Positions 1-64,000 of a stretch of 64,000 nt of DNA are shown here, piece after piece. The DNA lies in contig CADBEF010000008.1 in NCBI GenBank assembly GCA_902793555.1, positions 420 through 64,419 of the forward strand, read 5' to 3'. Source of the DNA: an uncultured bacterium (lineage in GTDB: Bacteria; Verrucomicrobiota; Kiritimatiellia; RFP12; UBA3636). Both the position numbers and the translations under genes were made by a program. Below the pieces are notes generated by a model. That model saw nothing but the letters and a program-made list of their open reading frames with translations. It did not search any database and was not told where the DNA came from. How positions within the stretch are numbered: position 1 is the first letter of the stretch; each line of letters begins with the position of its first letter.

Positions 1-836
1 TGCGCGCCGGCGCGCAGACCGTGACGGGCGACGGCCGCGGCGGGGTGCAGGCCTCGACGCTCTGCTTCCACCTCGACAACGTCGACACCTACGCCTTCGA
101 GCACCAGGGCAGCATCCGCTACGGCAAGGAGCCGCGCTGCATCGACGCGATCGTCGCCTCGCCGAAGTATCCGCGCATCGACGACGACCACGCCTGCGCG
201 AACCTCGTCGGCCCGGCGGCCGTCGGCCTCAACGCCGGGCACCTGCGCGACGTCGACGCCACCGACCCGCGCTCCACGAGCCCCGCCTACCGCGAGGGGC
301 GGCGATTCGCGCGCGAGTTCCGCGACGCGCTCCGCGAGCACTTCCCCGCCGCGTTCGGCAACGCGCGCATTGCGGCGACCGCGCCCGCGCTCGGCATCCG
401 CGAATCGCGCCGCATCGTCGGCGACTACGTCCTCACGCGCGAGGACTACGTCGCGCGGCGGTCGTTCCCGGACGAGATCTCGCGCAACTGCTACTACCTC
501 TCGCGCAACTGCTACTACCTCGACATCCACGACACGCACGCGGACGGCACCGTGCGCCACGACCCCGTCCGGTACGGCCGCGGCGAATCGCACGGCATCC
601 CGTACCGCTGCCTCGTCCCGCGTGGGCTCTCCGACGTGCTCGTCGCGGGCCGCTGCATCTCCACCGACCGCGAGGTCCAGGGCTCGACGCGCGTCATGCC
701 CGACTGCCTCTGCACGGGCGAGGCCGCCGGCCTCGCCGCCGCGATGGCCGCGCGCCTGCCCGTGCCGGACGTCCGAGCGGTCGACGTCTCCGCCCTGCGC
801 GCCACCCTCCGCGACCACGGCGCCTACCTGCCGTAA
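1..836 (+). CDS. FAD-dependent oxidoreductase (PF12831-like), 5'-truncated by window edge
   Basis: In-frame ORF to stop at 834-836. C-terminal motifs 'GIPYRCLVPRG...LVAGRCIS' and 'TGEAAGLAAA' are shared with the two other FAD oxidoreductase paralogs in this window (6315-8102, 59762-61057). GC3-rich codon usage. Confidence 0.8.
   Translation, partial: RAGAQTVTGDGRGGVQASTLCFHLDNVDTYAFEHQGSIRYGKEPRCIDAIVASPKYPRIDDDHACANLVGPAAVGLNAGHLRDVDATDPRSTSPAYREGRRFAREFRDALREHFPAAFGNARIAATAPALGIRESRRIVGDYVLTREDYVARRSFPDEISRNCYYLSRNCYYLDIHDTHADGTVRHDPVRYGRGESHGIPYRCLVPRGLSDVLVAGRCISTDREVQGSTRVMPDCLCTGEAAGLAAAMAARLPVPDVRAVDVSALRATLRDHGAYLP
480..521 (+). repeat. Perfect 21-bp tandem duplication (tcgcgcaactgctactacctc x2), in-frame, encoding SRNCYYL-SRNCYYL
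   Basis: Read directly from the sequence: 480-500 is identical to 501-521. Confidence 0.95.
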
Positions 837-866
837 AACATCCCGCTGGCACGGGGCGCCGCCCCG

Positions 867-875
867 TGGTAGAAT
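867..875 (+). promoter_or_regulatory. Extended -10-like element TGGTAGAAT upstream of the GH94 gene
   Basis: tggtagaat sits 38 nt upstream of ATG 913. The same TGGTAG(A/G/T)(A/T)T motif recurs upstream of several genes in the window. Confidence 0.35.
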
Positions 876-912
876 AACCGCCGTCAACCGGTTTACACGA
901 GGACCCCGCCAC

Positions 913-3384
913 ATGAGATTCGGACACTTCGACGACAAGGCCCGCGAATACGTCATCGAGACGCCGCACACGCCCTACCCCTGGATCAACTACCTCGGCA
1001 ACGAGGACTTCTTCGCGCTCGTGTCGAACACGGCCGGCGGCTACGCGTTCTACAAGGACGCCCGCCTGCGCCGCCTCACGCGCTACCGCTACAACGACGT
1101 CCCGCTGGACGCCAACGGCCGCCACTTCTACGTGAAGGACGGCGACACGGTCTGGAACCCCGGCTTCAAGCCGACGCGCACGCCGCTGGACTTCTACGAG
1201 TGCCGTCACGGCTTCGGCTACACGAGGATCGCCGGCGCGAAGAACGGCGTCCGCGCGGACCTGCTGCTCTTCGTCCCCAACGGCGCCAACGCCGAGGTGC
1301 AGGTGCTGACGCTCAAGAACGAGTCGAAGAAGCGCAAGAGGCTCGTCCTCACGTCGTTCGTCGAGTGGTGCCTCTGGAACGCGCAGGACGACTGCACGAA
1401 CTTCCAGCGCAACTTCTCCACCGGCGAGGTGGAGGTCCTCGGCGGCGCGATCTACCACAAGACCGAATACCGCGAGCGCCGCGACCACTACGCGTTCTAC
1501 TCCGTGAACGCCAGGCCCGACGGCTTCGACACCGACCGCGAGACGTTCCTCGGGCCGGACGCCGGCTACGACGCTCCGCGCGCGGTCCTTTCCGGCAAGG
1601 CCGGCAACTCGGTCGCGGACGGCTGGTCGCCCATCGCCTCGCACCAGCTCAAGGTCGAGCTCGCGCCCGGCGAGAGCAGGTCGTTCGTCTTCGTCCTCGG
1701 CTACGTCGAGGTGCCCGAGAAGGACAAGTGGACGAAGAAGCCCGAGCGCGGGCTCCTCCAGACGAACCCCGCGATGGCCGTCATCAACAAGGCCCCCGCC
1801 CTCGCGCTGCAGAGGCGCTTCTCGACCGTCGCCAAGGCGATGCGCGAGTTCCGCGCGCTCCGCGCGTTCTGGGACGCGCAGCTCTCGCACTTCGCGCTCT
1901 CCGGAACGGGCGACGCGAAGCTCGAGCGCATGGCGCTCTGGAACCAGTACCAGTGCGTCGTCACCTACAACTTCGCGCGCAGCGCGTCCTACTTCGAGAG
2001 CGGCATCGGCCGCGGCATCGGCTTCCGCGACACGTCCCAGGACATGCTCGGCGTCGTGCACCAGATGGCGCCGCGCGCCCGCGCCCGCCTCTTCGACGTC
2101 GCCGCGACGCAGTTCCCGGACGGCTCCGCGTACCACCAGTTCCAGCCGCTCACCAAGCGCGGCAACGCGGACATCGGCTCGAACTTCAACGACGACCCGC
2201 TCTGGCTCGTCCTGGGCGTCGGCGCCTACGTCCGCGAGACGGGCGACGCGGCCTTCCTGAAGGAAATGGTCCCCTTCGACAACTCGCCGACGGACAAGGC
2301 CTCGCTCTACGAGCACCTGCGCCGCTCGTTCCACTACACCGTGGACCACCTCGGCCCGCACGGCCTGCCGCTCATCGGCCGCGCCGACTGGAACGACTGC
2401 CTGAACCTCAACTGCTTCTCGAAGGACCCGAACGACTCGTTCCAGTGCTGCACGAACAAGGACGGCAAGAACGCCGAGTCCGTGATGATCGCGCAGATGT
2501 TCTGCTACGTCGCGCCCGACTACGCCGCGCTCTCGCGCCTCGCCGGCCGCGAGGACGAGGCCGCGTTCGCCGAGCGCGAGGCCGCGAAGATGGAGAAGGC
2601 GATCTGCAAGGCGGGCTGGGACGGCGAATGGTTTCTGCGCGCCTACGACGATTTCGGCCACAGGATCGGCTCGAAGGCGTGCGAGGACGGCAAGATCTTC
2701 ATCGAGACGCAGGGCTTCGGCTCGATGGCGCGCATCGGCGCGGACAAGGGCTACCCGATCCAGGCGCTCGACAGCGTGAAGAAGCACCTCGACACCCCGT
2801 GGGGCATCGTCATCCTCGACCCGCCCTACCGCCGCTACCACCTGGAGCTCGGCGAAGTCTCGTCCTACCCGCCTGGCTACAAGGAGAACGGCGGCGTCTT
2901 CTGCCACAACAACCCGTGGGTCATCGTCGGCGAGGTCGCGAACGGCCGCCCGCAGCGCGCGTGGGAGTACTACGTGAAGATCGCCCCTGCCTACCTCGAA
3001 AATAGGAGCGACGTCCACCGGCTCGAGCCCTACGTCTACGCGCAGATGGTCGCCGGCAAGGCGGCGCGCCGCCACGGCGAGGCGAAGAACAGCTGGCTCA
3101 CCGGCACGGCCGCGTGGAACTTCGTCGCGCTCTCGCAGTGGATCTGCGGCGTGCGGGCCGAGTTCGGCGGGCTGCGCGTCGAGCCGCGGCTCCCGGCGCA
3201 CGTGAGGAAGGCGACGATCGCGCGCGACTGGCGCGGCGTCCGCTACGAGGTCCGCGTCGAGAACCGCCGCAACGACGGCACCGTCCGCCTGGAACTCGTC
3301 TCCGGCAAGGCGACGGTCGAGGGCACGCTCGTCCGCGCCGCGCGCGGCGAGAGGAAGGTCGTCCTCCGCGCCGTCGTCGGCTAG
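913..3384 (+). CDS. GH94 cellobiose/cellodextrin (or chitobiose) phosphorylase
   Basis: N-terminus 'MRFGHFDDKAREYVIETPHTPYPWINYLGNEDFF' is the classic GH94 start. 823 aa, a typical length. The rest of this long ORF upstream of 913 is Arg-rich out-of-frame junk overlapping the first gene. Confidence 0.9.
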   Translation: MRFGHFDDKAREYVIETPHTPYPWINYLGNEDFFALVSNTAGGYAFYKDARLRRLTRYRYNDVPLDANGRHFYVKDGDTVWNPGFKPTRTPLDFYECRHGFGYTRIAGAKNGVRADLLLFVPNGANAEVQVLTLKNESKKRKRLVLTSFVEWCLWNAQDDCTNFQRNFSTGEVEVLGGAIYHKTEYRERRDHYAFYSVNARPDGFDTDRETFLGPDAGYDAPRAVLSGKAGNSVADGWSPIASHQLKVELAPGESRSFVFVLGYVEVPEKDKWTKKPERGLLQTNPAMAVINKAPALALQRRFSTVAKAMREFRALRAFWDAQLSHFALSGTGDAKLERMALWNQYQCVVTYNFARSASYFESGIGRGIGFRDTSQDMLGVVHQMAPRARARLFDVAATQFPDGSAYHQFQPLTKRGNADIGSNFNDDPLWLVLGVGAYVRETGDAAFLKEMVPFDNSPTDKASLYEHLRRSFHYTVDHLGPHGLPLIGRADWNDCLNLNCFSKDPNDSFQCCTNKDGKNAESVMIAQMFCYVAPDYAALSRLAGREDEAAFAEREAAKMEKAICKAGWDGEWFLRAYDDFGHRIGSKACEDGKIFIETQGFGSMARIGADKGYPIQALDSVKKHLDTPWGIVILDPPYRRYHLELGEVSSYPPGYKENGGVFCHNNPWVIVGEVANGRPQRAWEYYVKIAPAYLENRSDVHRLEPYVYAQMVAGKAARRHGEAKNSWLTGTAAWNFVALSQWICGVRAEFGGLRVEPRLPAHVRKATIARDWRGVRYEVRVENRRNDGTVRLELVSGKATVEGTLVRAARGERKVVLRAVVG

Positions 3385-6143
3385 CGCGCCGCGAGCTCGT
3401 AGGCCATCGTCGGGGCGTTCGCGCCCTCGCCGGCGGCGATGCGCGCGGTGAAACGGTAGACGCCGTTCCCGTAGGTCGCGGGGACTTCGCGCAGGCGGGT
3501 GCCGTCCGCGGCGACCGCCCAGACCTTGAGGCCGGGGTTCGCGTTCTTGAGCGAGATCGTCGCCTCGCCCGCGGCGGCGAGGTACATGTCCGTGCACTTG
3601 TCGTTCGTGAACGCGGCGCCGGTGTTGCGGATGTCGGTGACGTGCAGGACGAGGACGCGCTTGGATTGCGCGAGGCGCGCGCCGTCCATCGACGAGGCGG
3701 AGACGGAGCAGAACGCGGTGACGCCCGAGACGGCAAGCGGGCCGGCGGAGAGGTCCGCCTTGCCGACCGAGCAGACGCCCGCCGTGCGCGGCGTGGCGAC
3801 CTGCAGCGTGCCCTTGTCGTGGTCGATCGCGATCTCGCGCGTGTCGGAGACGCCGGCCCTCTTGAACTTGGGGATCAGGTCCTTGTCCGCTTCGGTGTAG
3901 ACCTTGTCGACCGCGACGGCGGGCTTCCGGCCGCCGTCCGCGACGAACGAGCCGATGCGCGTGGTGTAGGCCAGCTGGGTGAACACATGCGGGAAGAGGC
4001 CCTTGGCCCACATGTCGCCGAGGCCGCCGCCGAACGCCTCGCCGGCGGTGACGCCGTAGGCGGCGGTCGCCTTGGCGGGCGAGGCGTCGCGCCGCCCGAA
4101 GAGCAGCGCGACCTGGCGCTCGGTGAGCTGGCCGATCGGGTCGGTCACGATGTCGAAGCCCTTCGCGGGGCACGGCTTGAACATGTTGGCCTGCGAGTGG
4201 CTCCACGCGAAGCGGTAGACGCCGTCCCAGTCCTGCAGCGAGGCGTACGCGCCCATCAGCAGGCCCGCCTCGGCGCGCCACTTCTTCGGGTTGCAGAAGT
4301 TCCACTCCGTCACGGTGAACGGCTTGCCCCACACGCGCGTGGGCGCCATCATGATCGGCGTCGCGTAGGTCGGGTGGCCGCTCTGGATGTCGGCCGTGTT
4401 GTTGATGTGGAACGCGGGCTTGCTGTAGTCGCCCTGCGGGTGGTCGCTGTACTGGTGGTTGTCCACGACCTCGAGCGCCTCGCGCTCGTAGGTCTGCTGC
4501 TGCGTGTCCCACCAGTTGCCGCCGGAGACCAGCGTCCGCACGCCCGCGTCGTGCAGGCGCTTGGCCATGCGGCGGTTCGCGTCCGCCTTCACCTCGTGGA
4601 CGAACTCGGCGAACTCCTTGTGCTTGCCGATGTCCTTCTTTTCGTACTGCGGGTAGCCCTTGCCCTTCGCCCACTCGTTGTACTTGGCGACGTAGACGTC
4701 CGCCGCGCCCCACCAGACGCTCGCGATCGAGTCCTCGTTGAGGAGCGTGACGAAAAGCACGGACGGCTCGTCCTTCCACTTCGCGCCCGTGTAGGGGTTC
4801 ACGTGGTCGAAGATCTCCATCGCGCGCTTGAACCACTGGTCCTCGGCGGGCCTGTGGATCGGGACGATCGCCTTGACGGTGTTGCAGTTGAGCGGCTTGT
4901 CGAAGCCCTCGCACGAGCCGAGGCACCCCATCGCGTAGAGGTCGAACGTGACGTAGATGCCGGCCTTCTTGCACGCCGCGAGGAGGTAGTCGAGGCGGTC
5001 GAGCTGCTCGGGCGAAATCTCCGGATAGGTGCGACGGTTCCAGATGTCGTTCCACTGGTCCTTCGTGATCGTCACGTCGATGTGGTGGAAGCGGATCGTG
5101 TTCCAGCCGCGGGCGACGAAGTCGCGTACGGCGCGGTCGGCCTGCTCCTTCGAGAGGAAGTTCGCGTCGAAGCAGAGGTTGCCGCCGACGAAGCGGTGCG
5201 GCGTCTTCTTCGCGTCCTTCTCGAACACGAAGTGGCCCTCGGGCGAGACGCGCGCGAAGCCGAACTTTCCCGCGGGCGCCTCGCGCGGCGTGACCTTCGA
5301 GAAGTCGAGGATCGAGCCGGGCTTCACGTCGTTCGTCCAGGGGAACGGCACCCACTTGTCGCCGGCCTCCATTTTCGCGGGCGGCGGCGGAAGGTCGAGC
5401 TTCACGACGCCCTTGCCCTTCTTGAGCGAGTCGGCGAACGCGCCGGAGAAATCGAACTCGATCGTCGAGCTCGCCGCGTTCTTCGCGTCCGGGAAGTCGA
5501 TTCGCAGCTCGAAGCGCTCGAGCTTGTCCTTGCGGCCGTCCCACAGGACCGGGTTGCCCTTCGCGACGGCGAGGCGGAACGTCTTGCCGCCGTCCTTCGA
5601 GACGAGCTCGATCGCGCCCTTGTCGCCGACGCCGATCCACTCCTGGCCGTAGTCGACCGGGAGCGGGGCGCCGGAGACCGTGCCGCCGGCGAAGTCGTTC
5701 AGCGCGAGCGGGAAGCGGACGTAGGCGCGCTCGAGCGCCATCGGCTTGCCGTCCTGCGAGGAAATGGTCCAGCGCACGCGCGCCTTGGCGGGGCCGCCCT
5801 TCGAGACGTCGAAGAACTCCTCGCGGATCGCGAGCCCGCGCGAGCCGGCCCAGATCTTGCCGGTGAAGAGCAGTCCGCGTCCGAGCGCGGGGTCGTCGAC
5901 CGACGCCTTCTTGCCCTCCTTCGTCGCGTAGTCCTGCGCCGTGAACTGCCAGCCGGGGCCGAACGCGACGAAGTTCGCGAAGCCCCAGTCGACCTTGTTG
6001 CCGTCGCGAACGATGCCCTGCACCTGCGGCAGGCCGCGCCCCTCGACGGAGATGTTCGCGGGCGTCTCGCCCCGCGCCGCGGGGACCGCGAGCGCCGCGA
6101 GGGCGGCGAGCGGGAAAAGGGATTGGAGGAACGAAGGCTTCAT
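3381..6143 (-). CDS. Secreted glycoside hydrolase, TIM-barrel clan GH-A (GH5-like)
   Basis: Signal peptide 'MKPSFLQSLFPLAALAALAVPAARG'. Candidate catalytic acid 'LLNEDS' (NEP-like) and nucleophile 'VTEWN' (TE-like). RBS-like AGGAGA upstream. Start chosen at the Met preceding the signal peptide (6143) rather than the ORF-track start 6260. Confidence 0.75.
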   Translation of the reverse strand: MKPSFLQSLFPLAALAALAVPAARGETPANISVEGRGLPQVQGIVRDGNKVDWGFANFVAFGPGWQFTAQDYATKEGKKASVDDPALGRGLLFTGKIWAGSRGLAIREEFFDVSKGGPAKARVRWTISSQDGKPMALERAYVRFPLALNDFAGGTVSGAPLPVDYGQEWIGVGDKGAIELVSKDGGKTFRLAVAKGNPVLWDGRKDKLERFELRIDFPDAKNAASSTIEFDFSGAFADSLKKGKGVVKLDLPPPPAKMEAGDKWVPFPWTNDVKPGSILDFSKVTPREAPAGKFGFARVSPEGHFVFEKDAKKTPHRFVGGNLCFDANFLSKEQADRAVRDFVARGWNTIRFHHIDVTITKDQWNDIWNRRTYPEISPEQLDRLDYLLAACKKAGIYVTFDLYAMGCLGSCEGFDKPLNCNTVKAIVPIHRPAEDQWFKRAMEIFDHVNPYTGAKWKDEPSVLFVTLLNEDSIASVWWGAADVYVAKYNEWAKGKGYPQYEKKDIGKHKEFAEFVHEVKADANRRMAKRLHDAGVRTLVSGGNWWDTQQQTYEREALEVVDNHQYSDHPQGDYSKPAFHINNTADIQSGHPTYATPIMMAPTRVWGKPFTVTEWNFCNPKKWRAEAGLLMGAYASLQDWDGVYRFAWSHSQANMFKPCPAKGFDIVTDPIGQLTERQVALLFGRRDASPAKATAAYGVTAGEAFGGGLGDMWAKGLFPHVFTQLAYTTRIGSFVADGGRKPAVAVDKVYTEADKDLIPKFKRAGVSDTREIAIDHDKGTLQVATPRTAGVCSVGKADLSAGPLAVSGVTAFCSVSASSMDGARLAQSKRVLVLHVTDIRNTGAAFTNDKCTDMYLAAAGEATISLKNANPGLKVWAVAADGTRLREVPATYGNGVYRFTARIAAGEGANAPTMAYELAAR

Positions 6144-6195
6144 GGCTGTCTCCTGGAGGTTCCGTGGCGGGCGCGGTTCCGTCCGCACGCCCTTC

Positions 6196-6204
6196 AGTCT
6201 ACCA
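6196..6204 (-). promoter_or_regulatory. -10-like TGGTAGACT (minus strand) for the GH5-like gene
   Basis: Reverse complement of agtctacca. Followed by a ~50-nt leader with AGGAGA RBS before ATG at 6143. Confidence 0.3.
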
Positions 6205-6300
6205 GAACCCTCCGGACGCGTCCATTGATTCCGTGCCGAATGCCGGCAGTTTCCGTGCACGTCGTCCCGAGCGCGCTTGCCGCCCGGATGCGTTCTGCGC

Positions 6301-6306
6301 TAGAAT
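6301..6306 (+). promoter_or_regulatory. -10 hexamer TAGAAT, 8 nt upstream of ATG (leaderless-type promoter)
   Basis: gcgcTAGAATtggcggccATG. The same TAGA(A/C)T-7/8 nt-ATG arrangement is seen at 54919, 59748 and 63027. Confidence 0.45.
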
Positions 6307-6314
6307 TGGCGGCC

Positions 6315-8102
6315 ATGCAGTACCCAACCCAGCGGCTTTCGGCCGACTTCTGCGTCGTGGGCGGCGGCATCGCCGGCCTCTGCGCCGCGCTCGCCGCGGC
6401 GCGCCACGGCGCCAAAACGGTCCTCGTCCAGGACCGCCCGATGCTCGGCGGCAACGCCAGCAGCGAGATCCGCATGCACATCTGCGGCGCGCACGGGCCG
6501 AACCGCCGCGAGACGGGCCTCCTCGAGGAGATCCAGCTCGAGAACCTGCGCTACAACGCGGGCTCGTGCTGGCCCGTCTTCGACTCCGTCCTCTGGGGCC
6601 TCGCCCGCCGCGAGCCGAACCTGTCGCTCCTGCTCGACGCCTCGGTCTGCGCGTGCGAGACGGCGGAGGACCGCTCGATCCGCTCCGTCCGCGCGTGGCA
6701 GGGCACGACGCAGCGCTGGATCGAGGTCGCCGCGCGCCTCTTCGCCGACTGCTCCGGGGACGCCGTCCTCGCGCCGCTCTCCGGCGCCGACTTCCGCGTC
6801 GGCCGCGAGGCGCGCTCCGAATACGGCGAGAGCGAGGCGCCGCCCGAGTCCGACGCCTGCACGATGGGCAACTCGATCCTCCTCCAGGCGATGGAGTTCG
6901 CGACGCCGCAGGACTTCACGCCGCCGCCGTGGGCGATCGACTTCTCCGCGCCGGACATGCGGCGCTGGGTCCTCAACCGCGGCGCCGACCCGACGGACAA
7001 CAACTACTGGTGGATCGAGGTCGGCGGCGCGGACGACTCGATCGGCAACGCGGAGAAGCACCGCGACGAGCTCCTCCCGATCGCCTACGGCGTGTGGGAC
7101 TGGATCAAGAACAAGTGCGAGGAGCGGGAGAAGTTCCGCAACTTCGGGCTCGAATGGGTCGGCTCGCTCCCCGGCAAGCGCGAGAGCCGGCGCTACCTCG
7201 GCGACCACGTGCTCGCGCAGGGCGAGGTGCAGGCCGGCGGCGACTTCCCGGACGTCGTCGCCTACGGCGGCTGGAAGATCGACAACCACTACCCGAAGGG
7301 CTTCTGGCACGACGGCCCCGGCACCAAGTACACCGACTGCCCGAGCCCGTTCGGCATCCCGTACCGCTGCCTCTACTCGCGCAACGTCCCGAACCTGCTC
7401 TTCGCCGGCCGCGACATCAGCTGCACGCATGTCGCCATGAGCGCGACGCGCGTCATGGCGACCTGCGGCCTCTGCGGCCAGGCCGTCGGCACGGCCGCCG
7501 CCATCGCCGCGCGGGAACACGCGGACCCGCGGGACGTCTCGAAGGGCCCTCTCCTCGCGGAGCTGCAGCGCACGCTCCTCGAGGACGACTGCATGCTGCC
7601 GGGACTTCGCCGCGAGGTCCGCGGCCCCTGCGCCGCGGCAAAGCTCGCCGCGACCGCCGGCGACGGCGTGGGGCGCCTGCGCGACGGAATGGACCGCGAC
7701 TGGGACGACGGCGGTCACGGCTGGCGCGCGCCGCTCGGCTCCGCCGCCGAGTACCGTTTCGCCGAGGAGATCGAGCTGCGCGAGGCGCGCATCGTGTTCG
7801 ACAGCCACCTCGACCGCCGCGAGAAGGGCCGTCCGCTGGGCGGCGACGACATCTGCAGCCAGGGGCGATACTACCGCGCGCTCGCGGACAAGCCGCGCGT
7901 CGTCCCGGAAACGCTCGTGCGAGCCTTCCGCATCGACCGGCTCGACGCCGACGGCTCGTGGAAGCCCGAGGCCGAGGTGACGGACAACCACCAGCGCCTC
8001 GTCCGCGTTCCGCTCAACTGCCGCGCCCGCGGCCTCCGCCTCGTCCCGCTCTCCACCTGGGGCGCACCCGACGCGCACGTCTTCGCCTTCGACGCCCGCT
8101 AG
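6315..8102 (+). CDS. FAD-dependent oxidoreductase (PF12831-like)
   Basis: 'FCVVGGGIAGLCAALAAARHGAKTVLVQDRPMLGGN' dinucleotide-binding motif. C-terminal 'GIPYRCLYSRN...LFAGRDIS'. Start chosen at 6315 (TAGAAT-8-ATG); in-frame alternative ATG at 6288. Confidence 0.8.
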   Translation: MQYPTQRLSADFCVVGGGIAGLCAALAAARHGAKTVLVQDRPMLGGNASSEIRMHICGAHGPNRRETGLLEEIQLENLRYNAGSCWPVFDSVLWGLARREPNLSLLLDASVCACETAEDRSIRSVRAWQGTTQRWIEVAARLFADCSGDAVLAPLSGADFRVGREARSEYGESEAPPESDACTMGNSILLQAMEFATPQDFTPPPWAIDFSAPDMRRWVLNRGADPTDNNYWWIEVGGADDSIGNAEKHRDELLPIAYGVWDWIKNKCEEREKFRNFGLEWVGSLPGKRESRRYLGDHVLAQGEVQAGGDFPDVVAYGGWKIDNHYPKGFWHDGPGTKYTDCPSPFGIPYRCLYSRNVPNLLFAGRDISCTHVAMSATRVMATCGLCGQAVGTAAAIAAREHADPRDVSKGPLLAELQRTLLEDDCMLPGLRREVRGPCAAAKLAATAGDGVGRLRDGMDRDWDDGGHGWRAPLGSAAEYRFAEEIELREARIVFDSHLDRREKGRPLGGDDICSQGRYYRALADKPRVVPETLVRAFRIDRLDADGSWKPEAEVTDNHQRLVRVPLNCRARGLRLVPLSTWGAPDAHVFAFDAR

Positions 8103-8111
8103 CGCGTCATT

Positions 8112-8139
8112 CCCGACCATCAAGACCATCCCGACCATG
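8112..8139 (+). repeat. Three 9-bp units (cccgaccat / caagaccat / cccgaccATG) ending in the start codon of the CE4 gene
   Basis: Member of the GACCATNNN leader-repeat family seen at seven gene starts. Confidence 0.85.
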
Positions 8140-8844
8140 AAACTCAAAGTCTGCACCTGCTGGGACGACGGCGTCCTCAACGACGAACGCCTCGTCGGCC
8201 TTCTCCGCAAACACGGCGCCAAGGCGACGTTCAACCTCAACCCCGGCCTCATGTCCGAGACGCGCGGCGTCCGGGAGTGGGCCACCCCGCGTTCGCCGGG
8301 CTGGAGCCATCTGGGCTTCCGCTGCGGCAAGCTCTCGCTGCGAGACATCCCGGAGATCTACGCCGGCTTCCAGCTCGCCTCGCACTGCTGGTGCCACGAG
8401 AACGCCGGCTCGATGCCGGACGACGAGTGGATCGCGAGCGCCATGCGCGCCCGGACGTACCTGGAGGACGCCGTGCAGCGCCCGTGCACCGGCTTCGCGT
8501 GGCCCTGCGGCGTCACCACGCCCGGCACGATCGCGAAGCTGCGCGAGGCGGGCTTCGAGTACGGCCGCACGACGAAGTACGCGGAGGACGTCCTCGCCGA
8601 GAACCCCGAGCCGATGGCGCTCAAGTCGAGCTGCCATTTCCTCTCGCCCGCGTTCTGGCAGCGCTACGACGAAGCGAAGGCGCGTGGCGGGGTCTTCTAC
8701 TTCTGGGGACACAGCTACGAGATCTTCGAGTACGACCCGCTCTGGGACCAGCTCGAGGGCAAGCTCCGCCTCATCGCCGAGGACCCCGACGCCGAATGGA
8801 TCGACGTCGTCGACCTCGCCCGGATGCTGCCGAAGAAGGCCTGA
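8137..8844 (+). CDS. Polysaccharide deacetylase (CE4, NodB-homology)
   Basis: 'VCTCWDDGVLNDERLVGLLRKHGAKATFNL' (TxDDG-type motif), 235 aa. Starts 35 nt after the oxidoreductase stop, so probably co-transcribed. Confidence 0.85.
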   Translation: MKLKVCTCWDDGVLNDERLVGLLRKHGAKATFNLNPGLMSETRGVREWATPRSPGWSHLGFRCGKLSLRDIPEIYAGFQLASHCWCHENAGSMPDDEWIASAMRARTYLEDAVQRPCTGFAWPCGVTTPGTIAKLREAGFEYGRTTKYAEDVLAENPEPMALKSSCHFLSPAFWQRYDEAKARGGVFYFWGHSYEIFEYDPLWDQLEGKLRLIAEDPDAEWIDVVDLARMLPKKA

Positions 8845-8845
8845 C

Positions 8846-8871
8846 GCGCGGGCGCCCCGGCGTCCGCGCGC
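8846..8871. terminator. Possible bidirectional hairpin between convergent genes
   Basis: gcgcgggcgcc cc ggcgtccgcgc: 11-bp imperfect stem with one mismatch. No clear U-tract. Confidence 0.25.
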
Positions 8872-9785
8872 TAGACGATCGGGCCGTGATAGTCGCGCCA
8901 ACCGAGGATCTTGAGCTGCTCCGAGCGGTAGCGCTGCGGGGAGACGCCGAAGCGGCGCCGGAACAGCGCCGCGAAGTAGGCCGGGTTCGGAAAGCCGCAC
9001 GAGACCGCGACCTCCGAAACCGAGCGGGAGTCGAGCACGAGGCCGCGCGCGGCGTTGAGGAGGCGGATCTCGCGCAGGTGCGCCTGCGGCGTGTCGCGGA
9101 AGACGTCCGCCCACCGCCGGAAGAACGTCCGCCGCGACATCCCCGCCGCCCGCGCGAGGTCCTCGAAATTCGTCTCCTGCGCGAAGCCGAGCCGCATCCG
9201 CTCCTCGGCCGCGCGCAGACGCTGCGCGACGGCGTCGCCCGCGTTCACGCCCGGCCGGCGGGCCCGCGGCGCGTTGAGGCGCGAAGCGACGGGCTTCTGC
9301 GCCAGCAGGTTCGCCAGGACGAACCAGCAGGACGAGTCGATCTCGTCCGCCACGCCGCGCTCCGACACGCGCGGGAAGAGCTCGTCCCGCACGAAGTCGA
9401 CGACCTTCCGCAGCCGCGGCGACACGGAGACCCGCATCACGGGCGCCACGAAGTCGACGCCCGCCAGCTCCAGCAGCGGCATCATCGACGGCTGGTAGAT
9501 GAAGAAGAACGACTCCCGCCACGCGGGCGCGTCGTAGTCGTGCCGCACGCCGGGCCGCTGCACCAGCAGATGCGGATAGGTGGTGCGCCAGGGCTTCCCG
9601 TCGAAGCGGTCCGTCGCCGCCGGCTCGTCGGACCGCAGCCGCAGGCAGAACTCGACCCCGCCCTCGTGCCTGCCGTGGTAGTGCGCGTCGCCGCGGTCCA
9701 CCCACCCGACCGTCGAAACCCGGAACGGGAACTCGGTCACGCGCGGCAGCGCGCCGATGTTGAGCCATTGGAGGGGAGCGGACAT
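8871..9785 (-). CDS. AraC-family transcriptional regulator (cupin N-domain + C-terminal AraC HTH)
   Basis: C-terminal 'RRTFFRRWADVFRDTPQAHLREIRLLNAARGL...CGFPNPAYFAALFRRRFGVSPQRYR'. Start set at 'MSAPLQWLNIG' (9785), because the upstream part of the ORF is low-complexity and GC-poor. Confidence 0.8.
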   Translation of the reverse strand: MSAPLQWLNIGALPRVTEFPFRVSTVGWVDRGDAHYHGRHEGGVEFCLRLRSDEPAATDRFDGKPWRTTYPHLLVQRPGVRHDYDAPAWRESFFFIYQPSMMPLLELAGVDFVAPVMRVSVSPRLRKVVDFVRDELFPRVSERGVADEIDSSCWFVLANLLAQKPVASRLNAPRARRPGVNAGDAVAQRLRAAEERMRLGFAQETNFEDLARAAGMSRRTFFRRWADVFRDTPQAHLREIRLLNAARGLVLDSRSVSEVAVSCGFPNPAYFAALFRRRFGVSPQRYRSEQLKILGWRDYHGPIV

Positions 9786-9936
9786 GGGAGGGACGAGGGA
9801 CGAGTGACGAAAGACGGGGGACGAGGGAATCGTGGCGGGGAAAACGTTGGAAATCATACACGCAACGGTTCGGATTGTCACGAAGAATCGGGCAAGCGCC
9901 TGGCACGGATTCAAACAGGAATTGGCACAAAAATGA

Positions 9937-9965
9937 TTGAATTGCACATCGCCATCCACTACTAT
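9937..9965 (+). promoter_or_regulatory. Sigma70-like promoter TTGAAT-17-TACTAT in an AT-rich island
   Basis: ttgaat tgcacatcgccatccac tactat. Located ~110 nt upstream of the GH16 start, in the only AT-rich stretch of this intergenic region. Confidence 0.35.
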
Positions 9966-10014
9966 TAATGCTGTCTTCAGGATGAATTCCGACCATCTGC
10001 CCCCACCCGCACCG

Positions 10015-10055
10015 CATTCATCATTCAGCATTCAGCATTCAGCATTCAGCATTCC
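10015..10055 (+). repeat. Heptanucleotide microsatellite (CATTCAG)4 with partial flanking units
   Basis: cattca t cattcag cattcag cattcag cattcag cattcc. Lies in the 5' leader between the promoter candidate and ATG 10074. Confidence 0.95.
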
Positions 10056-10073
10056 ACTCAAATCCTCCCGACC

Positions 10074-11045
10074 ATGAACCGCATCATCCTCGCCACCCTC
10101 CTCCTCGCCGCTGGCGCGGCGCTCGCCGACGGCGCGCCCGATCCGAAAAAGGACCCTCGCCGCACCTACTCCACCGATGGCTGGGAGCTCGCCTGGAGCG
10201 ACGAGTTCAACGGCGCCGATCCGCTCGGCTACCTCGGGAACTGGCAGCACGAGGTCGGGTTCCTCCGCAACCACGAGCCGCAGTACTACACCAGCAACCG
10301 CGTCGCGAACTGCGTCCAGCGGGACGGCGTCCTCACGATCACGGCGCGCAAGGAGAAGTGGCCCAACCCGCTCTACAAGGACCGCGCGCTCGGCGGCTGG
10401 TACCGCCAGCGCGAGTTCGCGGACTACACATCCGCCGACCTCCAGTCGCGCCGCACGTTCCACTACGGGCGCGTCGAGTTCCGCGCGCAGATGCCCGGCG
10501 GCTGGGGCGCGTGGCCCGCGCTGTGGTTCCTCGGCGACTGCCTCCGCAAGCCAAAGGACGACCCCGAATACTACAACTGGCCCTGCTGCGGCGAAATCGA
10601 CCTCGTGGAGATCTGGGGAAACGCGCCGACCGGCGTCAAGGCCTGCCTGCACTCGTCGAAGATCGGCACGCGCGTGAAACCCAACGAGCAGCACACGGTG
10701 ACGGGCGGCGGCGAATTCCGCGCCAACCAGCCCGGCCAGGAGCCCTGGAACGGCTTCCACACCTACACGCTCGACTGGTACGAGGACCGGCTCTACATGT
10801 TCTACGACGGGCACCTCTACGCCGACGTCAACCTCGCCCGCAGCGACTGGCCGGACGGGCAGAACCCCTTCCGCAAGCCGATGTTCATCATCATGAACCT
10901 CGCCCTCGGCGGCTACGGCAACAAGGTCGTCGACGTGGACACCGTGGACGAGAAGAGCGGCAAGACGATTCCCGCCGCGAAGTTCCCGATGGAGCTGAAG
11001 ATCGACTGGGTGCGGCACTACCGCCGCGCCGGCTCCGCCGATTGA
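10074..11045 (+). CDS. GH16 beta-glucanase (laminarinase/licheninase-like), secreted
   Basis: Signal peptide 'MNRIILATLLLAAGAALA'. GH16 catalytic motif 'CGEIDLVE'. Preceded by 'tcccgaccATG'. Confidence 0.9.
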   Translation: MNRIILATLLLAAGAALADGAPDPKKDPRRTYSTDGWELAWSDEFNGADPLGYLGNWQHEVGFLRNHEPQYYTSNRVANCVQRDGVLTITARKEKWPNPLYKDRALGGWYRQREFADYTSADLQSRRTFHYGRVEFRAQMPGGWGAWPALWFLGDCLRKPKDDPEYYNWPCCGEIDLVEIWGNAPTGVKACLHSSKIGTRVKPNEQHTVTGGGEFRANQPGQEPWNGFHTYTLDWYEDRLYMFYDGHLYADVNLARSDWPDGQNPFRKPMFIIMNLALGGYGNKVVDVDTVDEKSGKTIPAAKFPMELKIDWVRHYRRAGSAD

Positions 11046-11064
11046 CGCCATTTCCATCCCGACC

Positions 11065-12384
11065 ATGAAACGAATCCTCCCGATCCTTCTCGTCCTCGCC
11101 GCCGCGCTCTGCGCCCCGCCCGCCGCCCGCGGCGCGGATCCCGCCGCGCCCTACGTTCCGACCTACGACGCCGAAACGGCGTGGTATTTGGGCGAGCTCG
11201 GCGTCACGAACCTTCTCGACGCCGGCATCACCGGCCGCGGCGTCCGGGTCGGCGTCATCGACTTCGGCATGGGCGACATCGTGACGGGAACGCGCACGAA
11301 CGTGCACTGCGCGGCGAAGGCCGGCCGGTCCCGCAAGGCCATGCACGGCCCGGCCGTCGAGGGCATCGTCGCCTCCGACGTCTACGGCATCGCGCCCGAA
11401 TGCGAGCTCTACGTCTACGACGACGGCGACGGCACCGTCGACGACCTGATCGCCGGCTTCGCCTGGTGCGCCTCGAACGGCTGCCGCGTGATTAACTACT
11501 CGGGCGGCGTCCACCGGTTCTCGCGGGGCGTCGTCGACCTTTCGGAGGAGGACGCCGCCGCGAAGCTGGAGGAGCTCCGCGACGCGGTCCGCGCGGCGAT
11601 GGGCGCGGGGTGCGTCGTCGTCGCGGCGGGCGGCAACGCGCCGAACGAGACGCTGACCTGCCCGCAGGACGTCGAGGGCGTGATCAACGTCGGCGGAATC
11701 ACGCGTTCGCGCCAGTCCGCCGGGCTCAACGACAACTGGTCGAAGGACTTCTGCGCCTTCGGCAAGGACGTGCCGGTCTTCGTCTCGCGCTCCGGCGCGA
11801 CCGGCCGGGAGAGCGGCTCGTCCTTCGCCGCGCCGATGGCGACCGGCCTCATCGCGCTCCTGCTGCAGCAGGAGCCCTCGCTCACGCGCGACGAGATCTA
11901 CGGCATCCTGGAATCCACCTCCGCGAAGCTCGCCGAGGGCCGCTCGAAGATCTACGGCTTCGGCCTCCTCCGGGCCGCGCGGGTCCCGGCGGACTACAAG
12001 CGCCAGGCCGCGTTCGACGCCGAGCGCGCCGCGTTCGTGCGCATGACCTCGGCCGAGCTCCTCAACGAGGGCCTCGGCTGGAACGCCGAGCGCGGCTTCT
12101 ACGAGGCGAAGATGCGTCCCGGCGAGTCGATCCGGCTGGAATACCGGGGCTTCCCCGGGAACGCCACCGACACCAACCTCTACTGGTACTGCGGCAACAT
12201 GCCGACCTTTTCGCCGATCGGCCTCGACCAGGTCCTTTCGATCCCCGCGAAGACGAAGCCCGGCGAGTTCCTCGTCTACGACGCCCGCAACGACGCGCGG
12301 CAGATCGTCTGCCGCCTCCGCGTCGACGTCGTCGCGCCCCCGCCCGCGGACTCGGCGCCCGCCGGCGCACCGTCGAAGCGCTGA
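11065..12384 (+). CDS. Subtilisin-like serine protease (S8), secreted
   Basis: Signal peptide. Asp in 'VGVIDFG', His in 'HGPAVEGIV', Ser in 'GSSFAAPMATG'. Preceded by 'catcccgaccATG'. Confidence 0.9.
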   Translation: MKRILPILLVLAAALCAPPAARGADPAAPYVPTYDAETAWYLGELGVTNLLDAGITGRGVRVGVIDFGMGDIVTGTRTNVHCAAKAGRSRKAMHGPAVEGIVASDVYGIAPECELYVYDDGDGTVDDLIAGFAWCASNGCRVINYSGGVHRFSRGVVDLSEEDAAAKLEELRDAVRAAMGAGCVVVAAGGNAPNETLTCPQDVEGVINVGGITRSRQSAGLNDNWSKDFCAFGKDVPVFVSRSGATGRESGSSFAAPMATGLIALLLQQEPSLTRDEIYGILESTSAKLAEGRSKIYGFGLLRAARVPADYKRQAAFDAERAAFVRMTSAELLNEGLGWNAERGFYEAKMRPGESIRLEYRGFPGNATDTNLYWYCGNMPTFSPIGLDQVLSIPAKTKPGEFLVYDARNDARQIVCRLRVDVVAPPPADSAPAGAPSKR

Positions 12385-12490
12385 TCCCGCCCGACCCACC
12401 GCTGCACGCGGGAATTTGCCTTCCCGCGGCGCGCGGATCCCGCCGAGCGGCCGCCCTTTCGCAATCGCGAATTATCTCTAAATCAAACGA

Positions 12491-12520
12491 TTGACTTGAC
12501 GGGGTGGTCTATGGTAGGAT
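12491..12520 (+). promoter_or_regulatory. Promoter candidate TTGACT/TTGACG ... TGGTAGGAT
   Basis: ttgacttgacggggtggtctatggtaggat, ~50 nt upstream of ATG 12570. AT-richer than the flanks. Confidence 0.35.
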
Positions 12521-12561
12521 TCGCGTTGTCGGACGAACACGCCGCTCTCGGTTTCAACAAG

Positions 12562-12569
12562 CCCCCCCC
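12562..12569 (+). repeat. Homopolymeric C8 tract immediately 5' of the start codon
   Basis: caagccccccccATGgca. Confidence 0.9.
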
Positions 12570-15377
12570 ATGGCACCTGGCTATCCGCTCCTCCGTTCAC
12601 GGTCCGCGCTCGCGGCCGCGCTGGCGCTCGCCGCCGCCAGCGCGCTCGCCGCCGTCCCGGACGTTACCGCCTCGCTCGAGTACGTCGGCAATCCCGCCCT
12701 GCACCGCTGGCCCGCCGACTCCTACATGCGCGGCGCGCTCGACCTGCAGTTCCACCGCGGGACGCTCCTCGTCGGAGGCGGCGAGGTCGAGAACAACCGC
12801 GGCCCCGTCCACGTCTACGGAACCGACCCGGTCACGCTCGACGAGACGTTCGAGTACTCCGCCGGCACCGAGGCACTCGCCAACTGCCGCGTCGCGTCGT
12901 GGGGCGAGCTGCTCGCCCCCTCGCAGGACCCGCGCGAGGGCGACCCGAACAACGGCCACGTCTTCATCCGCGCCGCGGACGGGACCTGGTCGCGCCGCTC
13001 GAGCATCGGCGGCAGCGTCCCCTACAAGGTGGGCAGCTCGACCGGCTCCGTCGCCTCCAACACGCACGTCTGGGACATGGAGGAGTTCGATGGGCGCGTC
13101 TTCTCGGCCAGCTACCAGCTCCATTGGTCGACGAACCGTTTCGCCAATTTCACGAACACCGGCTCGATCACGAACGCGTACCGGCCTTTCTACTACATGC
13201 TCTCGGACGGTGGCTACACGTGGTGGTCGCTGCGCCGCCAGATGCAGCTGCTGCGCTTCTCCGGCGACCTCTACGCGGTCCCGAACGCCCTGGTCCAGCC
13301 GAACTACGCCGTCCAGGATTCGAACAAGTGGTACAACAAGGCCGAGGTTTTCCACTGGAACCCGTCGACGCTGAAGTTCGACGAGGGGCGGCAGGCGATG
13401 TCGACGCTCTTCCCGAACATCTCGTCGAACGACTTCCGGCTCGTCCTCTCGTCCTCGGGCGGCAAGACCTGGGACCCGCTGCCGACCGGCACGTATGACG
13501 CGCTGCTCGTGCGCCTCTGGCACACCACGCCGTTCAAGGACCGCGTGCTCTACGTGGGCTGCTACGACACGCAGGCGGGCGAACCCGCCCTTACCTCCTA
13601 CCCGCTCCCGCTCATGGGCTGCTCGGCGTACGTGCAGACGAAGACGAGCTGGGGGACCACGACCAAGACGCTCAAGGCGGACCGCCTCTCGTTCGACAAC
13701 GACAAGGAGGAGTACCCGTGGGACTTCGCGGTCGTCGGCGACACGTGCTACGCGCTCACGTCGAAGCCGAACGCCTCGACGAAGGTCGTGCGCCACTCGG
13801 TCTGGAAGTCGACGAACGGCACGAGCTTCACGCGCGTCTTCTCGTTCGACTTCCACCAGAACATGATCTCGCTTGACTACCGCGACGGCTGGTTCTGGCT
13901 CGGCGTCGGCGTGAAGAACGCGACGCGGGGCTACGCCTACGACGGCAAGGCAGACGAGTCCGGCGCGGTCTACCGCGTGCGCCTCCCGCAGGAGCCGACG
14001 TCCGTCGAGGCGGTCGATCCGCCCGCGACGCTCGCCGAGGGCGGTTCCGCGTCGATCGCGTTCCGGCTGACCGCGCAGCCGTCGAGCAACCTGACGCTGC
14101 GCGTCGCGGCGCGCGAGCGGCGCGGCGTCTCGCTCGACAAGGACTCGCTCGCGTTCACCACGTCGAACTGGAGCACGCCGCAGACCGTGGCCGTGTCGCT
14201 CGCGAACGACGACGTGGGCGACGATTCGCCAATCGTTGTGCAGTGCGGCGCGTTCGGGGACGACGTCCAGCGCGGCGAGTTCTGCAGCCCCGAGGTGACC
14301 TCCTCCGCCGTGCGGCTCGCGCCCGTCGAGAACGACCTGCCCCCCTCGGTGGTGTCCGAATCCGTCGACGTCGGCCCGACGACGGCCTCCTACCGCGTCG
14401 CGCTCGATTCGTTCGGGGCCGTGAACGGCGTCGCGGCGACGTCCGCGTCGGTCGCGGTACGCGTCTACGCGGACGCCGCGCACGCGACGCTCGCCGGGCA
14501 GGCGTCCGGCACGGTCGGCGAAACGGGCGTCGTTCGGGCGTTCCCCGTGGCCGGCCTTGCGCGCGGGACGCGCTACTGGCTCGTCGCCGAGGTCGCCGCC
14601 GCGCCGGGCGTCGTGCATGTCTTCGAGACGGAGTTCCTCACGCCCATCGCCAACCCGGAGGAGCTCGTTGACCTCATGGACGACACGGACAACCGCGAGC
14701 TCACGCTCTCCAACGCCACGTCCGGTGGCGCGGCCGGCCAGGGCGCCTACGACAACACGAACACGAAGTTCGGCGGCTACAACAAGCCGCCGTGGTTCAT
14801 CTACCAGTTCAAGACGCCGGTCGTCGTCAGCGGGATCGGCGTCTGCTCGTCGGGGGAGTCCGACCCCGACCGGAACCCGACCACGATCCAGCTCTACGGC
14901 GCGAACACGACGAACAAGAACGACTTCGTGCTGCTCTTCTCGCGAACGGGCGAGACGGACTGGACCGCGGGCGAATGGCGCCGCTGGCTCGTCGGGAACG
15001 GGACCGCCTACACCTGCTACAAGTTCCAGATGTCGGCCGCGAGCCAGCACGCCTACATCCGCGAGGTCGAGCTCTACGGCACCGGCGCCGGCGGCGAGCC
15101 TCAGAAGCCCGTTTTCCGCGACGCGGCGGACGGCGGTGCGCTCTCGCTTGCCGGCGACGCGCTTTCGCTGAACCTCGTCGCGTGCGAAGCGGACTGCTGG
15201 TACGCGCCCTTCACCAACGGGACCGTCGCCGGCCCCTACTTCGCCGAGCGTGAGGGCGTCCATCCGGAGACGGACGGCACGCTCTCGTTCTTCGTCGCCG
15301 CAGCCGATTCCGCCAAGTTCGTCGTCGTCGGCGCCTCCCGCAGTCCAATCCACGAAGGGGACTTCGTCATCCCATGA
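12570..15377 (+). CDS. Large secreted protein (935 aa), unknown function; C-terminal region resembles an F5/8-type C (discoidin) module
   Basis: Signal peptide 'MAPGYPLLRSRSALAAALALAAASALAA'. Protein-like composition throughout. Stop overlaps the next start (ATGA). Confidence 0.7.
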   Translation: MAPGYPLLRSRSALAAALALAAASALAAVPDVTASLEYVGNPALHRWPADSYMRGALDLQFHRGTLLVGGGEVENNRGPVHVYGTDPVTLDETFEYSAGTEALANCRVASWGELLAPSQDPREGDPNNGHVFIRAADGTWSRRSSIGGSVPYKVGSSTGSVASNTHVWDMEEFDGRVFSASYQLHWSTNRFANFTNTGSITNAYRPFYYMLSDGGYTWWSLRRQMQLLRFSGDLYAVPNALVQPNYAVQDSNKWYNKAEVFHWNPSTLKFDEGRQAMSTLFPNISSNDFRLVLSSSGGKTWDPLPTGTYDALLVRLWHTTPFKDRVLYVGCYDTQAGEPALTSYPLPLMGCSAYVQTKTSWGTTTKTLKADRLSFDNDKEEYPWDFAVVGDTCYALTSKPNASTKVVRHSVWKSTNGTSFTRVFSFDFHQNMISLDYRDGWFWLGVGVKNATRGYAYDGKADESGAVYRVRLPQEPTSVEAVDPPATLAEGGSASIAFRLTAQPSSNLTLRVAARERRGVSLDKDSLAFTTSNWSTPQTVAVSLANDDVGDDSPIVVQCGAFGDDVQRGEFCSPEVTSSAVRLAPVENDLPPSVVSESVDVGPTTASYRVALDSFGAVNGVAATSASVAVRVYADAAHATLAGQASGTVGETGVVRAFPVAGLARGTRYWLVAEVAAAPGVVHVFETEFLTPIANPEELVDLMDDTDNRELTLSNATSGGAAGQGAYDNTNTKFGGYNKPPWFIYQFKTPVVVSGIGVCSSGESDPDRNPTTIQLYGANTTNKNDFVLLFSRTGETDWTAGEWRRWLVGNGTAYTCYKFQMSAASQHAYIREVELYGTGAGGEPQKPVFRDAADGGALSLAGDALSLNLVACEADCWYAPFTNGTVAGPYFAEREGVHPETDGTLSFFVAAADSAKFVVVGASRSPIHEGDFVIP

Positions 15378-17275
15378 AAAAATCGTTCGCAATCCTGCTT
15401 CTCCTCCCGCTCGCGCTTCAGGCGGCGGAGGTGTCCGTCGAGGACGCCGCGACCGCCGCGCGCGCCTGGGTCGATCGCGGCTACGCGATGGGCAAGCTCC
15501 CCGCCGGGCGCACGGTCGCCGGCGTGGACGAGGTCCAGGACCCCGACACGGGCGCGAAGCTGCTCGTCGCGCGCTTCGCGGGCGGCGGCTTCGTCGTCCT
15601 CTCGGCCGACGACCTCGTCGATCCCGTGATCGCGTTCTCCGAGACCGGGACCGGCCTCGACCTCGACGAGGAGAATCCGTTGTGGGCGCTGCTGCGCGGC
15701 GGCATCGCCGAACGCGAGGCGGAGGCGGGCGTCGTCCGCGGCGACGCCGCCGGCGGCGTTCGGCGCGCCGCCGCCGCGAAGGCGTCCGGCGAGACGGACG
15801 CGCAGCGCAAGTGGGCGGCGCTCCTCGCGCCCCGGACGCGCGCGGCCGGCCAGGGCGTCACGACGCTATCCGACGTGCGCGTCGCGCCGCTCATCCGGTC
15901 GCGCTGGAACCAGCTCACGCACACGCACTCCTCCTCCACCGGGCTTCCGTGCTACAACTACTACACGCCGAACGGCTATCCCTGCGGGTGCGGGGCCACC
16001 TCGTTCGCGCAGGTCATGCGCTACTTCGAGTGGCCGACGAACAACGTCCCGACCAACAAATACTCCGTCGCCGTGGACAACGTGGCCGGATACCGGGCCA
16101 TGATCGGCGGACACTACGACTGGTCCAACATGCCGCTCCATCCCTGGGAGGGCGAGATCACCGAGGCGCAGCGCGAGGCGATCGGCCGCATCTGCCACGA
16201 CACGGGCGTCGTCATGAACATGAAGTACGCCCAGTCCGGCAGCAGCTCCCTCATCGAAAGCGGACGCTACGCCCTCGTGAACGAGTTCGGCTACTCGAAC
16301 GCCGTCTCGCGCCAGAAGATCGACAACAACATCGCGATCCTAAAGCAGTGCATCATCCCCTCGCTCGACGCGAAGACGCCCGCCGTGATCGGCATCCGGG
16401 GCAACGCCGGCGGGCACTTCGTCAACATCGACGGCTACGGCTACTCTGACGGCGACTGGTTCATGCACGTCAACGCCGGCTGGGGCTCGGCGACCAACGT
16501 CTACTCCGACGTCTGGTACTGCCCGCCCGCCCTGAACATGCTGGCGCGGCCGGACTACGTCCTCGAGTTCGAGAAGGTCCAGGACTGCGTCTACAACATC
16601 TTCCCCGAACGCACCGGCTCGATCCTGAGCGGCCGCGTGCTGGACCGCGACGGGCGCCCCGTCGCCCGCGCGACGGTCTCGCTCGACAACGGGGACACGG
16701 TCCTCTCGGACGCGAACGGAATCTACGCGTTCGTCCAGGACGTCTCGGCCGACACGTCCTTCACCGTCACGGCCGCGAAGGGCGGCGTCACGGCGTCCGT
16801 CTCCGCGACGCTCGGCAAGTGCGTGACGGGCGCGACCACCCGCCTGGCCGAATCGCTGTCCCAGAACACCTACCTGTTCGTCATGGCCTATCCCGACTCG
16901 CGCCAGCCCGGAAGCTGCGGCAACTCCTACGACAACGACATCGTCCTGCCGGCGTCCGCGGGCGGGATCCCGCCCGACGAGAACGACATCTTCCGACCCG
17001 AGTTCGCGTCGCTCCCGCAGGACGGCGTCGCGCCGCTCGCGTTCGGCGGGACGCCCACGGCTCCGACGTTCATCGTTTCGGTCGGGAACGCCGTTTCCGG
17101 CGTCTGGTACACCGTCTACGCCTCCGACAACGTGGCGACCGGCTTCGCCGCCGTCCTTTCGACCAACGCGCCCGCGGACGGCGTCCTCTCCATCTCGGTC
17201 GACGCCTCCGATCCGACGAAGTTCCTCCGCGTCAAGCCGTCGCTCGAGCCCGTCCAGCCCGGCACGCCGCTCTGA
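15374..17275 (+). CDS. C10-family cysteine peptidase (streptopain/SpeB-like), secreted
   Basis: 'WNQL...PCYNYYTP...GCGATSFAQVMRYFEWP' (catalytic Cys region) and 'GHFVNIDGY' (His). Signal peptide 'MKKSFAILLLLPLALQAA'. Confidence 0.8.
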   Translation: MKKSFAILLLLPLALQAAEVSVEDAATAARAWVDRGYAMGKLPAGRTVAGVDEVQDPDTGAKLLVARFAGGGFVVLSADDLVDPVIAFSETGTGLDLDEENPLWALLRGGIAEREAEAGVVRGDAAGGVRRAAAAKASGETDAQRKWAALLAPRTRAAGQGVTTLSDVRVAPLIRSRWNQLTHTHSSSTGLPCYNYYTPNGYPCGCGATSFAQVMRYFEWPTNNVPTNKYSVAVDNVAGYRAMIGGHYDWSNMPLHPWEGEITEAQREAIGRICHDTGVVMNMKYAQSGSSSLIESGRYALVNEFGYSNAVSRQKIDNNIAILKQCIIPSLDAKTPAVIGIRGNAGGHFVNIDGYGYSDGDWFMHVNAGWGSATNVYSDVWYCPPALNMLARPDYVLEFEKVQDCVYNIFPERTGSILSGRVLDRDGRPVARATVSLDNGDTVLSDANGIYAFVQDVSADTSFTVTAAKGGVTASVSATLGKCVTGATTRLAESLSQNTYLFVMAYPDSRQPGSCGNSYDNDIVLPASAGGIPPDENDIFRPEFASLPQDGVAPLAFGGTPTAPTFIVSVGNAVSGVWYTVYASDNVATGFAAVLSTNAPADGVLSISVDASDPTKFLRVKPSLEPVQPGTPL

Positions 17276-17288
17276 AGAGATCCCCGCC

Positions 17289-18173
17289 ATGAACGAAACG
17301 ACGACAACGACGACGAACAGCGAGCCCCGGCTCGGATTCTGCTCCTGGCTTCTGCGCGGGCGGAGCCTGCCCGGCACGGTCGCGTTCCTGGCGGAGGCCG
17401 GCTACCGCTCCGTGGCGTTCCTGCAGGACGTGATGGGCGTCCGCGGGAGCGAGCGCGACGAGGCCGCCGCCGCGATCCGCGAGCTCGGATTCTCGATCAC
17501 CTACCACGGCTGCGTGCAGTGGTGGGTGGGACAGGACCAGCGCTTCGACGACGCGAAGGTGCAGGCCATGTTCGAGGACGTCCGCTGGTGGCACGAGAAC
17601 GCGGGCGGCGTCGTGTCGTGCTGCTCGGACCGCGTCGCCGGCCCGACCGAGGAGGGCCCCAACCGCCGCTACCTCGAGGGCGAGACGCGCCGCCTCGCGC
17701 AGCGCGAGCGCGACTTCTTCGAGCCGCTCGGCGTCGGCTACGGCATCGAGAACTGCTTCCACCGGTACTGCCTCCACGAGGAGATGCAGGGGCTCAAGGA
17801 CTCGGTCCCCTCCCCCGCCCCGCATCTCGGCTCGATCCTCGACGTCGGCCACGCGTACGTCCACGTCAACGTCGACCGGACGGACGGCATGTCCTTCGAG
17901 GAGTACCTCGACCGCATCCCCGTCCGCATCTGGGAGCTGCACATCACGGACAACCACGGCTCGGCCGACGAGCACCTCGCCCCCGGCGCGGGCACGCTCG
18001 ACTTCCGCGCGCTGCGACGTGCGATGGACCGCCGCGGCTTCGACGGCCCGATCTCCATGGAGGTCTGCAAGGACGCCGCGCACGGCGACAACTGCTTCGA
18101 CCTCTCGAACCCGACGCACCGCGACGCGATCCGGCGCATGCGCGACGACTTCCTCCAACTCTACGTGCCATGA
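17289..18173 (+). CDS. Sugar phosphate isomerase/epimerase (xylose-isomerase-like TIM barrel)
   Basis: 'LHITDNHGSADEHLAPGAGTLDF' metal-binding region typical of the family. 13 nt after the previous stop. Confidence 0.75.
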   Translation: MNETTTTTTNSEPRLGFCSWLLRGRSLPGTVAFLAEAGYRSVAFLQDVMGVRGSERDEAAAAIRELGFSITYHGCVQWWVGQDQRFDDAKVQAMFEDVRWWHENAGGVVSCCSDRVAGPTEEGPNRRYLEGETRRLAQRERDFFEPLGVGYGIENCFHRYCLHEEMQGLKDSVPSPAPHLGSILDVGHAYVHVNVDRTDGMSFEEYLDRIPVRIWELHITDNHGSADEHLAPGAGTLDFRALRRAMDRRGFDGPISMEVCKDAAHGDNCFDLSNPTHRDAIRRMRDDFLQLYVP

Positions 18174-19366
18174 GAAGAACGATCCTCCCCCTGATTTCCG
18201 CCGCCGCGCTTCTTGCGCCGGCCGCCAACGCCGCGGAACCCGCGGCCGCAACCGCCGAACTTCCCGCCTGGCGCGACGCGCAGGGCGCCGGGCGCGGTGC
18301 GTACACGGTCGCCGTCCTCGGCGACACGCACTTCGACGCGGCGCCGGAGTCGGTCTACCATTCGCACTACGACGAGTCCAACCGCTACGCGAAGGTCCAG
18401 CACGAGGAGTTCCGCCGCAACGGCGAGATGTGGGCCCCCGGCGGACGCTGCCGATCGCTCGTCGCCGCCGGCGCGGCGCTCGCCGCCGCGGACCCCGCCA
18501 CGCGCTTCGTCCTGCAGCTCGGCGACCTCGTGCAGGGCGACTGCTACGACGACGGCGACCACCGCCGGATGCTCGACGACGGCCTGGCCGCCGTCCGCGG
18601 CCCCTTCCCCGCGGGCCTGCCGTTCCTCGCGGTCCTCGGCAACCACGACTACCGCGGCGCCGCCAGCGCGCGCGGCGTCACCCTCCGCTGGTTCGACGAG
18701 CTCCTCTCGCGCGAGACCGGCGCGCCGGTCTCCCTCCCGCTCCTCTCCTTCCGCGTGGACGACGACCGCTGGATCCTCTGCGACTTCGAGACGGTGGACC
18801 TCCTCGCCCTCGCGCGCGAGGTCGAGTCCGACCCGGACGCGCGCTACGTGTTCCTCGTCACGCACGGCCCCCTCACCGCGCCGGACGCGGCGAGCTGGCG
18901 CTGGAGCCTCAGCGGCTGGCCGAACAAGGGCGGCTGCGGGCGCGGCGTCCAGGAGCTCTTCGAGGCGGTCTCGCGCCGCCGCGCCATCGTGCTCTCCGGC
19001 CACATGCACTGGACGGCCTTCTTCCGCAACGAGAATCCGCTCGGCGGCTACACCGAGCTCACCGTCAACTCCGTCTGGAAGTCCGACGAGATCGCCACCG
19101 CCGAACCCGTCAACGACACCCCCGCCCAGTACGGCCTCCGCCGCCGCGACAAGGTGAACGCATGGGACCTCAAGGACTACGACGCCGCGATCGCACGCTA
19201 CAAGGCGGGCCTGAAGGAATACTTCCTCGGCCTCGGCGCGGGCCACTACCGCCTCGAGATCTCCGACGACAAGGTCCTTGCGCGCTTCTATCCCGGCGCC
19301 GCGACCGAGCCCGCGCGCACGTTCGATCTAACCCCAGGCAAGCCGCTTTGCGGCCGTGACGAGTGA
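18170..19366 (+). CDS. Metallophosphoesterase (calcineurin-like), secreted
   Basis: 'VAVLGDTHFD', 'LQLGDLVQGD', 'VLGNHDY' motifs. Signal peptide 'MRRTILPLISAAALLAPAANA'. ATGA overlap with the upstream gene. Confidence 0.85.
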   Translation: MRRTILPLISAAALLAPAANAAEPAAATAELPAWRDAQGAGRGAYTVAVLGDTHFDAAPESVYHSHYDESNRYAKVQHEEFRRNGEMWAPGGRCRSLVAAGAALAAADPATRFVLQLGDLVQGDCYDDGDHRRMLDDGLAAVRGPFPAGLPFLAVLGNHDYRGAASARGVTLRWFDELLSRETGAPVSLPLLSFRVDDDRWILCDFETVDLLALAREVESDPDARYVFLVTHGPLTAPDAASWRWSLSGWPNKGGCGRGVQELFEAVSRRRAIVLSGHMHWTAFFRNENPLGGYTELTVNSVWKSDEIATAEPVNDTPAQYGLRRRDKVNAWDLKDYDAAIARYKAGLKEYFLGLGAGHYRLEISDDKVLARFYPGAATEPARTFDLTPGKPLCGRDE

Positions 19367-19423
19367 AGAGTGAAGAGTGAAGAGTGAAGAGTAAAGAGTG
19401 AAGAGTGAAGAATGAAGAGTGAG
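19361..19423 (+). repeat. Heptanucleotide microsatellite (GAGTGAA)n, 9 units (variants gagtaaa, gaatgaa, gagtgag)
   Basis: Overlaps the TGA stop of the phosphoesterase (19364-19366) and contains the first ATG (19412) of the next gene. Confidence 0.95.
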
Positions 19424-20872
19424 CGGATGGACCCTGACGCGGTCGAGCTCGCCCCGTTGCCGGCGCCGGTCGACTTCGAAAGCGACATGGACCGCCCCGT
19501 CCCGTTCGACGCGGGCGCGACGGTCCACCTCGACTGCCCGGATGCCGCCGCCGCGCCGTGGCTCGCCGCGCACTTCGCCGACTGGTTCGGCGCGCAGGCG
19601 CCGCGCGTCGCCCCCGGCCCCGCGGCGCTCCCGCTGCGCGCGGGCGACGAAGCCTACGCGGTCTCCGCCGACGCCTCCGGCGTCCGTATTGCCGCGCGCT
19701 CCCTCGCGGGCGTCCGCTGGGCGGCGTATTCGCTCCGCCAGCTCGCCATCGCCCGGCGCGGGACGCTGAGGACCGAGGGCCGCCTCCTGCCGACGCTGCG
19801 CATCTCCGACGCGCCGCGCCTCGCGCTGCGCGCCGTGCACCTGTGCTGGTTTCCCGAGACGCGCCCCGAGCGGATCGAGCGGGCGATCCGCCTCGCGGCG
19901 CTGCTGAAGTTCAACTGCGCCATCGTCGAGCCGTGGGGGACGTTCCGGAGCGCGCGGCACCCGTGGTTCGGATGGCCGGACGCCCCCGGCACGCCGGAAG
20001 CGCTCTCCCGGCTCGCCGCGATCGGGTGCGACCTCGGCGTGACGCTGGTTCCGCAGCTCAACGTCTTCGGCCACGCCTCCCTGTCGCGGACCTCGTCCCT
20101 CAAGCACGCGGCGCTCGACCTGCGGCCCGAGTACGAGCCGCTCTTCGAGCCGGGCGGCTGGAACTGGTGCCTCTCGAACCCCGAGGCGCGCCGCGTCCTG
20201 CGCGAGCTCGTCGACGAGATGCACGAGGCCTGCGGGCGGCCGCCGTTCTTCCACCTCGGCTGCGACGAAGCGCAGCCGCCGTCCTGCCCCGCGTGCCGCC
20301 GGCGCCCCTACGGCGAGCTCGTGCGCGAGCACGTCGCGGCGTTCGCCGCCTTCGTGCGGGAGCGCGGCGCCCGGGCGATGGTCTGGCACGACATGCTCCT
20401 CGACCGAGCCGACCCGCGCTGGGCGGGCTTCGTCGCCAGCGGAAGCCCGGCGACCGCGACGCTCGCCGACACGCTCCCGCGGGACGTCGTGGTCTGCGAC
20501 TGGCAATACGCGGACCCCGACCCGAAGCGGCCGCGCAACGACTGGCCGACGCTCGCCCACTTTCTCGGGAAGGGCTTCGCCGTGGCGGGGTGCCCGTGGC
20601 TCAACTTCGCCGCGATGGAGCCGATGGCGGCCTTCCTCGCGGCGCACGGCGGCCTCGGCATGATTGCGACCACCTGGCACCATCTGCACGGCACAGACTG
20701 GCGCGACATCTTCCGCACCGCGGCCTGCGCCGCCTGGGGGACGCCCCCGCGCCCCGTCGCGCCGCAGTTCGACACCGCGTTCGCCGTCGCCCTCCGCCTC
20801 GCCGGCCGCGACGCGGGCATTTCCGGCTACCGCGACACCGGCCTCGACGAGGACCAGATCACCCTGCCATGA
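19412..20872 (+). CDS. GH20-like beta-N-acetylhexosaminidase domain protein
   Basis: 'FFHLGCDEA' resembles the GH20 H-x-G-G-D-E catalytic motif, in a TIM-barrel-like context. Alternative start ATG 19427 (MDPDAV) lies just after the microsatellite. Confidence 0.6.
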   Translation: MKSERMDPDAVELAPLPAPVDFESDMDRPVPFDAGATVHLDCPDAAAAPWLAAHFADWFGAQAPRVAPGPAALPLRAGDEAYAVSADASGVRIAARSLAGVRWAAYSLRQLAIARRGTLRTEGRLLPTLRISDAPRLALRAVHLCWFPETRPERIERAIRLAALLKFNCAIVEPWGTFRSARHPWFGWPDAPGTPEALSRLAAIGCDLGVTLVPQLNVFGHASLSRTSSLKHAALDLRPEYEPLFEPGGWNWCLSNPEARRVLRELVDEMHEACGRPPFFHLGCDEAQPPSCPACRRRPYGELVREHVAAFAAFVRERGARAMVWHDMLLDRADPRWAGFVASGSPATATLADTLPRDVVVCDWQYADPDPKRPRNDWPTLAHFLGKGFAVAGCPWLNFAAMEPMAAFLAAHGGLGMIATTWHHLHGTDWRDIFRTAACAAWGTPPRPVAPQFDTAFAVALRLAGRDAGISGYRDTGLDEDQITLP

Positions 20873-21027
20873 ACCGCGCTCACGCCCTTCCCGGACGAGA
20901 ACGGCCACGCCACGCTGCCCTGCGCCGCGGGCAAGGCCGTGAACGGCTGCTAGGCCGCCGCAACGCCGGCCGCGGCGGCGGGCAAAGCCCGCGCCGCGAG
21001 CCTGGCGTTGCAAAGCCGCGCACGGGC

Positions 21028-21057
21028 TTGACACGCGCGCGCGAAGTTTGGTAGTTT
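21028..21057 (+). promoter_or_regulatory. Sigma70-like promoter TTGACA-18-TAGTTT, followed by a conserved ~80-nt leader and AAGGAG RBS
   Basis: cttgacacgcgcgcgcgaagtttggtagttt. A paralogous copy sits at 32219-32248. Confidence 0.45.
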
Positions 21058-21138
21058 TATCCCCGAAGGGGCGCCCCGGAAGGGACGAACCTCTTTTTAA
21101 AGGCCCGACAATCACACGATTGATACAAGGAGATTCCC

Positions 21139-24100
21139 ATGAAACTGCGATTTCTCCCCGCCGTCGCGATCCTCCTGTCCCTCCTCGCGCCCGCCGCGCG
21201 GGCGGAGGAAGTCACCCTCCCCGCCGGCTACGTGCCCGTCAACCTTGTCACGAACGTCGGCGGCTCCGCCTCCAGCGACACCAAATGCCTGAACAACAAC
21301 AGCTCGTATGGCGTCTCGAGGGCGTTCGACAAGAAATACTACTCCGACGACACGCGTTGGATCGGGCATGGTTCGACCTTTCCGCAGCACGCCGTCTGGA
21401 CCTTCCCGGACCCGACGATCGTGGACACGGTTCGCATCTACAACGCGAGCTACGACGGCGCCAAGCAGTCGCCATCCGATTTCACGATCGCCGGCTCGAA
21501 CGACGGATCGGACTGGACGACGCTCGACACGGAGTCCGGCGTGACGGGCTGGTCGGCCAATAAGTTCCGGACGTTCCAGTTCGTCAACCGAACGCCGTAC
21601 CTGAAGTATCGACTGGAGGTCACGGACGTGCAGGGCCACAGCCGCATGTCGATTTCGGAGATCGAACTGTACCGGGTCAACCAGGCGTCCTTCGACGTCG
21701 TTCCCAGCGGTTCGCCGGCAGTCGGCATCGATTCCTTCTCGACGGACTGGATCCTGGCCGTGGAAGAAGGTTCGACGGCGGACGCGGGGCTCGTCTGGAG
21801 CACGGACGACTCGTTCGCCACGGCCACGACGAATTCGCTCGGCACGGGTCTCGCGGCAGGCACGCGCACGGCGTCGCTCGCCGATCTCGAACCCGCCACG
21901 ACCTACTGGTGGAAGATCTACGCCGACAACGGGACGGACGTCGCCGAATCGACCATCGGTTCGTTCACCACGACCGGTTCGCCCCTGTTCGGCGCCGTGT
22001 CCGCCGCGTCGGACGGAAACGCCGCGTCCTTCTCCGTCGCGCTCGCCGAAGCGGCGCTCGGAAACACGCTCTCCACGTCCGTCTCCGTCCTCTACGGAAC
22101 GGACGGAGAAACCTGGACGGCGCTCCCCCTCGGTTCGTCCGCGACGCCGGCTGCGATGTCGGGAACGCTGGAGAACCTCGACTGGGGCACGACCTACCAG
22201 TGGTTCGCCCTCGCGACGGCGACCATGGAGGGCGGCCGCGTTCTCTCGACCTCGACCTCGACCAATTCCTTCACGACGCTCTGGGATGGCGACCTGTACG
22301 TCTCGAACGGCAACGCGAGCGCCGAGGCCCCGTACTCGACCTGGGCGACCGCGGCGCCGGACATCGCGACGGCGATCTCCCTCGCCACGGACGGCGCGAC
22401 GATCCACGTCGCGCCGGGACGCTACAAGATTTCGACGTCCCTTTCGCTGGCGAAGGCGGTCCGCATCGTCGGCAACGACGCCGATCCGTCCCGCGTCGTC
22501 GTGTCGAACACCGGGGATGTCAGCTATTCCGAACAGAACCACCGGTGCATCCGGATCGACCATGCCGGCGCCGTCGTTTCCGGCCTCGCGTTCGAGAACG
22601 GGAAGGTCTACGGGCAGGGCGGCAACGTCCTGATCGGCTCGAACGGCGGCATGGTCACCAATTGCATCCTCTCCGGCGGTTACGCCCGGAGCGGCACGTC
22701 TTCCGCCGGCGCGAACGTGTCGATCCAGGGCCCCGGACGGGTGACGCACTGCACGATCCTCGGCGGCTGGCAGAACAACTGCACCGGCTGCACGAAAACC
22801 TCCTCCGCCCACGTCGGACACGCGGACGCCCGCATGGAGAACTGCCTCGTCGACGGGTTCCGAGGGTCGGACGTCTCCTCGCAGGCCACAAAGAACGCCT
22901 GCGGAATCTACGTGGAAAAGGGCGTCGCCGCCAACTGCACGGTCGTGAACTGCACGTCGCCGTACACGGAGGCTTCCGGCTTCGCGGGCATCCTGATTCC
23001 GACGAACGACGGCCTGGCGCTGAACTGCGTGTCGGTCGCCAACGCGGACAGCAACGACACCGTCCGCGCGTTCGTTCCGTCGCAGGTTTCCCGGACCTCG
23101 CACTGCGCGTTCGACGCGATCGCCGGCGAGGCGGCCGTTCCGGAGGGCATGGCCGGCGCCGTCGTCGGGACGCCCGAATCGTTCTTCCCGCGTTTCGCGG
23201 ACGACGCCATCGCCGCCATCAAGTACCGACCGGGCCCCTCGAGCCCGCTCCTCGACGCGGGCGAGGACTACGCCCCGATGGCGGCCTTCGACCTCTCCGG
23301 GCAGCAGCCGCGCCGGGTCGGCGCTTCCGTCGACATCGGCTGCTACGAGGACGGGTATCTCGCCATCGAGGCGACGGGCGAGCCGACGGTCGGCCTCGAG
23401 TCGTTCGCGACGGACTTCGTCCTCGGGACGGACGTCCCCGCGGACGTCTGGATCGTCTGGAGCGCGGACGCGTCGTTCGCGGCCGCCTCGACGAACCGGG
23501 TCGCGGAAGGCGCCACGAACGGCGTCCACGAGGCGGCGGTCGGCGGACTCGCGACGGACACGGCCTACTGGTGGAAGCTCGTGGCGACCAACGGCGTCTT
23601 CGCGGTCGAGACCGCGCCGGCGTCGTTCCGGACGCTCGGCGCGCCGGTGATCGGCACCTTGTCCGAAGCCGTCTCCGGCCCGACCGTGACGTTCTCGGTC
23701 GACCTGGCGTCCGTCGCGCGCGACGCGCTCGGAAACGGCATCCGGACGTACGTCACCGTCTTCTGCTCGACGAACGGGACGGACTGGATCGAGCAGTCGC
23801 TCGGCTCCGCGATCCGGGCTCGGACGGTTCTCGGCGCCGCGACCCTTCCCAACGGGGTCTGGACGTGGTACGCCCGCGCCTCCGCCGAGTCCGGCGGACG
23901 GACGTTCGCGGCGGAAAGCGGGACGCGGACGTTCCGCGTCTTCCACAACGCGACGCCGCCGGCCGGCTTCCGCCGCGTCGACGTTGAGATCGCGTACGAC
24001 GGCGAGCCCGCCGAGGACATCCCCGTGCTGCTGCGCCTCTCCGAGGCGATCGAGGGCTTCCGCTACGCGGACGTCGCCAACGACGGCAGGGACTTCCTCT

Positions 24101-26730
24101 TCTCGGACGGCGACGGCAACCGCCTCCCCTTCGAGATCGACACGTGGAACCCGGAGGGCGAATCGCTCGTCTGGGTCCGGCTGCCCGTCTTCGCCGACGG
24201 CGCGACGATCCACCTCGACTACGGCGCCTCGGACGCCGACGGCACCGCGGACGCCGCGGACGTCTGGCGGCGCTATGTCGCCGTCTGGCACATGAACGAA
24301 ATCCGCACGGACGCCGCCACGGGCAGACGCTACACCCCCGACTCCTCCGCGAGCGGCTGGCACGCCTACAAGTCCGTCGAGGCGGATGCCGTGCCCGCGC
24401 CCGTCACCGTCGCGGCCGGCGCCACCGCGCAGCCGACGCCCCCGACCGGCAGGGCGATGAACGTCGCCTTCGGCGCGGGGAAGTCGGATACGTCCGTCGG
24501 CGGCTTCGCGGTCCCCGCGAGCCAGACCGCCTCCACGACGCTGAACGGCCCCGGTTTCACGCTTTCGGCCTTCGTCAACTCGCATCAGGCCGCGAACAAC
24601 GGCCGCTGCCGCGTCATCGCGTTCGGAAACGCCTACAACGACAAGGCAAATCTCGCGGTCGGCAGCGACAGGATCTACAGCATGGGATCCAACAGCCACA
24701 ACAAGACCAATCCGAAGGGCGCGACGGGCTGGGTCCACGCGGCGGCCGTCTTCGGTTCGCCGCGGTCGAAGATCTACGCCGACGGCGTCTGCCTTTCCGG
24801 CAACAACGACGGCAATCCCGACCTCGCGAGTCTCGCGCTCGACAAAGGCATCGGACTCGGCTGCTTCACGGACGGCACGCAAAGCCTCGACGGCTACATC
24901 GACGAGGCGCGCATCCGCAACGCCGCCTCGACCGCTTCGTGGGCCGCCGCCGAGTACGCCGCGATGGCGGACCCGGACGTCGTCCGCTTCGGCGGGGCGC
25001 GCTACCTCGAGATGCCGGTCCTCGAAGCGCCGCCTTCCCTGGCCTGGTACCGGAACGGGTTCGTCCACTCCGCCACCGTCGCCTACGGGCGCGGCGACGT
25101 GCTCCTCGCGACGGTCGACCTGTACGACGGTTCCGCGACCACGAACGCGGCGCACTCGTTCGATTCGGCCGCCTCGCTGCCGCAGGCGCTATCGGAGAAC
25201 GTCGAACTCCCGGAGAACCGGATGTACCGGGGCGTCGCGATTCTGCGCTCGCCGGACGGCTCGGAGGAAGATCTCGCGGCCGCCCGCGAGACGGTCTACT
25301 CCGGATCGATTTCCGTCACGTGGGTCCGGGACGCCGACATCGCGGCGATGACGCCCGCCATCGTCCGGCTTTCCCGCGCGGACACCGAGGCCGCGACCTG
25401 CGCGCCTCTCGAAGTGTCGTTCGCGCTTGCCGGCGAGGCGGTCTCGAAGGGCCTTGTCGAGCCCGTCGCGTCCGCGACGATTCCGGCCGGGGAAAGCTTC
25501 GTCGAGGTCGAGATCCGGCCGATCGCCCGGAGCGTCGTTCCCGGCGACTACCTCGCGACGCTGACGGTCGCGGGGACGAACGTCGCCCGTCCCGGCGCGC
25601 AGGTCGAGTTCGGCGTCCGCAACGCCGGCGCCGACCCCTACGTGCGCTACGTCGCCCCGAACGGCGACGACGGGAACGACGGCGCGCTCGCCACGACCCC
25701 CAAGCGGACCGTCGCCGCGGCCCTCGCCTCGTTCTCCGAGAACGCCCGGTCGGTGCTCTGCACGGTCCGCGTCGCCCCGGGCCTCTACCCGGTCTCCTCG
25801 CCGATCGTGCTCACGAACGCCGTCCGCATCATCGGCGACGACTCCGATCCGTCCCGCGTCGTCGTGTCGAACACGACGAACGTCGACTATTACAACCAAA
25901 ACCACCGGTGCATCCGGATCAACCATGCCGATGCCGTGGTTTCGGGAATGACGTTCGAGAACGGAAAAGACTACGGCAACGGCGGCAACCTCCGCATCGA
26001 CGCGAACGGAGGCATGGTCACCAACTGCATTCTGGTCAACGGTTACACGCGCGAAGGCAGCGATTCCGGCGGCGCGAACGTGGCGATCACGGGCCCCGGA
26101 CTCGTGACGCATTGCCGGATTCTCGGCGGCAGCCAGAACAACTGCAGCGGCTGCAAACGGGTGTCCTCGGTCTGTCTCGAGCATGCGGACGCCCGGATCG
26201 AGAACTGTCTCGTAAGCGGATTCCGGGGAGCGACGGTTTCCACCCAGCCAACCGTGGGATGCGCCGGAATCCTCGTCGACAAAGGAGCCGCGATCAACTG
26301 CATGGTCGTGGATTGCACGTCGCCCTACACGACGGCATCCGGCTTCGCGGGAATCCTGCTGTGGGCGAACGGTCGCGCCGTGGACTGCGTTTCGGTCGGC
26401 AACGTCGACAGCAACGGCACGGTCCGCGCGTTCATGGCGTCGCAGGCGACCCGCGCGATCAACTGCGCGTTCGACGCGATCGCCGGCGAGGCGGTCGTTC
26501 CGGAAGGCATGGTCGGCGCCGTCGTCGGCACGCCCGCGTCGTTCTTCCGCAACTACGCCCGCGGCGACTACCGCCCGCGCAGCGGCGGGCCGCTCGTGAA
26601 CGCCGGCGCGAACTACGAGCCGATGGCGGGCGTCGACCTCTCCGGCGTCCAGCCGCGCAAGGTCGGCTCCCGCGTCGACATCGGATGCTACGAAGCCTTC
26701 GCCGAAACTTCGATCCTGATCCTGAGATGA
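21139..26730 (+). CDS. Giant secreted multidomain protein (1863 aa): discoidin-like N-domain, Ig/FN3-like repeats, two right-handed beta-helix domains, DUF2341-like and LamG-like modules
   Basis: Signal peptide 'MKLRFLPAVAILLSLLAPAARA'. RBS AAGGAG 7 nt upstream of ATG. Beta-helix signature 'NQNHRCIRIDHAGAVVSG...GGMVTNCIL' occurs twice. Ends '...ETSILILR'. Confidence 0.85.
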   Translation: MKLRFLPAVAILLSLLAPAARAEEVTLPAGYVPVNLVTNVGGSASSDTKCLNNNSSYGVSRAFDKKYYSDDTRWIGHGSTFPQHAVWTFPDPTIVDTVRIYNASYDGAKQSPSDFTIAGSNDGSDWTTLDTESGVTGWSANKFRTFQFVNRTPYLKYRLEVTDVQGHSRMSISEIELYRVNQASFDVVPSGSPAVGIDSFSTDWILAVEEGSTADAGLVWSTDDSFATATTNSLGTGLAAGTRTASLADLEPATTYWWKIYADNGTDVAESTIGSFTTTGSPLFGAVSAASDGNAASFSVALAEAALGNTLSTSVSVLYGTDGETWTALPLGSSATPAAMSGTLENLDWGTTYQWFALATATMEGGRVLSTSTSTNSFTTLWDGDLYVSNGNASAEAPYSTWATAAPDIATAISLATDGATIHVAPGRYKISTSLSLAKAVRIVGNDADPSRVVVSNTGDVSYSEQNHRCIRIDHAGAVVSGLAFENGKVYGQGGNVLIGSNGGMVTNCILSGGYARSGTSSAGANVSIQGPGRVTHCTILGGWQNNCTGCTKTSSAHVGHADARMENCLVDGFRGSDVSSQATKNACGIYVEKGVAANCTVVNCTSPYTEASGFAGILIPTNDGLALNCVSVANADSNDTVRAFVPSQVSRTSHCAFDAIAGEAAVPEGMAGAVVGTPESFFPRFADDAIAAIKYRPGPSSPLLDAGEDYAPMAAFDLSGQQPRRVGASVDIGCYEDGYLAIEATGEPTVGLESFATDFVLGTDVPADVWIVWSADASFAAASTNRVAEGATNGVHEAAVGGLATDTAYWWKLVATNGVFAVETAPASFRTLGAPVIGTLSEAVSGPTVTFSVDLASVARDALGNGIRTYVTVFCSTNGTDWIEQSLGSAIRARTVLGAATLPNGVWTWYARASAESGGRTFAAESGTRTFRVFHNATPPAGFRRVDVEIAYDGEPAEDIPVLLRLSEAIEGFRYADVANDGRDFLFSDGDGNRLPFEIDTWNPEGESLVWVRLPVFADGATIHLDYGASDADGTADAADVWRRYVAVWHMNEIRTDAATGRRYTPDSSASGWHAYKSVEADAVPAPVTVAAGATAQPTPPTGRAMNVAFGAGKSDTSVGGFAVPASQTASTTLNGPGFTLSAFVNSHQAANNGRCRVIAFGNAYNDKANLAVGSDRIYSMGSNSHNKTNPKGATGWVHAAAVFGSPRSKIYADGVCLSGNNDGNPDLASLALDKGIGLGCFTDGTQSLDGYIDEARIRNAASTASWAAAEYAAMADPDVVRFGGARYLEMPVLEAPPSLAWYRNGFVHSATVAYGRGDVLLATVDLYDGSATTNAAHSFDSAASLPQALSENVELPENRMYRGVAILRSPDGSEEDLAAARETVYSGSISVTWVRDADIAAMTPAIVRLSRADTEAATCAPLEVSFALAGEAVSKGLVEPVASATIPAGESFVEVEIRPIARSVVPGDYLATLTVAGTNVARPGAQVEFGVRNAGADPYVRYVAPNGDDGNDGALATTPKRTVAAALASFSENARSVLCTVRVAPGLYPVSSPIVLTNAVRIIGDDSDPSRVVVSNTTNVDYYNQNHRCIRINHADAVVSGMTFENGKDYGNGGNLRIDANGGMVTNCILVNGYTREGSDSGGANVAITGPGLVTHCRILGGSQNNCSGCKRVSSVCLEHADARIENCLVSGFRGATVSTQPTVGCAGILVDKGAAINCMVVDCTSPYTTASGFAGILLWANGRAVDCVSVGNVDSNGTVRAFMASQATRAINCAFDAIAGEAVVPEGMVGAVVGTPASFFRNYARGDYRPRSGGPLVNAGANYEPMAGVDLSGVQPRKVGSRVDIGCYEAFAETSILILR

Positions 26731-27869
26731 AAACGCCTGTCCTTTCCGCCGACTTTCCCGGCGGCAACGTCCGCGTCCTCGGCATCGAGGGCGACACCGT
26801 CCACCTCGCGCCCGATCTGCGCGAGACGCAGCGCTTCTGGTTCTTCTGGCGCTTCCGCGCGACGTTCCCGGCCGCGGGGACATGGCGCTTCGAGTTCCCG
26901 GACGGCAATTGCGTCGGGACGCGCGGGCCCGCCGTGCGTCGAGCTGGCGAGCGTGCCTGGCGCTGGCTCTCCGGCGACGCGCTCCACGAGTCCGACCGCG
27001 TCTTCGAGTGGACGTCCGCCGGGACGGAGACGGTCGAGTTCTGCCAGTGCATCCCGTACCAGGGCGCGGACTTCGACGCGTTCGCCGCGTCCTTCGCGGG
27101 CGACCCGCGCGTCACGGTCGCCGAGCTCTGCCGCTCGCGCGCCGGGCGGTCCGTCCCGCTGCTCCGCCTGCGCGAAGGCGAGCCGGCGCAGGCGGTGCTC
27201 TTCACCTGCCGGCACCACGCGCAGGAGTCGATGGCGTCCTTCGCGCTCGAGGGACTGCTCCGCGCGCTCGCGTCGGACGAACCGTGGGCGGCGGCGTTCC
27301 GGGGCGCGTTCGAGGTCCTCGCGGTGCCGTTCGTAGACCGCGACGGCGTCGAGGACGGCACGCAGGGCAAGTTCCGCCTCCCGCACGACCACAACCGCGA
27401 CTACGGCGCGGCGGGCGGGCACCTCTACCCCGAGTGCGCGGCGCTCGAACGGCTCCTCGACGAGCGGCGGCCCGCCGCCGTGCTCGACCTGCACTGCCCC
27501 TACATCCGCGGCGGCGAGACGAACGAGCACGCCTACCTCGTCGGCATCCAGGCGGAGCGCCTGCGGCCCGCGCAGGCCGCCTTCGGCGCGCTGCTCGAGA
27601 GGCGCTGCCCGCCCGAGTCGCCCTACTTCGCCGCGGACACGCTCCCCTTCGGCGCGCTGTGGAACCAGCCGACCGACTTCTCCGGCGGCTCCGGCATGGG
27701 CTTCTCGCGCTGGGCGGCGGCGAAGCCCTGGCCGCGCCTCGCGAGCGGCATCGAAATCCCCTTCGCGAACTTCCGCGAGAAGACCCAGACGCCGGACACA
27801 ATCCGCGCATTCGGCCGCGGCATCGCCGCCGCCCTCGCCGAGTTTCTCGCTACGCCCGCAAGGGGTTGA
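26727..27869 (+). CDS. M14-like zinc hydrolase (carboxypeptidase / AstE-AspA-like fold)
   Basis: 'CRHHAQESMAS' (HxxE zinc motif), 'HDHNRDY', 'LDLHCPYIRGGE'. Start overlaps the giant gene stop (ATGA). No signal peptide. Confidence 0.65.
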   Translation: MKTPVLSADFPGGNVRVLGIEGDTVHLAPDLRETQRFWFFWRFRATFPAAGTWRFEFPDGNCVGTRGPAVRRAGERAWRWLSGDALHESDRVFEWTSAGTETVEFCQCIPYQGADFDAFAASFAGDPRVTVAELCRSRAGRSVPLLRLREGEPAQAVLFTCRHHAQESMASFALEGLLRALASDEPWAAAFRGAFEVLAVPFVDRDGVEDGTQGKFRLPHDHNRDYGAAGGHLYPECAALERLLDERRPAAVLDLHCPYIRGGETNEHAYLVGIQAERLRPAQAAFGALLERRCPPESPYFAADTLPFGALWNQPTDFSGGSGMGFSRWAAAKPWPRLASGIEIPFANFREKTQTPDTIRAFGRGIAAALAEFLATPARG

Positions 27870-27937
27870 CACCACCCCGCCACGCCCCGGGTGGGGTCGC
27901 ATGGCACGGATTCAGCCAAGATTCGGCACGGAAACAA

Positions 27938-27966
27938 TTGCCGCGTGTGCGCGCGTTCGCTATAAT
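27938..27966 (+). promoter_or_regulatory. Sigma70-like promoter TTGCCG-17-TATAAT
   Basis: ttgccg cgtgtgcgcgcgttcgc tataat, ~105 nt upstream of ATG 28071. Confidence 0.5.
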
Positions 27967-28012
27967 CGGTTTCAAACTTGTGGCCCTTCCGCCCTCGTCC
28001 GGCCGTACGCCA

Positions 28013-28073
28013 GCCCAGACCATCCAGACCATACGACCATACGACCATACGACCATCTGACCATCCGACCATG
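28013..28073 (+). repeat. Leader repeat array: seven degenerate 8/9-bp units (cagaccatc cagaccata cgaccata cgaccata cgaccatc tgaccatc cgaccATG) ending in the start codon
   Basis: Preceded by the conserved module 'cggccgtacgccagcccaga', which recurs at 37465-37487. Confidence 0.9.
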
Positions 28074-31000
28074 AAACGCATCCTCCCGCTCCTCCTCGCC
28101 GCCGCGGCCCTGTCCGCCCGCGCCACGGTCCAAGGCACCGACTTCGAAAAGAAGATCGCCTTCACCCCCTCGTCCACCGCGCTCGCGAAGATCGGCGAAA
28201 CGGCTTGGGCGGACTTCCCCGTCCTCGTGCGGCTTCCGGCCGCCGTTTCGTCCCAGTTGCAGAGCGCGAATGGGACCGACCTTTACGTCGAGGATGAGAA
28301 CGAAGTTCCGCTTGCGTTCGAGGTCGAGTCGTTTGACCCGGCCGGCACGACGCTCGTCTGGGTCAAGGTGCCGTCGCTTTCGTCCGCAACGGTGCTCAAC
28401 GTTTTCTTTGGCGGTTCAGCGAACGCCGACAACGACCCGACCGCCGTCTGGTCGAACTACGTCGGCGTGTGGCACTTCCCCGGCTCGGCCGCCGGAACGA
28501 CGACCGTCGCCGACGCGACCGGACACTCGCTCGACGGCACGACGACGGGCACGATTTCGACCTACGCCGGCCCGTTCGGCGGCGACACTCTCCAATGCAC
28601 CGAGAAAATCAACGCGCCGGACTACGATTCGCTGCTCTCCAACGTCGCGCAGTTCAGCGTCTCCGGCTGGTTCAAGGCGCCGAACCAGAGCAACGCGTAC
28701 TTCACGTACGTCTCGAAGAAGGCTGACCTGGCCTGGAACGCCGACAAGGGCTGGTATCTTGAAATGTCCCAAAGCAAGACCAAGGCGAACCTGGTCCTGA
28801 CCGGCTCGAACAACTTCACCATTCCGGACGTTTCGGCGAACTGGAACTACTTCCACCTCGTTTCGGACGGTTCGACGGTGAAGGTCTACATGAACGGCTC
28901 CACGAGCGCATCCAAATCGGTATCCTACAAGGTCAAGGCGAGCAGCAAGGTCTTCCTGATCTGCGGCAAGGACGGCTGCTCCGACGAATACCGCGTCCGC
29001 GCCGGCGCTGCGAGCGCGGCGGAGACCGCGCTCGAATACGCGACGATGGCCGATGCGGCGTTCTTCGACGCCGGCGCGATCGAGTCCGTGGATGCAACGG
29101 CGCAGGTCTTCGAGACGCCGACCGCCGTGCGCAACGCGAACGGCTCGACTACGGTCACGGTCGTCCTCTCCGCCTACAATGGCGACGTGGGCGTGATCTA
29201 CGAGGGCGGCGAGACGCCCGTCACGAACATCGTCGCGAACGCCGCCACGCCCGGCACCTACACGGACACGCCGGCGAATCTGGCGGCGGACACGACCTAC
29301 GCATTCTCCGCCTACGGAAAGAACGCGAACGACACCGAGGTCGTCAAAGCGGGCAACATCTTCTACAACGGCGACCTCTCCGTCACGACGGTCTCGGACG
29401 CGAACGAAAGCGGACTCGTCCCCGGCGTCTTCCGCATCTCGCGCGCCGATTCGGCGCACAACCTTACAGTGACCTACACTGTCGGTGGAACCGCCGTTGC
29501 GGACCAGTCCTACGTCGCGCTTTCCGGCACGGCGACGATTCCGGCCGGCGCAACGTACGTGGACGTGACCGTGACGCCGCTCAACGACCCGACCGTCACG
29601 GAGAACGTGTCGGTTGCGCTTTCTCTTGCGTCCGGACTTTACGGCATCTCGGCATCTGCCGGCACGGCGACGATGACGATCGCGAACCTGAACGCCCCCG
29701 CCGGCTTCAACACGTGGGTCGCGTCCGCGGCAGGCCTTGCGTCCGTCAGCAACAACTGGTCCGCCGGCCACCCGCCGAACGCCTCCGAACACGCTCTCTT
29801 CGACGGTCGCTTTTCTTCGGCGAACTGCGAGTGGGACGCCGCCGCATCTGCAACGGTCGCCTCTTGGACGCAGACGAACGACTACGCCGGCGTGATCACG
29901 CTCAAGACGGTCTATCCCGGCAAGGGCGACTTCCAGTGCCTGACCGTGACAGGGCCGATGGCGGTCATGAGCGGCACCATCACCCACCCGCAGTCGCGGA
30001 CACAGGGCCAGAGTGCGACGGATTACCTGCAGGACCTCCTCGACAACGAGACCTACCGCGTCCGCATCGACGCAGGGTCCCTCGTCATCGGACCGGACGG
30101 CCGGATCGACGCCCTCAACAAGGGCTACTACCATTCCAACACCGGCAGCCACACGTCGCCCGAGCCTTCCCACGGCGGACGTCTCTCCGCGTCCGGGCAG
30201 GCCCCCTACGACGACGTCAAGGAGCCGATCCACATCGGCATGCCCTACAAGCGGGATAGCGGCACCTACTATATCGGCATCGGCGGCGGCGCAATCTATC
30301 TCACGTCGACCGGCGCCATCGTCGTGAACGGCTACATCGGGGCCGACACGGGTTCCGACACGTGGAACCGCGGCTACACGCTCCGCGGCGGCGCGGCGGC
30401 GGGCTCCGTCTATGTCCGCGGCGCCTCCGTCACCGGCTCCGGCACGATCTCCGCAAGCGCGCTGAAGACGGACGAGCAGAAGTACCGCGGCGTGGGCGGT
30501 CGCGTCGCCGTCATCGCCACCTCTTCGACGCCGATCGACTACACGACACTCCAGCTCAAGGCAACGGTCTATCCGTTCAACAACAACAACGGGCAAAGCT
30601 CGACATACGGCGGGTGCGGCACGGTCTTCGTCAAGGACGGCACGATGACGAACGGCGTCCTCATCGTGCGGAATTTCGACCTGACCTTCGCCGAAGACGC
30701 ATCTGGACGCCGGACCGATGTCACGGCCGAAGGCGACTGGACCTTCGATCGGCTCGAGCTGGGAGGAGGGGTGCAGTTGTCCGTTCCCTACGGAACGACC
30801 CTCACGCTCCCCGGCTGGGACTGCGTGACGGCCCCGGCCAACAACACCGGCACCGGAACGCCATCCGGGTTCATCTACCGGGGCGGAACGCTCGACTTCG
30901 GCTCCGCCGCGGAAGTCATGTTCTCCGGCCACTGGTATTTCGCCCCGATTTCGAACTACGTCTTCAACGCGGACGTCTCGCTCGCGGACGGCGCCGCGAT

Positions 31001-32000
31001 CGGCTTCGGCGGGAAATACACGCAAAAGATCGCCAACAACGCTTATCCTGACAAGCTCGACAAGATCCAGTGCACCGTGAACGGCAATCTGACTATCCCG
31101 TACGGGTGCTCCGTCAATGTCAACCAGGCCGGCGCCATGCAGGACAGCCACGGCGTGCCCGCTGACTACCCGCAGGGGGCGCACGGCGGGCGCCGCTCGA
31201 ACACGATGAAGACGATCGGCTCGGCGTTCCATCCCCGGACCTTGCCGCACGGTCAGTCGAACAGCTACGGATGGATCATCCCGGGAGGGGCGGTCGAGCT
31301 CGTAGTCTCAGGGACACTGACCCTCGGCGGCACCATTGAATCGACCGCCTACACTGGGAACGACGGCACCAAGTCCGAGGTCGGCGGCGGATCGATTGAC
31401 ATCACGGCCGGGCGACTTGCGGGCGACGGCTCGATCAAGGCGGGGGCCGTCAAGGACGGCCAGCCGGGCGGCCGCATCGCCATCCATCTGACGGGCGTTG
31501 GTGCAACGTTTGATGATTTCGATGGAGCTGTCAACTGCGCCACGCTGGGAGCTGGCAGCATAGGTTCATGCGGTTCGATCTACATAGAGACTGCAGCAGA
31601 CGGCGATAGGCGCGGAACGGTCATCCTTGACGACAACAACGTGACCTGCACGACCTACACGCCCATCTGCGCGACGGGCTACGAAGCGGATGACGTCGCC
31701 GACTTCCGGCACGCGGATCTCGTCGTCCGGAACCAGGCCAAGGCGCAGGTGGCCGTCGCCGACGACAAAGGGACCTTCACGATGGACAACGTCGAAATCG
31801 ACGAAACCGGCGCGCTCGACCTGTTCGGGAACCGCTTCGTCGTCACGTCCGCGAGGATCGGCGGAAAGAACGTCCATACCGGCACCTACACGGCCGCGCA
31901 GCTCGCCGCGCTCGGCTTCCCGCAGGTCGTCGACACCGACGAGAACGCCGCCGGAACGCTCGTCATCCGCGGCGCGGCGACGGTGCTCATCGTGAAATAG
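28071..32000 (+). CDS. Giant secreted DUF2341/LamG-like protein (1309 aa) with a C-terminal beta-helix-like region
   Basis: Signal peptide 'MKRILPLLLAAAALSARA'. 'VWVKVPSLSSATVLNVFFGG...VGVWHF' DUF2341-like module. Ends '...GAATVLIVK'. Confidence 0.85.
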   Translation: MKRILPLLLAAAALSARATVQGTDFEKKIAFTPSSTALAKIGETAWADFPVLVRLPAAVSSQLQSANGTDLYVEDENEVPLAFEVESFDPAGTTLVWVKVPSLSSATVLNVFFGGSANADNDPTAVWSNYVGVWHFPGSAAGTTTVADATGHSLDGTTTGTISTYAGPFGGDTLQCTEKINAPDYDSLLSNVAQFSVSGWFKAPNQSNAYFTYVSKKADLAWNADKGWYLEMSQSKTKANLVLTGSNNFTIPDVSANWNYFHLVSDGSTVKVYMNGSTSASKSVSYKVKASSKVFLICGKDGCSDEYRVRAGAASAAETALEYATMADAAFFDAGAIESVDATAQVFETPTAVRNANGSTTVTVVLSAYNGDVGVIYEGGETPVTNIVANAATPGTYTDTPANLAADTTYAFSAYGKNANDTEVVKAGNIFYNGDLSVTTVSDANESGLVPGVFRISRADSAHNLTVTYTVGGTAVADQSYVALSGTATIPAGATYVDVTVTPLNDPTVTENVSVALSLASGLYGISASAGTATMTIANLNAPAGFNTWVASAAGLASVSNNWSAGHPPNASEHALFDGRFSSANCEWDAAASATVASWTQTNDYAGVITLKTVYPGKGDFQCLTVTGPMAVMSGTITHPQSRTQGQSATDYLQDLLDNETYRVRIDAGSLVIGPDGRIDALNKGYYHSNTGSHTSPEPSHGGRLSASGQAPYDDVKEPIHIGMPYKRDSGTYYIGIGGGAIYLTSTGAIVVNGYIGADTGSDTWNRGYTLRGGAAAGSVYVRGASVTGSGTISASALKTDEQKYRGVGGRVAVIATSSTPIDYTTLQLKATVYPFNNNNGQSSTYGGCGTVFVKDGTMTNGVLIVRNFDLTFAEDASGRRTDVTAEGDWTFDRLELGGGVQLSVPYGTTLTLPGWDCVTAPANNTGTGTPSGFIYRGGTLDFGSAAEVMFSGHWYFAPISNYVFNADVSLADGAAIGFGGKYTQKIANNAYPDKLDKIQCTVNGNLTIPYGCSVNVNQAGAMQDSHGVPADYPQGAHGGRRSNTMKTIGSAFHPRTLPHGQSNSYGWIIPGGAVELVVSGTLTLGGTIESTAYTGNDGTKSEVGGGSIDITAGRLAGDGSIKAGAVKDGQPGGRIAIHLTGVGATFDDFDGAVNCATLGAGSIGSCGSIYIETAADGDRRGTVILDDNNVTCTTYTPICATGYEADDVADFRHADLVVRNQAKAQVAVADDKGTFTMDNVEIDETGALDLFGNRFVVTSARIGGKNVHTGTYTAAQLAALGFPQVVDTDENAAGTLVIRGAATVLIVK

Positions 32001-32010
32001 CTTCCGTCTT

Positions 32011-32042
32011 CGCCCGGCGCCCGCGTCGGCTTCGGCCGGGCG
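32011..32042 (+). terminator. Hairpin cgcccggc-N16-gccgggcg downstream of the giant gene
   Basis: 8-bp perfect GC stem, 11 nt after the stop. Weak U-tract. Confidence 0.3.
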
Positions 32043-32218
32043 TCGCGGTTCCGTCCGAAGGAAGGACCGACATGGCAGAATCCTCGCAAGTGGCAGCCGC
32101 CGACCACGCGCGCCCCGGGCCCGACTGGCGCGCGGCGGGCGGCCTCTTCCATCTCTTCGAAGCGCTCTGGCGCGGATTCTGCCAGGGTTCGGCGCTGCCA
32201 GGCCTCCGTTTCGCGCGC

Positions 32219-32248
32219 TTGACACGCGCGCGGGGAGTTTGGTAGGTT
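32219..32248 (+). promoter_or_regulatory. Sigma70-like promoter TTGACA-18-TAGGTT (paralog of 21028-21057) plus a conserved leader and GGAG RBS
   Basis: cttgacacgcgcgcggggagtttggtaggtt. The ~110-nt leader is ~75% identical to the leader upstream of 21139. Confidence 0.45.
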
Positions 32249-32327
32249 TCGACCTGAAGGGACGCCCCATCCGGGCGGACCTGCTTTCAAAGCCCGTCAA
32301 TCACCCGGTTGACACGTGGAGATTCCC

Positions 32328-35300
32328 ATGAAACATCCGTTCGCTCTCGTTGCGGCCGCGCTTCTCGCGGGCGCGCTCGTTCTCCCCTCCGCGCGCGCGG
32401 CGGACGCGGACGCCACCGGCCTCGTGCCCACGATCTGGTGGGACTTCGAGACCAAGCCCAGCGCCTCGGGCCTCGCCACGGCGAACAAGGGCGCGACCTA
32501 CCAGGCGGGCGTCACGAACGGCTGGGCCGTTGACACGTCGAAGTTCACGCCGTATTCGCAGGCGAACGGCGCCTTCTCGACGGCCGGCGGCGCCTACACC
32601 GTGTCCCTCGTCATGAACCTCGGGACGACCAAGAACGGCATCACGCTGAACCTCCGCAATGAAACCGGCGAAAGGGACCTGATCGTCCGCCGCGGTTCGA
32701 CCGCGGGCTCGCTCGTCGTCGGCTGCGACGTCTGGAAGGTCGCCACAAGACACAATCTCACGACGACGTTCGAGGACGACTCGACCTACCATCTCGTCTC
32801 CGTCGTCGTGGAGGAGTCTGGCTTCTCGCTCTACGTGGACGGCGAGTTCGTCGGGTCCGAGACGGGCTTCACCCTGTGGACCGCCACGGGCCGCGCCAGC
32901 CGCCTCCAGTTCGGTGCGCACCTCAGCGGCATGCCCTCCGGCGAGGCGAAATACGGCGGCTGCATCGACGACCTGCGCATCCACGACGCGGCGCTCACGC
33001 CCGCGCAGATGAAGCTGATCGCCGCCGAATACGGCCTTGCCTCCATCGATGGCTTCATCGCCGTCGTCCCGTCCGGGGAACCGACGGTCGGAACGGATTC
33101 CTTCCGCGCGCCGTTCGCCCTGCGCGTGCCCGAGGGCGACGCGGCCGAGGCCGCGATCGTCTACGGCACGGACGCCGCGCTGTCGGCCCCGGCCACGAAC
33201 GTCGTCGGTTCGGCGCTGACGGCCGGCAACTACGAGGCGTTGCTTCCCAATCTCGTGTCTGGCACGACCTACTGGTGGAAGATCGTCGCGAGCAACGGCG
33301 TCAACCGGGCCGAGACGGACGTTGCGTCATTCCGCACGCTCGACGTGATCGTCCCGACGGACTACGCCAGGCGCATTCCCGCCGTCCTCTCCGGCTATGC
33401 CGGAACGGATACGCTCACGAATTTCCCCGTTCTCGTGAAGCTCGCGGCGGACGCGCCCATCGGCTTCGACTACGCCGACTGCGCGGAGGATGGCGCGGAC
33501 ATTCGCTTCGCGACTCCGGACGGCACGGTGCTGCCGCACGAGATCGACACGTGGAACACGAACGGCGAGTCGTTCGTCTGGGTGAAGATCCCGGCGATCT
33601 CCGGTACCGCTACGGCGTTCTCGATGTACTACGACGCGCCGGACCCGGCGGCGCTTCCGCCGGTCGATCCGCACGACGTCTGGACCGCGGCCGGGCACCG
33701 CGCCGTGTGGCACTTCGCGACAAACGCGACGGAATCCGCGCAGGGTCTGGTCGCCTCCACGGCCACCGGCACGCCGTCCTACGCGAACGACGGCGCCGTC
33801 GGCAAGTGCTGGCAGAGCGCGGGCGAGGCGTGGTTGCAGTACGCCAACGACGCCTCGTGGAGCGCACTCGGCGCGGGTTCGACGCTCACGATTTCCACCT
33901 GGGCCAAGTTCGACTCCACTTCCTATGGCTACAACCGCATCCTCTCCACGATGTCGACCTGGGAACAGCCGGCCGGCTACGAATTGACCGTCCAGGACGA
34001 CAAGAACGAGATCACCGTCGGATCGAGCGGGAAAAGCCAGTACCAGAAGGTCGTTTCGCCGGGCCCGTCGGACGAGATGGTCTACCTCACGGCCGTCTAC
34101 AACGCCGACCGCTACGCGGACCTCTACGTGAACGGCGTCCGGCAGGAGCACAAGCAGCTCAACGCGGTCGTGCAACCGACGGAGACGATGACGGTCGCCT
34201 GTTTGGCCGGCGGCGGCAACGTCTGGAACGGCTCCCTGGACGAGCTCCGCCTCCACGCGGCCGCCGAATCGGCCGACTGGGTCAAGGCCTGCTACGACAC
34301 GATGGCGACGCCGGCGTCGTTCGTCGCCCTCTCGCCGGCCGAGTCGACCGACCCCGACCTGCCGCGGTTCGGCGCGCTCTCCGCGTCCGATGCGAACGGC
34401 GTCGCAACCTTCACCGCTCCGCTCGCCGTGCCCGGCTACGGCGGCGAAGTCCCGACCTCCGTCTCGGTCTTCTACGGGACGGACGGCGAAACCTGGACGG
34501 AGCTTTCCCTCGGTTCGACGAACGAGGCCGCGACGCTGACCGTCTCGGCGTCCGGGTTCGCGGTCGGCGTCCGGTACCTCTGGTACGCCGTCGCCACCGC
34601 GACGAGCGGCGGCACGCCCAAGACGACGGTCTCCCAGCCGCAGTCGTTCGTCGCCAGGGCCTTCGATCCGACGGGGAACTACAAGTCCTTCACGGCGACC
34701 GTCGTCTGGGACGGCGCGCCCGCGGAGAACCTCCCGTTCCTGCTGCGCATCTCCGAGGGCGGCGTCAACGGCTTCGACTACGACGACGTCACGGCGTCCG
34801 GCCTCGAGATCCTCGACGCGGACGGACAGCTGCTTCCCTTCGAGATCGACACGTGGAACACGAACGGCGAATCGCTCGTCTGGGTCCTCCCGCCCGTCTA
34901 CGAGGACGGTGCGACGGTCACGGTCCGCTACGGCGCCCCGTTCGCCAACGCGCCGCTCCCCGCGACGAACGTCTGGACGGCCTATGTCGCCGTGTGGCAC
35001 ATGAACGAAATCCTCGTGGACGCCGAGTCCGGCAACCACTACACGCCCGATTCCACCGCGAGCGGCTGGCATGCCTTCAAGTCCGACGAGGCGGACGCCG
35101 TTCTGTCGCCTGTGACAACCGCGCCCGGCGCCTCCGCGCATCCGACGCCCCTCACCGGAACGGCGATGAACATCGCCTACGGCGCAGGGAAGTCGAGCTC
35201 GTCCCTCGGCGGCTTCCGCGTCCCGGCGGACCAAACCTCCTCGACCACGCTGGACGGCCCCGGCTTCACGCTCTCCGCCATCGTCAACTCGCAGCAGGCC

Positions 35301-37375
35301 GCCAACGACGGCCGCTGCCGCGTGATCGCCTTCGGAAACGAATACAACGACAGGGCCAACTTCGCGGTCGGCTCCGACAAGATCTACTGCATGGGATCCA
35401 ACTCCCACAACAAGACCAATCCGAAGGGCGCGACGGGCTGGGTCTACGCCGCGGACGTCTTCAACTCGCCGTATTCGAAGATCTACGCCGACGGCGTCTG
35501 CCTTTCCGCCAGCAACGAGGGCAACCCCAACCTCGCTAGCCTCACGCTCGACAAGGGCATCGGCCTCGGCTGCTTTACGGGCGGCAAACAGTGCCTCGAC
35601 GGCTACCTCGACGAGGCGCGCATCCGCAACGCGGCTTCGACCGCCGACTGGATCGCCGCCGAATACCACACGATGGCGGACGGCGCCGTCTCCTTCTCCT
35701 CCGTTTCGTCATCCGACACGTCCGTCCCCGTTCTCGGGACGCCGTCCGTCGCGCGCAACCCGGACGGCTCGTTCACCGTCTCGGTCGCCGTTTCCGAAAA
35801 CGACCCCGCGTCGATCGCCTGCATGATCGGAGGGACCGACTACGCGATGACGCCCGCGAACGCATCGCTCCCAACGACGTATTCCGCCACGGTTTCCGAT
35901 CTCGCGCCCGGCACCTACGTCGCGTCCGTCCATGCGACGGCGACGAGCGGAACGTCCGTTTCCTCGACCTGCCCGGACGCCTTCCACGCCGGAGCGCTGA
36001 CGATCGTAAAGATTTCCGACGCCGACGAAGGCACGCTCTCGCCCGGCGTCTTCCGTGTCTCGCGTGCGGACGCCGATTCCACGAGCCTGCCGGCGCTGAC
36101 GTTCGACGTGGCGTTCTCCGGCCCCGGGCTCGCCGGGATCGCCGATCCGGGGATTTCGGCCGCCACGATCCCCGCCGGCGCGGCGTATGTCGACATCGCC
36201 GTCACGCCCATTCCGAACGATGCCGTGAACGAGAATCTCGAACTCGTCCTGACCGTCTCGGGCGCGCACGTCGGCCAATCCTCCACCGCCTCGCTGACCG
36301 TCGTGAACTCGAGTTTCGACCTGGCGGTCCGCTACGTCGCCACGACCGGCAACGACGCCAACTCCGGCGGCACGCCCGAGTCTCCCAAGAAGACGATCGC
36401 CGCCGCCGTCGCCGCCCTCGGCCCCATCGCGCCGACGCGGACCTGCACCGTCCACGTCGCGCCGGGGCTGTACCCGATCACGTCGCCGATCGTCGTCACG
36501 AACGCGATTTCCGTCATCGGCGATGATTCGGACCCTTCGCGCGTTATCGTATCGAATACAGTGCCAAGTGGCAACGCAAGCCAGGAACATCGGGTGTTTA
36601 TCATTGCGAATGCCGACGCTCTTATAGCCAACCTGACGATGCAGAAGGGCGAAGCCTACAGCCGGAACGGGGGCAACTTCAACATCGGCACGGCTGGCGG
36701 CATGGTTTCCAATTGCGTGGTGGAAGCGGGCTATGCACGCGACAACGGAAAGGCGGCCGGTGCCTGGCTCGATGCGGGCGTCGTCACGCACACGGTCTTC
36801 CGGAAGAACTATTCGAGTGCCGGATCCGTCACCTGGGAGGGCGTTCGTGCGGGGCTTCTCCAGCTCAACGGCCAGGCCCGCGCCGAAAACTGCCTCTTCG
36901 TCCAGAACAACCAGACCGCATCCGTCCGGCTGATCAACGTGCACGGCTCCTCGGTCATGCGCAACTGCACGATCGCCGATTCGTCCCTTTCGAAGACGAA
37001 TGACGCCTGCACGACGTGGTGCGTACTCAACATCGCCTCCGGCGCGACCGTGCAGAATGTCGTGATCGCCGGCGTGACGAACACGATCGACGGCGCGACC
37101 TGCGCGATCACGGGGACCGTCGCGAACTTCCGGAACGGCGCGTTCGACGGCGACGCGACACGGCGGCTTCGTTCTTCCCGCACTACGCGAAGAACGTCCC
37201 CTACGCGATCAAGTACCAACCCAAGGCCGGCGGCCCGCTCTACGACAAGGGCGCCGACTACGCGCCGATGGCCGCGTTCGACCTCTCGGGGACGCAGAAG
37301 CGCAAGATCGCCTCGCATATCGACATCGGCTGCTACGAGGCGAACGGAGCTGCAACGGTGGTCATCGTGAAATGA
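32328..37375 (+). CDS. Giant secreted LamG/DUF2341/beta-helix protein, paralog of 21139-26730. Carries an apparent -1 frameshift near 37155-37170, so it is a possible pseudogene or a sequencing error
   Basis: Signal peptide 'MKHPFALVAAALLAGALVLPSARA'. Main frame runs to ~37160 ('...NGAFDGDAT'). The authentic C-terminus '...ASFFPHYAKNVPYAIKYQPKAGGPLYDKGADYAPMAAFDLSG...GCYEANGAATVVIVK' is in the -1 frame (ORF 37016-37375). Relative to the paralog, a ~45-nt, non-triplet deletion sits at this point. Confidence 0.6.
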
Positions 37376-37458
37376 ACCCCGTCCTTTCCGCGGACTTTCC
37401 CGGCGGCGGCGCGGTGGTGCTCGGCCCCGACGGCGCAACCGTCCGCCTCGCGAACCCA
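37372..37458 (+). pseudogene. Remnant of the M14-like gene 5' end (first ~29 codons: 'MNPVLSADFPGGGAVVLGPDGATVRLA'), fused in-frame to the downstream leader repeat and GH16 gene
   Basis: Nucleotide and protein homology to 26727-26815 ('MKTPVLSADFPGGNVRVLGIEGDTVHLA'). Homology ends at ~37458, where the 'cgtacgccag...gaccatcc' leader module begins. Confidence 0.6.
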
Positions 37459-37483
37459 ACGCCCATCGTTCGGTCGTACGCCA

Positions 37484-37512
37484 GTCCAGACCATCCGGAC
37501 CATCCGACCATG
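37484..37512 (+). repeat. Leader repeat (cagaccatc cggaccatc cgaccATG) ending in the GH16 start codon
   Basis: Same family as 28013-28073, with the same upstream 'cggtcgtacgccagtcca' module. Confidence 0.9.
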
Positions 37513-38406
37513 GACACTTCACTCGACTCCCTCCCCCTCGTCTGCGAAACGGCGGACGCCGTCCCCGGCCACGAGCCGAGCCTGCTGCCGCCCGGGCGGA
37601 AATGGACGCTCGCCTGGAACGACGAGTTCGACGGCGACCGCCTCGACGAGACGAAGTGGCGCTTCCGCACGAACTTCTGGGGCCGCCGCGCGCACTGGTT
37701 CGCGACGCCGGAGGACGGCGCCGTCGAGGTCCGCGACTCGCTCTGCCGGCTCAAGCTCGTGAAGAAGCCCGACGGACAGTTCGTCACGCCGCAGCTGCAG
37801 ACCGGCGAGCTCGTCTGGGACATCCCGCACGAGAAGGAACCGAAGGGCTTCTGGCCGCTCCCGAAGCGCGAGCCGCCGACGTTCATGCACCGCTACGGCT
37901 ACTACGAATGCCGCTGCCGCACGCAGCAGATGCCGGGCTGGTGGACGGCCTTCTGGATGCAGGCGCCGATGCAGGGCTGCTCGCTCGACCCGCGCCGTGC
38001 GGGCATCGAGCACGACATCATGGAGTCGTTCGAGCCGGGGACTCTCATCCCGCACTACTTCCACGCGAACGGCTACGGCGACGACTACGCCCCCTTCCAC
38101 ACGCCCCGCGCGGCGGAGATGAGCGACACGCTCTCGTTCGACAAGGCCGCCTTCCACCGCTTCGGGATGCTCTGGGAGCCCGACGGCTACACGATCTACA
38201 TCGACGGCCGCCAGCACGGCGAGAAGGTCGGCGGCGGACCCGGCGAGGCCGTCTCGCAAACCGAGGAGTTCGTCCTGATCTCCGCCGAGGCGAAGTGGTA
38301 TCGCGACCGCCACATGACCGGCGAGGGCGTCCCTGAGCTCGAGGACGCCTGGCGCGCCGGCGACGCCTTCCTCGTCGACTACGTCCGCGTCTTCGATCCC
38401 GCCTAG
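37510..38406 (+). CDS. GH16 beta-glucanase-like protein (no signal peptide)
   Basis: GH16 catalytic motif 'GIEHDIMES'. 'WTLAWNDEFDGDRLDETKW' N-terminal region is typical of GH16. Start placed at the ATG ending the leader repeat; an in-frame upstream extension to 37372 exists (see the pseudogene remnant). Confidence 0.8.
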   Translation: MDTSLDSLPLVCETADAVPGHEPSLLPPGRKWTLAWNDEFDGDRLDETKWRFRTNFWGRRAHWFATPEDGAVEVRDSLCRLKLVKKPDGQFVTPQLQTGELVWDIPHEKEPKGFWPLPKREPPTFMHRYGYYECRCRTQQMPGWWTAFWMQAPMQGCSLDPRRAGIEHDIMESFEPGTLIPHYFHANGYGDDYAPFHTPRAAEMSDTLSFDKAAFHRFGMLWEPDGYTIYIDGRQHGEKVGGGPGEAVSQTEEFVLISAEAKWYRDRHMTGEGVPELEDAWRAGDAFLVDYVRVFDPA

Positions 38407-38411
38407 GTCTC

Positions 38412-38493
38412 CTAGCCCATCCAGACCATCCCGACCATCCCGACCATCCCGACCATCCCGACTATCCAGACCATCCAGACCATCCCGACCATG
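38412..38493 (+). repeat. Tandem array of nine 9-bp units (consensus GACCATCCC; one 'gactatcca' variant) ending in the ATG of the GH10-like gene
   Basis: cccatccagaccatcccgaccatcccgaccatcccgaccatcccgactatccagaccatccagaccatcccgaccATGccc. Confidence 0.95.
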
Positions 38494-39933
38494 CCCTCCC
38501 CGCTCTCCCCCGCCTACTACGACCGCTGGAACGCCGACGAACAGGCGCGCATCGACGCGGACATCGAGAAATACCGCAAGGCCGACGCGACCGTCGCGCT
38601 CGGTGCCCCCGCCGGCGCCGAGGTGACGGTCGAACAGACCACGCACGCGTTCCGCTTCGGCGCGCACACGTTCAACTTCGACCAGCTCGGCTCGCACGAG
38701 CGCAACGAGCGCTACAAGGCGCTCTGGAACGGCGCCTTCGCCGACGGCGCGCTCTTCAACTCCGGCACCATCGCGTTCTACTGGCGCCCGTTCGAGCCCG
38801 TCGAGGGCAAGATGCGCTTCGACCCCGCCCCCGAGGACTCGGAGGACTGGTGGAACGCCTGCCCCGACCCGAAGGAGCAGCGCTTCTGGCGCCGCCCGCC
38901 GAGCGAGCCCGTCGTGCGCTTCCTGGAGGACAAGGGCGCCTGGCGCCACGGCCACCCGCTCGTCTGGTCCAACCACGAATGGCACTATCCGGACTGGCTC
39001 ATGGCGAAGCTCCCCAAGGAGATCATGGCCGAGATGCTCACGGACGACCGTTCCGGCGTCTCGATCATGAAGCAGCCGATGGAGACGGTCCTCAAGCGGC
39101 TCCCCGCGGACTTCCCCGCCCAGGTCGAGTCCGCGCACCGCCGCCGCATCGAGGCCATCGCCGCGCGCTACGCCGACCGCGTGGACAGCTGGGACGTCTG
39201 CAACGAGAGCGCGAACGACTGGACCGCCGGCCGGCTCGTCCGCGGCGCCCCGCTCTCCCGCAGCTACCGCTTCTCGTGGCTGCCCGGCGACTACTGCCAC
39301 TGGGCCTTCCGCGAGTGCATGCGCCTCTTCCCCGCGAAGAGCGTCCTCTCGATCAACGACTACCAGCTCGACGCCGACTACGCCGAGCAGACGCGCGACC
39401 AGCTCGCCCGCGGCGACAAGATCGACCTGCAGGGCATGCAGATGCACCTGTTCAACCCCGCGGACTGCGAGGCGATCGCGCAGGGGAAGATCGAGCTGCG
39501 CTCGCCGGCGCACGTCCGCTCGCAGATCGCCGCCGCGCACGCGCGCCCCGGCCTGCCGATCCACCTCTCCGAGATCACGATCTCCGCGCCCGGCGGCGAC
39601 GAGCGCGGCGAGGTCGTCCAGGCCGAGATCGCCCGCAACCTCTACCGCCTGTGGTTCTCGCTGCCGGACATGGTGGCCATCACCTGGTGGAACGTCGTCG
39701 ACGACTGCGGCGCGCCCGGCGAGCCGTCCGTCTCGGGGCTCTTCCGCCGCGACATGACGCCGAAGAAGGCCTTCTTCGCGCTCGACCGCCTGATCAACGA
39801 CGAGTGGCGCACGCGCCTCACGGCGAAGGCCGACGCCACCGGCGCCGTCGCCTTCCGCGGCTTCCGCGGCTCCTACCGCCTCTCCTGGCGCGACGCCTCC
39901 GGCGCGTCCTGCGAAGCAACCACATCCATCTAG
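38491..39933 (+). CDS. GH10-like glycoside hydrolase (clan GH-A), xylanase-type motifs
   Basis: 'WDVCNE' (catalytic acid motif WDVVNE-like) and 'HLSEITISA' (nucleophile ITE-like). No signal peptide. Confidence 0.7.
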   Translation: MPSPLSPAYYDRWNADEQARIDADIEKYRKADATVALGAPAGAEVTVEQTTHAFRFGAHTFNFDQLGSHERNERYKALWNGAFADGALFNSGTIAFYWRPFEPVEGKMRFDPAPEDSEDWWNACPDPKEQRFWRRPPSEPVVRFLEDKGAWRHGHPLVWSNHEWHYPDWLMAKLPKEIMAEMLTDDRSGVSIMKQPMETVLKRLPADFPAQVESAHRRRIEAIAARYADRVDSWDVCNESANDWTAGRLVRGAPLSRSYRFSWLPGDYCHWAFRECMRLFPAKSVLSINDYQLDADYAEQTRDQLARGDKIDLQGMQMHLFNPADCEAIAQGKIELRSPAHVRSQIAAAHARPGLPIHLSEITISAPGGDERGEVVQAEIARNLYRLWFSLPDMVAITWWNVVDDCGAPGEPSVSGLFRRDMTPKKAFFALDRLINDEWRTRLTAKADATGAVAFRGFRGSYRLSWRDASGASCEATTSI

Positions 39934-39975
39934 ACCAACCCGACCATCAAGACCATCTAGACCATCTAGACCATG
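39934..39975 (+). repeat. Leader repeat (ccgaccatc aagaccatc tagaccatc tagaccATG) ending in the GH2 start codon
   Basis: Same 9-bp family. Contains in-frame TAG codons, so it is not translated from upstream. Confidence 0.9.
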
Positions 39976-41649
39976 GACCCTCTTTCCCTGAACGGCTCCT
40001 GGGCCTTCCGATTCGAGGAGGGCGCCCTCCTCGCCGACGCCGCCCGCCCCGACTTCGAGCCCGCCTGCACGATCGCCGTGCCCGCGTGCTTCGATACGCT
40101 CCCGGACTGGTACCTCCGGCGAGGCGTCGGCCTCTACCGGCGCACGTTCCGCCTCGACCGCGACGTCCCCGCCGCGTGGCTCCGCGTGGACGGGATGGGG
40201 CTCGTCGGAGCCTTCTGGATCGACGGCCGCCCGATCGGCGAAAGCGCCCTCCCCTACTCCACCCTGCGCATCCCGACCGGACCGCTCGCCGCCGGCGAGC
40301 ACGTGCTCGCCGCCGCGCTCGGCAACCGGCTCGACGAGCCGCGCCTCGCGCTCGCCAAGCCCTACTACGACTTCTACCTCCACGGCGGCTTCTACCACGG
40401 CGTCTCGCTCGTCTTCGACGACCGGTCCCTCCGAGTCCGCACGCGCGACATCCGCGACGGCACCGTCGAGATCGAGGTCGTGAACGTCCCGAAGCCCGAC
40501 TTCGGCGCGACGCTTCTCTTCGACGGCCGCAACGCCGTCTCCGCGTCCTTCCGCGGCGGCCGCGCGACCGTCCGCGTCCCGGACTTCCGCCTCTGGTCAC
40601 CGAATTCTCCGAACCTCCACACCGTGGAGCTTGTCGACCATCCCGACCATCCAGACCATCCGACCATCCAGACCAAGTTCGGCATCCGCGCCATCGAGGC
40701 CCGCGCCGGCCGCATCCTCCTCAACGGCGAGCCGATCTTCCTCAAGGGCGCGAACCGCCACGAGGCGCACCCGACCTTCGGCGCGGCGACGCCCGAGGCG
40801 GTGATGCTCGCCGACATCCAGAACCTCAAGGCGCTCGGCGCGAACTTCGTCCGCGGCGCGCACTACCCGCAGGCGGAGCGCTTCCTGGACCTCTGCGACG
40901 AGAACGGCCTCCTCGTCTGGGAGGAGACGCTCGGCTGGGGCAACGGCACGCCGTGGAACGACCCCGCGAAGAAGGAGTTCGCGAACCCCGACTTCCTCGC
41001 GGACAACCTCGCACAGGCGCGGCTGATGGTCGAAAAGTCGTTCAACCACCCGTCCGTGGTCCTCTTCGGCTTCCTCAACGAGTTCGCGAGCGACACGCCC
41101 GACGGCAAGGCCGTCGCCGACCGGATCGTCGCGCAGATCCGCTCCTACGACTCCGGCCGGCTCGTCACCTTCGCGTGCAACCACAACGCGAGCGACATCG
41201 CCAACGAGGCCACGGACGTCGTCTCCTTCAACACCTACCCGGGCTGGATCGGTTCGCAGCCCGGCACGCCGGAGCATCTGCAGGAACTGATGGAGAAGGA
41301 CCTCGCGGGCATCGTCGCGTACTTCCGCTCGAAGTGGCCGGGCAAGCCCATCCTCGTCTCCGAAATGGGCGCGTGCGGCGAATACGGCCGCCACGACGCG
41401 GCCGCGGCGCAGTGGACCGAGGAGTTCGAGGCCGAGTACCTCGCGGACGCCGCGCGCGCCGTCGCCGCGCGTCCGGAGATCTGCGGCTTCACGATCTGGC
41501 AGCTCGCCGACTGCCGCAGCTTCCACCGCGGCGGCGCGGACGTCCGCTGCAAGCCCTTCGCGGAGAACCTCGCCGGGATCTACGACGGCTACCGCCGCCC
41601 GAAGCTCCCCGTCGTCGCCGCCGTCAAGGCCGCCTTTCGTGCCGGCTAG
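39973..41649 (+). CDS. GH2-family glycoside hydrolase (beta-glucuronidase/beta-galactosidase/beta-mannosidase-like)
   Basis: 'LKGANRHE', 'NHPSVVLFGFLNE' (acid/base) and 'ILVSEMGA' (nucleophile). Contains the in-frame DHP repeat insert at 40636-40672. Confidence 0.85.
   Translation: MDPLSLNGSWAFRFEEGALLADAARPDFEPACTIAVPACFDTLPDWYLRRGVGLYRRTFRLDRDVPAAWLRVDGMGLVGAFWIDGRPIGESALPYSTLRIPTGPLAAGEHVLAAALGNRLDEPRLALAKPYYDFYLHGGFYHGVSLVFDDRSLRVRTRDIRDGTVEIEVVNVPKPDFGATLLFDGRNAVSASFRGGRATVRVPDFRLWSPNSPNLHTVELVDHPDHPDHPTIQTKFGIRAIEARAGRILLNGEPIFLKGANRHEAHPTFGAATPEAVMLADIQNLKALGANFVRGAHYPQAERFLDLCDENGLLVWEETLGWGNGTPWNDPAKKEFANPDFLADNLAQARLMVEKSFNHPSVVLFGFLNEFASDTPDGKAVADRIVAQIRSYDSGRLVTFACNHNASDIANEATDVVSFNTYPGWIGSQPGTPEHLQELMEKDLAGIVAYFRSKWPGKPILVSEMGACGEYGRHDAAAAQWTEEFEAEYLADAARAVAARPEICGFTIWQLADCRSFHRGGADVRCKPFAENLAGIYDGYRRPKLPVVAAVKAAFRAG
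40636..40672 (+). repeat. In-frame intragenic copy of the GACCATCCN 9-bp repeat, encoding 'DHPDHPDHPT' in a GH2 inter-domain loop
   Basis: gtcgaccatcccgaccatccagaccatccgaccatccag. The same DNA unit forms the upstream leaders. Confidence 0.9.
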
Positions 41650-44600
41650 GGGGCGGGATCGAAGCGGAAGGCGCCCCACAGGCGCGGCTCCACGCCGGCC
41701 TGCGAGGGGCGGTCGCTCATGAGCGAGGTGGCCTTGTTGCTCCAGTAGTCGCGGCGCACCGCCGTGGCGCCGGCGGGGTCGCCGTTCACGCGGCCCACGT
41801 CGGCGCGCGTCTCCGCGGGCGCCTTCTTCCAGCCGAGCACTTCGAAGGGGATCACCGCGCGCACGGTCCAGAGCCCGCCCTTCTCGATCCAGGTCGTCAC
41901 GCGCGGCTCCACCGCAACCGAGGAGGCGGCAATCTTCCCGACCGGCGACTCGAAGACATGGCGCGCGCAGGGCGGCGTGGAGGGGTTGTCGTAGTCGTAC
42001 TTCACGCACACGGCCTTGCCGCCCATCTCGGCGAAGAGCAGGCGGACGTCGCCGCGCGCGGGGCCCTTGCGCGCGGGGTCGGCCTTCTTCGCGGTCTGTA
42101 GCATGAGGTCCCACGCGCCGCCCGTCTCGAAGAGCGTGGCGGGGTCCGTCCCCTTGTTCGCCATCGAGGAGCCGTTCGGGCGGCAGGTGTAGGCGAAGTA
42201 GAGGTTCGCGCCGTCGTGCTGCAGGCGGAAGAGGTCGCCGTTCGGGCCCTTCTCGAGAACGCCCACGTCCCACACGGCCTTCGGCGGACGGCCGTTCGCG
42301 TCGAGCGTCTGGCGCGGCATCGAGCGGATCTGCAGCGTCGGGCGCGTGCCGGCGGCGGCCTCGCGGTCGGCCTTGCGGCGCGCGTCCTCGGCGAGCGTCC
42401 TGGCGGTCACGCGGAAGCGGCCGGGACGGAGGCGGCGCGCCTTCTCGAGGCCGCCGATCTCGATGATGGAGGCGTGGGTCTTGCCGCACACCATCGCGAG
42501 GGCGTCGCGGCCGTCGAACTTCGTGCGCTGGAACTCGCCGAGGAAGTGCTCGTCCTGCATCGAGGTCCTCTTGAGCGTGTCGGAGTCCGGGATCTCGGGC
42601 TGCGTCCACGGCAGGCCGCAGCGCTGGTCCTGCATGAGCTGCGCGAGGAAGATCCCGTCCGCGGTCATGAGGTAGGCGCAGCCGAGGTTGGAGTTGAAGC
42701 AGACGACCTCGCCGACGTCGTCGTTGAGGCGCACGGAGCCCCAGAAGCGCGTCGTTCCGATGAGCTCGCCGAGGCGGCGGCCGCTCTCGGTCGTATCGTG
42801 GCTGTCGTGCAGCGACGGCCAGCGGTTGCGGTAGCGGAAGAGGACCTTCCCGTCGGGCGCGATGGACATGAGCGGCTTGGAGAGCGTGAGGATGTTGCCC
42901 GCTTCGTCGACCAGATGCGAGCTTGCGAAGCGCCCTTGGTGGTGCGCGGCGACGAACGGCGGGTGGAGCGGTTCGCCGAGGTGCCCGTAGACGGGATACC
43001 CCTTGTCGGTGAAGCGCACGGGGGTGAACTTCACGATGCCGTTGCCGTCGCAGCCGAACGCGATCTCGAAGTTCTCGTTCACGCGGTTCACCCAGCCCGT
43101 GCCGAGTCCCGTGACGTGCTCGTCGATCACGCACTCGTCCTCGGTCATCGCGCCGTCGTCGTTGAGGTCGGTCCACGAGAACGAGACCTTCTTCCCCTTG
43201 TATTCGGGCAGGTTGAAGCCGAGGAAGTCGCCGTTGCCCCACGCGGCGACGGCGCGCGCGTGGCCGTCCTCGTAGACGTAGAGGACGTTGCCGCCGTTGC
43301 CCATCACGTTCTGCTGGTCCGTGAACCAGAGCCTCCCGCGGGCACGAAAGGCGTAGGTCGGCGTGCCGCCCCACGGGCCGCACGGGGGCGTGCGCGGACG
43401 GAAGAAGATGCGCGCCGGGCGGTACTTGCCGTCCGGGCCGCGGTGCAGCTCCAGGTAGCCCCAGAACGCGCGGTCGGCGTCGTCCGGGTCGATCGTCCCG
43501 CCGCCGCCGTAGTTCGTGGGCCCGACGACCGACTTCTCGCAGTGCCCGGTGTCGACGTTCCACACGCCGACGCGCTTGGGCTGCTGGCTCTGCTCGCAGA
43601 TCCAGAGGCGGCCGTCCGGGCCGAACTCGATGCCGAACGGGTCCTCGAGCGTGTCCTCGTCCCACGGCCCGACCGGCCGCCGCCCGCCCTTGCCGAGCGT
43701 GCGGAGCGGCTTCGCGTCGGGACCGTAGACGGTCACGACGTGCCGCCCGCAGTCGCCGACCGCGAAGACGCCGTCCTCGCGGATCGCGAGGCCGCCGGGG
43801 TTTTCCGCGGCGTCGCGCAGGACGGTCTCGACCGCCTTCGTGGCGGGGTTCACGCGCACGACGTCCTTGTCGCTCCAGAGCAGGAGCTTCTTGTCCGGGG
43901 TGCGGCGGATCTGGCCGGCCTTCGGGACAGGGATGGTGTCGATCGGCTTGTCCACGACGGCGCCGGGCGCCTCGGAGAAGTCCCAGACCTGGATCTCGTC
44001 GTCCTTCGTGAAGTACGCGCGGCCGTCGATTACGGCGAAGGAGTTGCCCGCGGCCTTCGTGTTCACGTTGGCCGTCGCGTTCGAGCGCGAGTCGACCTTG
44101 CGCACGCCGTTCTTGAAGCCGTAGTAGAAGTCGCCGTCGGACGCGGACGTGAACGGCGTGTTGAACACCCACTGGCGCGTGCCCCAGAGCTTGTTCAGGT
44201 CCTTGTCGCACTTGATGAGCCCGTGCGCGGCCTCGCACATCGCGGTGATGTACATGAACTCGCCGACGCGGACGATGGACTTGGGCGCGAAGTGGTCGGC
44301 CGTCCACCCGCCGGTGCCGGCGGGCGTGTGCCAGGGCGTGGCGCCGTCGGGCAGCGGCGTCGGGTAGAAGCAACCCCGCCACGTCAGCGTGTGCTCGGGG
44401 ACCCAAACCGCCTTGTAGGTGTATTCGCCCTCGGGCGCGCGGGCGCCGTCGTCCGGGCCGGTGAGGTCCCAGTCCACGTACTGCCGCCCCTTTTCGAGCG
44501 GCTCGGGGCTGATCGCGTTGCCGACCACCTCGCCGGCCGCGTTGCGGATCTGGAGCGAGACGTAGCCGCGCTCCGGCACCTCGACCGGGATGTCGATCGC

Positions 44601-44744
44601 GCCGGCGGCGAGCGCCGCGAGCGCGAAGAGGGGGGCGAGGAAGCGGCCCCGCCCGAGCTGCGCGGGGCTGCCGCCCCGCTCCGCCGGCCGGGCGGGGCCG
44701 GGGACTGCGGACGGGTAGGAGCGAGGATGGGTTTTTGAGTTCAT
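41646..44744 (-). CDS. Secreted protein of unknown function (1032 aa), paralog of 54932-58555
   Basis: Internal signal-like 'FLAPLFALAALAAGA' after a 33-aa N-terminal extension. Shared C-terminal region with the 54932 protein ('GANLYF...DLMLQ...' versus 'NLYAMGDTVDFQL...'). Stop overlaps the GH2 stop (CTAG). Confidence 0.7.
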   Translation of the reverse strand: MNSKTHPRSYPSAVPGPARPAERGGSPAQLGRGRFLAPLFALAALAAGAIDIPVEVPERGYVSLQIRNAAGEVVGNAISPEPLEKGRQYVDWDLTGPDDGARAPEGEYTYKAVWVPEHTLTWRGCFYPTPLPDGATPWHTPAGTGGWTADHFAPKSIVRVGEFMYITAMCEAAHGLIKCDKDLNKLWGTRQWVFNTPFTSASDGDFYYGFKNGVRKVDSRSNATANVNTKAAGNSFAVIDGRAYFTKDDEIQVWDFSEAPGAVVDKPIDTIPVPKAGQIRRTPDKKLLLWSDKDVVRVNPATKAVETVLRDAAENPGGLAIREDGVFAVGDCGRHVVTVYGPDAKPLRTLGKGGRRPVGPWDEDTLEDPFGIEFGPDGRLWICEQSQQPKRVGVWNVDTGHCEKSVVGPTNYGGGGTIDPDDADRAFWGYLELHRGPDGKYRPARIFFRPRTPPCGPWGGTPTYAFRARGRLWFTDQQNVMGNGGNVLYVYEDGHARAVAAWGNGDFLGFNLPEYKGKKVSFSWTDLNDDGAMTEDECVIDEHVTGLGTGWVNRVNENFEIAFGCDGNGIVKFTPVRFTDKGYPVYGHLGEPLHPPFVAAHHQGRFASSHLVDEAGNILTLSKPLMSIAPDGKVLFRYRNRWPSLHDSHDTTESGRRLGELIGTTRFWGSVRLNDDVGEVVCFNSNLGCAYLMTADGIFLAQLMQDQRCGLPWTQPEIPDSDTLKRTSMQDEHFLGEFQRTKFDGRDALAMVCGKTHASIIEIGGLEKARRLRPGRFRVTARTLAEDARRKADREAAAGTRPTLQIRSMPRQTLDANGRPPKAVWDVGVLEKGPNGDLFRLQHDGANLYFAYTCRPNGSSMANKGTDPATLFETGGAWDLMLQTAKKADPARKGPARGDVRLLFAEMGGKAVCVKYDYDNPSTPPCARHVFESPVGKIAASSVAVEPRVTTWIEKGGLWTVRAVIPFEVLGWKKAPAETRADVGRVNGDPAGATAVRRDYWSNKATSLMSDRPSQAGVEPRLWGAFRFDPAP
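44652..44700 (+). repeat. Copy 1 of the ~45-bp palindromic element (cgagctgcgcggggc-tgcc-gccccgctccgccggccgggcgggg)
   Basis: Inverted repeat GCGGGGC/GCCCCGC. Lies inside the first ~95 nt of the minus-strand gene 44744. Confidence 0.8.
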
Positions 44745-44793
44745 CGTCGGATGCGTTTTGTTGCAGTGATTTCAAGCGCCCGGCGCGGCGGCG

Positions 44794-47553
44794 TCAGCCG
44801 CGCAGTTCGGGCCCGACCTGCCGCGGCGTCGGCGGCGGGCCCTCGAGGTACTCGATCTCGCACTCGTTCGCGCCGTCGTCGCGGACCGTGCAGCCTTCGC
44901 CGAGCCACGCGCGGCGGAAGATGAAGTGTCGGCAACCCCTGAGGTCGAAGTCCGTGTCCGTCCACGTGCCGCCCTCGAACATCGCGCCGTCGGCGAGCCT
45001 CACCGCGAGCCGCCCGCCGGGCGGCGGCGCGAACTTCGCTCCCTGGTCGGCCAGGAAGACCTGGCCGGGCCCGAGCTCGATCGCGCCGCGCAGCACCACG
45101 GTCTTCTCGCCCTCGTTCACGAAGACGGCGCCGTGCTCCGCGAGCGAGGCGCGGATCTCCGCCTCGGCCTCGGGGCGTCCCTCCGGCACGACCGGGTACT
45201 CGCACCCGCGGCCGTAGGAGAGCTCCACGTCGCGCAGCGCGTCGGCGACGCGCCGCTCGCGCTCGTGGCGCGCCGCGGTTTCCGCGTCGGGACTGCCCTT
45301 CGCGAGCGAGACCACGCGCCGCAGCTGCGCCATCTGCACGGGGTTGCAGTACCCGAGTTCGTGCACGAAGCCCACGTCGAAGCACACGCTCGCGCCGAGC
45401 GGCAGCACGCGCCGGAGCCAGTCGACCCAGACGTCGTCCGTGTGCCGCACGTCGGTCCAGCCCCACATGCCGCCCAGATAGGTGAGCGAGAACCACTGGC
45501 GGCCGAGCGCCTCGCGGCCGTCGCACGGCAGGCGCATCGGGTTCGTGGACTCGCCGGCGGTGAAGTCGCAGCCGGCCCACACGTCGTGGCGGGCCTCGCC
45601 GGGGCAGCGGAATTCATGGAAGAGCGTGCCGAGCTCGCGGCCCTCCTTGCGCTCCATGCCGAGCACCCAGCGGAAGCCGTGGTCGTAGTCGACGATCCGC
45701 TTCGCGAAGGCGCAGACCGCGTCCGGGTTGCCGCGACGCGCGGCGGCCCGGATCGCGAGTGTCTCGCGGTCGCCGGCGAAGCCGGGGCCGCCGGCGCCGT
45801 CGAACCACCAGGCGTGGACGTCGCGCCCGTAGCGCTCGCTCCATTCGCCGATCACCTCGCACCAGTTCGCGAGCCCCTCGGGCGTGTCGGTGCAGTCCGA
45901 GCGGCCGTCGAGGGAAGGGACGTACCCCATTCTCTCGCAGTCCTCCGGCGCGCGGGCGGGGGCGCGGCACGGCAGGTAGAGGCAGAACTTGATCCCCGTG
46001 CCGCGCAGCGCCTCGATCATCTCGCGAGGAAGGTCGCGTCCGTTGCAGGCCGCCGTGGCGATCCCGCGCTGCCGCCGCGTGATGCGCTCGTAGGTCGCGT
46101 TCGGGGCGATGTAGGTGCCGGCGTTCTGGCCGAGCGTGAGGAAGAAGTAGTCCACGCCGGCCGCGACGAGGTCGCGCTTCATCCGCTCCACGTCGAACTT
46201 GCGCGCCTCGCGGCTCGCGATGCCCGGCCAGTAGTGGACGAACGCGCCGACCTTGCCGGCCATCCAGTCGGTCTCCGGCGGCGGCGCGGGACGGTGCGCG
46301 CGCCGCGCCGCGCGGTTCTCCTCGAGGTAGGCGCCCGCGAGGGCGCCCCAGAAGAACTCGGAGACGTTCGGCGTGTCGTAGTCGTAGAAGAGGAGCGTCT
46401 TCTCGATCTCCTCCTCGTAGCACGGGTCGCCCGTCGCAGCGCAGATCGCCGCGGCGCAGAGCGGGTTCGTCATCGTGTGCCGCTCGAACCACTTGCGCAC
46501 GCCGAGCAGCTCCGTCCGCGGCGAGGCCGCGAACGAGACCGAGACGTCCTGGTCCGTGTGCGGATGCCACGGATAGCCCTCGCGCCAGTTGGCGTAGCGG
46601 AACTCGGCCTTTTTATTGTCGTATCCCGCGCGGTCGGCCATGAAGGGCGCGGTGCGCGCGGCGAAGTCGCGGAAGCCCGCGCGGTAGACCGCTCTCCACT
46701 CGGGGTCCTCCTCGAGGGCGATGAGATCCCGGAGCGCCATCGCGACGGAAACGTAGATCCAGTGTCCGTCCGTGCGCCCGGCCTTGTCCTTCTCGCAGTC
46801 GGCGAGCCCCTTCGCCATCCGGTCGCGCACGGCGGCGCGCTCGGAGCGGTAGAGCTCGAGCCAATGCGCGTCGCCCGTCATTTCGTGGAGGGCGCGCAGG
46901 GTGAAGAGGAACCGCGCAACCTCGTAGTACGGCAGGACGACGTCCCTGAGCCCGCCGCGGTTCTGCCCCTTGAAGAGGCCGTCGCACGGGCACCACCAGC
47001 CGTTGGCCTCGAGCGCGCGGGCGATCTCGGCGCAGCGCGCGGCGATCTTCGCCTGGAGCGCGGGCTCGGCGAATGGCGCGCGCCAGTAGCTCCAGAGGCC
47101 GATCAGCCACGGCGTGGTCTGGTCGTTGGAGCCGCAGGGCCAGTGCGAGCGGCCGTCCTCGAGCACGCAGCGCGCGATGAAGCCGGGCACGTCCGAGACC
47201 TCGGAGAGCTTGAGCAGGCCCTCGGCGAGGCGCTTCGCGAGCGCCGCGTCGCCGCGCTGCACCACGGCGGGCATCCACTGGCCGGTGAACATCGCGCCGT
47301 TCTCGACCGGCGTCCACCAGCCCATCGCGTTGGGAAACGCGCGCGCCGCCTCCTCGGGGGTCGGCATCGGGCCGACATAGTCGAGCAGCAGCCCGGGGCC
47401 GTAGACGAACTCTCGCGCGAGCCGCGCGTGGGCCTGGTCCATCGCCGAAGCGAGGGAGGCGTGACCGCCCGGGCCGAGCGGGGCACTTGCCCCGCTCGCC
47501 GGGCGGTCAGGACCGGGGGTGGAAGATGCTTTGGCCGGAGTTTTGGTTTTCAT
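44794..47553 (-). CDS. Putative two-domain glycoside hydrolase-like protein (six-hairpin-like N-region + TIM-barrel-like C-region), 919 aa
   Basis: Long protein-like ORF; family assignment uncertain ('AWWFDGAGG', 'DYFFLTLGQNAGTY'). In-frame alternative start at 47442 (MDQAHARL). Confidence 0.6.
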   Translation of the reverse strand: MKTKTPAKASSTPGPDRPASGASAPLGPGGHASLASAMDQAHARLAREFVYGPGLLLDYVGPMPTPEEAARAFPNAMGWWTPVENGAMFTGQWMPAVVQRGDAALAKRLAEGLLKLSEVSDVPGFIARCVLEDGRSHWPCGSNDQTTPWLIGLWSYWRAPFAEPALQAKIAARCAEIARALEANGWWCPCDGLFKGQNRGGLRDVVLPYYEVARFLFTLRALHEMTGDAHWLELYRSERAAVRDRMAKGLADCEKDKAGRTDGHWIYVSVAMALRDLIALEEDPEWRAVYRAGFRDFAARTAPFMADRAGYDNKKAEFRYANWREGYPWHPHTDQDVSVSFAASPRTELLGVRKWFERHTMTNPLCAAAICAATGDPCYEEEIEKTLLFYDYDTPNVSEFFWGALAGAYLEENRAARRAHRPAPPPETDWMAGKVGAFVHYWPGIASREARKFDVERMKRDLVAAGVDYFFLTLGQNAGTYIAPNATYERITRRQRGIATAACNGRDLPREMIEALRGTGIKFCLYLPCRAPARAPEDCERMGYVPSLDGRSDCTDTPEGLANWCEVIGEWSERYGRDVHAWWFDGAGGPGFAGDRETLAIRAAARRGNPDAVCAFAKRIVDYDHGFRWVLGMERKEGRELGTLFHEFRCPGEARHDVWAGCDFTAGESTNPMRLPCDGREALGRQWFSLTYLGGMWGWTDVRHTDDVWVDWLRRVLPLGASVCFDVGFVHELGYCNPVQMAQLRRVVSLAKGSPDAETAARHERERRVADALRDVELSYGRGCEYPVVPEGRPEAEAEIRASLAEHGAVFVNEGEKTVVLRGAIELGPGQVFLADQGAKFAPPPGGRLAVRLADGAMFEGGTWTDTDFDLRGCRHFIFRRAWLGEGCTVRDDGANECEIEYLEGPPPTPRQVGPELRG
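47476..47514 (+). repeat. Copy 2 of the palindromic element: perfect 9-bp inverted repeat gagcggggc-acttg-ccccgctc followed by gccgggcggtcaggacc
   Basis: Read directly from the sequence. Within the first 80 nt of minus-strand gene 47553. Confidence 0.9.
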
Positions 47554-47623
47554 CGCAGGGTTTTCTGAGACGGTGATCCTACGTGCCCGGTAAGCGGGAG
47601 TGTGGCCCCGCGCAACTCGGGCG

Positions 47624-48850
47624 CTACCACGCCGCCGGGATCTTCAGCGTCTCGCCGCCCTTCATCGCGGAAAGGTGCGCGTAGACGCCCGCAAGCGTGG
47701 TGTCGAGCGCGGTCCTGAGGTCCACGCAGACCTTGTGCCCCGGCACGAGGATGCCGCGCAGGAAGTCGTCGGTGAGGTAGCTGTGCGAGCCGCCGTGGCC
47801 GCCGGCGTCCACGCCGGGCGGAAGCGGCGGCTTGGCGAGGTCCATCTCCGCGACCTCGGCGTCGAACCAGCCGCGGTAGCCGCCCTTCTCGGGCACGTAG
47901 CAGCCCTTGTTGCCGAAGATGCGGCCGATCTCGCCGCCGAAGGCCGGGACGTCCCACGCCACGAGCATGCGCGCGGTGGAGCCGTCCTCGCAGCGCATCA
48001 TGGCGAACTCGCTGCCGTAGGGGTTGGCATAGCGGTTGTTCTCCGGCTTGTAGTGGGTCTTGAGCGACGGCACCCCGGAGCACGCGACCTCGACGAAGCG
48101 CTTGTGCGTGACGCAGGTGTAGAAGGCGTTGGAGTGGGTCGGGTAGTACTGCGGCGGGCAGCCCTCGCGCCACTTGCCGAAGCTGCCGCACATCACCGAG
48201 TCGAGGTCGTTGCCGTCCGGGTGGTAGTATTCACCCTCGGTGTAGACGACGTCGCCGAGCATGCCGGCCTCGTAGAGCTTGCGCATGGCGTAGCCCTCGG
48301 GGCGGAACGCGGTGGTCTCGTTCATCATGTAGAGCCTCCCGCTCGCCTTCACGGCGTCCACGAGCTTCGGCACCATCTCGAGCTGGTCCGCGCCGAAGAA
48401 GGCCGGCACGGCGCTCGCGACGTGCAGGCCGTGCTCGAGGGCCATGATCGCGAGGCGCACGTGGCTCGGCGCGTCGGTCGCGATGTAGACCGCCTCGACC
48501 CGGTCCTCCTCCGCGTGCTTCAGCAGCTCCTCGAACGTCGGGTAGCGGTTCTTCGCGCGGGTGCGCTCCTGCAGCTTGAGGCAAAGGTCCGGATCGAGGT
48601 CGGAGACCGCGACCACCTCGGCGTTGGGATGCTGCTGGTAGCCGAACTGCGAGCCGAAGGAGCAGACCCCTTCGCCCACGATGGCGACGCGCACGCGACG
48701 TTCGGAGAACGGCTGCCAGACCGCGCTGGCGTTCGCGCCGGCGTCGGTTTCCTCGAAGCCCTGGATCCGCGCGAGCTGCGCGGGGCTCGCGCCCCGCTCC
48801 GCCGCGCTATCAGGACCATGATCGGGATGGGTTTCGGGATTCGTTTTCAT
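47624..48850 (-). CDS. Gfo/Idh/MocA-family NAD(P)-dependent oxidoreductase
   Basis: Rossmann N-terminus 'VRVAIVGEGVCSFGSQFGYQQHPNAEVVAVSD'. True start may lie downstream of the annotated ATG, because the first ~50 codons contain the palindromic element. Confidence 0.75.
   Translation of the reverse strand: MKTNPETHPDHGPDSAAERGASPAQLARIQGFEETDAGANASAVWQPFSERRVRVAIVGEGVCSFGSQFGYQQHPNAEVVAVSDLDPDLCLKLQERTRAKNRYPTFEELLKHAEEDRVEAVYIATDAPSHVRLAIMALEHGLHVASAVPAFFGADQLEMVPKLVDAVKASGRLYMMNETTAFRPEGYAMRKLYEAGMLGDVVYTEGEYYHPDGNDLDSVMCGSFGKWREGCPPQYYPTHSNAFYTCVTHKRFVEVACSGVPSLKTHYKPENNRYANPYGSEFAMMRCEDGSTARMLVAWDVPAFGGEIGRIFGNKGCYVPEKGGYRGWFDAEVAEMDLAKPPLPPGVDAGGHGGSHSYLTDDFLRGILVPGHKVCVDLRTALDTTLAGVYAHLSAMKGGETLKIPAAW
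48773..48817 (+). repeat. Copy 3 of the palindromic element (gagctgcgcggggc-tcgc-gccccgctccgccgcgctatcaggacc)
   Basis: Near-identical to copy 1 over ~35 nt. Within the first 80 nt of minus-strand gene 48850. Confidence 0.9.
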
Positions 48851-48892
48851 GGTGGAGGTATCGATGGTTGGGATGTCCTTGGGAAGACGCCG

Positions 48893-48901
48893 TAGATTCT
48901 A
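48893..48901 (-). promoter_or_regulatory. -10-like TGGTAGAAT (minus strand), ~45 nt upstream of ATG 48850
   Basis: Reverse complement of attctacca, in an AT-rich island at 48890-48990. Confidence 0.35.
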
Positions 48902-49000
48902 CCATCGCCACGCATACGGCGCAAGGGATAATTCAGCCATAATACGCAGAATCTTTCGCTCGAAAAACGAATGATCTTGAGCGAGGCGCCCGCCCCGATC

Positions 49001-49140
49001 GGCGGGATTCGGGTTTCGGGAGACGGGTTTCGCGGCGGGTTTCGGCGCGGCGCCGTCGCGCCGCGGGCGGGTTTCGCGAAACCCGAAACCCGAGTCCCGC
49101 GGCGAATCCCGAAATCCGAATCCCGAATCCCGAAATTGCA
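49001..49140. repeat. Imperfect long inverted repeat built from GGGTTTC / GGGATTC heptamers, centred on the 16-bp palindrome gggtttcgcgaaaccc. The right arm is (CGAATCC)-like x5
   Basis: gggattcgggtttcggg...gggtttcgcgaaacccgaaaccc...gaatcccgaaatccgaatcccgaatcccgaaa. Confidence 0.85.
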
Positions 49141-49171
49141 GGCGGGGTGCGGCGACTGCCGCACCCCGCCA
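49141..49171 (-). terminator. Rho-independent terminator candidate for the giant minus-strand gene
   Basis: Perfect 13-bp stem ggcggggtgcggc / gccgcaccccgcc with a 4-nt loop. Starts ~19 nt after the stop (49190-49192). On the transcript it is followed by the U-rich stretch 'ugcaauuucgggauucgg'. Confidence 0.45.
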
Positions 49172-49189
49172 CGACGCACGATGGCGCGC

Positions 49190-52100
49190 CTACTTCACGA
49201 TCAGCACGGTCGCCTGCGGCGGCGGGCGGTACCAGATCTGCGTGATCTGCGCGGCGGTCTTGCCGGCGGCCTCGATTGCCGCGGCGTCGGCGTAGGCGTT
49301 GCCGTCCGCGTCCTTGAAGAAGAAGCCGCAGTAGTTCGGGCGAACGTCCTCGAAGCGGACGTTCGCCGCGTTCACGCCGCCCGGCGACTGCAAGAGCTGG
49401 ATGCCGTACTTGCCCGAGACCGAGGCCAGGCCGGGGCTCTCCTTCGGCACGCGGAGCGTCATCTTCGCGTCGTTCGCGTTGTTCGGGAACTTGTTGGAGC
49501 CGCTCGTGAACCGCACTGGCACCGCCGTGTAGCCGCCGACCGGGACCACGAACTCGAACACGTTCGTGCTCGTCGCGTATTTGAGCTGCAGCCACTGCGG
49601 CGTGAACACCGAACCCGCGCCGACGAGCCGGACCATCGTTCCATTGACGGAACTCCAGGTGTCGGGCTCGAGCTTGCCGGCGGTCACGGTGCCGCCGTCG
49701 ATTTCGAGGACGGGCGGTGGCGCGGCGGAGCCGCCGGAAAGGCCGCCCGCATTGAGCGTTGCGCCGTCCTCGACGCGGACCTTCGTGCCCGGGTAGCTCA
49801 ACTTAAAGCCGTTGAACTGCGCCGTCGTCCCCCCTGTCAGGGTGATGGTGAAGTTTTCGCCGTTCTCGTCCGCAGCGGACGCGCCAACACCTTGGATGTT
49901 GTCGAGGTACACGTTGCAATCGTCGAAGACAAGGCGCGTGCCGGCCCCCGTGTTGGCGAGGGCGTACGCCCGGAACTTGGCCGCGGCGACAGTCTTGTCC
50001 TCGGAGATGAAGACGAGATTGGTGTTCATTCCACCGACGTCCAGGGCCGAAACCCACCACCATGTCGCGTTGCCATAGCGTGTGGTCCCCTGCGTCTCCG
50101 GGATCGTCACGACGATCGGGTCGTCGCCCGCGGCCGTGGCGAAGAGCGCCGTGGAGCCGAAGACAGGATAGCCCTCGTAGCCGGTTGGGGCAAGGCTGCC
50201 CGCCGCCGTGAGCTGCCAGTTCGCGGGAACGTTCCACACGCCGGCGCTGCCGCCGATCCACGTGTAGGTGGAGTTGTCCTGGAGCTCGAAGGCCTTGTTG
50301 TAGAAGACGTTGCTCCCCGCGACATTCACGTTCGGCCAGTTGGTGGTCGCGCTTTCCGCCGTGCCGTTCACGAGCATGAGCGAGTAGTAGACCTTCGTGC
50401 CCCACGGCGAATCGGGGAAGGTGGCCGTGAGCGAATACGTTCCCGGCTCCGAGACAACCACGGAATCGGCGATGGTGTTCTCGCTGTTCCAGTTGCTGCC
50501 CGTCATCAGGTAGAGGGTCGTCGTGCCGACGCCGAGGCTCGTGACCGGTACCGTCGCGATGAGAGACTTGCCGTCGGGCGTGAAGGTCGCCCTGGCGGTG
50601 TTCCACGCGGACGCGCCGGCGGCGGTCGTGAAGGTCGCGACGGCGGAGTCGACGCCGACGGGCGTCGCGGCGTTGTTCGTCGCGGTGGCGTAGAAGGTGT
50701 AGGCCGTCTCGGGAGCGAGCCCGGTGACCGCGACGGCGAGGTTCGTGCGGCCGGTCGCCGTGCCGGCCGGGATCGTCCGCGTCTCGCCGCCGCCGGAGAG
50801 GACGAACCACACCTGCGCCGAGGTCGCGTCCGCGCCGGGCGCGTTGAGGACCGCGGAGAGGGTCGCGCTGTCGCCGGAGATGGCGGATGCGTCGGGATCG
50901 CCGAGGAAGGCGAATGCCGCCGCGATCGAACCTTCGCCGGCCCAGTCGAGCGAGACCGTGGCGGACCAGGTGACCGCGTCGCCTTTCTGCGTGTAGAAGC
51001 GCACGAAGCGCGTGTCCGCCGCGATGGCGACGAGGTAGTCGTTCGTCACCGCCGTCGCCGGGAGCGACGACGCGACGAGGCTGCCGCCCTCCCAGTCCGC
51101 CGGGTCGTTCCCGCCGTCCGTCGCGCCGTAGACGTAGCGCAGCACGCTCGACTCGCCGGGGAAGGCCTCGCCCAGCGCGACCTTCGCGGAGAGGAGCGTG
51201 CCGTCGCGCACCGCCGAGAGGACGGACACCGCGCGCGTGGGCGCCTCCGTGATAAAGAGCGAGCCGTCGCCCGGATCGACCGCCTCCTGCCACTCCGCGT
51301 CGGCCGCCGCCGGCGCGGACGCGCCGCTTGCCAGCGCGATGTAGCGCATCTTGGGGTAAAGAATCGATGTCGTCGGCTCCGCCCCCGCGCCGCCGCTGTT
51401 GTTCCAGCCCGCGAAGACGACGCGGTAATAGCCGGTCTCGGCGATGGCGAAGGGGCCGACGGCCTTCCAGCCGCCGTAGCCGCCGAACTGCGAGGCCGTG
51501 CGTTTCGCCTCCCAGTTTGCGTCGCCGTTGTCGACCCACACGTAGCCCGCGTCGTCGGCCGAGGCGCCGAACCAGTAGTCCTTGCCGCCCTCCATGTACA
51601 TGTAGCCCGCGTAGCCGAAGCCGACGTTGTTGCCCCATGTGAAGGACGTTCCGTCGACCGACGTCCAGATGTCGTGGTTGTTTCCGGAGGACCGCATCGC
51701 GAGCGGACCGAGCGTGACGACGCCGGACGCGGCAATGTCCCAGCTTGCCGCGGCGTCGGCGGGAAGGTTTGCGTCGTTGACCGCAATTGCCTGGTAGAGG
51801 CCCGGCGAGCCGGCGCCGGCATCGGAGAGCGTCGAGAACGCGGCGAGAGCGGAATCCACGCCAGCGCCAAGATTGTTCGTGGCCGTCAGGTAGGCGGTCC
51901 AGTCCGCGCCCGGCTGTAGGCCGGAAACAGTCGCCTCGATGACCTTCGGCTCCGTCGCCGGAGCAAGCGGGTAGGCGCGCGTCTGGCCGAAGCCGGTGAC
52001 GACAACCCAGAGGTTCGCGGACGTCGCATTGTCGCCAATCCCCTTGAGACGCGCCGAAATGGTCGCGCCCGTCGCCGAGACGGACGAAACGGACGGCGTT

Positions 52101-54550
52101 CCGAACTCGAACGACATGACGGCAGCGGCTTCCTCCACGTCGCCGAAGGAGACGTAGTTCGCCCTCGCCATCGTCGCGTATTCCGCCGCCATCCAATCGT
52201 CCGAGGAGGTCACGCGGCGGATGCGGATTTCGTCGAGGCCTCCGGTGAGGGGGTTGACGGTGCCGCTGCCGCCCATGCCGCCGAGGGTCAGGGCCTCGGT
52301 CGGCGTGACGACCGCGTTCAGCGTCTTCTCGTTTTTCTTGTCGCCGTCGTCGTAGAACTTCACCGCGGTTCCCAACCAGGTGCCCGCAAAGTGCTTCCAC
52401 GCGGTGTTCGGCCCGGTCGCGATGTCCGTCTGGAACTGGCTCTGGTTGGATGACCCGACCGTGATCTTGGTGTAGCTGTTCTGGAGCGTGATTTCGTAGC
52501 CGGCCGGCTTGCTCCAGTCGGACATGCACGAGACCATGCGCGTGAAGCCCGCGTTCCCCGTGACGCGCGCCCAGAAGGAGACGGTGAGCGCCGGGCCGTC
52601 GCCGAGCGTCGTCCACGCGGGATCGGGGGCGTAGCGCAGGTCGGACGAGCCGTCGAGCCAGAGCGTCTTGCCGACCGGGCCGGGATAACCGGCATTGCCG
52701 TCGTAGGTCGGCGTGCCGCGCATCGCGGTGGGGACGAGGTTCGTCACGGACTCCGCGTTGCTGCCGCTGAAGTGCCAGACGGCGTTGTATCCGGCGCGCG
52801 TCCAGACCTCGCGCGCGGCGGGCGAATCCTCGACGCTGCCCGCGTCGTTCGCCCAGTGCATCGTGATCGTCGTCGAAGAGGAGAAGGACGGCACCGAGAC
52901 CCAGATGAGCGATTCGCCAGCCGTGTTCCACGTGTCGGCCTCGAAGGGAAGGACGGCATCGTATCCGTCCGTGAACCAGAGGTGCGCGGCAGTCGGGCAG
53001 TCCTCGTAGAGGAAGCCCTCGGGCGCGTCATTGGCAAGGCGCACGAGGACGGGGAAGTTCTCAAGGGGCGTCGCAGGCGCGGACGGGAAGGAAAGCTCGC
53101 ACTCGTAGATGCCTGTTCCGGTCGGAATCCGCTTCGTCTTGAACGACGCCGTGGCGGAGTCCGCGCCGGCCGAGAGGTTGTTCGTCGCGGTGAACCAGCA
53201 GGTGTAGGTCGTCTGCTCGGCAAGGTTCTCGAGCGTGGCCGAGAGCGCCGAGGGTTCGACGCTCTTCGTGCCGAGGGCGATGCGGTTCGTCGTGGCGCCG
53301 CCGTCCGTATAGACAAGCCAGACGTCGGCCGAGGTCGCGCCTTCGCCGAGCGTGCGCAGCTCGCCCGTGACGAGCGCATTCGTCGGCGTCACGTCCGAGA
53401 CGGCGACCGCGCCGAAGCGTAGCACCTCGACGCCGGTCTCCACCTCGCCGAAGGAGACATAGTTCGCCGTCGTCACGGTCTTGTATTCCTCGGCGATCCA
53501 GTCGGCGGTCGAGGCGACGTTGCGGATGCGGATTTCGTCGAGATTGCCGCCGAAGGTCTGCGTATGGTCTGTAAAGGTGCCGAGGCCGATGCCGTTCACA
53601 AGCGTCTTTGACACATTCCAGCCGCTCTTTCCGAGGGCGCGTGACGCTCCACCGACATAGCCGACCGGAACGGAAGCGTAAACGCCGGCGACATGCCGCC
53701 AGTCATTGGCTGACAGACCATCGGAGTAGTTGAACTCCTTGTGATCGCCGCCGTTCATGACATAGCTCCGTGTTGTGGAGGCAGTCATGTTACCCAGAAC
53801 ATTGTAGTCGCTACTAAAGGCGACTGCGCGGTCGTCACCCGTCGAGTAGCATGCCTCGAAGAAGGAGATCGTGAAGCCGTTGGCGCCGATGGTCGTTGCG
53901 GACGTGCTGGCAGAGGGGACGATGAAGCCGCCGACGATGCGGTTTCCGCCCGATGTATTGTCGTTACGAATTGTCATGCCGCAGCCGGTGGGTGCGGCAG
54001 ATGCGGCCTGCCACGCCGTGGCGTCGGTCGTCTTCACCGGATATGCATCGCTCTCACTCCCCTTGTAGGCGTTCCAGCCGCTCGCGGAGGCGTCGGGGGT
54101 GTAGTGGAGGCCGTTGTCTTCGAGAATCTCGTTCATGTGCCAGACGCCGACGTAGTTCGCGAGCGACCACACCTGCGACGACGCGGGCTGGCCCGCCGGC
54201 GCGCCGCTGGCGTCCCAGTGCATCGTGATTTTCGCGGAGGATGAGAGCGAGGGGACGGAGACCCAGACGAGCGACGTGCCTTCATCGTCCCACGTATCGA
54301 CGTCGCAGGGAATCGCGTCGTCGTTCGCGTCCGTGAACCAGAGGCAGCCGCCAGTGGGACAGTCCGTGTAGGAGAAGCCCGTGGGGGCGCCCTCGGCGAG
54401 GCGCACGAGGACGGGGAAGTTTGCGAGCGCGGTCGATGGCGCGGACGGGAACGAGAGTTCGCACGTGAGATCGGCGAGCGCGGGCGCGGCGAGAAGCGCG
54501 AGCGCCGCGGCGAGCGCATGGGGAAAGAGGGGACGGGATTCGGATTTCAT
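49190..54550 (-). CDS. Giant secreted protein (1786 aa): two tandem DUF2341/LamG/FN3 units, a PA14-like module and a beta-helix-like C-region
   Basis: Signal peptide 'MKSESRPLFPHALAAALALLAAPALA'. DUF2341-like 'FPVLVRLAEGAPTGFSYTDC...LVWVSVPSLSS' present twice. Ends '...QATVLIVK'. RBS GGAAAGGA upstream. Confidence 0.85.
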   Translation of the reverse strand: MKSESRPLFPHALAAALALLAAPALADLTCELSFPSAPSTALANFPVLVRLAEGAPTGFSYTDCPTGGCLWFTDANDDAIPCDVDTWDDEGTSLVWVSVPSLSSSAKITMHWDASGAPAGQPASSQVWSLANYVGVWHMNEILEDNGLHYTPDASASGWNAYKGSESDAYPVKTTDATAWQAASAAPTGCGMTIRNDNTSGGNRIVGGFIVPSASTSATTIGANGFTISFFEACYSTGDDRAVAFSSDYNVLGNMTASTTRSYVMNGGDHKEFNYSDGLSANDWRHVAGVYASVPVGYVGGASRALGKSGWNVSKTLVNGIGLGTFTDHTQTFGGNLDEIRIRNVASTADWIAEEYKTVTTANYVSFGEVETGVEVLRFGAVAVSDVTPTNALVTGELRTLGEGATSADVWLVYTDGGATTNRIALGTKSVEPSALSATLENLAEQTTYTCWFTATNNLSAGADSATASFKTKRIPTGTGIYECELSFPSAPATPLENFPVLVRLANDAPEGFLYEDCPTAAHLWFTDGYDAVLPFEADTWNTAGESLIWVSVPSFSSSTTITMHWANDAGSVEDSPAAREVWTRAGYNAVWHFSGSNAESVTNLVPTAMRGTPTYDGNAGYPGPVGKTLWLDGSSDLRYAPDPAWTTLGDGPALTVSFWARVTGNAGFTRMVSCMSDWSKPAGYEITLQNSYTKITVGSSNQSQFQTDIATGPNTAWKHFAGTWLGTAVKFYDDGDKKNEKTLNAVVTPTEALTLGGMGGSGTVNPLTGGLDEIRIRRVTSSDDWMAAEYATMARANYVSFGDVEEAAAVMSFEFGTPSVSSVSATGATISARLKGIGDNATSANLWVVVTGFGQTRAYPLAPATEPKVIEATVSGLQPGADWTAYLTATNNLGAGVDSALAAFSTLSDAGAGSPGLYQAIAVNDANLPADAAASWDIAASGVVTLGPLAMRSSGNNHDIWTSVDGTSFTWGNNVGFGYAGYMYMEGGKDYWFGASADDAGYVWVDNGDANWEAKRTASQFGGYGGWKAVGPFAIAETGYYRVVFAGWNNSGGAGAEPTTSILYPKMRYIALASGASAPAAADAEWQEAVDPGDGSLFITEAPTRAVSVLSAVRDGTLLSAKVALGEAFPGESSVLRYVYGATDGGNDPADWEGGSLVASSLPATAVTNDYLVAIAADTRFVRFYTQKGDAVTWSATVSLDWAGEGSIAAAFAFLGDPDASAISGDSATLSAVLNAPGADATSAQVWFVLSGGGETRTIPAGTATGRTNLAVAVTGLAPETAYTFYATATNNAATPVGVDSAVATFTTAAGASAWNTARATFTPDGKSLIATVPVTSLGVGTTTLYLMTGSNWNSENTIADSVVVSEPGTYSLTATFPDSPWGTKVYYSLMLVNGTAESATTNWPNVNVAGSNVFYNKAFELQDNSTYTWIGGSAGVWNVPANWQLTAAGSLAPTGYEGYPVFGSTALFATAAGDDPIVVTIPETQGTTRYGNATWWWVSALDVGGMNTNLVFISEDKTVAAAKFRAYALANTGAGTRLVFDDCNVYLDNIQGVGASAADENGENFTITLTGGTTAQFNGFKLSYPGTKVRVEDGATLNAGGLSGGSAAPPPVLEIDGGTVTAGKLEPDTWSSVNGTMVRLVGAGSVFTPQWLQLKYATSTNVFEFVVPVGGYTAVPVRFTSGSNKFPNNANDAKMTLRVPKESPGLASVSGKYGIQLLQSPGGVNAANVRFEDVRPNYCGFFFKDADGNAYADAAAIEAAGKTAAQITQIWYRPPPQATVLIVK

Positions 54551-54610
54551 GGCGGATTCCTTTCCGTGGGCCCGGGGTCGTCAGGGTACACTCCGGGTCC
54601 GGCAATGGAA

Positions 54611-54639
54611 ATTTTAGCACACGCGGGCGCGCCGCGCAA
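54611..54639 (-). promoter_or_regulatory. Sigma70-like promoter (minus strand) TTGCGC-17-TGTGCTAAAAT (extended -10) in an AT-rich island
   Basis: Reverse complement of gcgcaa...attttagcaca. ~60-nt leader with GGAAAGGA RBS before ATG 54550. Confidence 0.4.
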
Positions 54640-54706
54640 GGGTGGATTTGCGCAGATTACGCACAAATTTTCGCCTAAAAAACGAATACGACCAAACTGC
54701 CCCCCC

Positions 54707-54846
54707 CTGCCCCGCTCACCGGCCGCTCAGGACCAGAAAGCGGAATAGCCACGCAGTGCGAAGAAGCATACGGGACCTTTCCTCACAGCGGTCCTGAGTG
54801 CCCGGCGAGCGGGGAGGCGGGGAGGGGGCCCCGCGGAGCTCGGGCA
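54707..54846. repeat. Inverted pair of palindromic-element arms (54707-54732 plus orientation; 54789-54846 minus orientation) flanking a ~55-bp spacer. MITE-like or long-hairpin structure
   Basis: gccccgctcaccggccgctcaggacc ... ggtcctgagtgcccggcgagcggggaggcggggagggggccccgcggagctcg. A C8 homopolymer sits at 54698-54705. Confidence 0.8.
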
Positions 54847-54918
54847 CATTCGCTTTCCGGGCGAAGGAATCTGCGCATTCCGCCCGCTTCTCCCTTGACC
54901 CGCCGCGCACCGCTCGGG

Positions 54919-54924
54919 TAGAAT
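54919..54924 (+). promoter_or_regulatory. -10 TAGAAT, 7 nt upstream of ATG 54932 (leaderless-type)
   Basis: gggTAGAATgggccccATGaaaacc. Confidence 0.45.
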
Positions 54925-54931
54925 GGGCCCC

Positions 54932-57900
54932 ATGAAAACCCTGCCTTTCCTTCTCCTCGCCGCGGCGGCGCTCGCCGCCGGCGCCACCGAGACCGAGAAC
55001 GTCGACTTCCGCATCGTCCGCGCGCCGGGCGCGGTGGCGGTCGACGCGGAGTTCGCCGACTGGAACCTCGCCGGCTCGATCTTCTGCTGCCCCGACGTGG
55101 AGTCGTTCCGCTCGAGCTACGGCGTCTGGATCGCGGCAATGTTCGACAAGGACAACCTCTACTTCCTTTTCCGCTGGCTCGACCAGACGCCCATGAACAA
55201 CCCCGGCCTCGCGGGGAGCGACTACCCCTGGCAGGGCGACTGCATGCAGGCCCGCCTCGCGACGAGCCCCCAGTCGCGCACGGTCTGGAACGACCTGCGC
55301 CACAACACCGACACGTCGCGGCTGCCGATGAAGTTCGCGCACTTCGACCTGTGGCGCGACCGGGACGGCGTCGCCGCCGCCGGCGCGACGCTCGCGAAGG
55401 ACGCCCAGCCGAAGGGCGACGACATGGTGCCGCGCGGCGTGAAGGAGGCGTTCCGCGAGGTCGCCGGCGGCTACGTGCAGGAGGTCGCGATCCCGTGGTC
55501 GCTGATCTGCGACGGCGCCTACCGCCCCGCCGCCGGCGATTTCCTGCTGCTCACGTTCGAGCCGAACTACCGCACCACCGGCGACCAGCGCCTCACGACG
55601 AAGGACTTCTTCCGCAAGGGCGTGCAGCCCGACCGCGCGATGACCTTCATGCGCCCCGACGTGTGGGGCCGCGCCGAGTTCGTCGACCGCCTCGGCGCGC
55701 CGCAGCCGCTGCGCCTCGCCGACGGCCGCACGCTCCCCGTCTCGATGAAGGACGGCGTCCCCGAGGTGGACTGGCGCTCGCTCAAGACCGCGGCGGAGAA
55801 ACCCGGCTTCCTGCCGATCCGCTTCACGCTCGACGAGCCCGGCGAGGTGTCGGTCGTCGTGAAGAACGCCGCGGGCGAGGCCGTCGCGTGGCCGCTCTCC
55901 GCGCAACCGCTCCCGGCGGGCGCGCACGAATTCTTCTGGAACGGCCTTTCGGCCTGCTTCGACTCGCACGTCGGCGAGCCGGTCCCCGCCGGCCGCTACA
56001 CGTGGGAGGGCCTCGTCCGCAAGCCGCTCCACCTCGAGCTGGAGGGCTGGGCGCACGGCGCCGGCCCGAACCCCTACGACGTCGCCGGCGGCGGCTGGGG
56101 CGGCGACCACGGCGACCCGTGCGCCGTGGCGTGCGACGCGGAGCGCGTCTACCTCGGCTGGGAGCGCGCGGAGGCGGGCTGGGCGGTCGTCGCGACGGAC
56201 TACGACGGCAACCTGCTCTGGCACCACAAGCGCGGCGGCTTCGGCACGGCGCGCGCGCTCGCCGCGGACCGCGCGGGGCACCTCTACGTCTACGACGCCG
56301 GCCAGGGCAACGTCGTCTACCGCCTTGACGCGGCGACGGGCCGCTACGACAACTTCCCCGGCACGAAGAGCGGCGAGTTCTCGCTCGAGCCGCACGGCCT
56401 CGGCGAGGCCCGGCGGATGCGCTTCGCGGACGGCCGCCTGGAGCTCGCCTTCGAGAAGGAGGTCGTGTCCGTCGCGGTCGCGAACCTCAAGGACGTGAAG
56501 CGCCGGCCCGCGAAGCCCGAGGACCTCGCCGCGCGCGCCGTCGCGCCGGACGGCACCGTCTACGCGGCGACCGGCGCGCCCGACCACCGCATCCTCGTCT
56601 CGAAGGACGGCCGCGAGGTGCGCCGCATCGGCCGGCAGGGCGGGCGCCGCCTCTCCGGAAAGTGGGACCCCGACGGCGTCTACAACGTCGCGGACCTCGC
56701 GCTCGACGACGCGGGCTTCCTGTGGGTCGCGGAGAAAGACTCGATGCCGCGCCGCGTCTCGAAGTGGAACGCCGCGACGGGCGCGCTTGCGGGCGAGTTC
56801 TTCGGCGCGACCGTCTACGGCGCGCTCGGCGGCGCGGTCTGCCCGAGCGATCCGCACATCGTCGTGGGGCAGGGCTGCGAATGGCGGCTCGACGGCACGT
56901 CGCCCCGCGCGAAGTGCGTCGGCACCGTCGCCCGCGACGCCGGATGGGGCTGCTCGCGCTTCGGGCGCGGCCCGAAGGGCGAAACCTACCTCGCCGTGGC
57001 GGGATGGTGGATGGGCGGCGGCGGCAACGGCGTCGTGAAGATCTTCCAGCGCCTCGGCGAGGCCGACTGGCGCCTGCGCGCCACGATCTCGCAGAGCGGC
57101 AAGGGCTTCCGCGCGTGGGCCGACGAGAACGGCGACGCCACGGAGCAGCCGAACGAGGTTCGCGACGGCTCCGGCCTCGACATCGGCTCGTGGATCACCG
57201 GCTGGTACATGACGATGAACCCGGCGATGACGTGGTTCTCCGGGCGCTACGTCATCCCCGTGGCGGGGTGGACGGCATGCGGCGCGCCGATCTACGACCC
57301 GGCCAAGGTCGTGCGCATGTCCGACGAGGCCGCGAAGCACGCGGGTGGCATGGGCGCCACGGCGGGCGTCGTCTCGGAGGACGGCCGCTTCGCCATCTAC
57401 AACGCGCAGTACAACACCCAGCACTCCGCCTCGCCGTGCTACGAGGTCGCGACCGGGCGCCGCGTCTTCGCCTACCCGAACTGCTACGTCGGCGTCCACG
57501 GCGGCCACTCCGCGCCGTCCGCGCGGCGCGGGCTGATCCGCGCGGCCTACGACTTCATCGGCACCGCGAAGTTCCCCGAACCGCTCGGCAACGTCTTCGC
57601 GATCGGAACGGACAAGGGCGAGTGGCACCTCCTCAACGACAAGGGGCTCTACGTCGGGCGGCTCTTCGAGCCCGACCCGATGCGCGTCGAGTGGCCGGCC
57701 GAGTTCCGCGTCGGGACGCGCCTCGACCGCACGCCGCCCGGACAGGGCTCGGAGGACTTCGGCGGGTCGATGACGCGCGCCGACGACGGCTCGCTCCACG
57801 TGCTCTTCGGCAAGACCGCGTTCATCGTCGCAAAGGTCACGGGCCTCGAGTCCGCGAAGGCCCTGCCCGGCGGTGCAATCGACGTGAAGCCCGCCGACGT

Positions 57901-58555
57901 CGAAACCGCGAAGGGCTTCGCCGCGAAGCTGCGCTCCGGCGCGCTGCGCTCGCCCACCTGCGACTTCATGCCCGAGGAGGACGAGGTCGCCGCCGAGTCA
58001 GCGCCGTTCACCGCGACCGCGCGCTGCGAAGGCGGACGCGTCCGCTTCGAATTCGACGTCACCGACCGCACCCCGTGGGTGAACGGCGCGAGCGACTTCC
58101 GCAACCTGTACGCGATGGGCGACACGGTCGACTTCCAGCTCGCCGACGCCAACGGCGACCTGCGCCTTTCCGTCGGCCCGCTCGGTGGCGGCACCGCCGC
58201 CGCGCTCTACAAGCAGACGAGCCGGGGCGAGAAGGCGCCGCACACGTTCTACTCCGGCGTGTACCGCGACGGCGTCACGTGGGACCTCGTGAAGGAGATC
58301 CCCGTGGAGGCCGCGGTCGAGAAGCGCGCGGACGGCTACCGGATCGTCTTCTCCGTCGCCGAGAAGGACCTCGGGCTCGCCGCGCCGCTCGCCGGCCGCG
58401 CCGCGAAGGGCGACTTCGGCGTCACCTTCGGCGACGCCGCGGGCAAGGACACCGTGCTGCGCGCGTTCCGGTTCGACAAGGCCGCCGGCATCGTCTCCGA
58501 CGAGGTCGAGGAGCTCAAAATCCATCCCGCCAACTGGGGCGACCTGCAATTCTGA
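54932..58555 (+). CDS. Large secreted protein of unknown function (1207 aa), paralog of 41646-44744
   Basis: Signal peptide 'MKTLPFLLLAAAALAAGA'. The upstream in-frame ATG 54923 overlaps the -10 hexamer and is unlikely to be used. Confidence 0.75.
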   Translation: MKTLPFLLLAAAALAAGATETENVDFRIVRAPGAVAVDAEFADWNLAGSIFCCPDVESFRSSYGVWIAAMFDKDNLYFLFRWLDQTPMNNPGLAGSDYPWQGDCMQARLATSPQSRTVWNDLRHNTDTSRLPMKFAHFDLWRDRDGVAAAGATLAKDAQPKGDDMVPRGVKEAFREVAGGYVQEVAIPWSLICDGAYRPAAGDFLLLTFEPNYRTTGDQRLTTKDFFRKGVQPDRAMTFMRPDVWGRAEFVDRLGAPQPLRLADGRTLPVSMKDGVPEVDWRSLKTAAEKPGFLPIRFTLDEPGEVSVVVKNAAGEAVAWPLSAQPLPAGAHEFFWNGLSACFDSHVGEPVPAGRYTWEGLVRKPLHLELEGWAHGAGPNPYDVAGGGWGGDHGDPCAVACDAERVYLGWERAEAGWAVVATDYDGNLLWHHKRGGFGTARALAADRAGHLYVYDAGQGNVVYRLDAATGRYDNFPGTKSGEFSLEPHGLGEARRMRFADGRLELAFEKEVVSVAVANLKDVKRRPAKPEDLAARAVAPDGTVYAATGAPDHRILVSKDGREVRRIGRQGGRRLSGKWDPDGVYNVADLALDDAGFLWVAEKDSMPRRVSKWNAATGALAGEFFGATVYGALGGAVCPSDPHIVVGQGCEWRLDGTSPRAKCVGTVARDAGWGCSRFGRGPKGETYLAVAGWWMGGGGNGVVKIFQRLGEADWRLRATISQSGKGFRAWADENGDATEQPNEVRDGSGLDIGSWITGWYMTMNPAMTWFSGRYVIPVAGWTACGAPIYDPAKVVRMSDEAAKHAGGMGATAGVVSEDGRFAIYNAQYNTQHSASPCYEVATGRRVFAYPNCYVGVHGGHSAPSARRGLIRAAYDFIGTAKFPEPLGNVFAIGTDKGEWHLLNDKGLYVGRLFEPDPMRVEWPAEFRVGTRLDRTPPGQGSEDFGGSMTRADDGSLHVLFGKTAFIVAKVTGLESAKALPGGAIDVKPADVETAKGFAAKLRSGALRSPTCDFMPEEDEVAAESAPFTATARCEGGRVRFEFDVTDRTPWVNGASDFRNLYAMGDTVDFQLADANGDLRLSVGPLGGGTAAALYKQTSRGEKAPHTFYSGVYRDGVTWDLVKEIPVEAAVEKRADGYRIVFSVAEKDLGLAAPLAGRAAKGDFGVTFGDAAGKDTVLRAFRFDKAAGIVSDEVEELKIHPANWGDLQF

Positions 58556-58563
58556 ACGGACCG

Positions 58564-59727
58564 ATGAAAAACCGCAACATCTTCCTCCTGTCATCGTCCG
58601 GACCGTCCGAACTCGGGGCGATCGCGGCCGGCGTCATCGTGCAGCGCGAAGCGGCGGACTGGCGGCTGCACACGCTGCCCGAGCCCGCGAGCCGGCCGCA
58701 GCTCGCCCGCCTCCTCCGGGCGAAGCCGGACGGCTGCATCGTGCACTGCGGGCAGCACGGGAGCCGGTTCCGGGAAGCGGACTTCGGGCGCATCCCCGTC
58801 GTGTGGATGGACCGCGACCCGGCGGAGCTCGGCCCGCGCGCGCTGTGCGTCGTGCAGGACTCGAGGCCGGCCGGACGCCTCGCCGCGCGGGAGCTGCTGC
58901 GCTACGCGGACCTGGCCGTCTTCGCCTTCGCGGACCGGGCGGAGCCGGCGTTCTGGGCGGACGAACGCCGCGACGCCTTCCGCGACGAGATCGTCGCGGC
59001 GGGGCGCCCCTACCGCGAGTTCCGCGACCGGAACGCGCGGCAGCGCCGCCGCCGGCTGGCGGCGTTCCTCGCCGCGCTGCCGCGCCCGGCGGGCGTCTTC
59101 TGCGCCAACGACGGCATCGCCGGGGAAGTGCTGGAGGCGGCCGCCGCGCTCGGCATCCCGATGCCGGACGAACTGGCGGTCGTGGGCGTGGACGACACCG
59201 AGATGTTCTGCGAACAGCAGGAGCCGACGCTCACGAGCGTGCGGCCGCCGTTCGTCGCCGCGGGGCGAGCCGCCGCGCAGCTGCTCGCGCGCCGGCTCGC
59301 GAACCCGCGCATGGGCGGCGCCGTCGCGACGTTCGAGGCGACCGAGATCACGCGGCGGCAGTCCACGCGGCGCATCGAGGTGCGCGGCGCGCGCTTCGGC
59401 CGGGCGATGGAGCTGATCCGGCGCGGCGCCGCGGCGGGCGTGGGCGTGGACGACGTCGCCGCCGCGCTGGGCTGCTCGCGGCGCTCGGCGGAGATCCGCT
59501 TCCGCAAGTGGGCCGGGACGACCGTCCTGGGCGCGATCCACGCCGCGCGCGTGGACCTCGCCAAGCGCCTCCTCGCGGAGGGGGCGGTCCGCGTAGGCGA
59601 CCTCCCGTCGCGCTGCGGCTTCAAGTCCGCCTCCACCTTCCGCCGCGTCTTCACGGCCGTCGCCGGCCTTTCCCCGCTCGCCTACGCGAAGAAGGCCCGG
59701 ACCTCCTCGCGGCCCCGGGGCGCTTGA
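58564..59727 (+). CDS. XylR-like regulator: periplasmic-binding-protein-like sugar-binding domain + AraC-type HTH
   Basis: C-terminal 'GCSRRSAEIRFRKWAGTTVLGAIHAARVDLAKRLL...CGFKSASTFRRVFTAVAGLSPLAYAKK'. 8 nt after the upstream stop. Confidence 0.8.
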   Translation: MKNRNIFLLSSSGPSELGAIAAGVIVQREAADWRLHTLPEPASRPQLARLLRAKPDGCIVHCGQHGSRFREADFGRIPVVWMDRDPAELGPRALCVVQDSRPAGRLAARELLRYADLAVFAFADRAEPAFWADERRDAFRDEIVAAGRPYREFRDRNARQRRRRLAAFLAALPRPAGVFCANDGIAGEVLEAAAALGIPMPDELAVVGVDDTEMFCEQQEPTLTSVRPPFVAAGRAAAQLLARRLANPRMGGAVATFEATEITRRQSTRRIEVRGARFGRAMELIRRGAAAGVGVDDVAAALGCSRRSAEIRFRKWAGTTVLGAIHAARVDLAKRLLAEGAVRVGDLPSRCGFKSASTFRRVFTAVAGLSPLAYAKKARTSSRPRGA

Positions 59728-59753
59728 CCCGGGAGTTTGCGGTCGGGTAGAAT
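59724..59753 (+). promoter_or_regulatory. Promoter TTGACC-18-TAGAAT with ATG 8 nt downstream (leaderless-type). Overlaps the 3' end of the regulator gene
   Basis: ttgacc cgggagtttgcggtcggg tagaat ccttgccg ATGaaaacg. Confidence 0.5.
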
Positions 59754-59761
59754 CCTTGCCG

Positions 59762-61057
59762 ATGAAAACGAACGATCTCGCCTTCGATCTCGTCGTCGCC
59801 GGCGGCGGCCTCGCCGGCTGCGCCGCCGCGATCGCCGCCGCGCGCCGCGGCCTCTCCGTCCTCCTCGCCGAGCGCGAGGCCGCACTCGGCGGCGCGCCCG
59901 TCGGCAACCTCGTGATGCCGTTCATGTGGTGGCGCACCCACGTGCCGAAAGCGGGCGGCGCGCCCGGCGAAACCGAGGAGATCGACCTGGTGCGCGGCTT
60001 CTTCCTCGAGCTGGTCGAGCGCCTCCAGGCGATGGACGGCATGGAGACCGGCCGCGACTGCTGTGCGCCCTTCTCCGAACCCTACATGCGCGTCGCCCTC
60101 GACCGCCTCTGCGCCGAGGCCGGCGTGAAGGTCCTCTTCCACGCCGCGCTCGCGGGCGTCGAGAAAGAGGGCGCCCGCATCGCCGCCGCGACCTTCGCGT
60201 GCAAGGGCGGGCTCGTCCGCGCCGAGGCGCCGCTCTTCGTCGACGCCACCGGCGACGCCGACCTCGTCGCGATGGCGGGCGTCCCGTTCCGCGTCGGGCG
60301 CGAGGCCGACGGCCTCTGCCAGCCGATGACGCTCTGCTTCCGCGTCTCTGGCGTGAAGGACGGCGTCGACTGGAAAGCCGTCAACGCGCGCTGGCGGGAG
60401 GCGCAGGCGGCGGGCCGCCTCGCCAACCCGCGCGAGAACGTGCTCGTGTTCCGCCCGATGGAGCCGGGGACGGTCCACTTCAACTCCACGCGCGTCGTGA
60501 AGCTCTCGCCCGTCGATCCGTGGGCGCGATCCCGCGCCGAGGCCGTCGCGCGCGAGCAGATGCTCGAGCTCTTCGGCTTCCTGCGGGCGGAGTTCCCGGA
60601 GCACTTCGGCGCGTCCCGCATCTCCGCCGCCGCGCCCGCCGCGGGCGTTCGCGAGAGCCGGATGCTCGAGGGGAGGCACGTCCTCACGGCGGACGACCTG
60701 CTCGCCTGCACGCGCTTCCCGGACGCGATCGCCGCGGGCAACTACGACATCGACATCCACAGCCCGGACGGCTCCGGCACGAGCCACCACTACTTCGACC
60801 AGGGCCAGTGGTACACGATCCCCTACCGCTCGCTGCTGCCGCGCGAGGGCGGCGACAACCTGCTCGTCGCGGGCCGCTGCATCTCCGCCACGCACGAGGC
60901 GCAGGCCTCGATCCGCATCATGCCGATCGTGACCGCGATCGGCCAGGCGGCCGGCACGGCCGCCGCGCTCGCGCGCCGGGCCGGCGTCCTCCCGCCGGAC
61001 GTGGACGTCGGCGCGCTCCGCGACGCGCTCCGCGGCGACGGCGCGTTCCTCGGCTGA
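59762..61057 (+). CDS. FAD-dependent oxidoreductase (PF12831-like), third paralog
   Basis: 'DLVVAGGGLAGCAAAIAAARRGLSVLLAERE'. C-terminal 'TIPYRSLLPREGGDNLLVAGRCIS'. ATG chosen 8 nt after TAGAAT; the upstream TTG at 59756 is less likely. Confidence 0.8.
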   Translation: MKTNDLAFDLVVAGGGLAGCAAAIAAARRGLSVLLAEREAALGGAPVGNLVMPFMWWRTHVPKAGGAPGETEEIDLVRGFFLELVERLQAMDGMETGRDCCAPFSEPYMRVALDRLCAEAGVKVLFHAALAGVEKEGARIAAATFACKGGLVRAEAPLFVDATGDADLVAMAGVPFRVGREADGLCQPMTLCFRVSGVKDGVDWKAVNARWREAQAAGRLANPRENVLVFRPMEPGTVHFNSTRVVKLSPVDPWARSRAEAVAREQMLELFGFLRAEFPEHFGASRISAAAPAAGVRESRMLEGRHVLTADDLLACTRFPDAIAAGNYDIDIHSPDGSGTSHHYFDQGQWYTIPYRSLLPREGGDNLLVAGRCISATHEAQASIRIMPIVTAIGQAAGTAAALARRAGVLPPDVDVGALRDALRGDGAFLG

Positions 61058-61170
61058 CCGGCCGCCGCGTCCCGGAGAAGCGCCGTTCCGCGCGCGCCGC
61101 CTCGCGTCCGAGTGCGTCGGCGGATGGCATGGCCCGAAGGACGGCACGCCATTCGCGGCGGTGCAACGCG

Positions 61171-62881
61171 CTACGGCGCGGGCTCGAGCATGAGGTCCCG
61201 GAACCGGGCGATGTTCTCCGGCGTGAAGCCGAGGTCGAGGACGTAGGCCTCGACGCGCTCGTTGATCGTGTCTCCGGGCCAGCGGTCGAAACCGCGCACG
61301 AGCTTGAAGAAGAGCTTCTCGTGGTTGAAGTGCGGCGAGGGGTTCCAGAACGCCGTCGCCTCCCAGTCGAGGTAGAGCTGCTCCTCCTCCACGCCGAGCA
61401 GCGCGTTGAGGATGAACGCGACGGCGCCGGTGCGGTCCTGGCCCGCGATGCAGTGGAAGTCGATCGGATAGTTCTCCGGATCGAGGAACACGCGGAAGAC
61501 CTTCGCGAACGCCTTCCGCCCCCCCTCGTCCTGCATGCCGCCGTAGGCGGAGGACGAGACGTTGACCGCAGGTCGACGTCGGTCTTCACGCCGAGCGTCC
61601 CGAGCCAGCGGTCGCGGTTCTCGTCGTTGATGCGCGTCGTGCCGGGCTGGCGGCACTTGAGGACGTGGAAGAGCTGGTCGAGTCGGTATCGCGCGTTGTC
61701 GGCGAGCGTCTGCAGCAGCGTCGCGACGGGAACGGCGGGGGACGTCTTGCAGCACCAGCGCCAGCCGCCGGAACCGGGCTTCAGGACGACGGCGAGGAGG
61801 TTCGGGCCCTTGCGGACGCGGACGGGGAAGGCGAAGTTGTCGGCGCCGATCGGCTTCCTGTCGTTGCCTTCCCGACGGTCGAAGACGAGCTCCCCGTTCA
61901 CGTACAGCGTCCAGTACCAGTCGGCCCCGCAGCCGAGCGAAAGCCAGCCGTCGCCGGAGGCGTCGACCACGGCGAACAGCACGGCGGGGCCGACCGCCTT
62001 CGCGCGGCCGTGGATGTACCAGTCGCCGCTTTCGTTCTTGGAAAGGGCTTCGGCCGGGGTGCCGCAGAACGTCGCCGGAATCTCGCGCAGCGCGGCGAGC
62101 GCGGCCCCGCCGTCCGCGTCGAAGGCGGCCTGCGCGGGACGGAACAGCGCCCACTGCGGGGGCAGCTCGCCGGAGACGAGCTCAAGCCGCGCCGAGCCCG
62201 CGAGCTCGGCGCGCAGGCGCACGACCTCGTTGGAAAGCGCGGCCTCCTGCGCGAGGAGCGCGGCGGGGTCGGCCGCCTCCGCGAGCAGCTCCTCGCGGGT
62301 GTAGAAGACGTCGGAGGCGTTGCTGTTGAGCCCGGCGGAGCGGTAGACGAGGCCCTGCCGGACGCGGCGGCCGCCGAGGCCGACGCGCCCGCCGAGGTCG
62401 CGGACGTTCGCGGCGCGCGGTCCTCGGTGCGGAAGGTCCCGGTCGCGGCCGCGTGCCCGAAGGCGTTCGCGTGGACCGTCCATTCGTACTCGCGCGCGAT
62501 CTCGAGGTTGTCGACCTCGACGGACGTCCCGACCGTGTCCGCGCGGAAGACGGGGGTGCCGTCGGGCCGGCGGCGCACCTCGACCGTGTAGACGGTGCGT
62601 GCGCCGCCGGTCGCGTCGCCGCCGTCCCATTCGAGGCGGACCGCGGCCGGGCGGCACCCGGCCGTCTTGCGGAGCTCCGCGCGGAACGCCTCGTTGGAGT
62701 AGGCCGCGATGCGCTCCTCGTGCGGCATCGAGAGGAACGCCCTCTGCCGCTCGTTGAGGAGCGGAACGACCGCGCCCTCGGCGGGCGCGACGAGGCGCGG
62801 CGGCGCAGGCGGCTGCGCGGCGGTGGAGAGAAGGGCCGAGCCGACCAGCGCGGCGGCGAGCAGGAGGTGCGTGCGTTTCAT
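61171..62881 (-). pseudogene. Secreted protein with a C-terminal protein-tyrosine-phosphatase-fold domain (Y_phosphatase3-like, CX5R P-loop 'HCIAGQDRTG'), split across three reading frames (two frameshifts)
   Basis: Frame 1, 62881 to ~62410: signal peptide 'MKRTHLLLAAALVGSALL' plus an N-domain. Frame 2, ~62405 to ~61565: 'NVRDLGGRVGLGG...LVYRSAGL' and 'DVDLRS'. Frame 3, ~61560 to 61171: 'FHCIAGQDRTGAVAFILN'. Promoter TTGACA-17-TATCCT-8-ATG lies upstream. Confidence 0.55.
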
Positions 62882-62954
62882 GGCGCCGTAGGATACGGGA
62901 CGGCGCCGGTCGTGTCAACGAAAACGCAAGCCCGCGGGCGCCCCGTCGGGAATC

Positions 62955-62965
62955 GGGGGGGGGGG
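62955..62965 (+). repeat. Homopolymeric G11 tract in a divergent promoter region
   Basis: aatcgggggggggggcggcg. Sits between the -35 elements of the minus-strand phosphatase-like gene and the plus-strand isomerase gene. Confidence 0.9.
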
Positions 62966-63002
62966 CGGCGAAGCCGCGAGATCCGGACGATGCGGGGCGC
63001 CG

Positions 63003-63032
63003 TTGACGCGACACGCAGCGAACTGCTAGACT
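63003..63032 (+). promoter_or_regulatory. Promoter TTGACG-18-TAGACT with ATG 7 nt downstream (leaderless-type)
   Basis: ttgacg cgacacgcagcgaactgc tagact tggcccc ATGaaacga. Confidence 0.5.
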
Positions 63033-63039
63033 TGGCCCC

Positions 63040-63954
63040 ATGAAACGAACCGCGCGTCCCGCCCTCCAGCTCTACTCCATCCGCGACTACATCGCCGCAA
63101 ACGGCCTGCCGCGCGCCCTCGAGGAGGTCGCCGGGCTCGGCTACGAGGGCGTCGAGTTCGCGGGGTACTGGGGCTTTTCCGCGCCCGAGCTGGCGAGGAT
63201 GCTCGCCGACGCCGGCCTCGTCGCGTGCGGCACGCACGTCGACCGGTCGGCCTTCTCGCCGGAGAGGGTCGCCGAGACCTGCGGCTTCGAGCGCGCCTAC
63301 GGCAACTCGCTCGTCGTCTGCCCCGGCGGCGGCAACATGCCGCCCGGCGTCGACTGGGGCCATCCCGACGCGCCGCCCTCGGCGGAGATCGACGACTTCG
63401 TGAAGCGCCTCTGCGACGACTACAACCGGGCCGCCGCCGACTGCGCGCGCCACGGCTGCCGCGTCGGCCTCCACAACCACGCATGGGAGTTCGCCGTCAG
63501 GATGACGGACGGCACGACGTTCTGGGACTACTTCCTCCGGAACACCGACCCGGCCGTGGCGATGGAGCAGGACGTGGGCTGGACGGTCGCCGCGGGCGTC
63601 GACCCCGCCGCGCAGTACCGTGCCTATCCGCACCGCTCGCTGACGCTCCACGCCAAGGAGAACGGCCGCGACGACGATCCGTCCTTCGACGCGATCCTCG
63701 GCCGCCCCGGCGCCTCGCGCGGCGTCGACTGGGGCGCGGTCCTCGCCGCCGCCGCCGCGGACGGCGTCGAGTGGCTCGTCGTCGAGTGCGAGAAGCGCTG
63801 CGACGGCCTCGTCGCCGCCGCGGGCTCCCTCGAGTTCCTCCGGGGCGTCGCCCCCTCCCCACGCGGCGCGAGCACGTGTCGCGGGACGAATGCCGCTCCG
63901 AGCGGAACCGTTGCCACGCGCGGCGGGCGGTCGCGTCGCGACGCGCCGCGCTAG
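63040..63954 (+). CDS. Sugar phosphate isomerase/epimerase (xylose-isomerase-like TIM barrel)
   Basis: 'GYEGVEF', 'GLHNHAWEF', 'WLVVECE' family-typical motifs. C-terminal ~40 aa are low-complexity, so the true stop may be earlier. Confidence 0.7.
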   Translation: MKRTARPALQLYSIRDYIAANGLPRALEEVAGLGYEGVEFAGYWGFSAPELARMLADAGLVACGTHVDRSAFSPERVAETCGFERAYGNSLVVCPGGGNMPPGVDWGHPDAPPSAEIDDFVKRLCDDYNRAAADCARHGCRVGLHNHAWEFAVRMTDGTTFWDYFLRNTDPAVAMEQDVGWTVAAGVDPAAQYRAYPHRSLTLHAKENGRDDDPSFDAILGRPGASRGVDWGAVLAAAAADGVEWLVVECEKRCDGLVAAAGSLEFLRGVAPSPRGASTCRGTNAAPSGTVATRGGRSRRDAPR

Positions 63955-64000
63955 CGCAGGAGCGCGAGCGGGCCGAGAAGGCCTTCGGGCGGGATCGGCA

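What the first reader, a model, noticed from the sequence alone, without database searches (positions are those of the whole stretch)
40636..40672. The same 9-bp leader repeat inserted in-frame inside the GH2 gene (DHPDHPDHPT loop)
The GH2 coding sequence contains four tandem GACCATCCN units, exactly at the junction between the N-terminal beta-sandwich region and the 'FGIR' start of the TIM barrel. They encode VDHPDHPDHPTIQ. The repeat is therefore a portable DNA unit that can sit in coding sequence without breaking the frame. This suggests either recombination with a leader array, or that leader arrays could be translated in some contexts.
Basis: seen in the sequence. Interest (0 to 1): 0.6.

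Follow-up and report, generated by a model that had tools for sequence, protein, structure and literature searches.

The report
Variable tandem repeat inside enzyme loop
A 9-base repeat that normally sits just before start codons in this gut bacterium also lies in frame in a surface hairpin of a GH2 sugar-cleaving enzyme. There it varies from 2 to 8 copies between close strains, and it is one case of a lineage-wide habit of short repeat arrays occupying both gene leaders and protein loops.

Summary
Window 40636-40677 reads GACCATCCC GACCATCCA GACCATCC GACCATCCA GACC-AAG, in frame in a GH2 gene (39973-41649), and encodes DHP-DHP-DHP-TIQTK.

The fourth unit is 8 bp, not 9. This shifts the register from DHP to TIQ.

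It is a coding variable-number tandem repeat at the tip of the last beta-hairpin before the TIM barrel. The closest orthologues have only 10-11 residues there (TVxLDGVRAR). Strains at least 90% identical carry 2, 3, 5 or 8 DHP copies.

The same site holds other 7-9 bp arrays in other alleles: CTCGTCA, GGGAACG, GAACCTGC and CAACTTT. It is the only internal indel site in the family.

GACCATCCN is the tandemly duplicated start-codon context CCGACCATG. In rumen Kiritimatiellae it fills many leaders.

Its reverse complement sits in frame in a CarA gene as (DGR/DGP)n. CarA loops also carry the CTCGTCA, GGGAACG and CAACTTT units at DNA level.

So the unit is portable. A direct transfer from the neighbouring leader is not shown, and how units reach new sites is unknown.

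The closest known cases are TAACTGA/STRR heptamer repeats, Borg tandem repeats and Rickettsia palindromic elements. Nothing comparable was found for Kiritimatiellae. Interest is moderate to high.

The parts
39973..41649 (+). GH2 glycoside hydrolase gene (558 aa) that hosts the array
   Evidence: The ORF is listed and translated. Pfam PF02836 matches at E 5.5e-35. PDB 6ncw beta-galacturonidase matches at E 4.5e-62. Foldseek gives TM 0.80-0.82. N369-E370 and E464 are invariant in alignment A1.
40636..40674 (+). In-frame tandem array: three 9-bp units and one 8-bp unit of GACCATCC(N), plus a partial unit GACC. It encodes DHPDHPDHPTIQT (residues 222-234).
   Evidence: establish the array. Copy number varies among close relatives. 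The AF2 model gives pLDDT below 50 at residues 224-227, between strands 216-221 and 232-236.
40675..40689 (+). AAG TTC GGC ATC CGC (K-FGIR), the conserved strand that follows the array. AAG sits where a leader array would have ATG.
   Evidence: Orthologues have (A/T)R-FGIR here.
39917..39972 (+). Leader array of the GH2 gene (GACCATCTA-type units). It fills the GH10-GH2 spacer and ends gaccATG.
   Evidence: The array is longer in L003 and L090 and shorter in L001. It is absent in L088 and L093, where GH10 and GH2 overlap.
38417..38490 (+). Leader array of the GH10 gene: 8.4 copies of GACCATCC(C/A), ending gaccATG
   Evidence: As RNA its MFE is -0.9 kcal/mol, against -31.8 +/- 7.5 for background windows.
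37485..37509 (+). Leader array of the GH16 gene (about 3 units)
   Evidence: The same leader occurs in metagenome locus L105.
28018..28070 (+). Leader array (GACCATCC / GACCATAC, 8-9 bp units) before the gene at 28071. Its first part encodes the C-terminal tail of ORF 26882-28060.
8115..8136 (+). Short leader array (GACCATCAA GACCATCCC GACC) before the polysaccharide deacetylase gene at 8137
9788..9828 (-). Heptamer leader array (CTCGTCC family on the minus strand) abutting the ATG of an AraC-type regulator gene (8871-9785, minus strand). It is the same unit family as the GH2 loop array of L001, L093 and L029.
19356..19422 (+). Heptamer array (GTGAAGA x9.6) preceded by the hairpin GCCGC-TTT-GCGGC, upstream of the GH20 gene
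   Evidence: Its RNA MFE is 0.0.
10014..10054 (+). Heptamer array (GCATTCA x5.9) 20 nt upstream of the second GH16 gene, whose start context is cccgaccATG

Best explanation
The tract is a coding variable-number tandem repeat (an in-frame minisatellite) in a gut/rumen Kiritimatiellae GH2 enzyme.

Shown:
- It lengthens the tip of the last beta-hairpin of the N-terminal sandwich region, just before the FGIR strand that leads into the TIM barrel. The closest orthologues have a minimal turn there (L-DG-VRAR).
- It changes in 9-bp steps, which keep the frame. Alleles with 2, 3, 5 and 8 DHP are observed.
- An old 8-bp unit fixes the DHP-to-TIQ register switch.
- The unit belongs to a lineage-wide family of dispersed 7-9 bp strand-asymmetric arrays. 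The main habitat of GACCATCCN is the 5' leader, where it is the tandemly duplicated start-codon context CCGACCATG and gives an unstructured, Shine-Dalgarno-less leader.
- Arrays of this and other families (CTCGTCA, GGGAACG, CAACTTT) also occupy loops of unrelated proteins, including CarA and PyrG.
- Alternative array 'cassettes' at the GH2 loop segregate within clusters at least 90% identical. At least one allele (L001) is a short recombinant patch.

Inferred:
- Copy number changes by replication slippage or unequal recombination.
- Arrays persist in coding DNA only where length is a multiple of 3 and the site tolerates any peptide.
- The DHP peptide is a by-product of the DNA repeat and has no catalytic role.
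- How the unit first reached this loop is unresolved.
For: Anatomy and frame:
- The array and its reading frame come, and chance is excluded.
- GH2 identity rests.
- In the 42-orthologue alignment A1 the loop is hypervariable and is the only internal insertion site of 3 or more columns.
- Across 72 parsed loci the loop is 10-47 aa, and about 20 of them have a 7-9 bp array there.

Copy number:
- L003 (93% identical) has 8 DHP with the same tail: 8-bp unit, GACCATCCA, GACC-AAG.
- Members of clusters at least 90% identical have 2, 3 or 5 DHP.
- RHSSxVT alleles occur as 1, 2 or 3 blocks of 7 aa, each equal to three heptamers.

Structure:
- The AF2 model has pLDDT 86.6 and pTM 0.90.
- Strands lie at 216-221 and 232-236, and residues 224-227 have pLDDT below 50.

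Allele history:
- Loop types are not clade-coherent on the loop-masked NJ tree.
- L001 is 93-98% identical to the window except for about 200 bp around the loop, where it is closer to L093.

The unit as start context:
- CCGACCATG occurs at 8 gene starts, two of them with no array next to the ATG.
- In rumen metagenome contigs the unit forms stop-to-ATG leader arrays in front of many different genes.
- Copy number of the same leader differs between contigs: L099 and L115 have 3 copies against about 8 in L132.

Portability into coding sequence:
- CarA in L133 has CGGATGGTC x20.8 in frame.
- CarA orthologues have three hypervariable loops with the same peptide families.
- At DNA level L214 carries GGGAACG x10 and ACTCGTC x4.6 in carA and TCACTCG x4.7 in pyrG, and L215 carries CAACTTT x4.7.

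RNA properties:
- The arrays are essentially unstructured as RNA.
- There is no Rfam match in the window.
Against: - No experiment shows that the enzyme tolerates the insert or that the peptide is functionless.
- Slippage is inferred from copy-number differences, not observed.
- Slippage alone does not explain how identical 7-9-mers appear at unrelated loci and in both orientations. A dispersal step is therefore missing from the explanation.
- All sequences are short-read metagenome assemblies. Copy numbers of long arrays (for example the 187 bp in L133) may be collapsed or mis-estimated.
- Several unit families end at the same nucleotide junction (...ACC | CGN TTC GGC). That could mean one old array evolving in concert rather than repeated colonisation.
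Confidence: 0.78

Rival explanations
1. Origin by ectopic copying from a leader array. A template switch or gene conversion would have copied units from the nearby GH10 or GH2 leader arrays (0.7 and 2.2 kb upstream) into the GH2 loop.
For: - The unit and its CCC/CCA variants are the same as in the GH10 leader.
- The tail ACC ATC CAG ACC AAG mirrors the leader end ACC ATC CAG ACC ATG in the same register.
- Arrays of the same unit do occur in foreign coding contexts, as in CarA of L133.
Against: - L084/L085 and L087 carry GACCATCAA or AACCATCC loop arrays but have no leader array next to GH2.
- The 8-bp-unit architecture is shared at 84% identity, so it is older than the local GH10/GH2 leader arrays. 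Those are missing in L088 and L093, where the two genes overlap.
- No Met is found at the position of the putative ATG in any orthologue. The native residues there are (A/T)(R/K).
Confidence: 0.2
2. An active, sequence-specific seeding or mobility mechanism. A small non-autonomous mobile element, or templated repeat addition at breaks, would deposit arrays of a few unit families at new sites. Selection would then keep only leader insertions and in-frame loop insertions.
For: - Identical unit families recur at unrelated loci, genes, orientations and genomes. GGGAACG, CTCGTCA and CAACTTT occur in both GH2 and CarA/PyrG loops. GACCATCCN occurs in sense in GH2 and antisense in CarA. GACGATCC in L214 is both a leader (18366-18421) and, as its reverse complement, a coding array (15573-15636).
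- Some arrays are accompanied by perfect GC-rich hairpins: the L001 and L029 loops and window 19330-19355.
- Different families occupy the same GH2 site within clusters at least 90% identical.
Against: - No conserved non-repeat ends, target-site duplications or associated transposase or reverse transcriptase were seen in the junctions inspected. No systematic search was made, and gene associations were not tested.
- Leader arrays merge seamlessly with the native start context, which fits duplication in place.
- Homologous recombination of whole cassettes, together with concerted evolution, could account for part of the pattern.
Confidence: 0.3
3. Birth in place. The array arose by slippage from the native loop sequence, so its likeness to the leader unit is convergent.
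For: - Several array families end exactly in ...AC(C) + CGN TTC GGC, merging with the native (A/T)R-FGIR codons.
- L086 has a GC-rich two-unit form, GACCGCCC GACCGTCC (DRPTVR), that looks intermediate between DGVR and DHPTIR.
- Borg tandem repeats are reported to arise independently and to be flanked by partial repeats (PMC9879509).
Against: - The same 8-mer arising independently in leaders, in GH2 and (as reverse complement) in CarA is very unlikely by chance. GACCATCC is expected about 2 times in 64 kb.
- L086 can equally be a decayed array, through A-to-G changes in a 70% GC genome.
Confidence: 0.15
4. The peptide itself is selected. It could be a His/Asp-rich metal-binding or length-tuning loop, or a surface-variation device of the enzyme.
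For: - The DHP repeats are His-rich.
- The insert restores the 19-aa length of the canonical GH2 hairpin (6ncw).
- Borg amino-acid repeats are argued to be under selection (PMC9879509).
Against: - Alternative alleles encode chemically unrelated peptides at the same site: RHSSPVT, GTGNGEQ, PGTCE/NLQTC and LSTFNF.
- The peptide is dictated by DNA unit and frame. Heptamers give 7-aa periods, and the same unit gives DGR/DGP in CarA.
- Many orthologues work with the minimal turn.
- The protein has no called signal peptide at the predicted start, and the N-terminus aligns with cytoplasmic-type GH2 enzymes. Localisation was not formally tested.
Confidence: 0.08
5. The array is a phase-variation (contingency) switch. 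Changes in repeat number would turn the GH2 gene on and off.
For: - Alleles with 7-bp or 8-bp units (L001, L002, L087, L089) would frameshift on gain or loss of a single unit.
- Two cluster members (P0274, P0256) start at Met278, as if the upstream part of the gene were disrupted.
Against: - In the window the units are 9 bp, so slippage keeps the frame.
- All 94 loci have one tblastn HSP across the loop, so no frameshifted allele is seen.
- Heptamer alleles differ by whole 21-bp steps.
- The DNA of P0274 could not be examined.
Confidence: 0.05

Closest known systems
TAACTGA heptamer direct repeats of Beggiatoaceae, Cyanobacteria and Bacteroidetes (MacGregor 2015, PMC4679880); cyanobacterial STRR heptamers (known to me from memory: Mazel et al. 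1990)
   Same: - Both are short tandem direct repeats dispersed at many loci.
- Most lie within a few nucleotides upstream of start codons, in spacers that rarely have a Shine-Dalgarno site.
- Some overlap the stop codon of the upstream gene.
- A minority lie inside ORFs in the orientation that has no stop codons.
- In both cases the dispersal mechanism is unknown.
   Different: - The phylum differs (Kiritimatiellae, 70% GC).
- There are several co-existing unit families of 7, 8 and 9 bp instead of one heptamer.
- The GACCATCCN unit is itself the duplicated start context.
- Here the coding copies sit in internal loops of well-conserved enzymes (GH2, CarA, PyrG) as multi-allelic variable-number repeats. 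The TAACTGA coding copies lie mainly at protein termini or in hypothetical ORFs.
Tandem repeats of Borg elements that create amino-acid repeats (Schoelmerich et al. 2023, PMC9879509)
   Same: - Both are fast-evolving nucleotide tandem repeats found in intergenic regions and in ORFs.
- In ORFs the repeats are in frame and form disordered segments.
- Both show a strand or composition bias.
- Both have hotspots where homologous proteins carry different repeat units.
   Different: - Borg repeats are in archaeal extrachromosomal elements, are A-rich and have longer units.
- They are reported to arise independently at each site and to be nearly absent from the host chromosome.
- Here the repeats are chromosomal and bacterial, and the same few units recur at many loci.
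Rickettsia palindromic elements inserted in frame in protein-coding genes (from memory: Ogata et al. 2000; mentioned in PMC1779305 and PMC10969869, listed, not read)
   Same: Both are selfish-looking repeated DNA that is tolerated inside genes, including housekeeping genes, because it lands in frame at surface-exposed positions.
   Different: The Rickettsia elements are 100-150 bp palindromic, MITE-like units inserted once per site. They are not tandem arrays of 7-9 bp, and no copy-number variation of that kind is reported for them.
GGGNATC quadruplex-forming heptamer repeats of Xanthomonas and Nostoc (Rehm et al. 2015, PMC4692102)
   Same: Both are abundant 7-nt tandem repeats with variable unit number. 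Both are over-represented between co-oriented ORFs and near ORF starts and stops.
   Different: [quoted passage not shown]
- GACCATCCN has no G-tracts.
- Only some families here are G-tract-like (GGGAACG, GGGTTTC).
Simple-sequence-repeat contingency loci (phase variation) of Haemophilus and Neisseria
   Same: Both are tandem repeats within or next to genes whose copy number changes by slippage.
   Different: Contingency repeats switch genes on and off, using units of 1-5 or 7 nt in a frame-breaking position. The window's array has 9-bp steps and no off alleles were found.

Membership tests
Glycoside hydrolase family 2 (host gene) | GH2 TIM-barrel domain preceded by beta-sandwich domains | tested here: met
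   Pfam PF02836 matches at E 5.5e-35 over residues 242-495. PDB 6ncw beta-galacturonidase matches at E 4.5e-62. The AF2 model against 6ncw gives TM 0.80-0.82.
Glycoside hydrolase family 2 (host gene) | Catalytic acid/base Glu in the N-E motif and a nucleophile Glu | tested here: met
   N369-E370-F371 and E464 are invariant in the 42-sequence alignment A1. Assigning these residues as the catalytic pair rests on general knowledge of GH2, not on a test made here.
Coding variable-number tandem repeat / minisatellite | Head-to-tail copies of one unit inside an ORF, with the frame preserved | tested here: met
   There are four units plus a partial unit, in frame.
Coding variable-number tandem repeat / minisatellite | Copy number differs among close relatives while the flanks stay conserved | tested here: met
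   Alleles with 2, 3, 5 and 8 DHP have identical flanks and tail. The window-L003 flanks are 93-100% identical.
Coding variable-number tandem repeat / minisatellite | Located where the protein tolerates length change | tested here: met
   The site is a hairpin tip with pLDDT below 50. It is the only internal indel site in A1. The loop ranges from 10 to 47 aa among orthologues. Tolerance is inferred from the persistence of intact genes, not measured.
Dispersed short direct-repeat arrays of the STRR / TAACTGA type | The same short unit repeated in tandem at many separate loci of a genome or lineage | tested here: met
   The window has at least 6 arrays of GACCATCC-type units. Many rumen contigs carry them in front of different genes.
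Dispersed short direct-repeat arrays of the STRR / TAACTGA type | Mostly intergenic, ending within a few nucleotides of a start codon | tested here: met
   The arrays end in gaccATG at 8137, 28071, 37510, 38491 and 39973. Of 17 high-GC metagenome loci, 14 are stop-to-ATG leaders.
Dispersed short direct-repeat arrays of the STRR / TAACTGA type | The unit is the heptamer TAACTGA (or STRR1-3) | tested here: not met
   The units here are GACCATCCN (9 bp), CTCGTCA, GGGAACG, CAACTTT and others. The arrays work like that class but are not members of the same sequence family.
Phase-variable contingency locus | Unit length or position such that slippage switches expression, with on and off alleles in populations | tested here: not met
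   The unit is 9 bp. All 94 loci are in frame across the loop. Heptamer alleles differ by 21-bp steps.
MITE / transposon-derived insertion (including the Rickettsia palindromic element type) | Terminal inverted repeats or conserved ends, and target-site duplication | tested here: inconclusive
   No such ends were seen at the junctions inspected. Hairpins adjoin arrays in L001, L029 and window 19330-19355. No systematic search was made.
Known structured RNA families (Rfam) | A match at the gathering score | tested here: not met
   There were 0 matches in the whole window. The arrays are predicted to be unstructured.

The most novel reading that the evidence does not exclude
Gut and rumen Kiritimatiellae may have an active, sequence-specific process that seeds arrays of a small set of 7-9 bp units at new chromosomal sites, in either orientation. 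It could be mobile-element-like or a templated repeat addition. What we see would be what survives selection. The survivors would be unstructured, Shine-Dalgarno-less leaders abutting start codons, which may be used for translation initiation, and in-frame inserts in surface loops of enzymes, including essential ones such as CarA and PyrG. The GH2 DHP loop would be one footprint of this process.
Probability: 0.3. Interest if true: 0.85.

Novelty: new variant of a known kind. Interest (0 to 1): 0.64.

Why it matters
- It shows that in a little-studied gut phylum, protein loops and translation leaders share one pool of short repeat units. DNA-level repeat dynamics therefore write peptide sequence directly into conserved enzymes. 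Heptamers read in three frames give 7-residue peptide periods.

- It gives a natural set of permissive insertion sites: one hairpin in GH2 and three loops in CarA. It also gives multi-allelic length markers that could serve for strain typing in rumen and gut metagenomes.

- The leader arrays are duplicated copies of the start-codon context. They offer a testable handle on Shine-Dalgarno-independent initiation in a 70% GC genome.

- If an active seeding mechanism exists, it would be a new kind of bacterial repeat mobility.

- For annotation, the point is practical. Such tracts should not be read as domain boundaries, gene fusions or assembly errors.

Tried and rejected
- **Same unit in loop and leader of each genome.** I tested whether the loop unit always equals the leader unit of the same genome, and it does not. 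L001 has GACCA-type leaders but a CTCGTCA loop array. L002 has a GGGAACG loop array and an ACTAACC leader.

- **Gene fusion or internal start.** I considered a fusion of two ORFs, or an internal start codon after the array, and rejected both. All orthologues are continuous, none has Met after the array, and the canonical GH2 architecture is continuous.

- **Assembly artefact.** Rejected, because independent assemblies agree.

- **Known RNA family.** There is no Rfam match.

- **Literature.** A search for Kiritimatiellae plus tandem repeats found nothing relevant. The STRR search returned mostly off-target hits.

- **Metagenome pattern scan.** Many of the at least 120 hits were unrelated sequences from other environments, such as GPS/collagen-like and LTI repeats. 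Only the high-GC rumen subset was informative.

- **My first loop-parsing pattern** missed 26 distant loci. A relaxed pattern still missed 22, which are more divergent paralogues.

- **Truncated cluster members (P0274, P0256)** could mark frameshifted alleles.

- A first translation of the ORF ending in the 28018 array used the wrong frame, and one search corrected it.
Full report
**1. The observation**

- Window 40636-40677 reads GACCATCCC GACCATCCA GACCATCC GACCATCCA GACC AAG.
- It lies in ORF 39973..41649 (+, 558 aa). Base 40636 is the first base of codon 222, so the peptide is V-DHP-DHP-DHP-TIQTK followed by F236-G-I-R.
- The third unit is only 8 bp. That single missing base moves the reading register from GAC-CAT-CCN (DHP) to ACC-ATC-CAG (TIQ).
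- Chance is excluded. The two-unit pattern has 13 hits in the window against 0 in 100 shuffles. The 8-mer occurs 15 times against 1.9 expected, all on the + strand and nearly all within tandem arrays.
- The same unit builds the arrays that run into the ATGs of GH16 (37485-37509), GH10 (38417-38490, 8.4 copies) and GH2 itself (39917-39972). It also builds those before the genes at 8137 and 28071.

**2. The host gene and the site**

- The protein is a GH2 enzyme: Pfam PF02836 at E 5.5e-35, best solved relative 6ncw, a beta-galacturonidase, at E 4.5e-62, and Foldseek TM 0.80-0.82.
- The AlphaFold model (pLDDT 86.6, pTM 0.90) has strands at 216-221 and 232-236. Residues 224-227 fall below pLDDT 50.
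- The repeat therefore forms the tip of the last beta-hairpin before the barrel, which Pfam places from residue 242.

**3. Orthologues**

- A search found more than 1500 relatives, mostly from gut and rumen Kiritimatiellae.
- In a 42-sequence alignment, the stretch between NLH and FGIR is hypervariable. It is also the only internal insertion site of 3 or more columns.
- The minimal state is TVxL-DG-VRAR (10-11 aa). It occurs even in orthologues 72-86% identical to the window protein (P0010, P0013, P0015, P0017).
- Over 72 loci with a parsed loop, the length runs from 10 to 47 aa. About 20 of these loci have a 7-9 bp tandem array there.
- Relative to its nearest relatives, the DHP stretch is therefore an insertion of 27 bp.
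- Distant GH2 enzymes such as 6ncw have a non-repetitive 19-aa hairpin that aligns without gaps. The insert thus happens to restore the canonical length.

**4. Copy-number polymorphism**

- L003 (93% identical; flanks 93-100%) has GACCATCCC x4 and GACCATCCA x3. It then has the same 8-bp unit, GACCATCCA and GACC-AAG, giving 8 DHP.
- Three samples (L090-L092) have 3 DHP with a C-to-A change in unit 1.
- Members of clusters at least 90% identical have 2 DHP (P0248, P0249, P0251), 3 DHP (also as DHP-DHQ-DHP) or 5 DHP (P0243, P0254).
- L084 (84% identical) has GACCATCAA x3, then the 8-bp unit, GACCATCCG and GACC-CGC. The 8-bp register switch is therefore old.

**5. Other arrays at the same site**

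- L001, L093 and L029 carry CTCGTCA heptamers, read as RHSSxVT and present as 1, 2 or 3 blocks of 21 bp.
- L002 and L022 carry GGGAACG heptamers, read as GTGNGEQ. These two alleles differ by 42 bp.
- L089 carries GAACCTGC 8-mers. L087 carries AACCATCC 8-mers.
- L026, L038, L041 and L066 carry CAACTTT/TCAACCTT units.
- Loop types do not follow the loop-masked tree.
- Clusters at least 90% identical mix DHP with RHSS alleles, or with GAACCTGC alleles.
- L001 is 93-98% identical to the window except for about 200 bp around the loop, where it is closer to L093. It is a recombinant patch.
- No frameshifted allele occurs among 94 loci.

**6. What the unit is**

- (C)CCGACCATG is the start context of eight genes in the window. 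Two of them have no array next to the ATG.
- The 9-bp unit is this context duplicated in tandem, with ATC in place of ATG and in frame with it.
- A metagenome scan for three perfect units gave at least 120 hits. Among the 17 high-GC rumen contigs examined, 14 are arrays filling the spacer from the stop codon of one gene to the ATG of the next, in front of many different genes.
- Copy number of one and the same leader differs between contigs.
- The arrays are G-poor and essentially unstructured as RNA. For the 84-nt GH10 leader the MFE is -0.9, against -31.8 +/- 7.5 for background windows.
- No Rfam family matches.
- I infer, without a test, that they serve or are tolerated as unstructured, Shine-Dalgarno-less leaders. 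This was proposed for TAACTGA repeats (PMC4679880).

**7. Portability into coding sequence**

- In L133, a CarA gene carries CGGATGGTC x20.8 in frame, read as (DGR/DGP)n. This is the reverse complement of the unit.
- CarA orthologues from the same lineage range from 370 to 472 aa. They have three hypervariable loops with the same peptide families as the GH2 loop: GEQGTGNGEQ, LVTRHSSLV, SNFQLSTSNFQL and NQTIKQSNNQTI.
- At DNA level, L214 has GGGAACG x10 and ACTCGTC x4.6 in carA. It also has TCACTCG x4.7 plus an inverted array pair in pyrG. L215 has CAACTTT x4.7.

**8. What is not shown**

- A transfer from the neighbouring leader is not supported. Loop arrays exist in L084 and L087 without adjacent leader arrays, and the loop architecture is older than the local leaders.
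- How units reach new sites is open. Three possibilities remain:
  - Ectopic copying from another array.
  - Birth in place. Several families end at the same junction ...ACC|CGN TTC GGC, and L086 looks like an intermediate or a decayed array.
  - An active seeding mechanism. The same units occur at unrelated loci in both orientations, and hairpins lie next to some arrays.

**9. Comparison with what is known, and verdict**

The closest known phenomena are:
- TAACTGA/STRR heptamer repeats (PMC4679880).
- Borg tandem repeats that create in-frame amino-acid repeats (PMC9879509).
- G-rich heptamers of Xanthomonas and Nostoc (PMC4692102).
- Rickettsia palindromic elements (from memory).

The tract behaves like these, but it is not a member of any of their sequence families.

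No report for Kiritimatiellae was found.

Caveat: all data are short-read metagenome assemblies, and nothing was tested experimentally.

Verdict:
- The tract is a real, polymorphic coding tandem repeat.
- Taken alone it is ordinary in mechanism.
- It is notable as part of an undescribed lineage-wide sharing of repeat units between leaders and protein loops.

Noticed in passing
L133 3193-3379; L214 10429-10499 and 10843-10874; L215 3458-3546 and 4032-4064; alignment A2: CarA (carbamoyl-phosphate synthase small subunit) of gut Kiritimatiellae has three hypervariable loops filled with in-frame 7-9 bp arrays. The orthologues range from 370 to 472 aa. The unit families are the same as in the GH2 loop.
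   Followed up: partly
L214 12308-12371, 12698-12730 (pyrG); 14284-15695 (gene 12989-16306); 18272-18421: One 21-kb locus holds about 14 arrays, most of them inside genes, including CTP synthase. GACGATCC occurs as a leader array and, as its reverse complement TCGTCGGA x8, inside a gene of the same locus.
   Followed up: no
window 37372-37509 versus 26727-26830 and 27975-28076: The 139-bp spacer upstream of GH16 is an internally deleted remnant of a paralogue of the ORF ending at 28060. It consists of the 5' ~85 bp fused to the 3' ~45 bp and keeps the flank GTACGCCAG(T/C)CCA plus the GACCATCC array.
   Followed up: partly
window 21030-21140 and 32225-32330: Two near-identical upstream regions (TTGACACGCGCG...AGTTTGGTAG...CAATCAC..GATTGA...GGAGATTCCCATG) precede the two very large genes at 21139 and 32316. 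They carry a Shine-Dalgarno-like GGAGA. This suggests paralogous loci with a shared promoter or leader, unlike the array-led genes.
   Followed up: no
window 49003-49135: An inverted pair of heptamer arrays, (GGGTTTC)n ... (GAAACCC)n, lies between two minus-strand genes and is followed by a terminator-like hairpin at 49140-49175. Similar inverted array pairs occur in L017 (1875-1950), L030, L063 and L214 (14548-14620).
   Followed up: no
window 19330-19422: The hairpin GCCGC-TTT-GCGGC is followed directly by (GTGAAGA) x9.6 upstream of a GH20 gene. It resembles the reverse complement of the L001 GH2 loop element, which is (CGTCACT)n followed by the hairpin GCGGCAGC-GGA-GCTGCCGC.
   Followed up: partly
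window 9788-9828 (minus strand): A CTCGTCC-type heptamer array abuts the ATG of an AraC-family regulator gene (8871-9785, minus strand). It is the same unit family as the coding arrays in GH2 (L001, L093, L029) and in CarA/PyrG (L214).
   Followed up: partly
window 28018-28060: The upstream ORF 26882-28060 ends inside the leader array of the next gene. Its last ~13 residues (QTIQTIRPYDHTTI) are therefore array-encoded. The ORF has no Pfam match, so whether it is a real gene rests on its paralogous remnant at 37372.
   Followed up: partly
L016 3614-3730; L029 4336-4410: Some GH2 loop inserts contain perfect GC-rich hairpins. L016 has a 39-bp direct repeat holding GGTCGCGCTCCCGxGCGACC. L029 has heptamers followed by GCGTGGCGACGACG-GAA-TCGTCGTCGCCACGC, all translated in frame.
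   Followed up: no
proteins P0274 (282 aa, 22.9-kb contig) and P0256: Two members of GH2 clusters at least 90% identical start at Met278 of the full-length protein although they lie on long contigs. This would fit a disruption upstream, possibly at the heptamer array.
   Followed up: no
L028 8485-8630: An 18-copy 8-bp array (GTCCCATC) lies about 55 bp upstream of a Victivallales GH2 orthologue. Leader arrays may therefore extend beyond Kiritimatiellae.
   Followed up: no

What the first reader, a model, noticed from the sequence alone, without database searches (positions are those of the whole stretch)
44652..54846. Family of ~45-bp palindromic elements (GAGCGGGGC-N4/5-GCCCCGCTC...TCAGGACC): seven full or partial copies within 10 kb, three inside gene 5' ends
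A GC-rich element with a perfect or near-perfect 7-9-bp inverted repeat, followed by CCGGGCG and TCAGGACC, recurs at 44652-44700, 47476-47514, 48773-48817, 54707-54732 and (inverted) 54789-54846. The first three lie antisense within the first 100 nt of three consecutive minus-strand genes, where they encode similar N-terminal extensions (ERG(G/A)SPAQL...). The last two form an inverted pair in the divergent promoter region. The symmetry fits a dimeric transcription-factor operator, possibly for the nearby XylR/AraC regulators. It also fits a REP/MITE-like structured repeat.
Basis: seen in the sequence. Interest (0 to 1): 0.8.

Follow-up and report, generated by a model that had tools for sequence, protein, structure and literature searches.

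The report
REP-like palindromic repeats, some translated
The repeats are real and belong to a REP/REPIN-type family of small hairpin-forming mobile DNA. Close relatives carry its dedicated transposase (RAYT) at this same locus, and several copies sit in frame inside genes, so this is a new example of a known kind of element and not a regulator binding site.

Summary
A profile built from 23 full copies finds six significant copies in the 64-kb window, all between 44.6 and 54.9 kb. Two further decayed fragments were found by eye.

Read towards the hairpin, each unit is an 8-nt tag (GGTCCTGA) followed by a roughly 42-nt imperfect palindrome. The outer stem covaries: 5 of 7 pairs show compensatory changes and 98.8% of cells are paired.

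Copies form head-to-head inverted doublets and tandem arrays. They lie at 5' ends, at 3' ends and inside genes.

In three closely related Kiritimatiellae assemblies (genes 94–97% identical at the DNA level), a 322-aa HUH/Y1 tyrosine transposase of the RAYT type sits between the orthologues of two window genes. Identical doublets flank it on both sides. The window lacks this gene and keeps only a decayed copy at that position.

More distant RAYT homologues (77% and 73% identity) are flanked by correspondingly diverged repeats. One doublet is a clean +126-nt in-frame insertion in a GH42-like gene and is absent from homologues 92% identical.

In the window, three copies are embedded in gene 5' ends. 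For the Gfo/Idh/MocA gene, the substitution pattern argues that the copy is translated. The repeat-coded stretch stands where homologues have Sec or Tat signal peptides.

The operator reading is not supported. The REP reading is.

The parts
44645..44705 (-). REP copy inside the 5' coding region of g1 (41646-44744, secreted 1032-aa protein). The tag is degenerate (GTCCCCGG). It encodes ...PAERGGSPAQLGR just before the signal-peptide h-region.
   Evidence: nhmmer E 3e-5; ssDNA hairpin -32 kcal/mol, z -3.6. There is no ATG/GTG/TTG between the copy and the h-region, read directly from the sequence. The copy is conserved in L002.
44794..44815 (+). Decayed 3' half of a REP that supplies the last residues (GPELRG) and the stop codon of g2. 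It faces the g1 copy across the 49-bp intergenic gap.
   Evidence: The window, P0001 and P0003 end in VGPELRG*, whereas the REP-free homologue P0002 ends in IFEIRPL. In L010 an intact REP at this place extends g2 by about 60 aa.
47463..47514 (-). REP copy in the 5' end of the g2 ORF (44794-47553). It has an almost perfect long hairpin.
   Evidence: E 1.7e-9; -29.3 kcal/mol, z -7.0. It is absent from the 97%-identical orthologue in L002, where a GH36 gene abuts MDQAH.
47575..47624 (+). Degenerate REP immediately after the g3 stop codon. It is the head-to-head partner of the g2 copy. The 60-bp gap between the tags (47515-47574) contains the ATG of g2 at 47553.
   Evidence: I6; E 3.9e-6; profile coordinates give 62 bp. 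An intact copy sits at the orthologous place in L012 (14+).
48767..48817 (-). REP copy inside the 5' coding region of g3 (47624-48850, Gfo/Idh/MocA), codons 12-28.
   Evidence: E 6.9e-10. It is conserved in L006, L012, L033 and L024. Codons 31-52 downstream change almost only at third positions. No in-frame start codon lies between the ATG and codon 52.
48973..49005 (-). Decayed REP with the tag lost, at the position where relatives carry REP doublets flanking the RAYT gene.
   Evidence: alignment with L012, L006, L016. tblastn with the RAYT finds nothing in the window.
54697..54734 (-). Truncated REP (tag plus 5' arm, then a G-run) upstream of the promoter of the 1786-aa LamG/DUF2341 gene.
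   Evidence: E 4.4e-4. It does not fold (z +0.8).
54790..54847 (+). REP with an enlarged loop, upstream of the promoter of the 1210-aa gene. It forms a head-to-head doublet with the previous copy (55 bp between the tags).
   Evidence: (E 5.9e-13).
41646..48850 (-). Three same-strand genes g1, g2 and g3 whose 5' ends (and, for g2, the 3' end) are built partly from REP sequence.

Best explanation
The repeats are a REP (repetitive extragenic palindrome) family organised as REPIN/BIME-like head-to-head doublets. They belong to a REP-RAYT system of a rumen/gut Kiritimatiellae lineage.

Each unit is a non-palindromic 8-nt tag (GGTCCTGA) followed by an imperfect palindrome of about 42 nt that forms a stable hairpin in single-stranded DNA.

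By analogy with E. coli TnpA-REP and the IS200/IS605 transposases, a HUH/Y1 nuclease (RAYT) probably binds the hairpin, reads the tag, and cuts and rejoins single strands. This would spread copies, mostly as doublets. That mechanism is inferred, not shown here.

In relatives, the RAYT gene sits inside this very gene cluster and is flanked by doublets. The window has lost it, so these copies depend on a RAYT elsewhere in the genome, if one exists, or they are fossils.

Five of the six reading frames of the unit are open. Copies that landed in frame have therefore survived as coding sequence:
- as the N-terminal stretches of g1, g2 and g3, standing where homologues of g2 and g3 have Sec or Tat signal peptides;
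- as the C-terminal residues and stop codon of g2.

The copies also coincide with synteny breakpoints between strains.
For: Structure:
- 23 full copies align to one consensus.
- The outer helix is 98.8% paired, with compensatory changes in 5 of 7 pairs (26 cells). Slid controls give 29-49% pairing.
- The RNAalifold consensus agrees.
- ssDNA folds are -17 to -32 kcal/mol, with z from -1.5 down to -7 for intact window copies.

Organisation:
- 17 head-to-head doublets have 50-146 bp between the tags, plus an 83-bp-period tandem array in L010.

Transposase:
- L012:1659-2627(-) matches Pfam Y1_Tnp at 24.4 bits against a cutoff of 23.
- It matches NCBIfam 'REP-associated tyrosine transposase' with E 3e-11.
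- The HUH histidines and the Tyr of YIxNNP are invariant in 43 homologues.
- The AlphaFold model (pLDDT 92) matches ISDra2 and IS608 TnpA, and the E. coli RAYT-REP complex 4ER8 (E 1e-6, rmsd 3.0 A).
- Identical doublets flank the gene on both sides in L012. The gene is also present in L033, L024 and L006/L016.

Co-variation of repeat and transposase:
- RAYT homologues at 77% and 73% identity are flanked by diverged repeats (tag CGTCCTGA; a short form in L043).

Mobility or turnover:
- A +126-nt in-frame doublet in the L013 GH42-like gene is absent from homologues 92% identical.
- The g2 copy is absent from L002.
- Copy number differs at orthologous junctions.

Taxonomic restriction:
- A scan of 185,579 species genomes finds multi-copy hits only in two Kiritimatiellae/'Verrucomicrobia' MAGs.

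Literature:
- REPs with a terminal tag, dimers, and intragenic and N-terminal copies (highest in Opitutus terrae) are described in PMC3733652.
- TnpA-Y1 subclass 2.4 has WQ and YIxNNP motifs, and REPs inserted into the tnpA gene itself (PMC6006769).
- Low repeat counts (12-14) for RAYT groups 1 and 4 are reported in PMC5581495.
Against: - No RAYT gene is present in the window. Whether this genome has one elsewhere is unknown.
- The tag is neither GTAG nor CGTC, the two described tag superfamilies.
- The NCBIfam RAYT score (43 bits) is below that model's equivalog cutoff (80). phmmer against PDB sequences is only marginal (E 0.8).
- The copy number per genome is unknown. All copies seen cluster in a few loci, unlike the dispersed hundreds of classical REPs. 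MAG fragmentation and the exact-match scans make the counts lower bounds.
- No RAYT-REP binding or cleavage has been shown for this family.
Confidence: 0.9

Rival explanations
1. The element is the operator of a dimeric transcription factor (for example the XylR/AraC-type regulators at 8871-9785 and 58564-59727) that co-regulates the glycan-degradation genes.
For: - The element is palindromic.
- All window copies point toward a downstream gene start.
- Two copies sit in a divergent promoter region.
- AraC-family genes are nearby.
- In L009, copies lie upstream of an AraC-family gene.
Against: - Stem positions covary and are not conserved as a contact motif would be.
- Positions range from upstream of the -35 to 60-90 nt inside coding regions.
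- Copies lie between convergent 3' ends (L008, L026), inside a GH42-like gene, and around a transposase gene.
- Tandem arrays occur.
- The element is present or absent between strains that keep the same genes.
- A different conserved module (ATTCGyTTTy..GCGAA..) sits next to the three promoters and is a better operator candidate.
Confidence: 0.03
2. The elements act mainly at the RNA level, as intercistronic or 5'-proximal hairpins that stabilise upstream mRNA or tune translation within the g3-g2-g1 transcript. Their spread would be secondary.
For: - The hairpins are stable.
- Copies sit between same-strand genes, right after stop codons (47575-47624 after g3; L012 14+).
- The REP literature reports mRNA-stabilising roles and frequent transcription (PMC3733652).
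Against: - There is no Rfam match.
- Copies occur in both orientations relative to transcription, and upstream of promoters where they would not be transcribed with the gene.
- The asymmetric tag is conserved although it is not part of the hairpin. That fits protein recognition of DNA.
- This reading is compatible with the best explanation as a side effect rather than a true alternative.
Confidence: 0.05
3. The inverted pairs are recombination sites of a site-specific recombinase (an inverton or cassette-shuffling system) that flips or swaps promoter-bearing spacers.
For: - Head-to-head inverted pairs lie 50-146 bp apart.
- The spacers are AT-richer and contain start codons.
- Gene order differs between strains, with the repeats at the junctions.
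Against: - The spacer of the divergent pair has the same orientation in the window, L010 and L034.
- Each arm is itself a covarying hairpin, which invertase sites are not.
- No serine or tyrosine recombinase is linked. The linked gene is a HUH/Y1 enzyme.
- Single copies and tandem same-orientation arrays are common.
Confidence: 0.02
4. The signal is at the protein level: a conserved N-terminal peptide (ERGxSPAQL) shared by the three proteins.
For: g1 and g3 encode AERG(G/A)SPAQL.
Against: - g2 reads the hairpin in another frame.
- Two or more copies are non-coding.
- Orthologues lack the peptide.
- Substitutions inside the REP-coded part of g3 are mostly non-synonymous (5 against 2 versus L024). 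Downstream they are mostly synonymous.
Confidence: 0.01

Closest known systems
REP/BIME and REPIN elements with their RAYT (TnpA-REP), e.g. E. coli REP-yafM and Pseudomonas fluorescens REPINs (PMC3116915, PMC3337134, PMC3479197, PMC2817692)
   Same: - A short imperfect palindrome preceded by a conserved non-palindromic tag.
- Inverted doublets of two sub-types: GTGCC and GCGGC stems alternate, like the Y and Z REPs.
- Tandem arrays.
- A Y1/HUH transposase gene flanked by the repeats (REPtron arrangement).
- Repeat and transposase diverge together.
   Different: - The tag is GGTCCTGA (8 nt), not GTAG or CGTC.
- The unit is longer (about 50 nt).
- The copy number seen is low and the copies are clustered.
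- The RAYT is about 325 aa, with a conserved C-terminal domain of about 170 aa whose model resembles DprA.
- The window itself has no RAYT.
TnpA-Y1 subclass 2.4 / RAYT group 4 (PMC6006769, PMC5581495)
   Same: - The motifs WQ and YIxNNP.
- Long REPs.
- REP copies inserted into the tnpA gene itself (the L043 RAYT starts with an in-frame REP doublet).
- Low genome-wide frequency of the flanking repeats (about 14).
   Different: - Our HUH motif is DHVH, against NH[IFV]H.
- The median length of subclass 2.4 is 194 aa, against about 325 aa here.
- Assignment to the subclass was not tested phylogenetically.
Intragenic REPs and Rickettsia palindromic elements (RPE) (PMC3733652; PMC10969869)
   Same: - Palindromic repeats inserted in frame in protein-coding genes, including N termini and surface loops, without destroying the ORF.
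- Here: the +42-aa loop insertion in the L013 GH42-like gene, and the N termini of g1 to g3.
   Different: - RPEs are 100-150 bp and have no known transposase.
- Here the unit is about 50 nt (doublet about 130-250 nt), with a linked RAYT.
- Here the N-terminal copies stand where homologues have signal peptides.
IS200/IS605 subterminal hairpins (IS608, ISDra2)
   Same: - The transposase fold matches.
- The logic of a hairpin plus an adjacent short sequence read by the enzyme.
- No target-site duplication was seen at the one clean insertion.
   Different: The repeats are not the ends of an IS that carries its own transposase as a multicopy unit. The transposase gene appears once per locus and the repeats are dispersed on their own.

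Membership tests
REP/REPIN-RAYT system | Short imperfect palindrome that forms a hairpin as a single strand | tested here: met
   14 pairs, 97.8% paired, compensatory changes in 5 pairs; ssDNA folds of -17 to -32 kcal/mol.
REP/REPIN-RAYT system | Conserved non-palindromic tag at one end of the hairpin (GTAG or CGTC in the described superfamilies) | tested here: inconclusive
   A conserved tag is present (GGTCCTGA: four positions invariant, two nearly invariant and two conserved in fewer than 90% of 23 copies; CGTCCTGA in L041 and L043). It is neither GTAG nor CGTC.
REP/REPIN-RAYT system | Inverted doublets (REPIN/BIME) and clusters | tested here: met
   17 head-to-head doublets with 50-146 bp between tags. 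Alternating stem sub-types and an 83-bp tandem array.
REP/REPIN-RAYT system | A RAYT gene flanked by the same repeats | tested here: met
   Met in relatives: L012 doublets 1437-/1608+ and 2699-/2870+ around ORF 1659-2627(-); also L033, L024, L006/L016, L041 and L043. Not met in the window itself, which has no RAYT.
REP/REPIN-RAYT system | The transposase has the HUH motif, a catalytic Tyr and the IS200-like fold | tested here: met
   Pfam Y1_Tnp above cutoff. NCBIfam REP_Tyr_transpos E 3e-11, below the equivalog cutoff. H77, H79 and Y140 invariant. Foldseek hits to 2XM3 and 4ER8 at E 1e-6.
REP/REPIN-RAYT system | High copy number dispersed over the genome, mostly extragenic | tested here: inconclusive
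   Only fragments are available. There are 6 copies in 10 kb of the window and none in the other 54 kb. There are 15 and 7 exact-pattern hits in the two MAGs. A sizeable share is genic. Low counts are reported for RAYT groups 1 and 4 (PMC5581495).
REP/REPIN-RAYT system | The RAYT binds and cleaves its REP as single-stranded DNA | not testable with these tools
   This needs biochemistry with P0105-type protein and tag-plus-hairpin oligonucleotides.
Transcription-factor operator | Fixed position relative to promoters of a regulon, with conservation of contact bases and no compensatory change | tested here: not met
   Positions vary from upstream of the -35 to inside ORFs, at 3' ends and in mid-gene. 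Stems covary.
MITE derived from a DDE-type IS | Terminal inverted repeats plus a direct target-site duplication | tested here: not met
   The doublets provide inverted termini, but no direct duplication flanks the clean insertion in L013 when compared with L039.
Integron attC sites | R''/L''-L'/R' cores (GTTRRRY) at the 3' end of each cassette, with a linked integron integrase | tested here: not met
   No such cores are present in the consensus. The linked enzyme is a Y1 HUH transposase.
Described RNA families (Rfam 15) | A match at the gathering threshold | tested here: not met
   No match in the whole window.

The most novel reading that the evidence does not exclude
In this Kiritimatiellae lineage the REP system may do more than litter intergenic DNA.

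First, it may systematically rewrite protein termini. REP-coded stretches, with start codons lying in doublet spacers, would have replaced the Sec/Tat signal peptides of glycan-degrading enzymes (g2, g3). That could shift these enzymes from the periplasm to the cytoplasm. REPs also supply C-terminal tails and loop insertions.

Second, the enzyme driving this is an unusual RAYT fused to a DprA-like single-strand-DNA-binding domain.

A further untested possibility concerns the variable 5 nt next to the tag. They might pair with the flanking target sequence, as the guide does in IS608. At the one clean insertion, the distal arm GTGGCCGAGC is already present in the empty allele.
Probability: 0.2. 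Interest if true: 0.55.

Novelty: new member of a known kind. Interest (0 to 1): 0.35.

Why it matters
- It settles what a conspicuous repeat in a glycan-utilisation cluster is. This prevents a false regulon or operator annotation.
- It flags three gene starts whose N termini are repeat-derived, so gene callers and localisation predictors will be misled there.
- It adds a REP-RAYT pair from Kiritimatiellae, with a non-GTAG tag and a two-domain RAYT. No Kiritimatiellae or Verrucomicrobia entry was found in the TnpA-Y1 survey PMC6006769.
- The set of closely related strains shows copies present, absent, decayed or multiplied at the same junctions. That is useful material for studying REP turnover and exaptation into proteins.
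- The phenomenon as such (REPs, RAYTs, intragenic REPs) is already described.

Tried and rejected
- Rfam gathering scan of the window: nothing.
- GAGCGGGG alone is not enriched, and its four other occurrences are not copies.
- The exact window protein g3 was traced only to a 1.9-kb Logan contig, which gave no context.
- The genome and metagenome pattern scans returned singletons in Actinomycetota, Acidobacteria, Gemmatimonadota and other groups. These lack the 3' arm and are chance matches.
- phmmer of the RAYT against PDB sequences was only marginal (E 0.8). The fold comparison was needed.
- A generic 'tag plus any 7-bp stem' regex was too noisy in 70% GC DNA to count diverged families.
- Inverton idea: the spacer orientation is the same in three assemblies.
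- Guide/target idea: only one clean empty site was available. The same stem sub-types occur at many loci with different flanks, so it stays unresolved.
- The L016 'empty' site for the divergent pair turned out to hold a decayed copy, so it gave no insertion boundaries.
- No paper in the library mentions both DprA and RAYT.

Full report
**1. What is in the sequence**

The five listed sites carry the motif. Read toward the neighbouring gene, every copy has the same polarity: GGTCCTGA, four variable bases, CCGGYG(G)AGCGGGG, a short loop, then GCCCCGC(GNAG)CTCGGnnn.

- The composite pattern with up to three mismatches occurs 3 times against 0.03 expected.
- The 8-mer GGTCCTGA occurs 6 times against 1.66 expected.
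- The GC-rich core GAGCGGGG alone is at background. Its other four occurrences are unrelated.
- An nhmmer profile made from 23 full copies finds six window hits with E<1e-3. All lie between 44.6 and 54.9 kb, with none in the remaining 54 kb.

The six hits are 44645-44705(-), 47463-47514(-), 47575-47624(+), 48767-48817(-), 54697-54734(-) and 54790-54847(+). Decayed fragments lie at 48973-49005(-) and about 44794-44815(+). Rfam has no match.

**2. Gene context**

The region holds three same-strand genes:
- g1: 41646-44744, 1032 aa, with an FlgD-Ig-like match below Pfam's cutoff.
- g2: 44794-47553, 919 aa, with no Pfam domain.
- g3: 47624-48850, Gfo/Idh/MocA, whose Pfam domain starts at residue 53.

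Next come a 1786-aa LamG/DUF2341 protein (49190-54550, minus strand) and, divergently, a 1210-aa protein.

g1 and g3 read the hairpin as AERGxSPAQL. A 1-nt difference puts g2 in another frame there (ASGASAPLG). The two copies in the divergent intergenic region are non-coding. The conservation is therefore at the DNA level.

**3. Copies elsewhere, and anatomy**

An exact-pattern scan of one genome per species (185,579 species) gave multi-copy hits in only two MAGs:
- Kiritimatiellae RGIG1497 from goat abomasum, with 7 hits.
- 'Verrucomicrobia' SRR873600_bin.10, with 15 hits, 12 of them on one 17-kb contig.

Singletons in other phyla lack the 3' arm. The JGI metagenome scan added a few contigs from what appears to be the same or a closely related lineage.

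Twenty-three full copies align to GGTCCTGA-GYGSCCG-GCGAGCGGGG-loop-GGCCCCGCGGAGCTCGGSCRC. The outer 7-bp helix is paired in 98.8% of cells. Five of its seven pairs show changes on both sides. Examples are GTGCC/GGCAC, GCGGC/GCCGC, GCGCC/GGCGC, CCGCC/GGCGG, GTTCG/CGAAC, CTTCG/CGAAG and GTGGC/GCCAC. Sliding the partner by 1-3 columns drops pairing to 29-49%. RNAalifold finds the same helix.

As single-stranded DNA, the intact window copies fold at -17 to -32 kcal/mol. The truncated copy at 54697-54734 does not fold.

Copies typically occur as head-to-head inverted doublets. Seventeen doublets have 50-146 bp between the tags. The two arms often belong to different stem sub-types. Tandem arrays also occur, for example an 83-bp period in L010. 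In the window, 47463-47514(-)/47575-47624(+) and 54697-54734(-)/54790-54847(+) are such doublets.

**4. The linked transposase**

In the CAMOEO contig (L012), two identical doublets bracket an ORF. These are 1437-/1608+ and 2699-/2870+, each with the same 146-bp spacer.

- From its internal ATG (L012:1659-2627, minus strand, 322 aa), the ORF matches Pfam Y1_Tnp at 24.4 bits against a cutoff of 23.
- It matches NCBIfam NF047646 'REP-associated tyrosine transposase' with E 3e-11 and 43 bits. This is below that model's equivalog cutoff of 80.
- The same gene is found in L033 (97%), L006/L016 (81-84%) and L024 (70%). It is not in the window.
- More than 160 homologous clusters of about 325 aa exist. 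The four that carry a source name come from Kiritimatiellae MAGs or are called 'REP element-mobilizing transposase RayT'.
- In 43 of the homologues, the HUH histidines (H77, H79) and the tyrosine of YIxNNP (Y140) are invariant.
- An AlphaFold model (pLDDT 92) matches ISDra2 and IS608 TnpA. It also matches the E. coli RAYT bound to a REP hairpin (4ER8, E 1.2e-6, rmsd 3.0 A).
- In the same fold search, a second set of hits, presumably to the conserved C-terminal half, is to DprA and ShosA (E 1e-5 to 1e-3).

RAYT homologues at 77% (L041) and 73% (L043) identity are again flanked by repeats. There the tag is CGTCCTGA. In L043 the hairpin is a short form, GTGCCCGGCGCAGCTCGGGCAC. Repeat and enzyme therefore diverge together.

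In the relatives, the RAYT lies between the orthologues of g3 and the LamG gene. At that place the window has only a decayed copy, followed by an unrelated 130-bp palindrome.

**5. Turnover and coding copies**

Genes in L002, L006, L010 and L012 are 94-98% identical to the window at the DNA level (87% for the LamG gene in L012). The junctions nevertheless differ:
- The g2 copy is missing in L002, where a GH36 gene overlaps the g2 start.
- The g2-g1 junction has three copies in L010 against one in the window.
- Gene order differs, with repeats at the breakpoints.

In L013, a doublet lies in frame inside a GH42-like gene. It adds 126 nt, or 42 aa, in a loop (AEL[RGPAARSPATQDQ...GPEFAASGGGGPAK]LANYKVLV). 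Homologues 92% identical have AEPRLDRYKVLV. A 74%-identical homologue carries short-form copies at the same site, and more copies elsewhere in the gene.

Only one of the six reading frames of the unit contains a stop (GG TCC TGA), as read directly from the consensus. In-frame survival is therefore easy.

**6. The three gene 5' ends in the window**

*g2.* Four orthologues at 80-97% identity lack the 37-aa extension. P0003 and P0004 start at MDQA/MEQA. P0001 has an unrelated 13 residues. P0002 has a Sec signal peptide. The DNA upstream of P0004 also encodes a signal peptide.

*g3.* The closest REP-free homologues (L003, L004) carry Tat-type signal peptides (MISRRSFIGAG...). Homology to the window protein begins at QGFEE, directly after the REP. 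Between the window and four relatives, codons 31-52 differ at 12 synonymous and 2 non-synonymous codons, with 13 of 15 changes at third positions. The REP-coded codons 1-30 differ at 3 synonymous and 8 non-synonymous codons. No in-frame ATG/GTG/TTG lies between the ATG at 48850 and codon 52. I therefore infer that the REP in g3 is translated.

*g1.* No start codon lies between the REP and the hydrophobic signal-peptide core, so the same inference holds.

*g2 again.* Translation could start at 47553 or at M38. Three genomes have different doublet spacers, each with an in-frame ATGAAA, which favours the upstream start. This is not shown.

The last residues and the stop codon of g2 (GPELRG*) are also REP-derived.

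**7. Comparison with what is known**

The anatomy matches the REP/BIME/REPIN-RAYT paradigm (PMC2817692, PMC3116915, PMC3337134, PMC3479197). The shared features are the tag plus hairpin, doublets of alternating sub-types, and a Y1 transposase gene flanked by the repeats.

- Di Nocera et al. (PMC3733652) already describe intragenic REPs and many at ORF N termini. The highest intragenic count is in Opitutus terrae, a verrucomicrobium. They equate some Rickettsia RPEs with REPs.
- Quentin et al. (PMC6006769) list subclass 2.4 with WQ and YIxNNP motifs and REP insertions in the tnpA gene. This resembles the L043 RAYT, whose ORF begins with a REP doublet.
- Bertels et al. (PMC5581495) report low repeat counts for RAYT groups 1 and 4.

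The differences here are:
- the 8-nt tag, which is neither GTAG nor CGTC;
- the clustering around the (former) RAYT locus;
- the two-domain RAYT;
- the N-terminal copies standing where homologues have signal peptides.

I found no paper that mentions DprA together with RAYT.

**8. Verdict**

Of the two proposed interpretations, the REP-like one is right and the operator one is not. The finding is a new family within a known kind of element. The mechanism (RAYT acting on single-stranded hairpins) is inferred from homology and arrangement and has not been demonstrated.

Noticed in passing
window 48947-48972(-), 54662-54687(-), 54848-54873(+): A 26-nt module, ATTCGyTTTy-nn-rGCGAArrwwTsTG, contains the inverted repeat TTCG..CGAA. 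It occurs exactly three times (0.01 expected). Each copy lies directly next to a REP or REP remnant, and 20-35 bp upstream of a sigma-70-like promoter of g3, the LamG gene or the 1210-aa gene (TTGCGC/TTGACC, 17 bp, TAGAAT). It is a better operator candidate for the local AraC/XylR regulators than the REP.
   Followed up: partly
window 54895-54934: The -10 hexamer TAGAAT of the 1210-aa gene overlaps the first ATG of the ORF (54923). The likely start, ATG 54932 (MKTLPF...), lies about 7 nt downstream of the -10, which suggests a leaderless or near-leaderless mRNA.
   Followed up: no
window 49003-49132: A 130-bp imperfect palindrome built of GGGTTTCG/CGAAACCC-type 7-mers (arms 43 nt, 79% complementary). 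It occupies the place where relatives have the REP doublets and the RAYT gene, between the LamG gene stop and the g3 promoter.
   Followed up: partly
window 38417-38492, 39917-39974, 40635-40675: 9-bp tandem repeats (CCATCCCGA and CCATCTAGA; they would encode TIPTIQ-like runs). They lie just upstream of, or at the start of, the GH10 gene (38491-39933) and the GH2-like gene (39973-41649), and once inside the latter. Similar repeats lie next to REP copies in L009 and L027.
   Followed up: no
L012:1659-2627(-) and homologues P0105-P0224: The RAYT of this lineage is about 325 aa. The conserved C-terminal domain of about 170 aa is confidently modelled, and the fold search also gave hits to DprA and ShosA (Rossmann-like single-strand-DNA-binding fold; E 1e-5 to 1e-3). 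No paper in the library mentions DprA together with RAYT.
   Followed up: partly
L010 5053-5230 (g2 3' end) and L040 2232-3038: In the CAMOEO MAG, two REPs extend the C terminus of g2 by about 60 aa. In L040, several short-form REPs lie inside the GH42-like ORF, which is about 100 aa longer than REP-free homologues.
   Followed up: partly
window 41646-41649; L002 2263-2266: There are 4-bp gene overlaps: convergent GH2-like/g1 ends in the window, and an ATGA overlap of the GH36 gene with g2 in L002. Gene order around g1 to g3 differs between assemblies that are 94-98% identical, with REPs at the junctions.
   Followed up: partly
window 50575-54464: The 1786-aa LamG/DUF2341 gene contains internal direct repeats with a period of about 1.3 kb (for example 52852-53102 against 54214-54464, 75%). 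These are presumably repeated domains.
   Followed up: no
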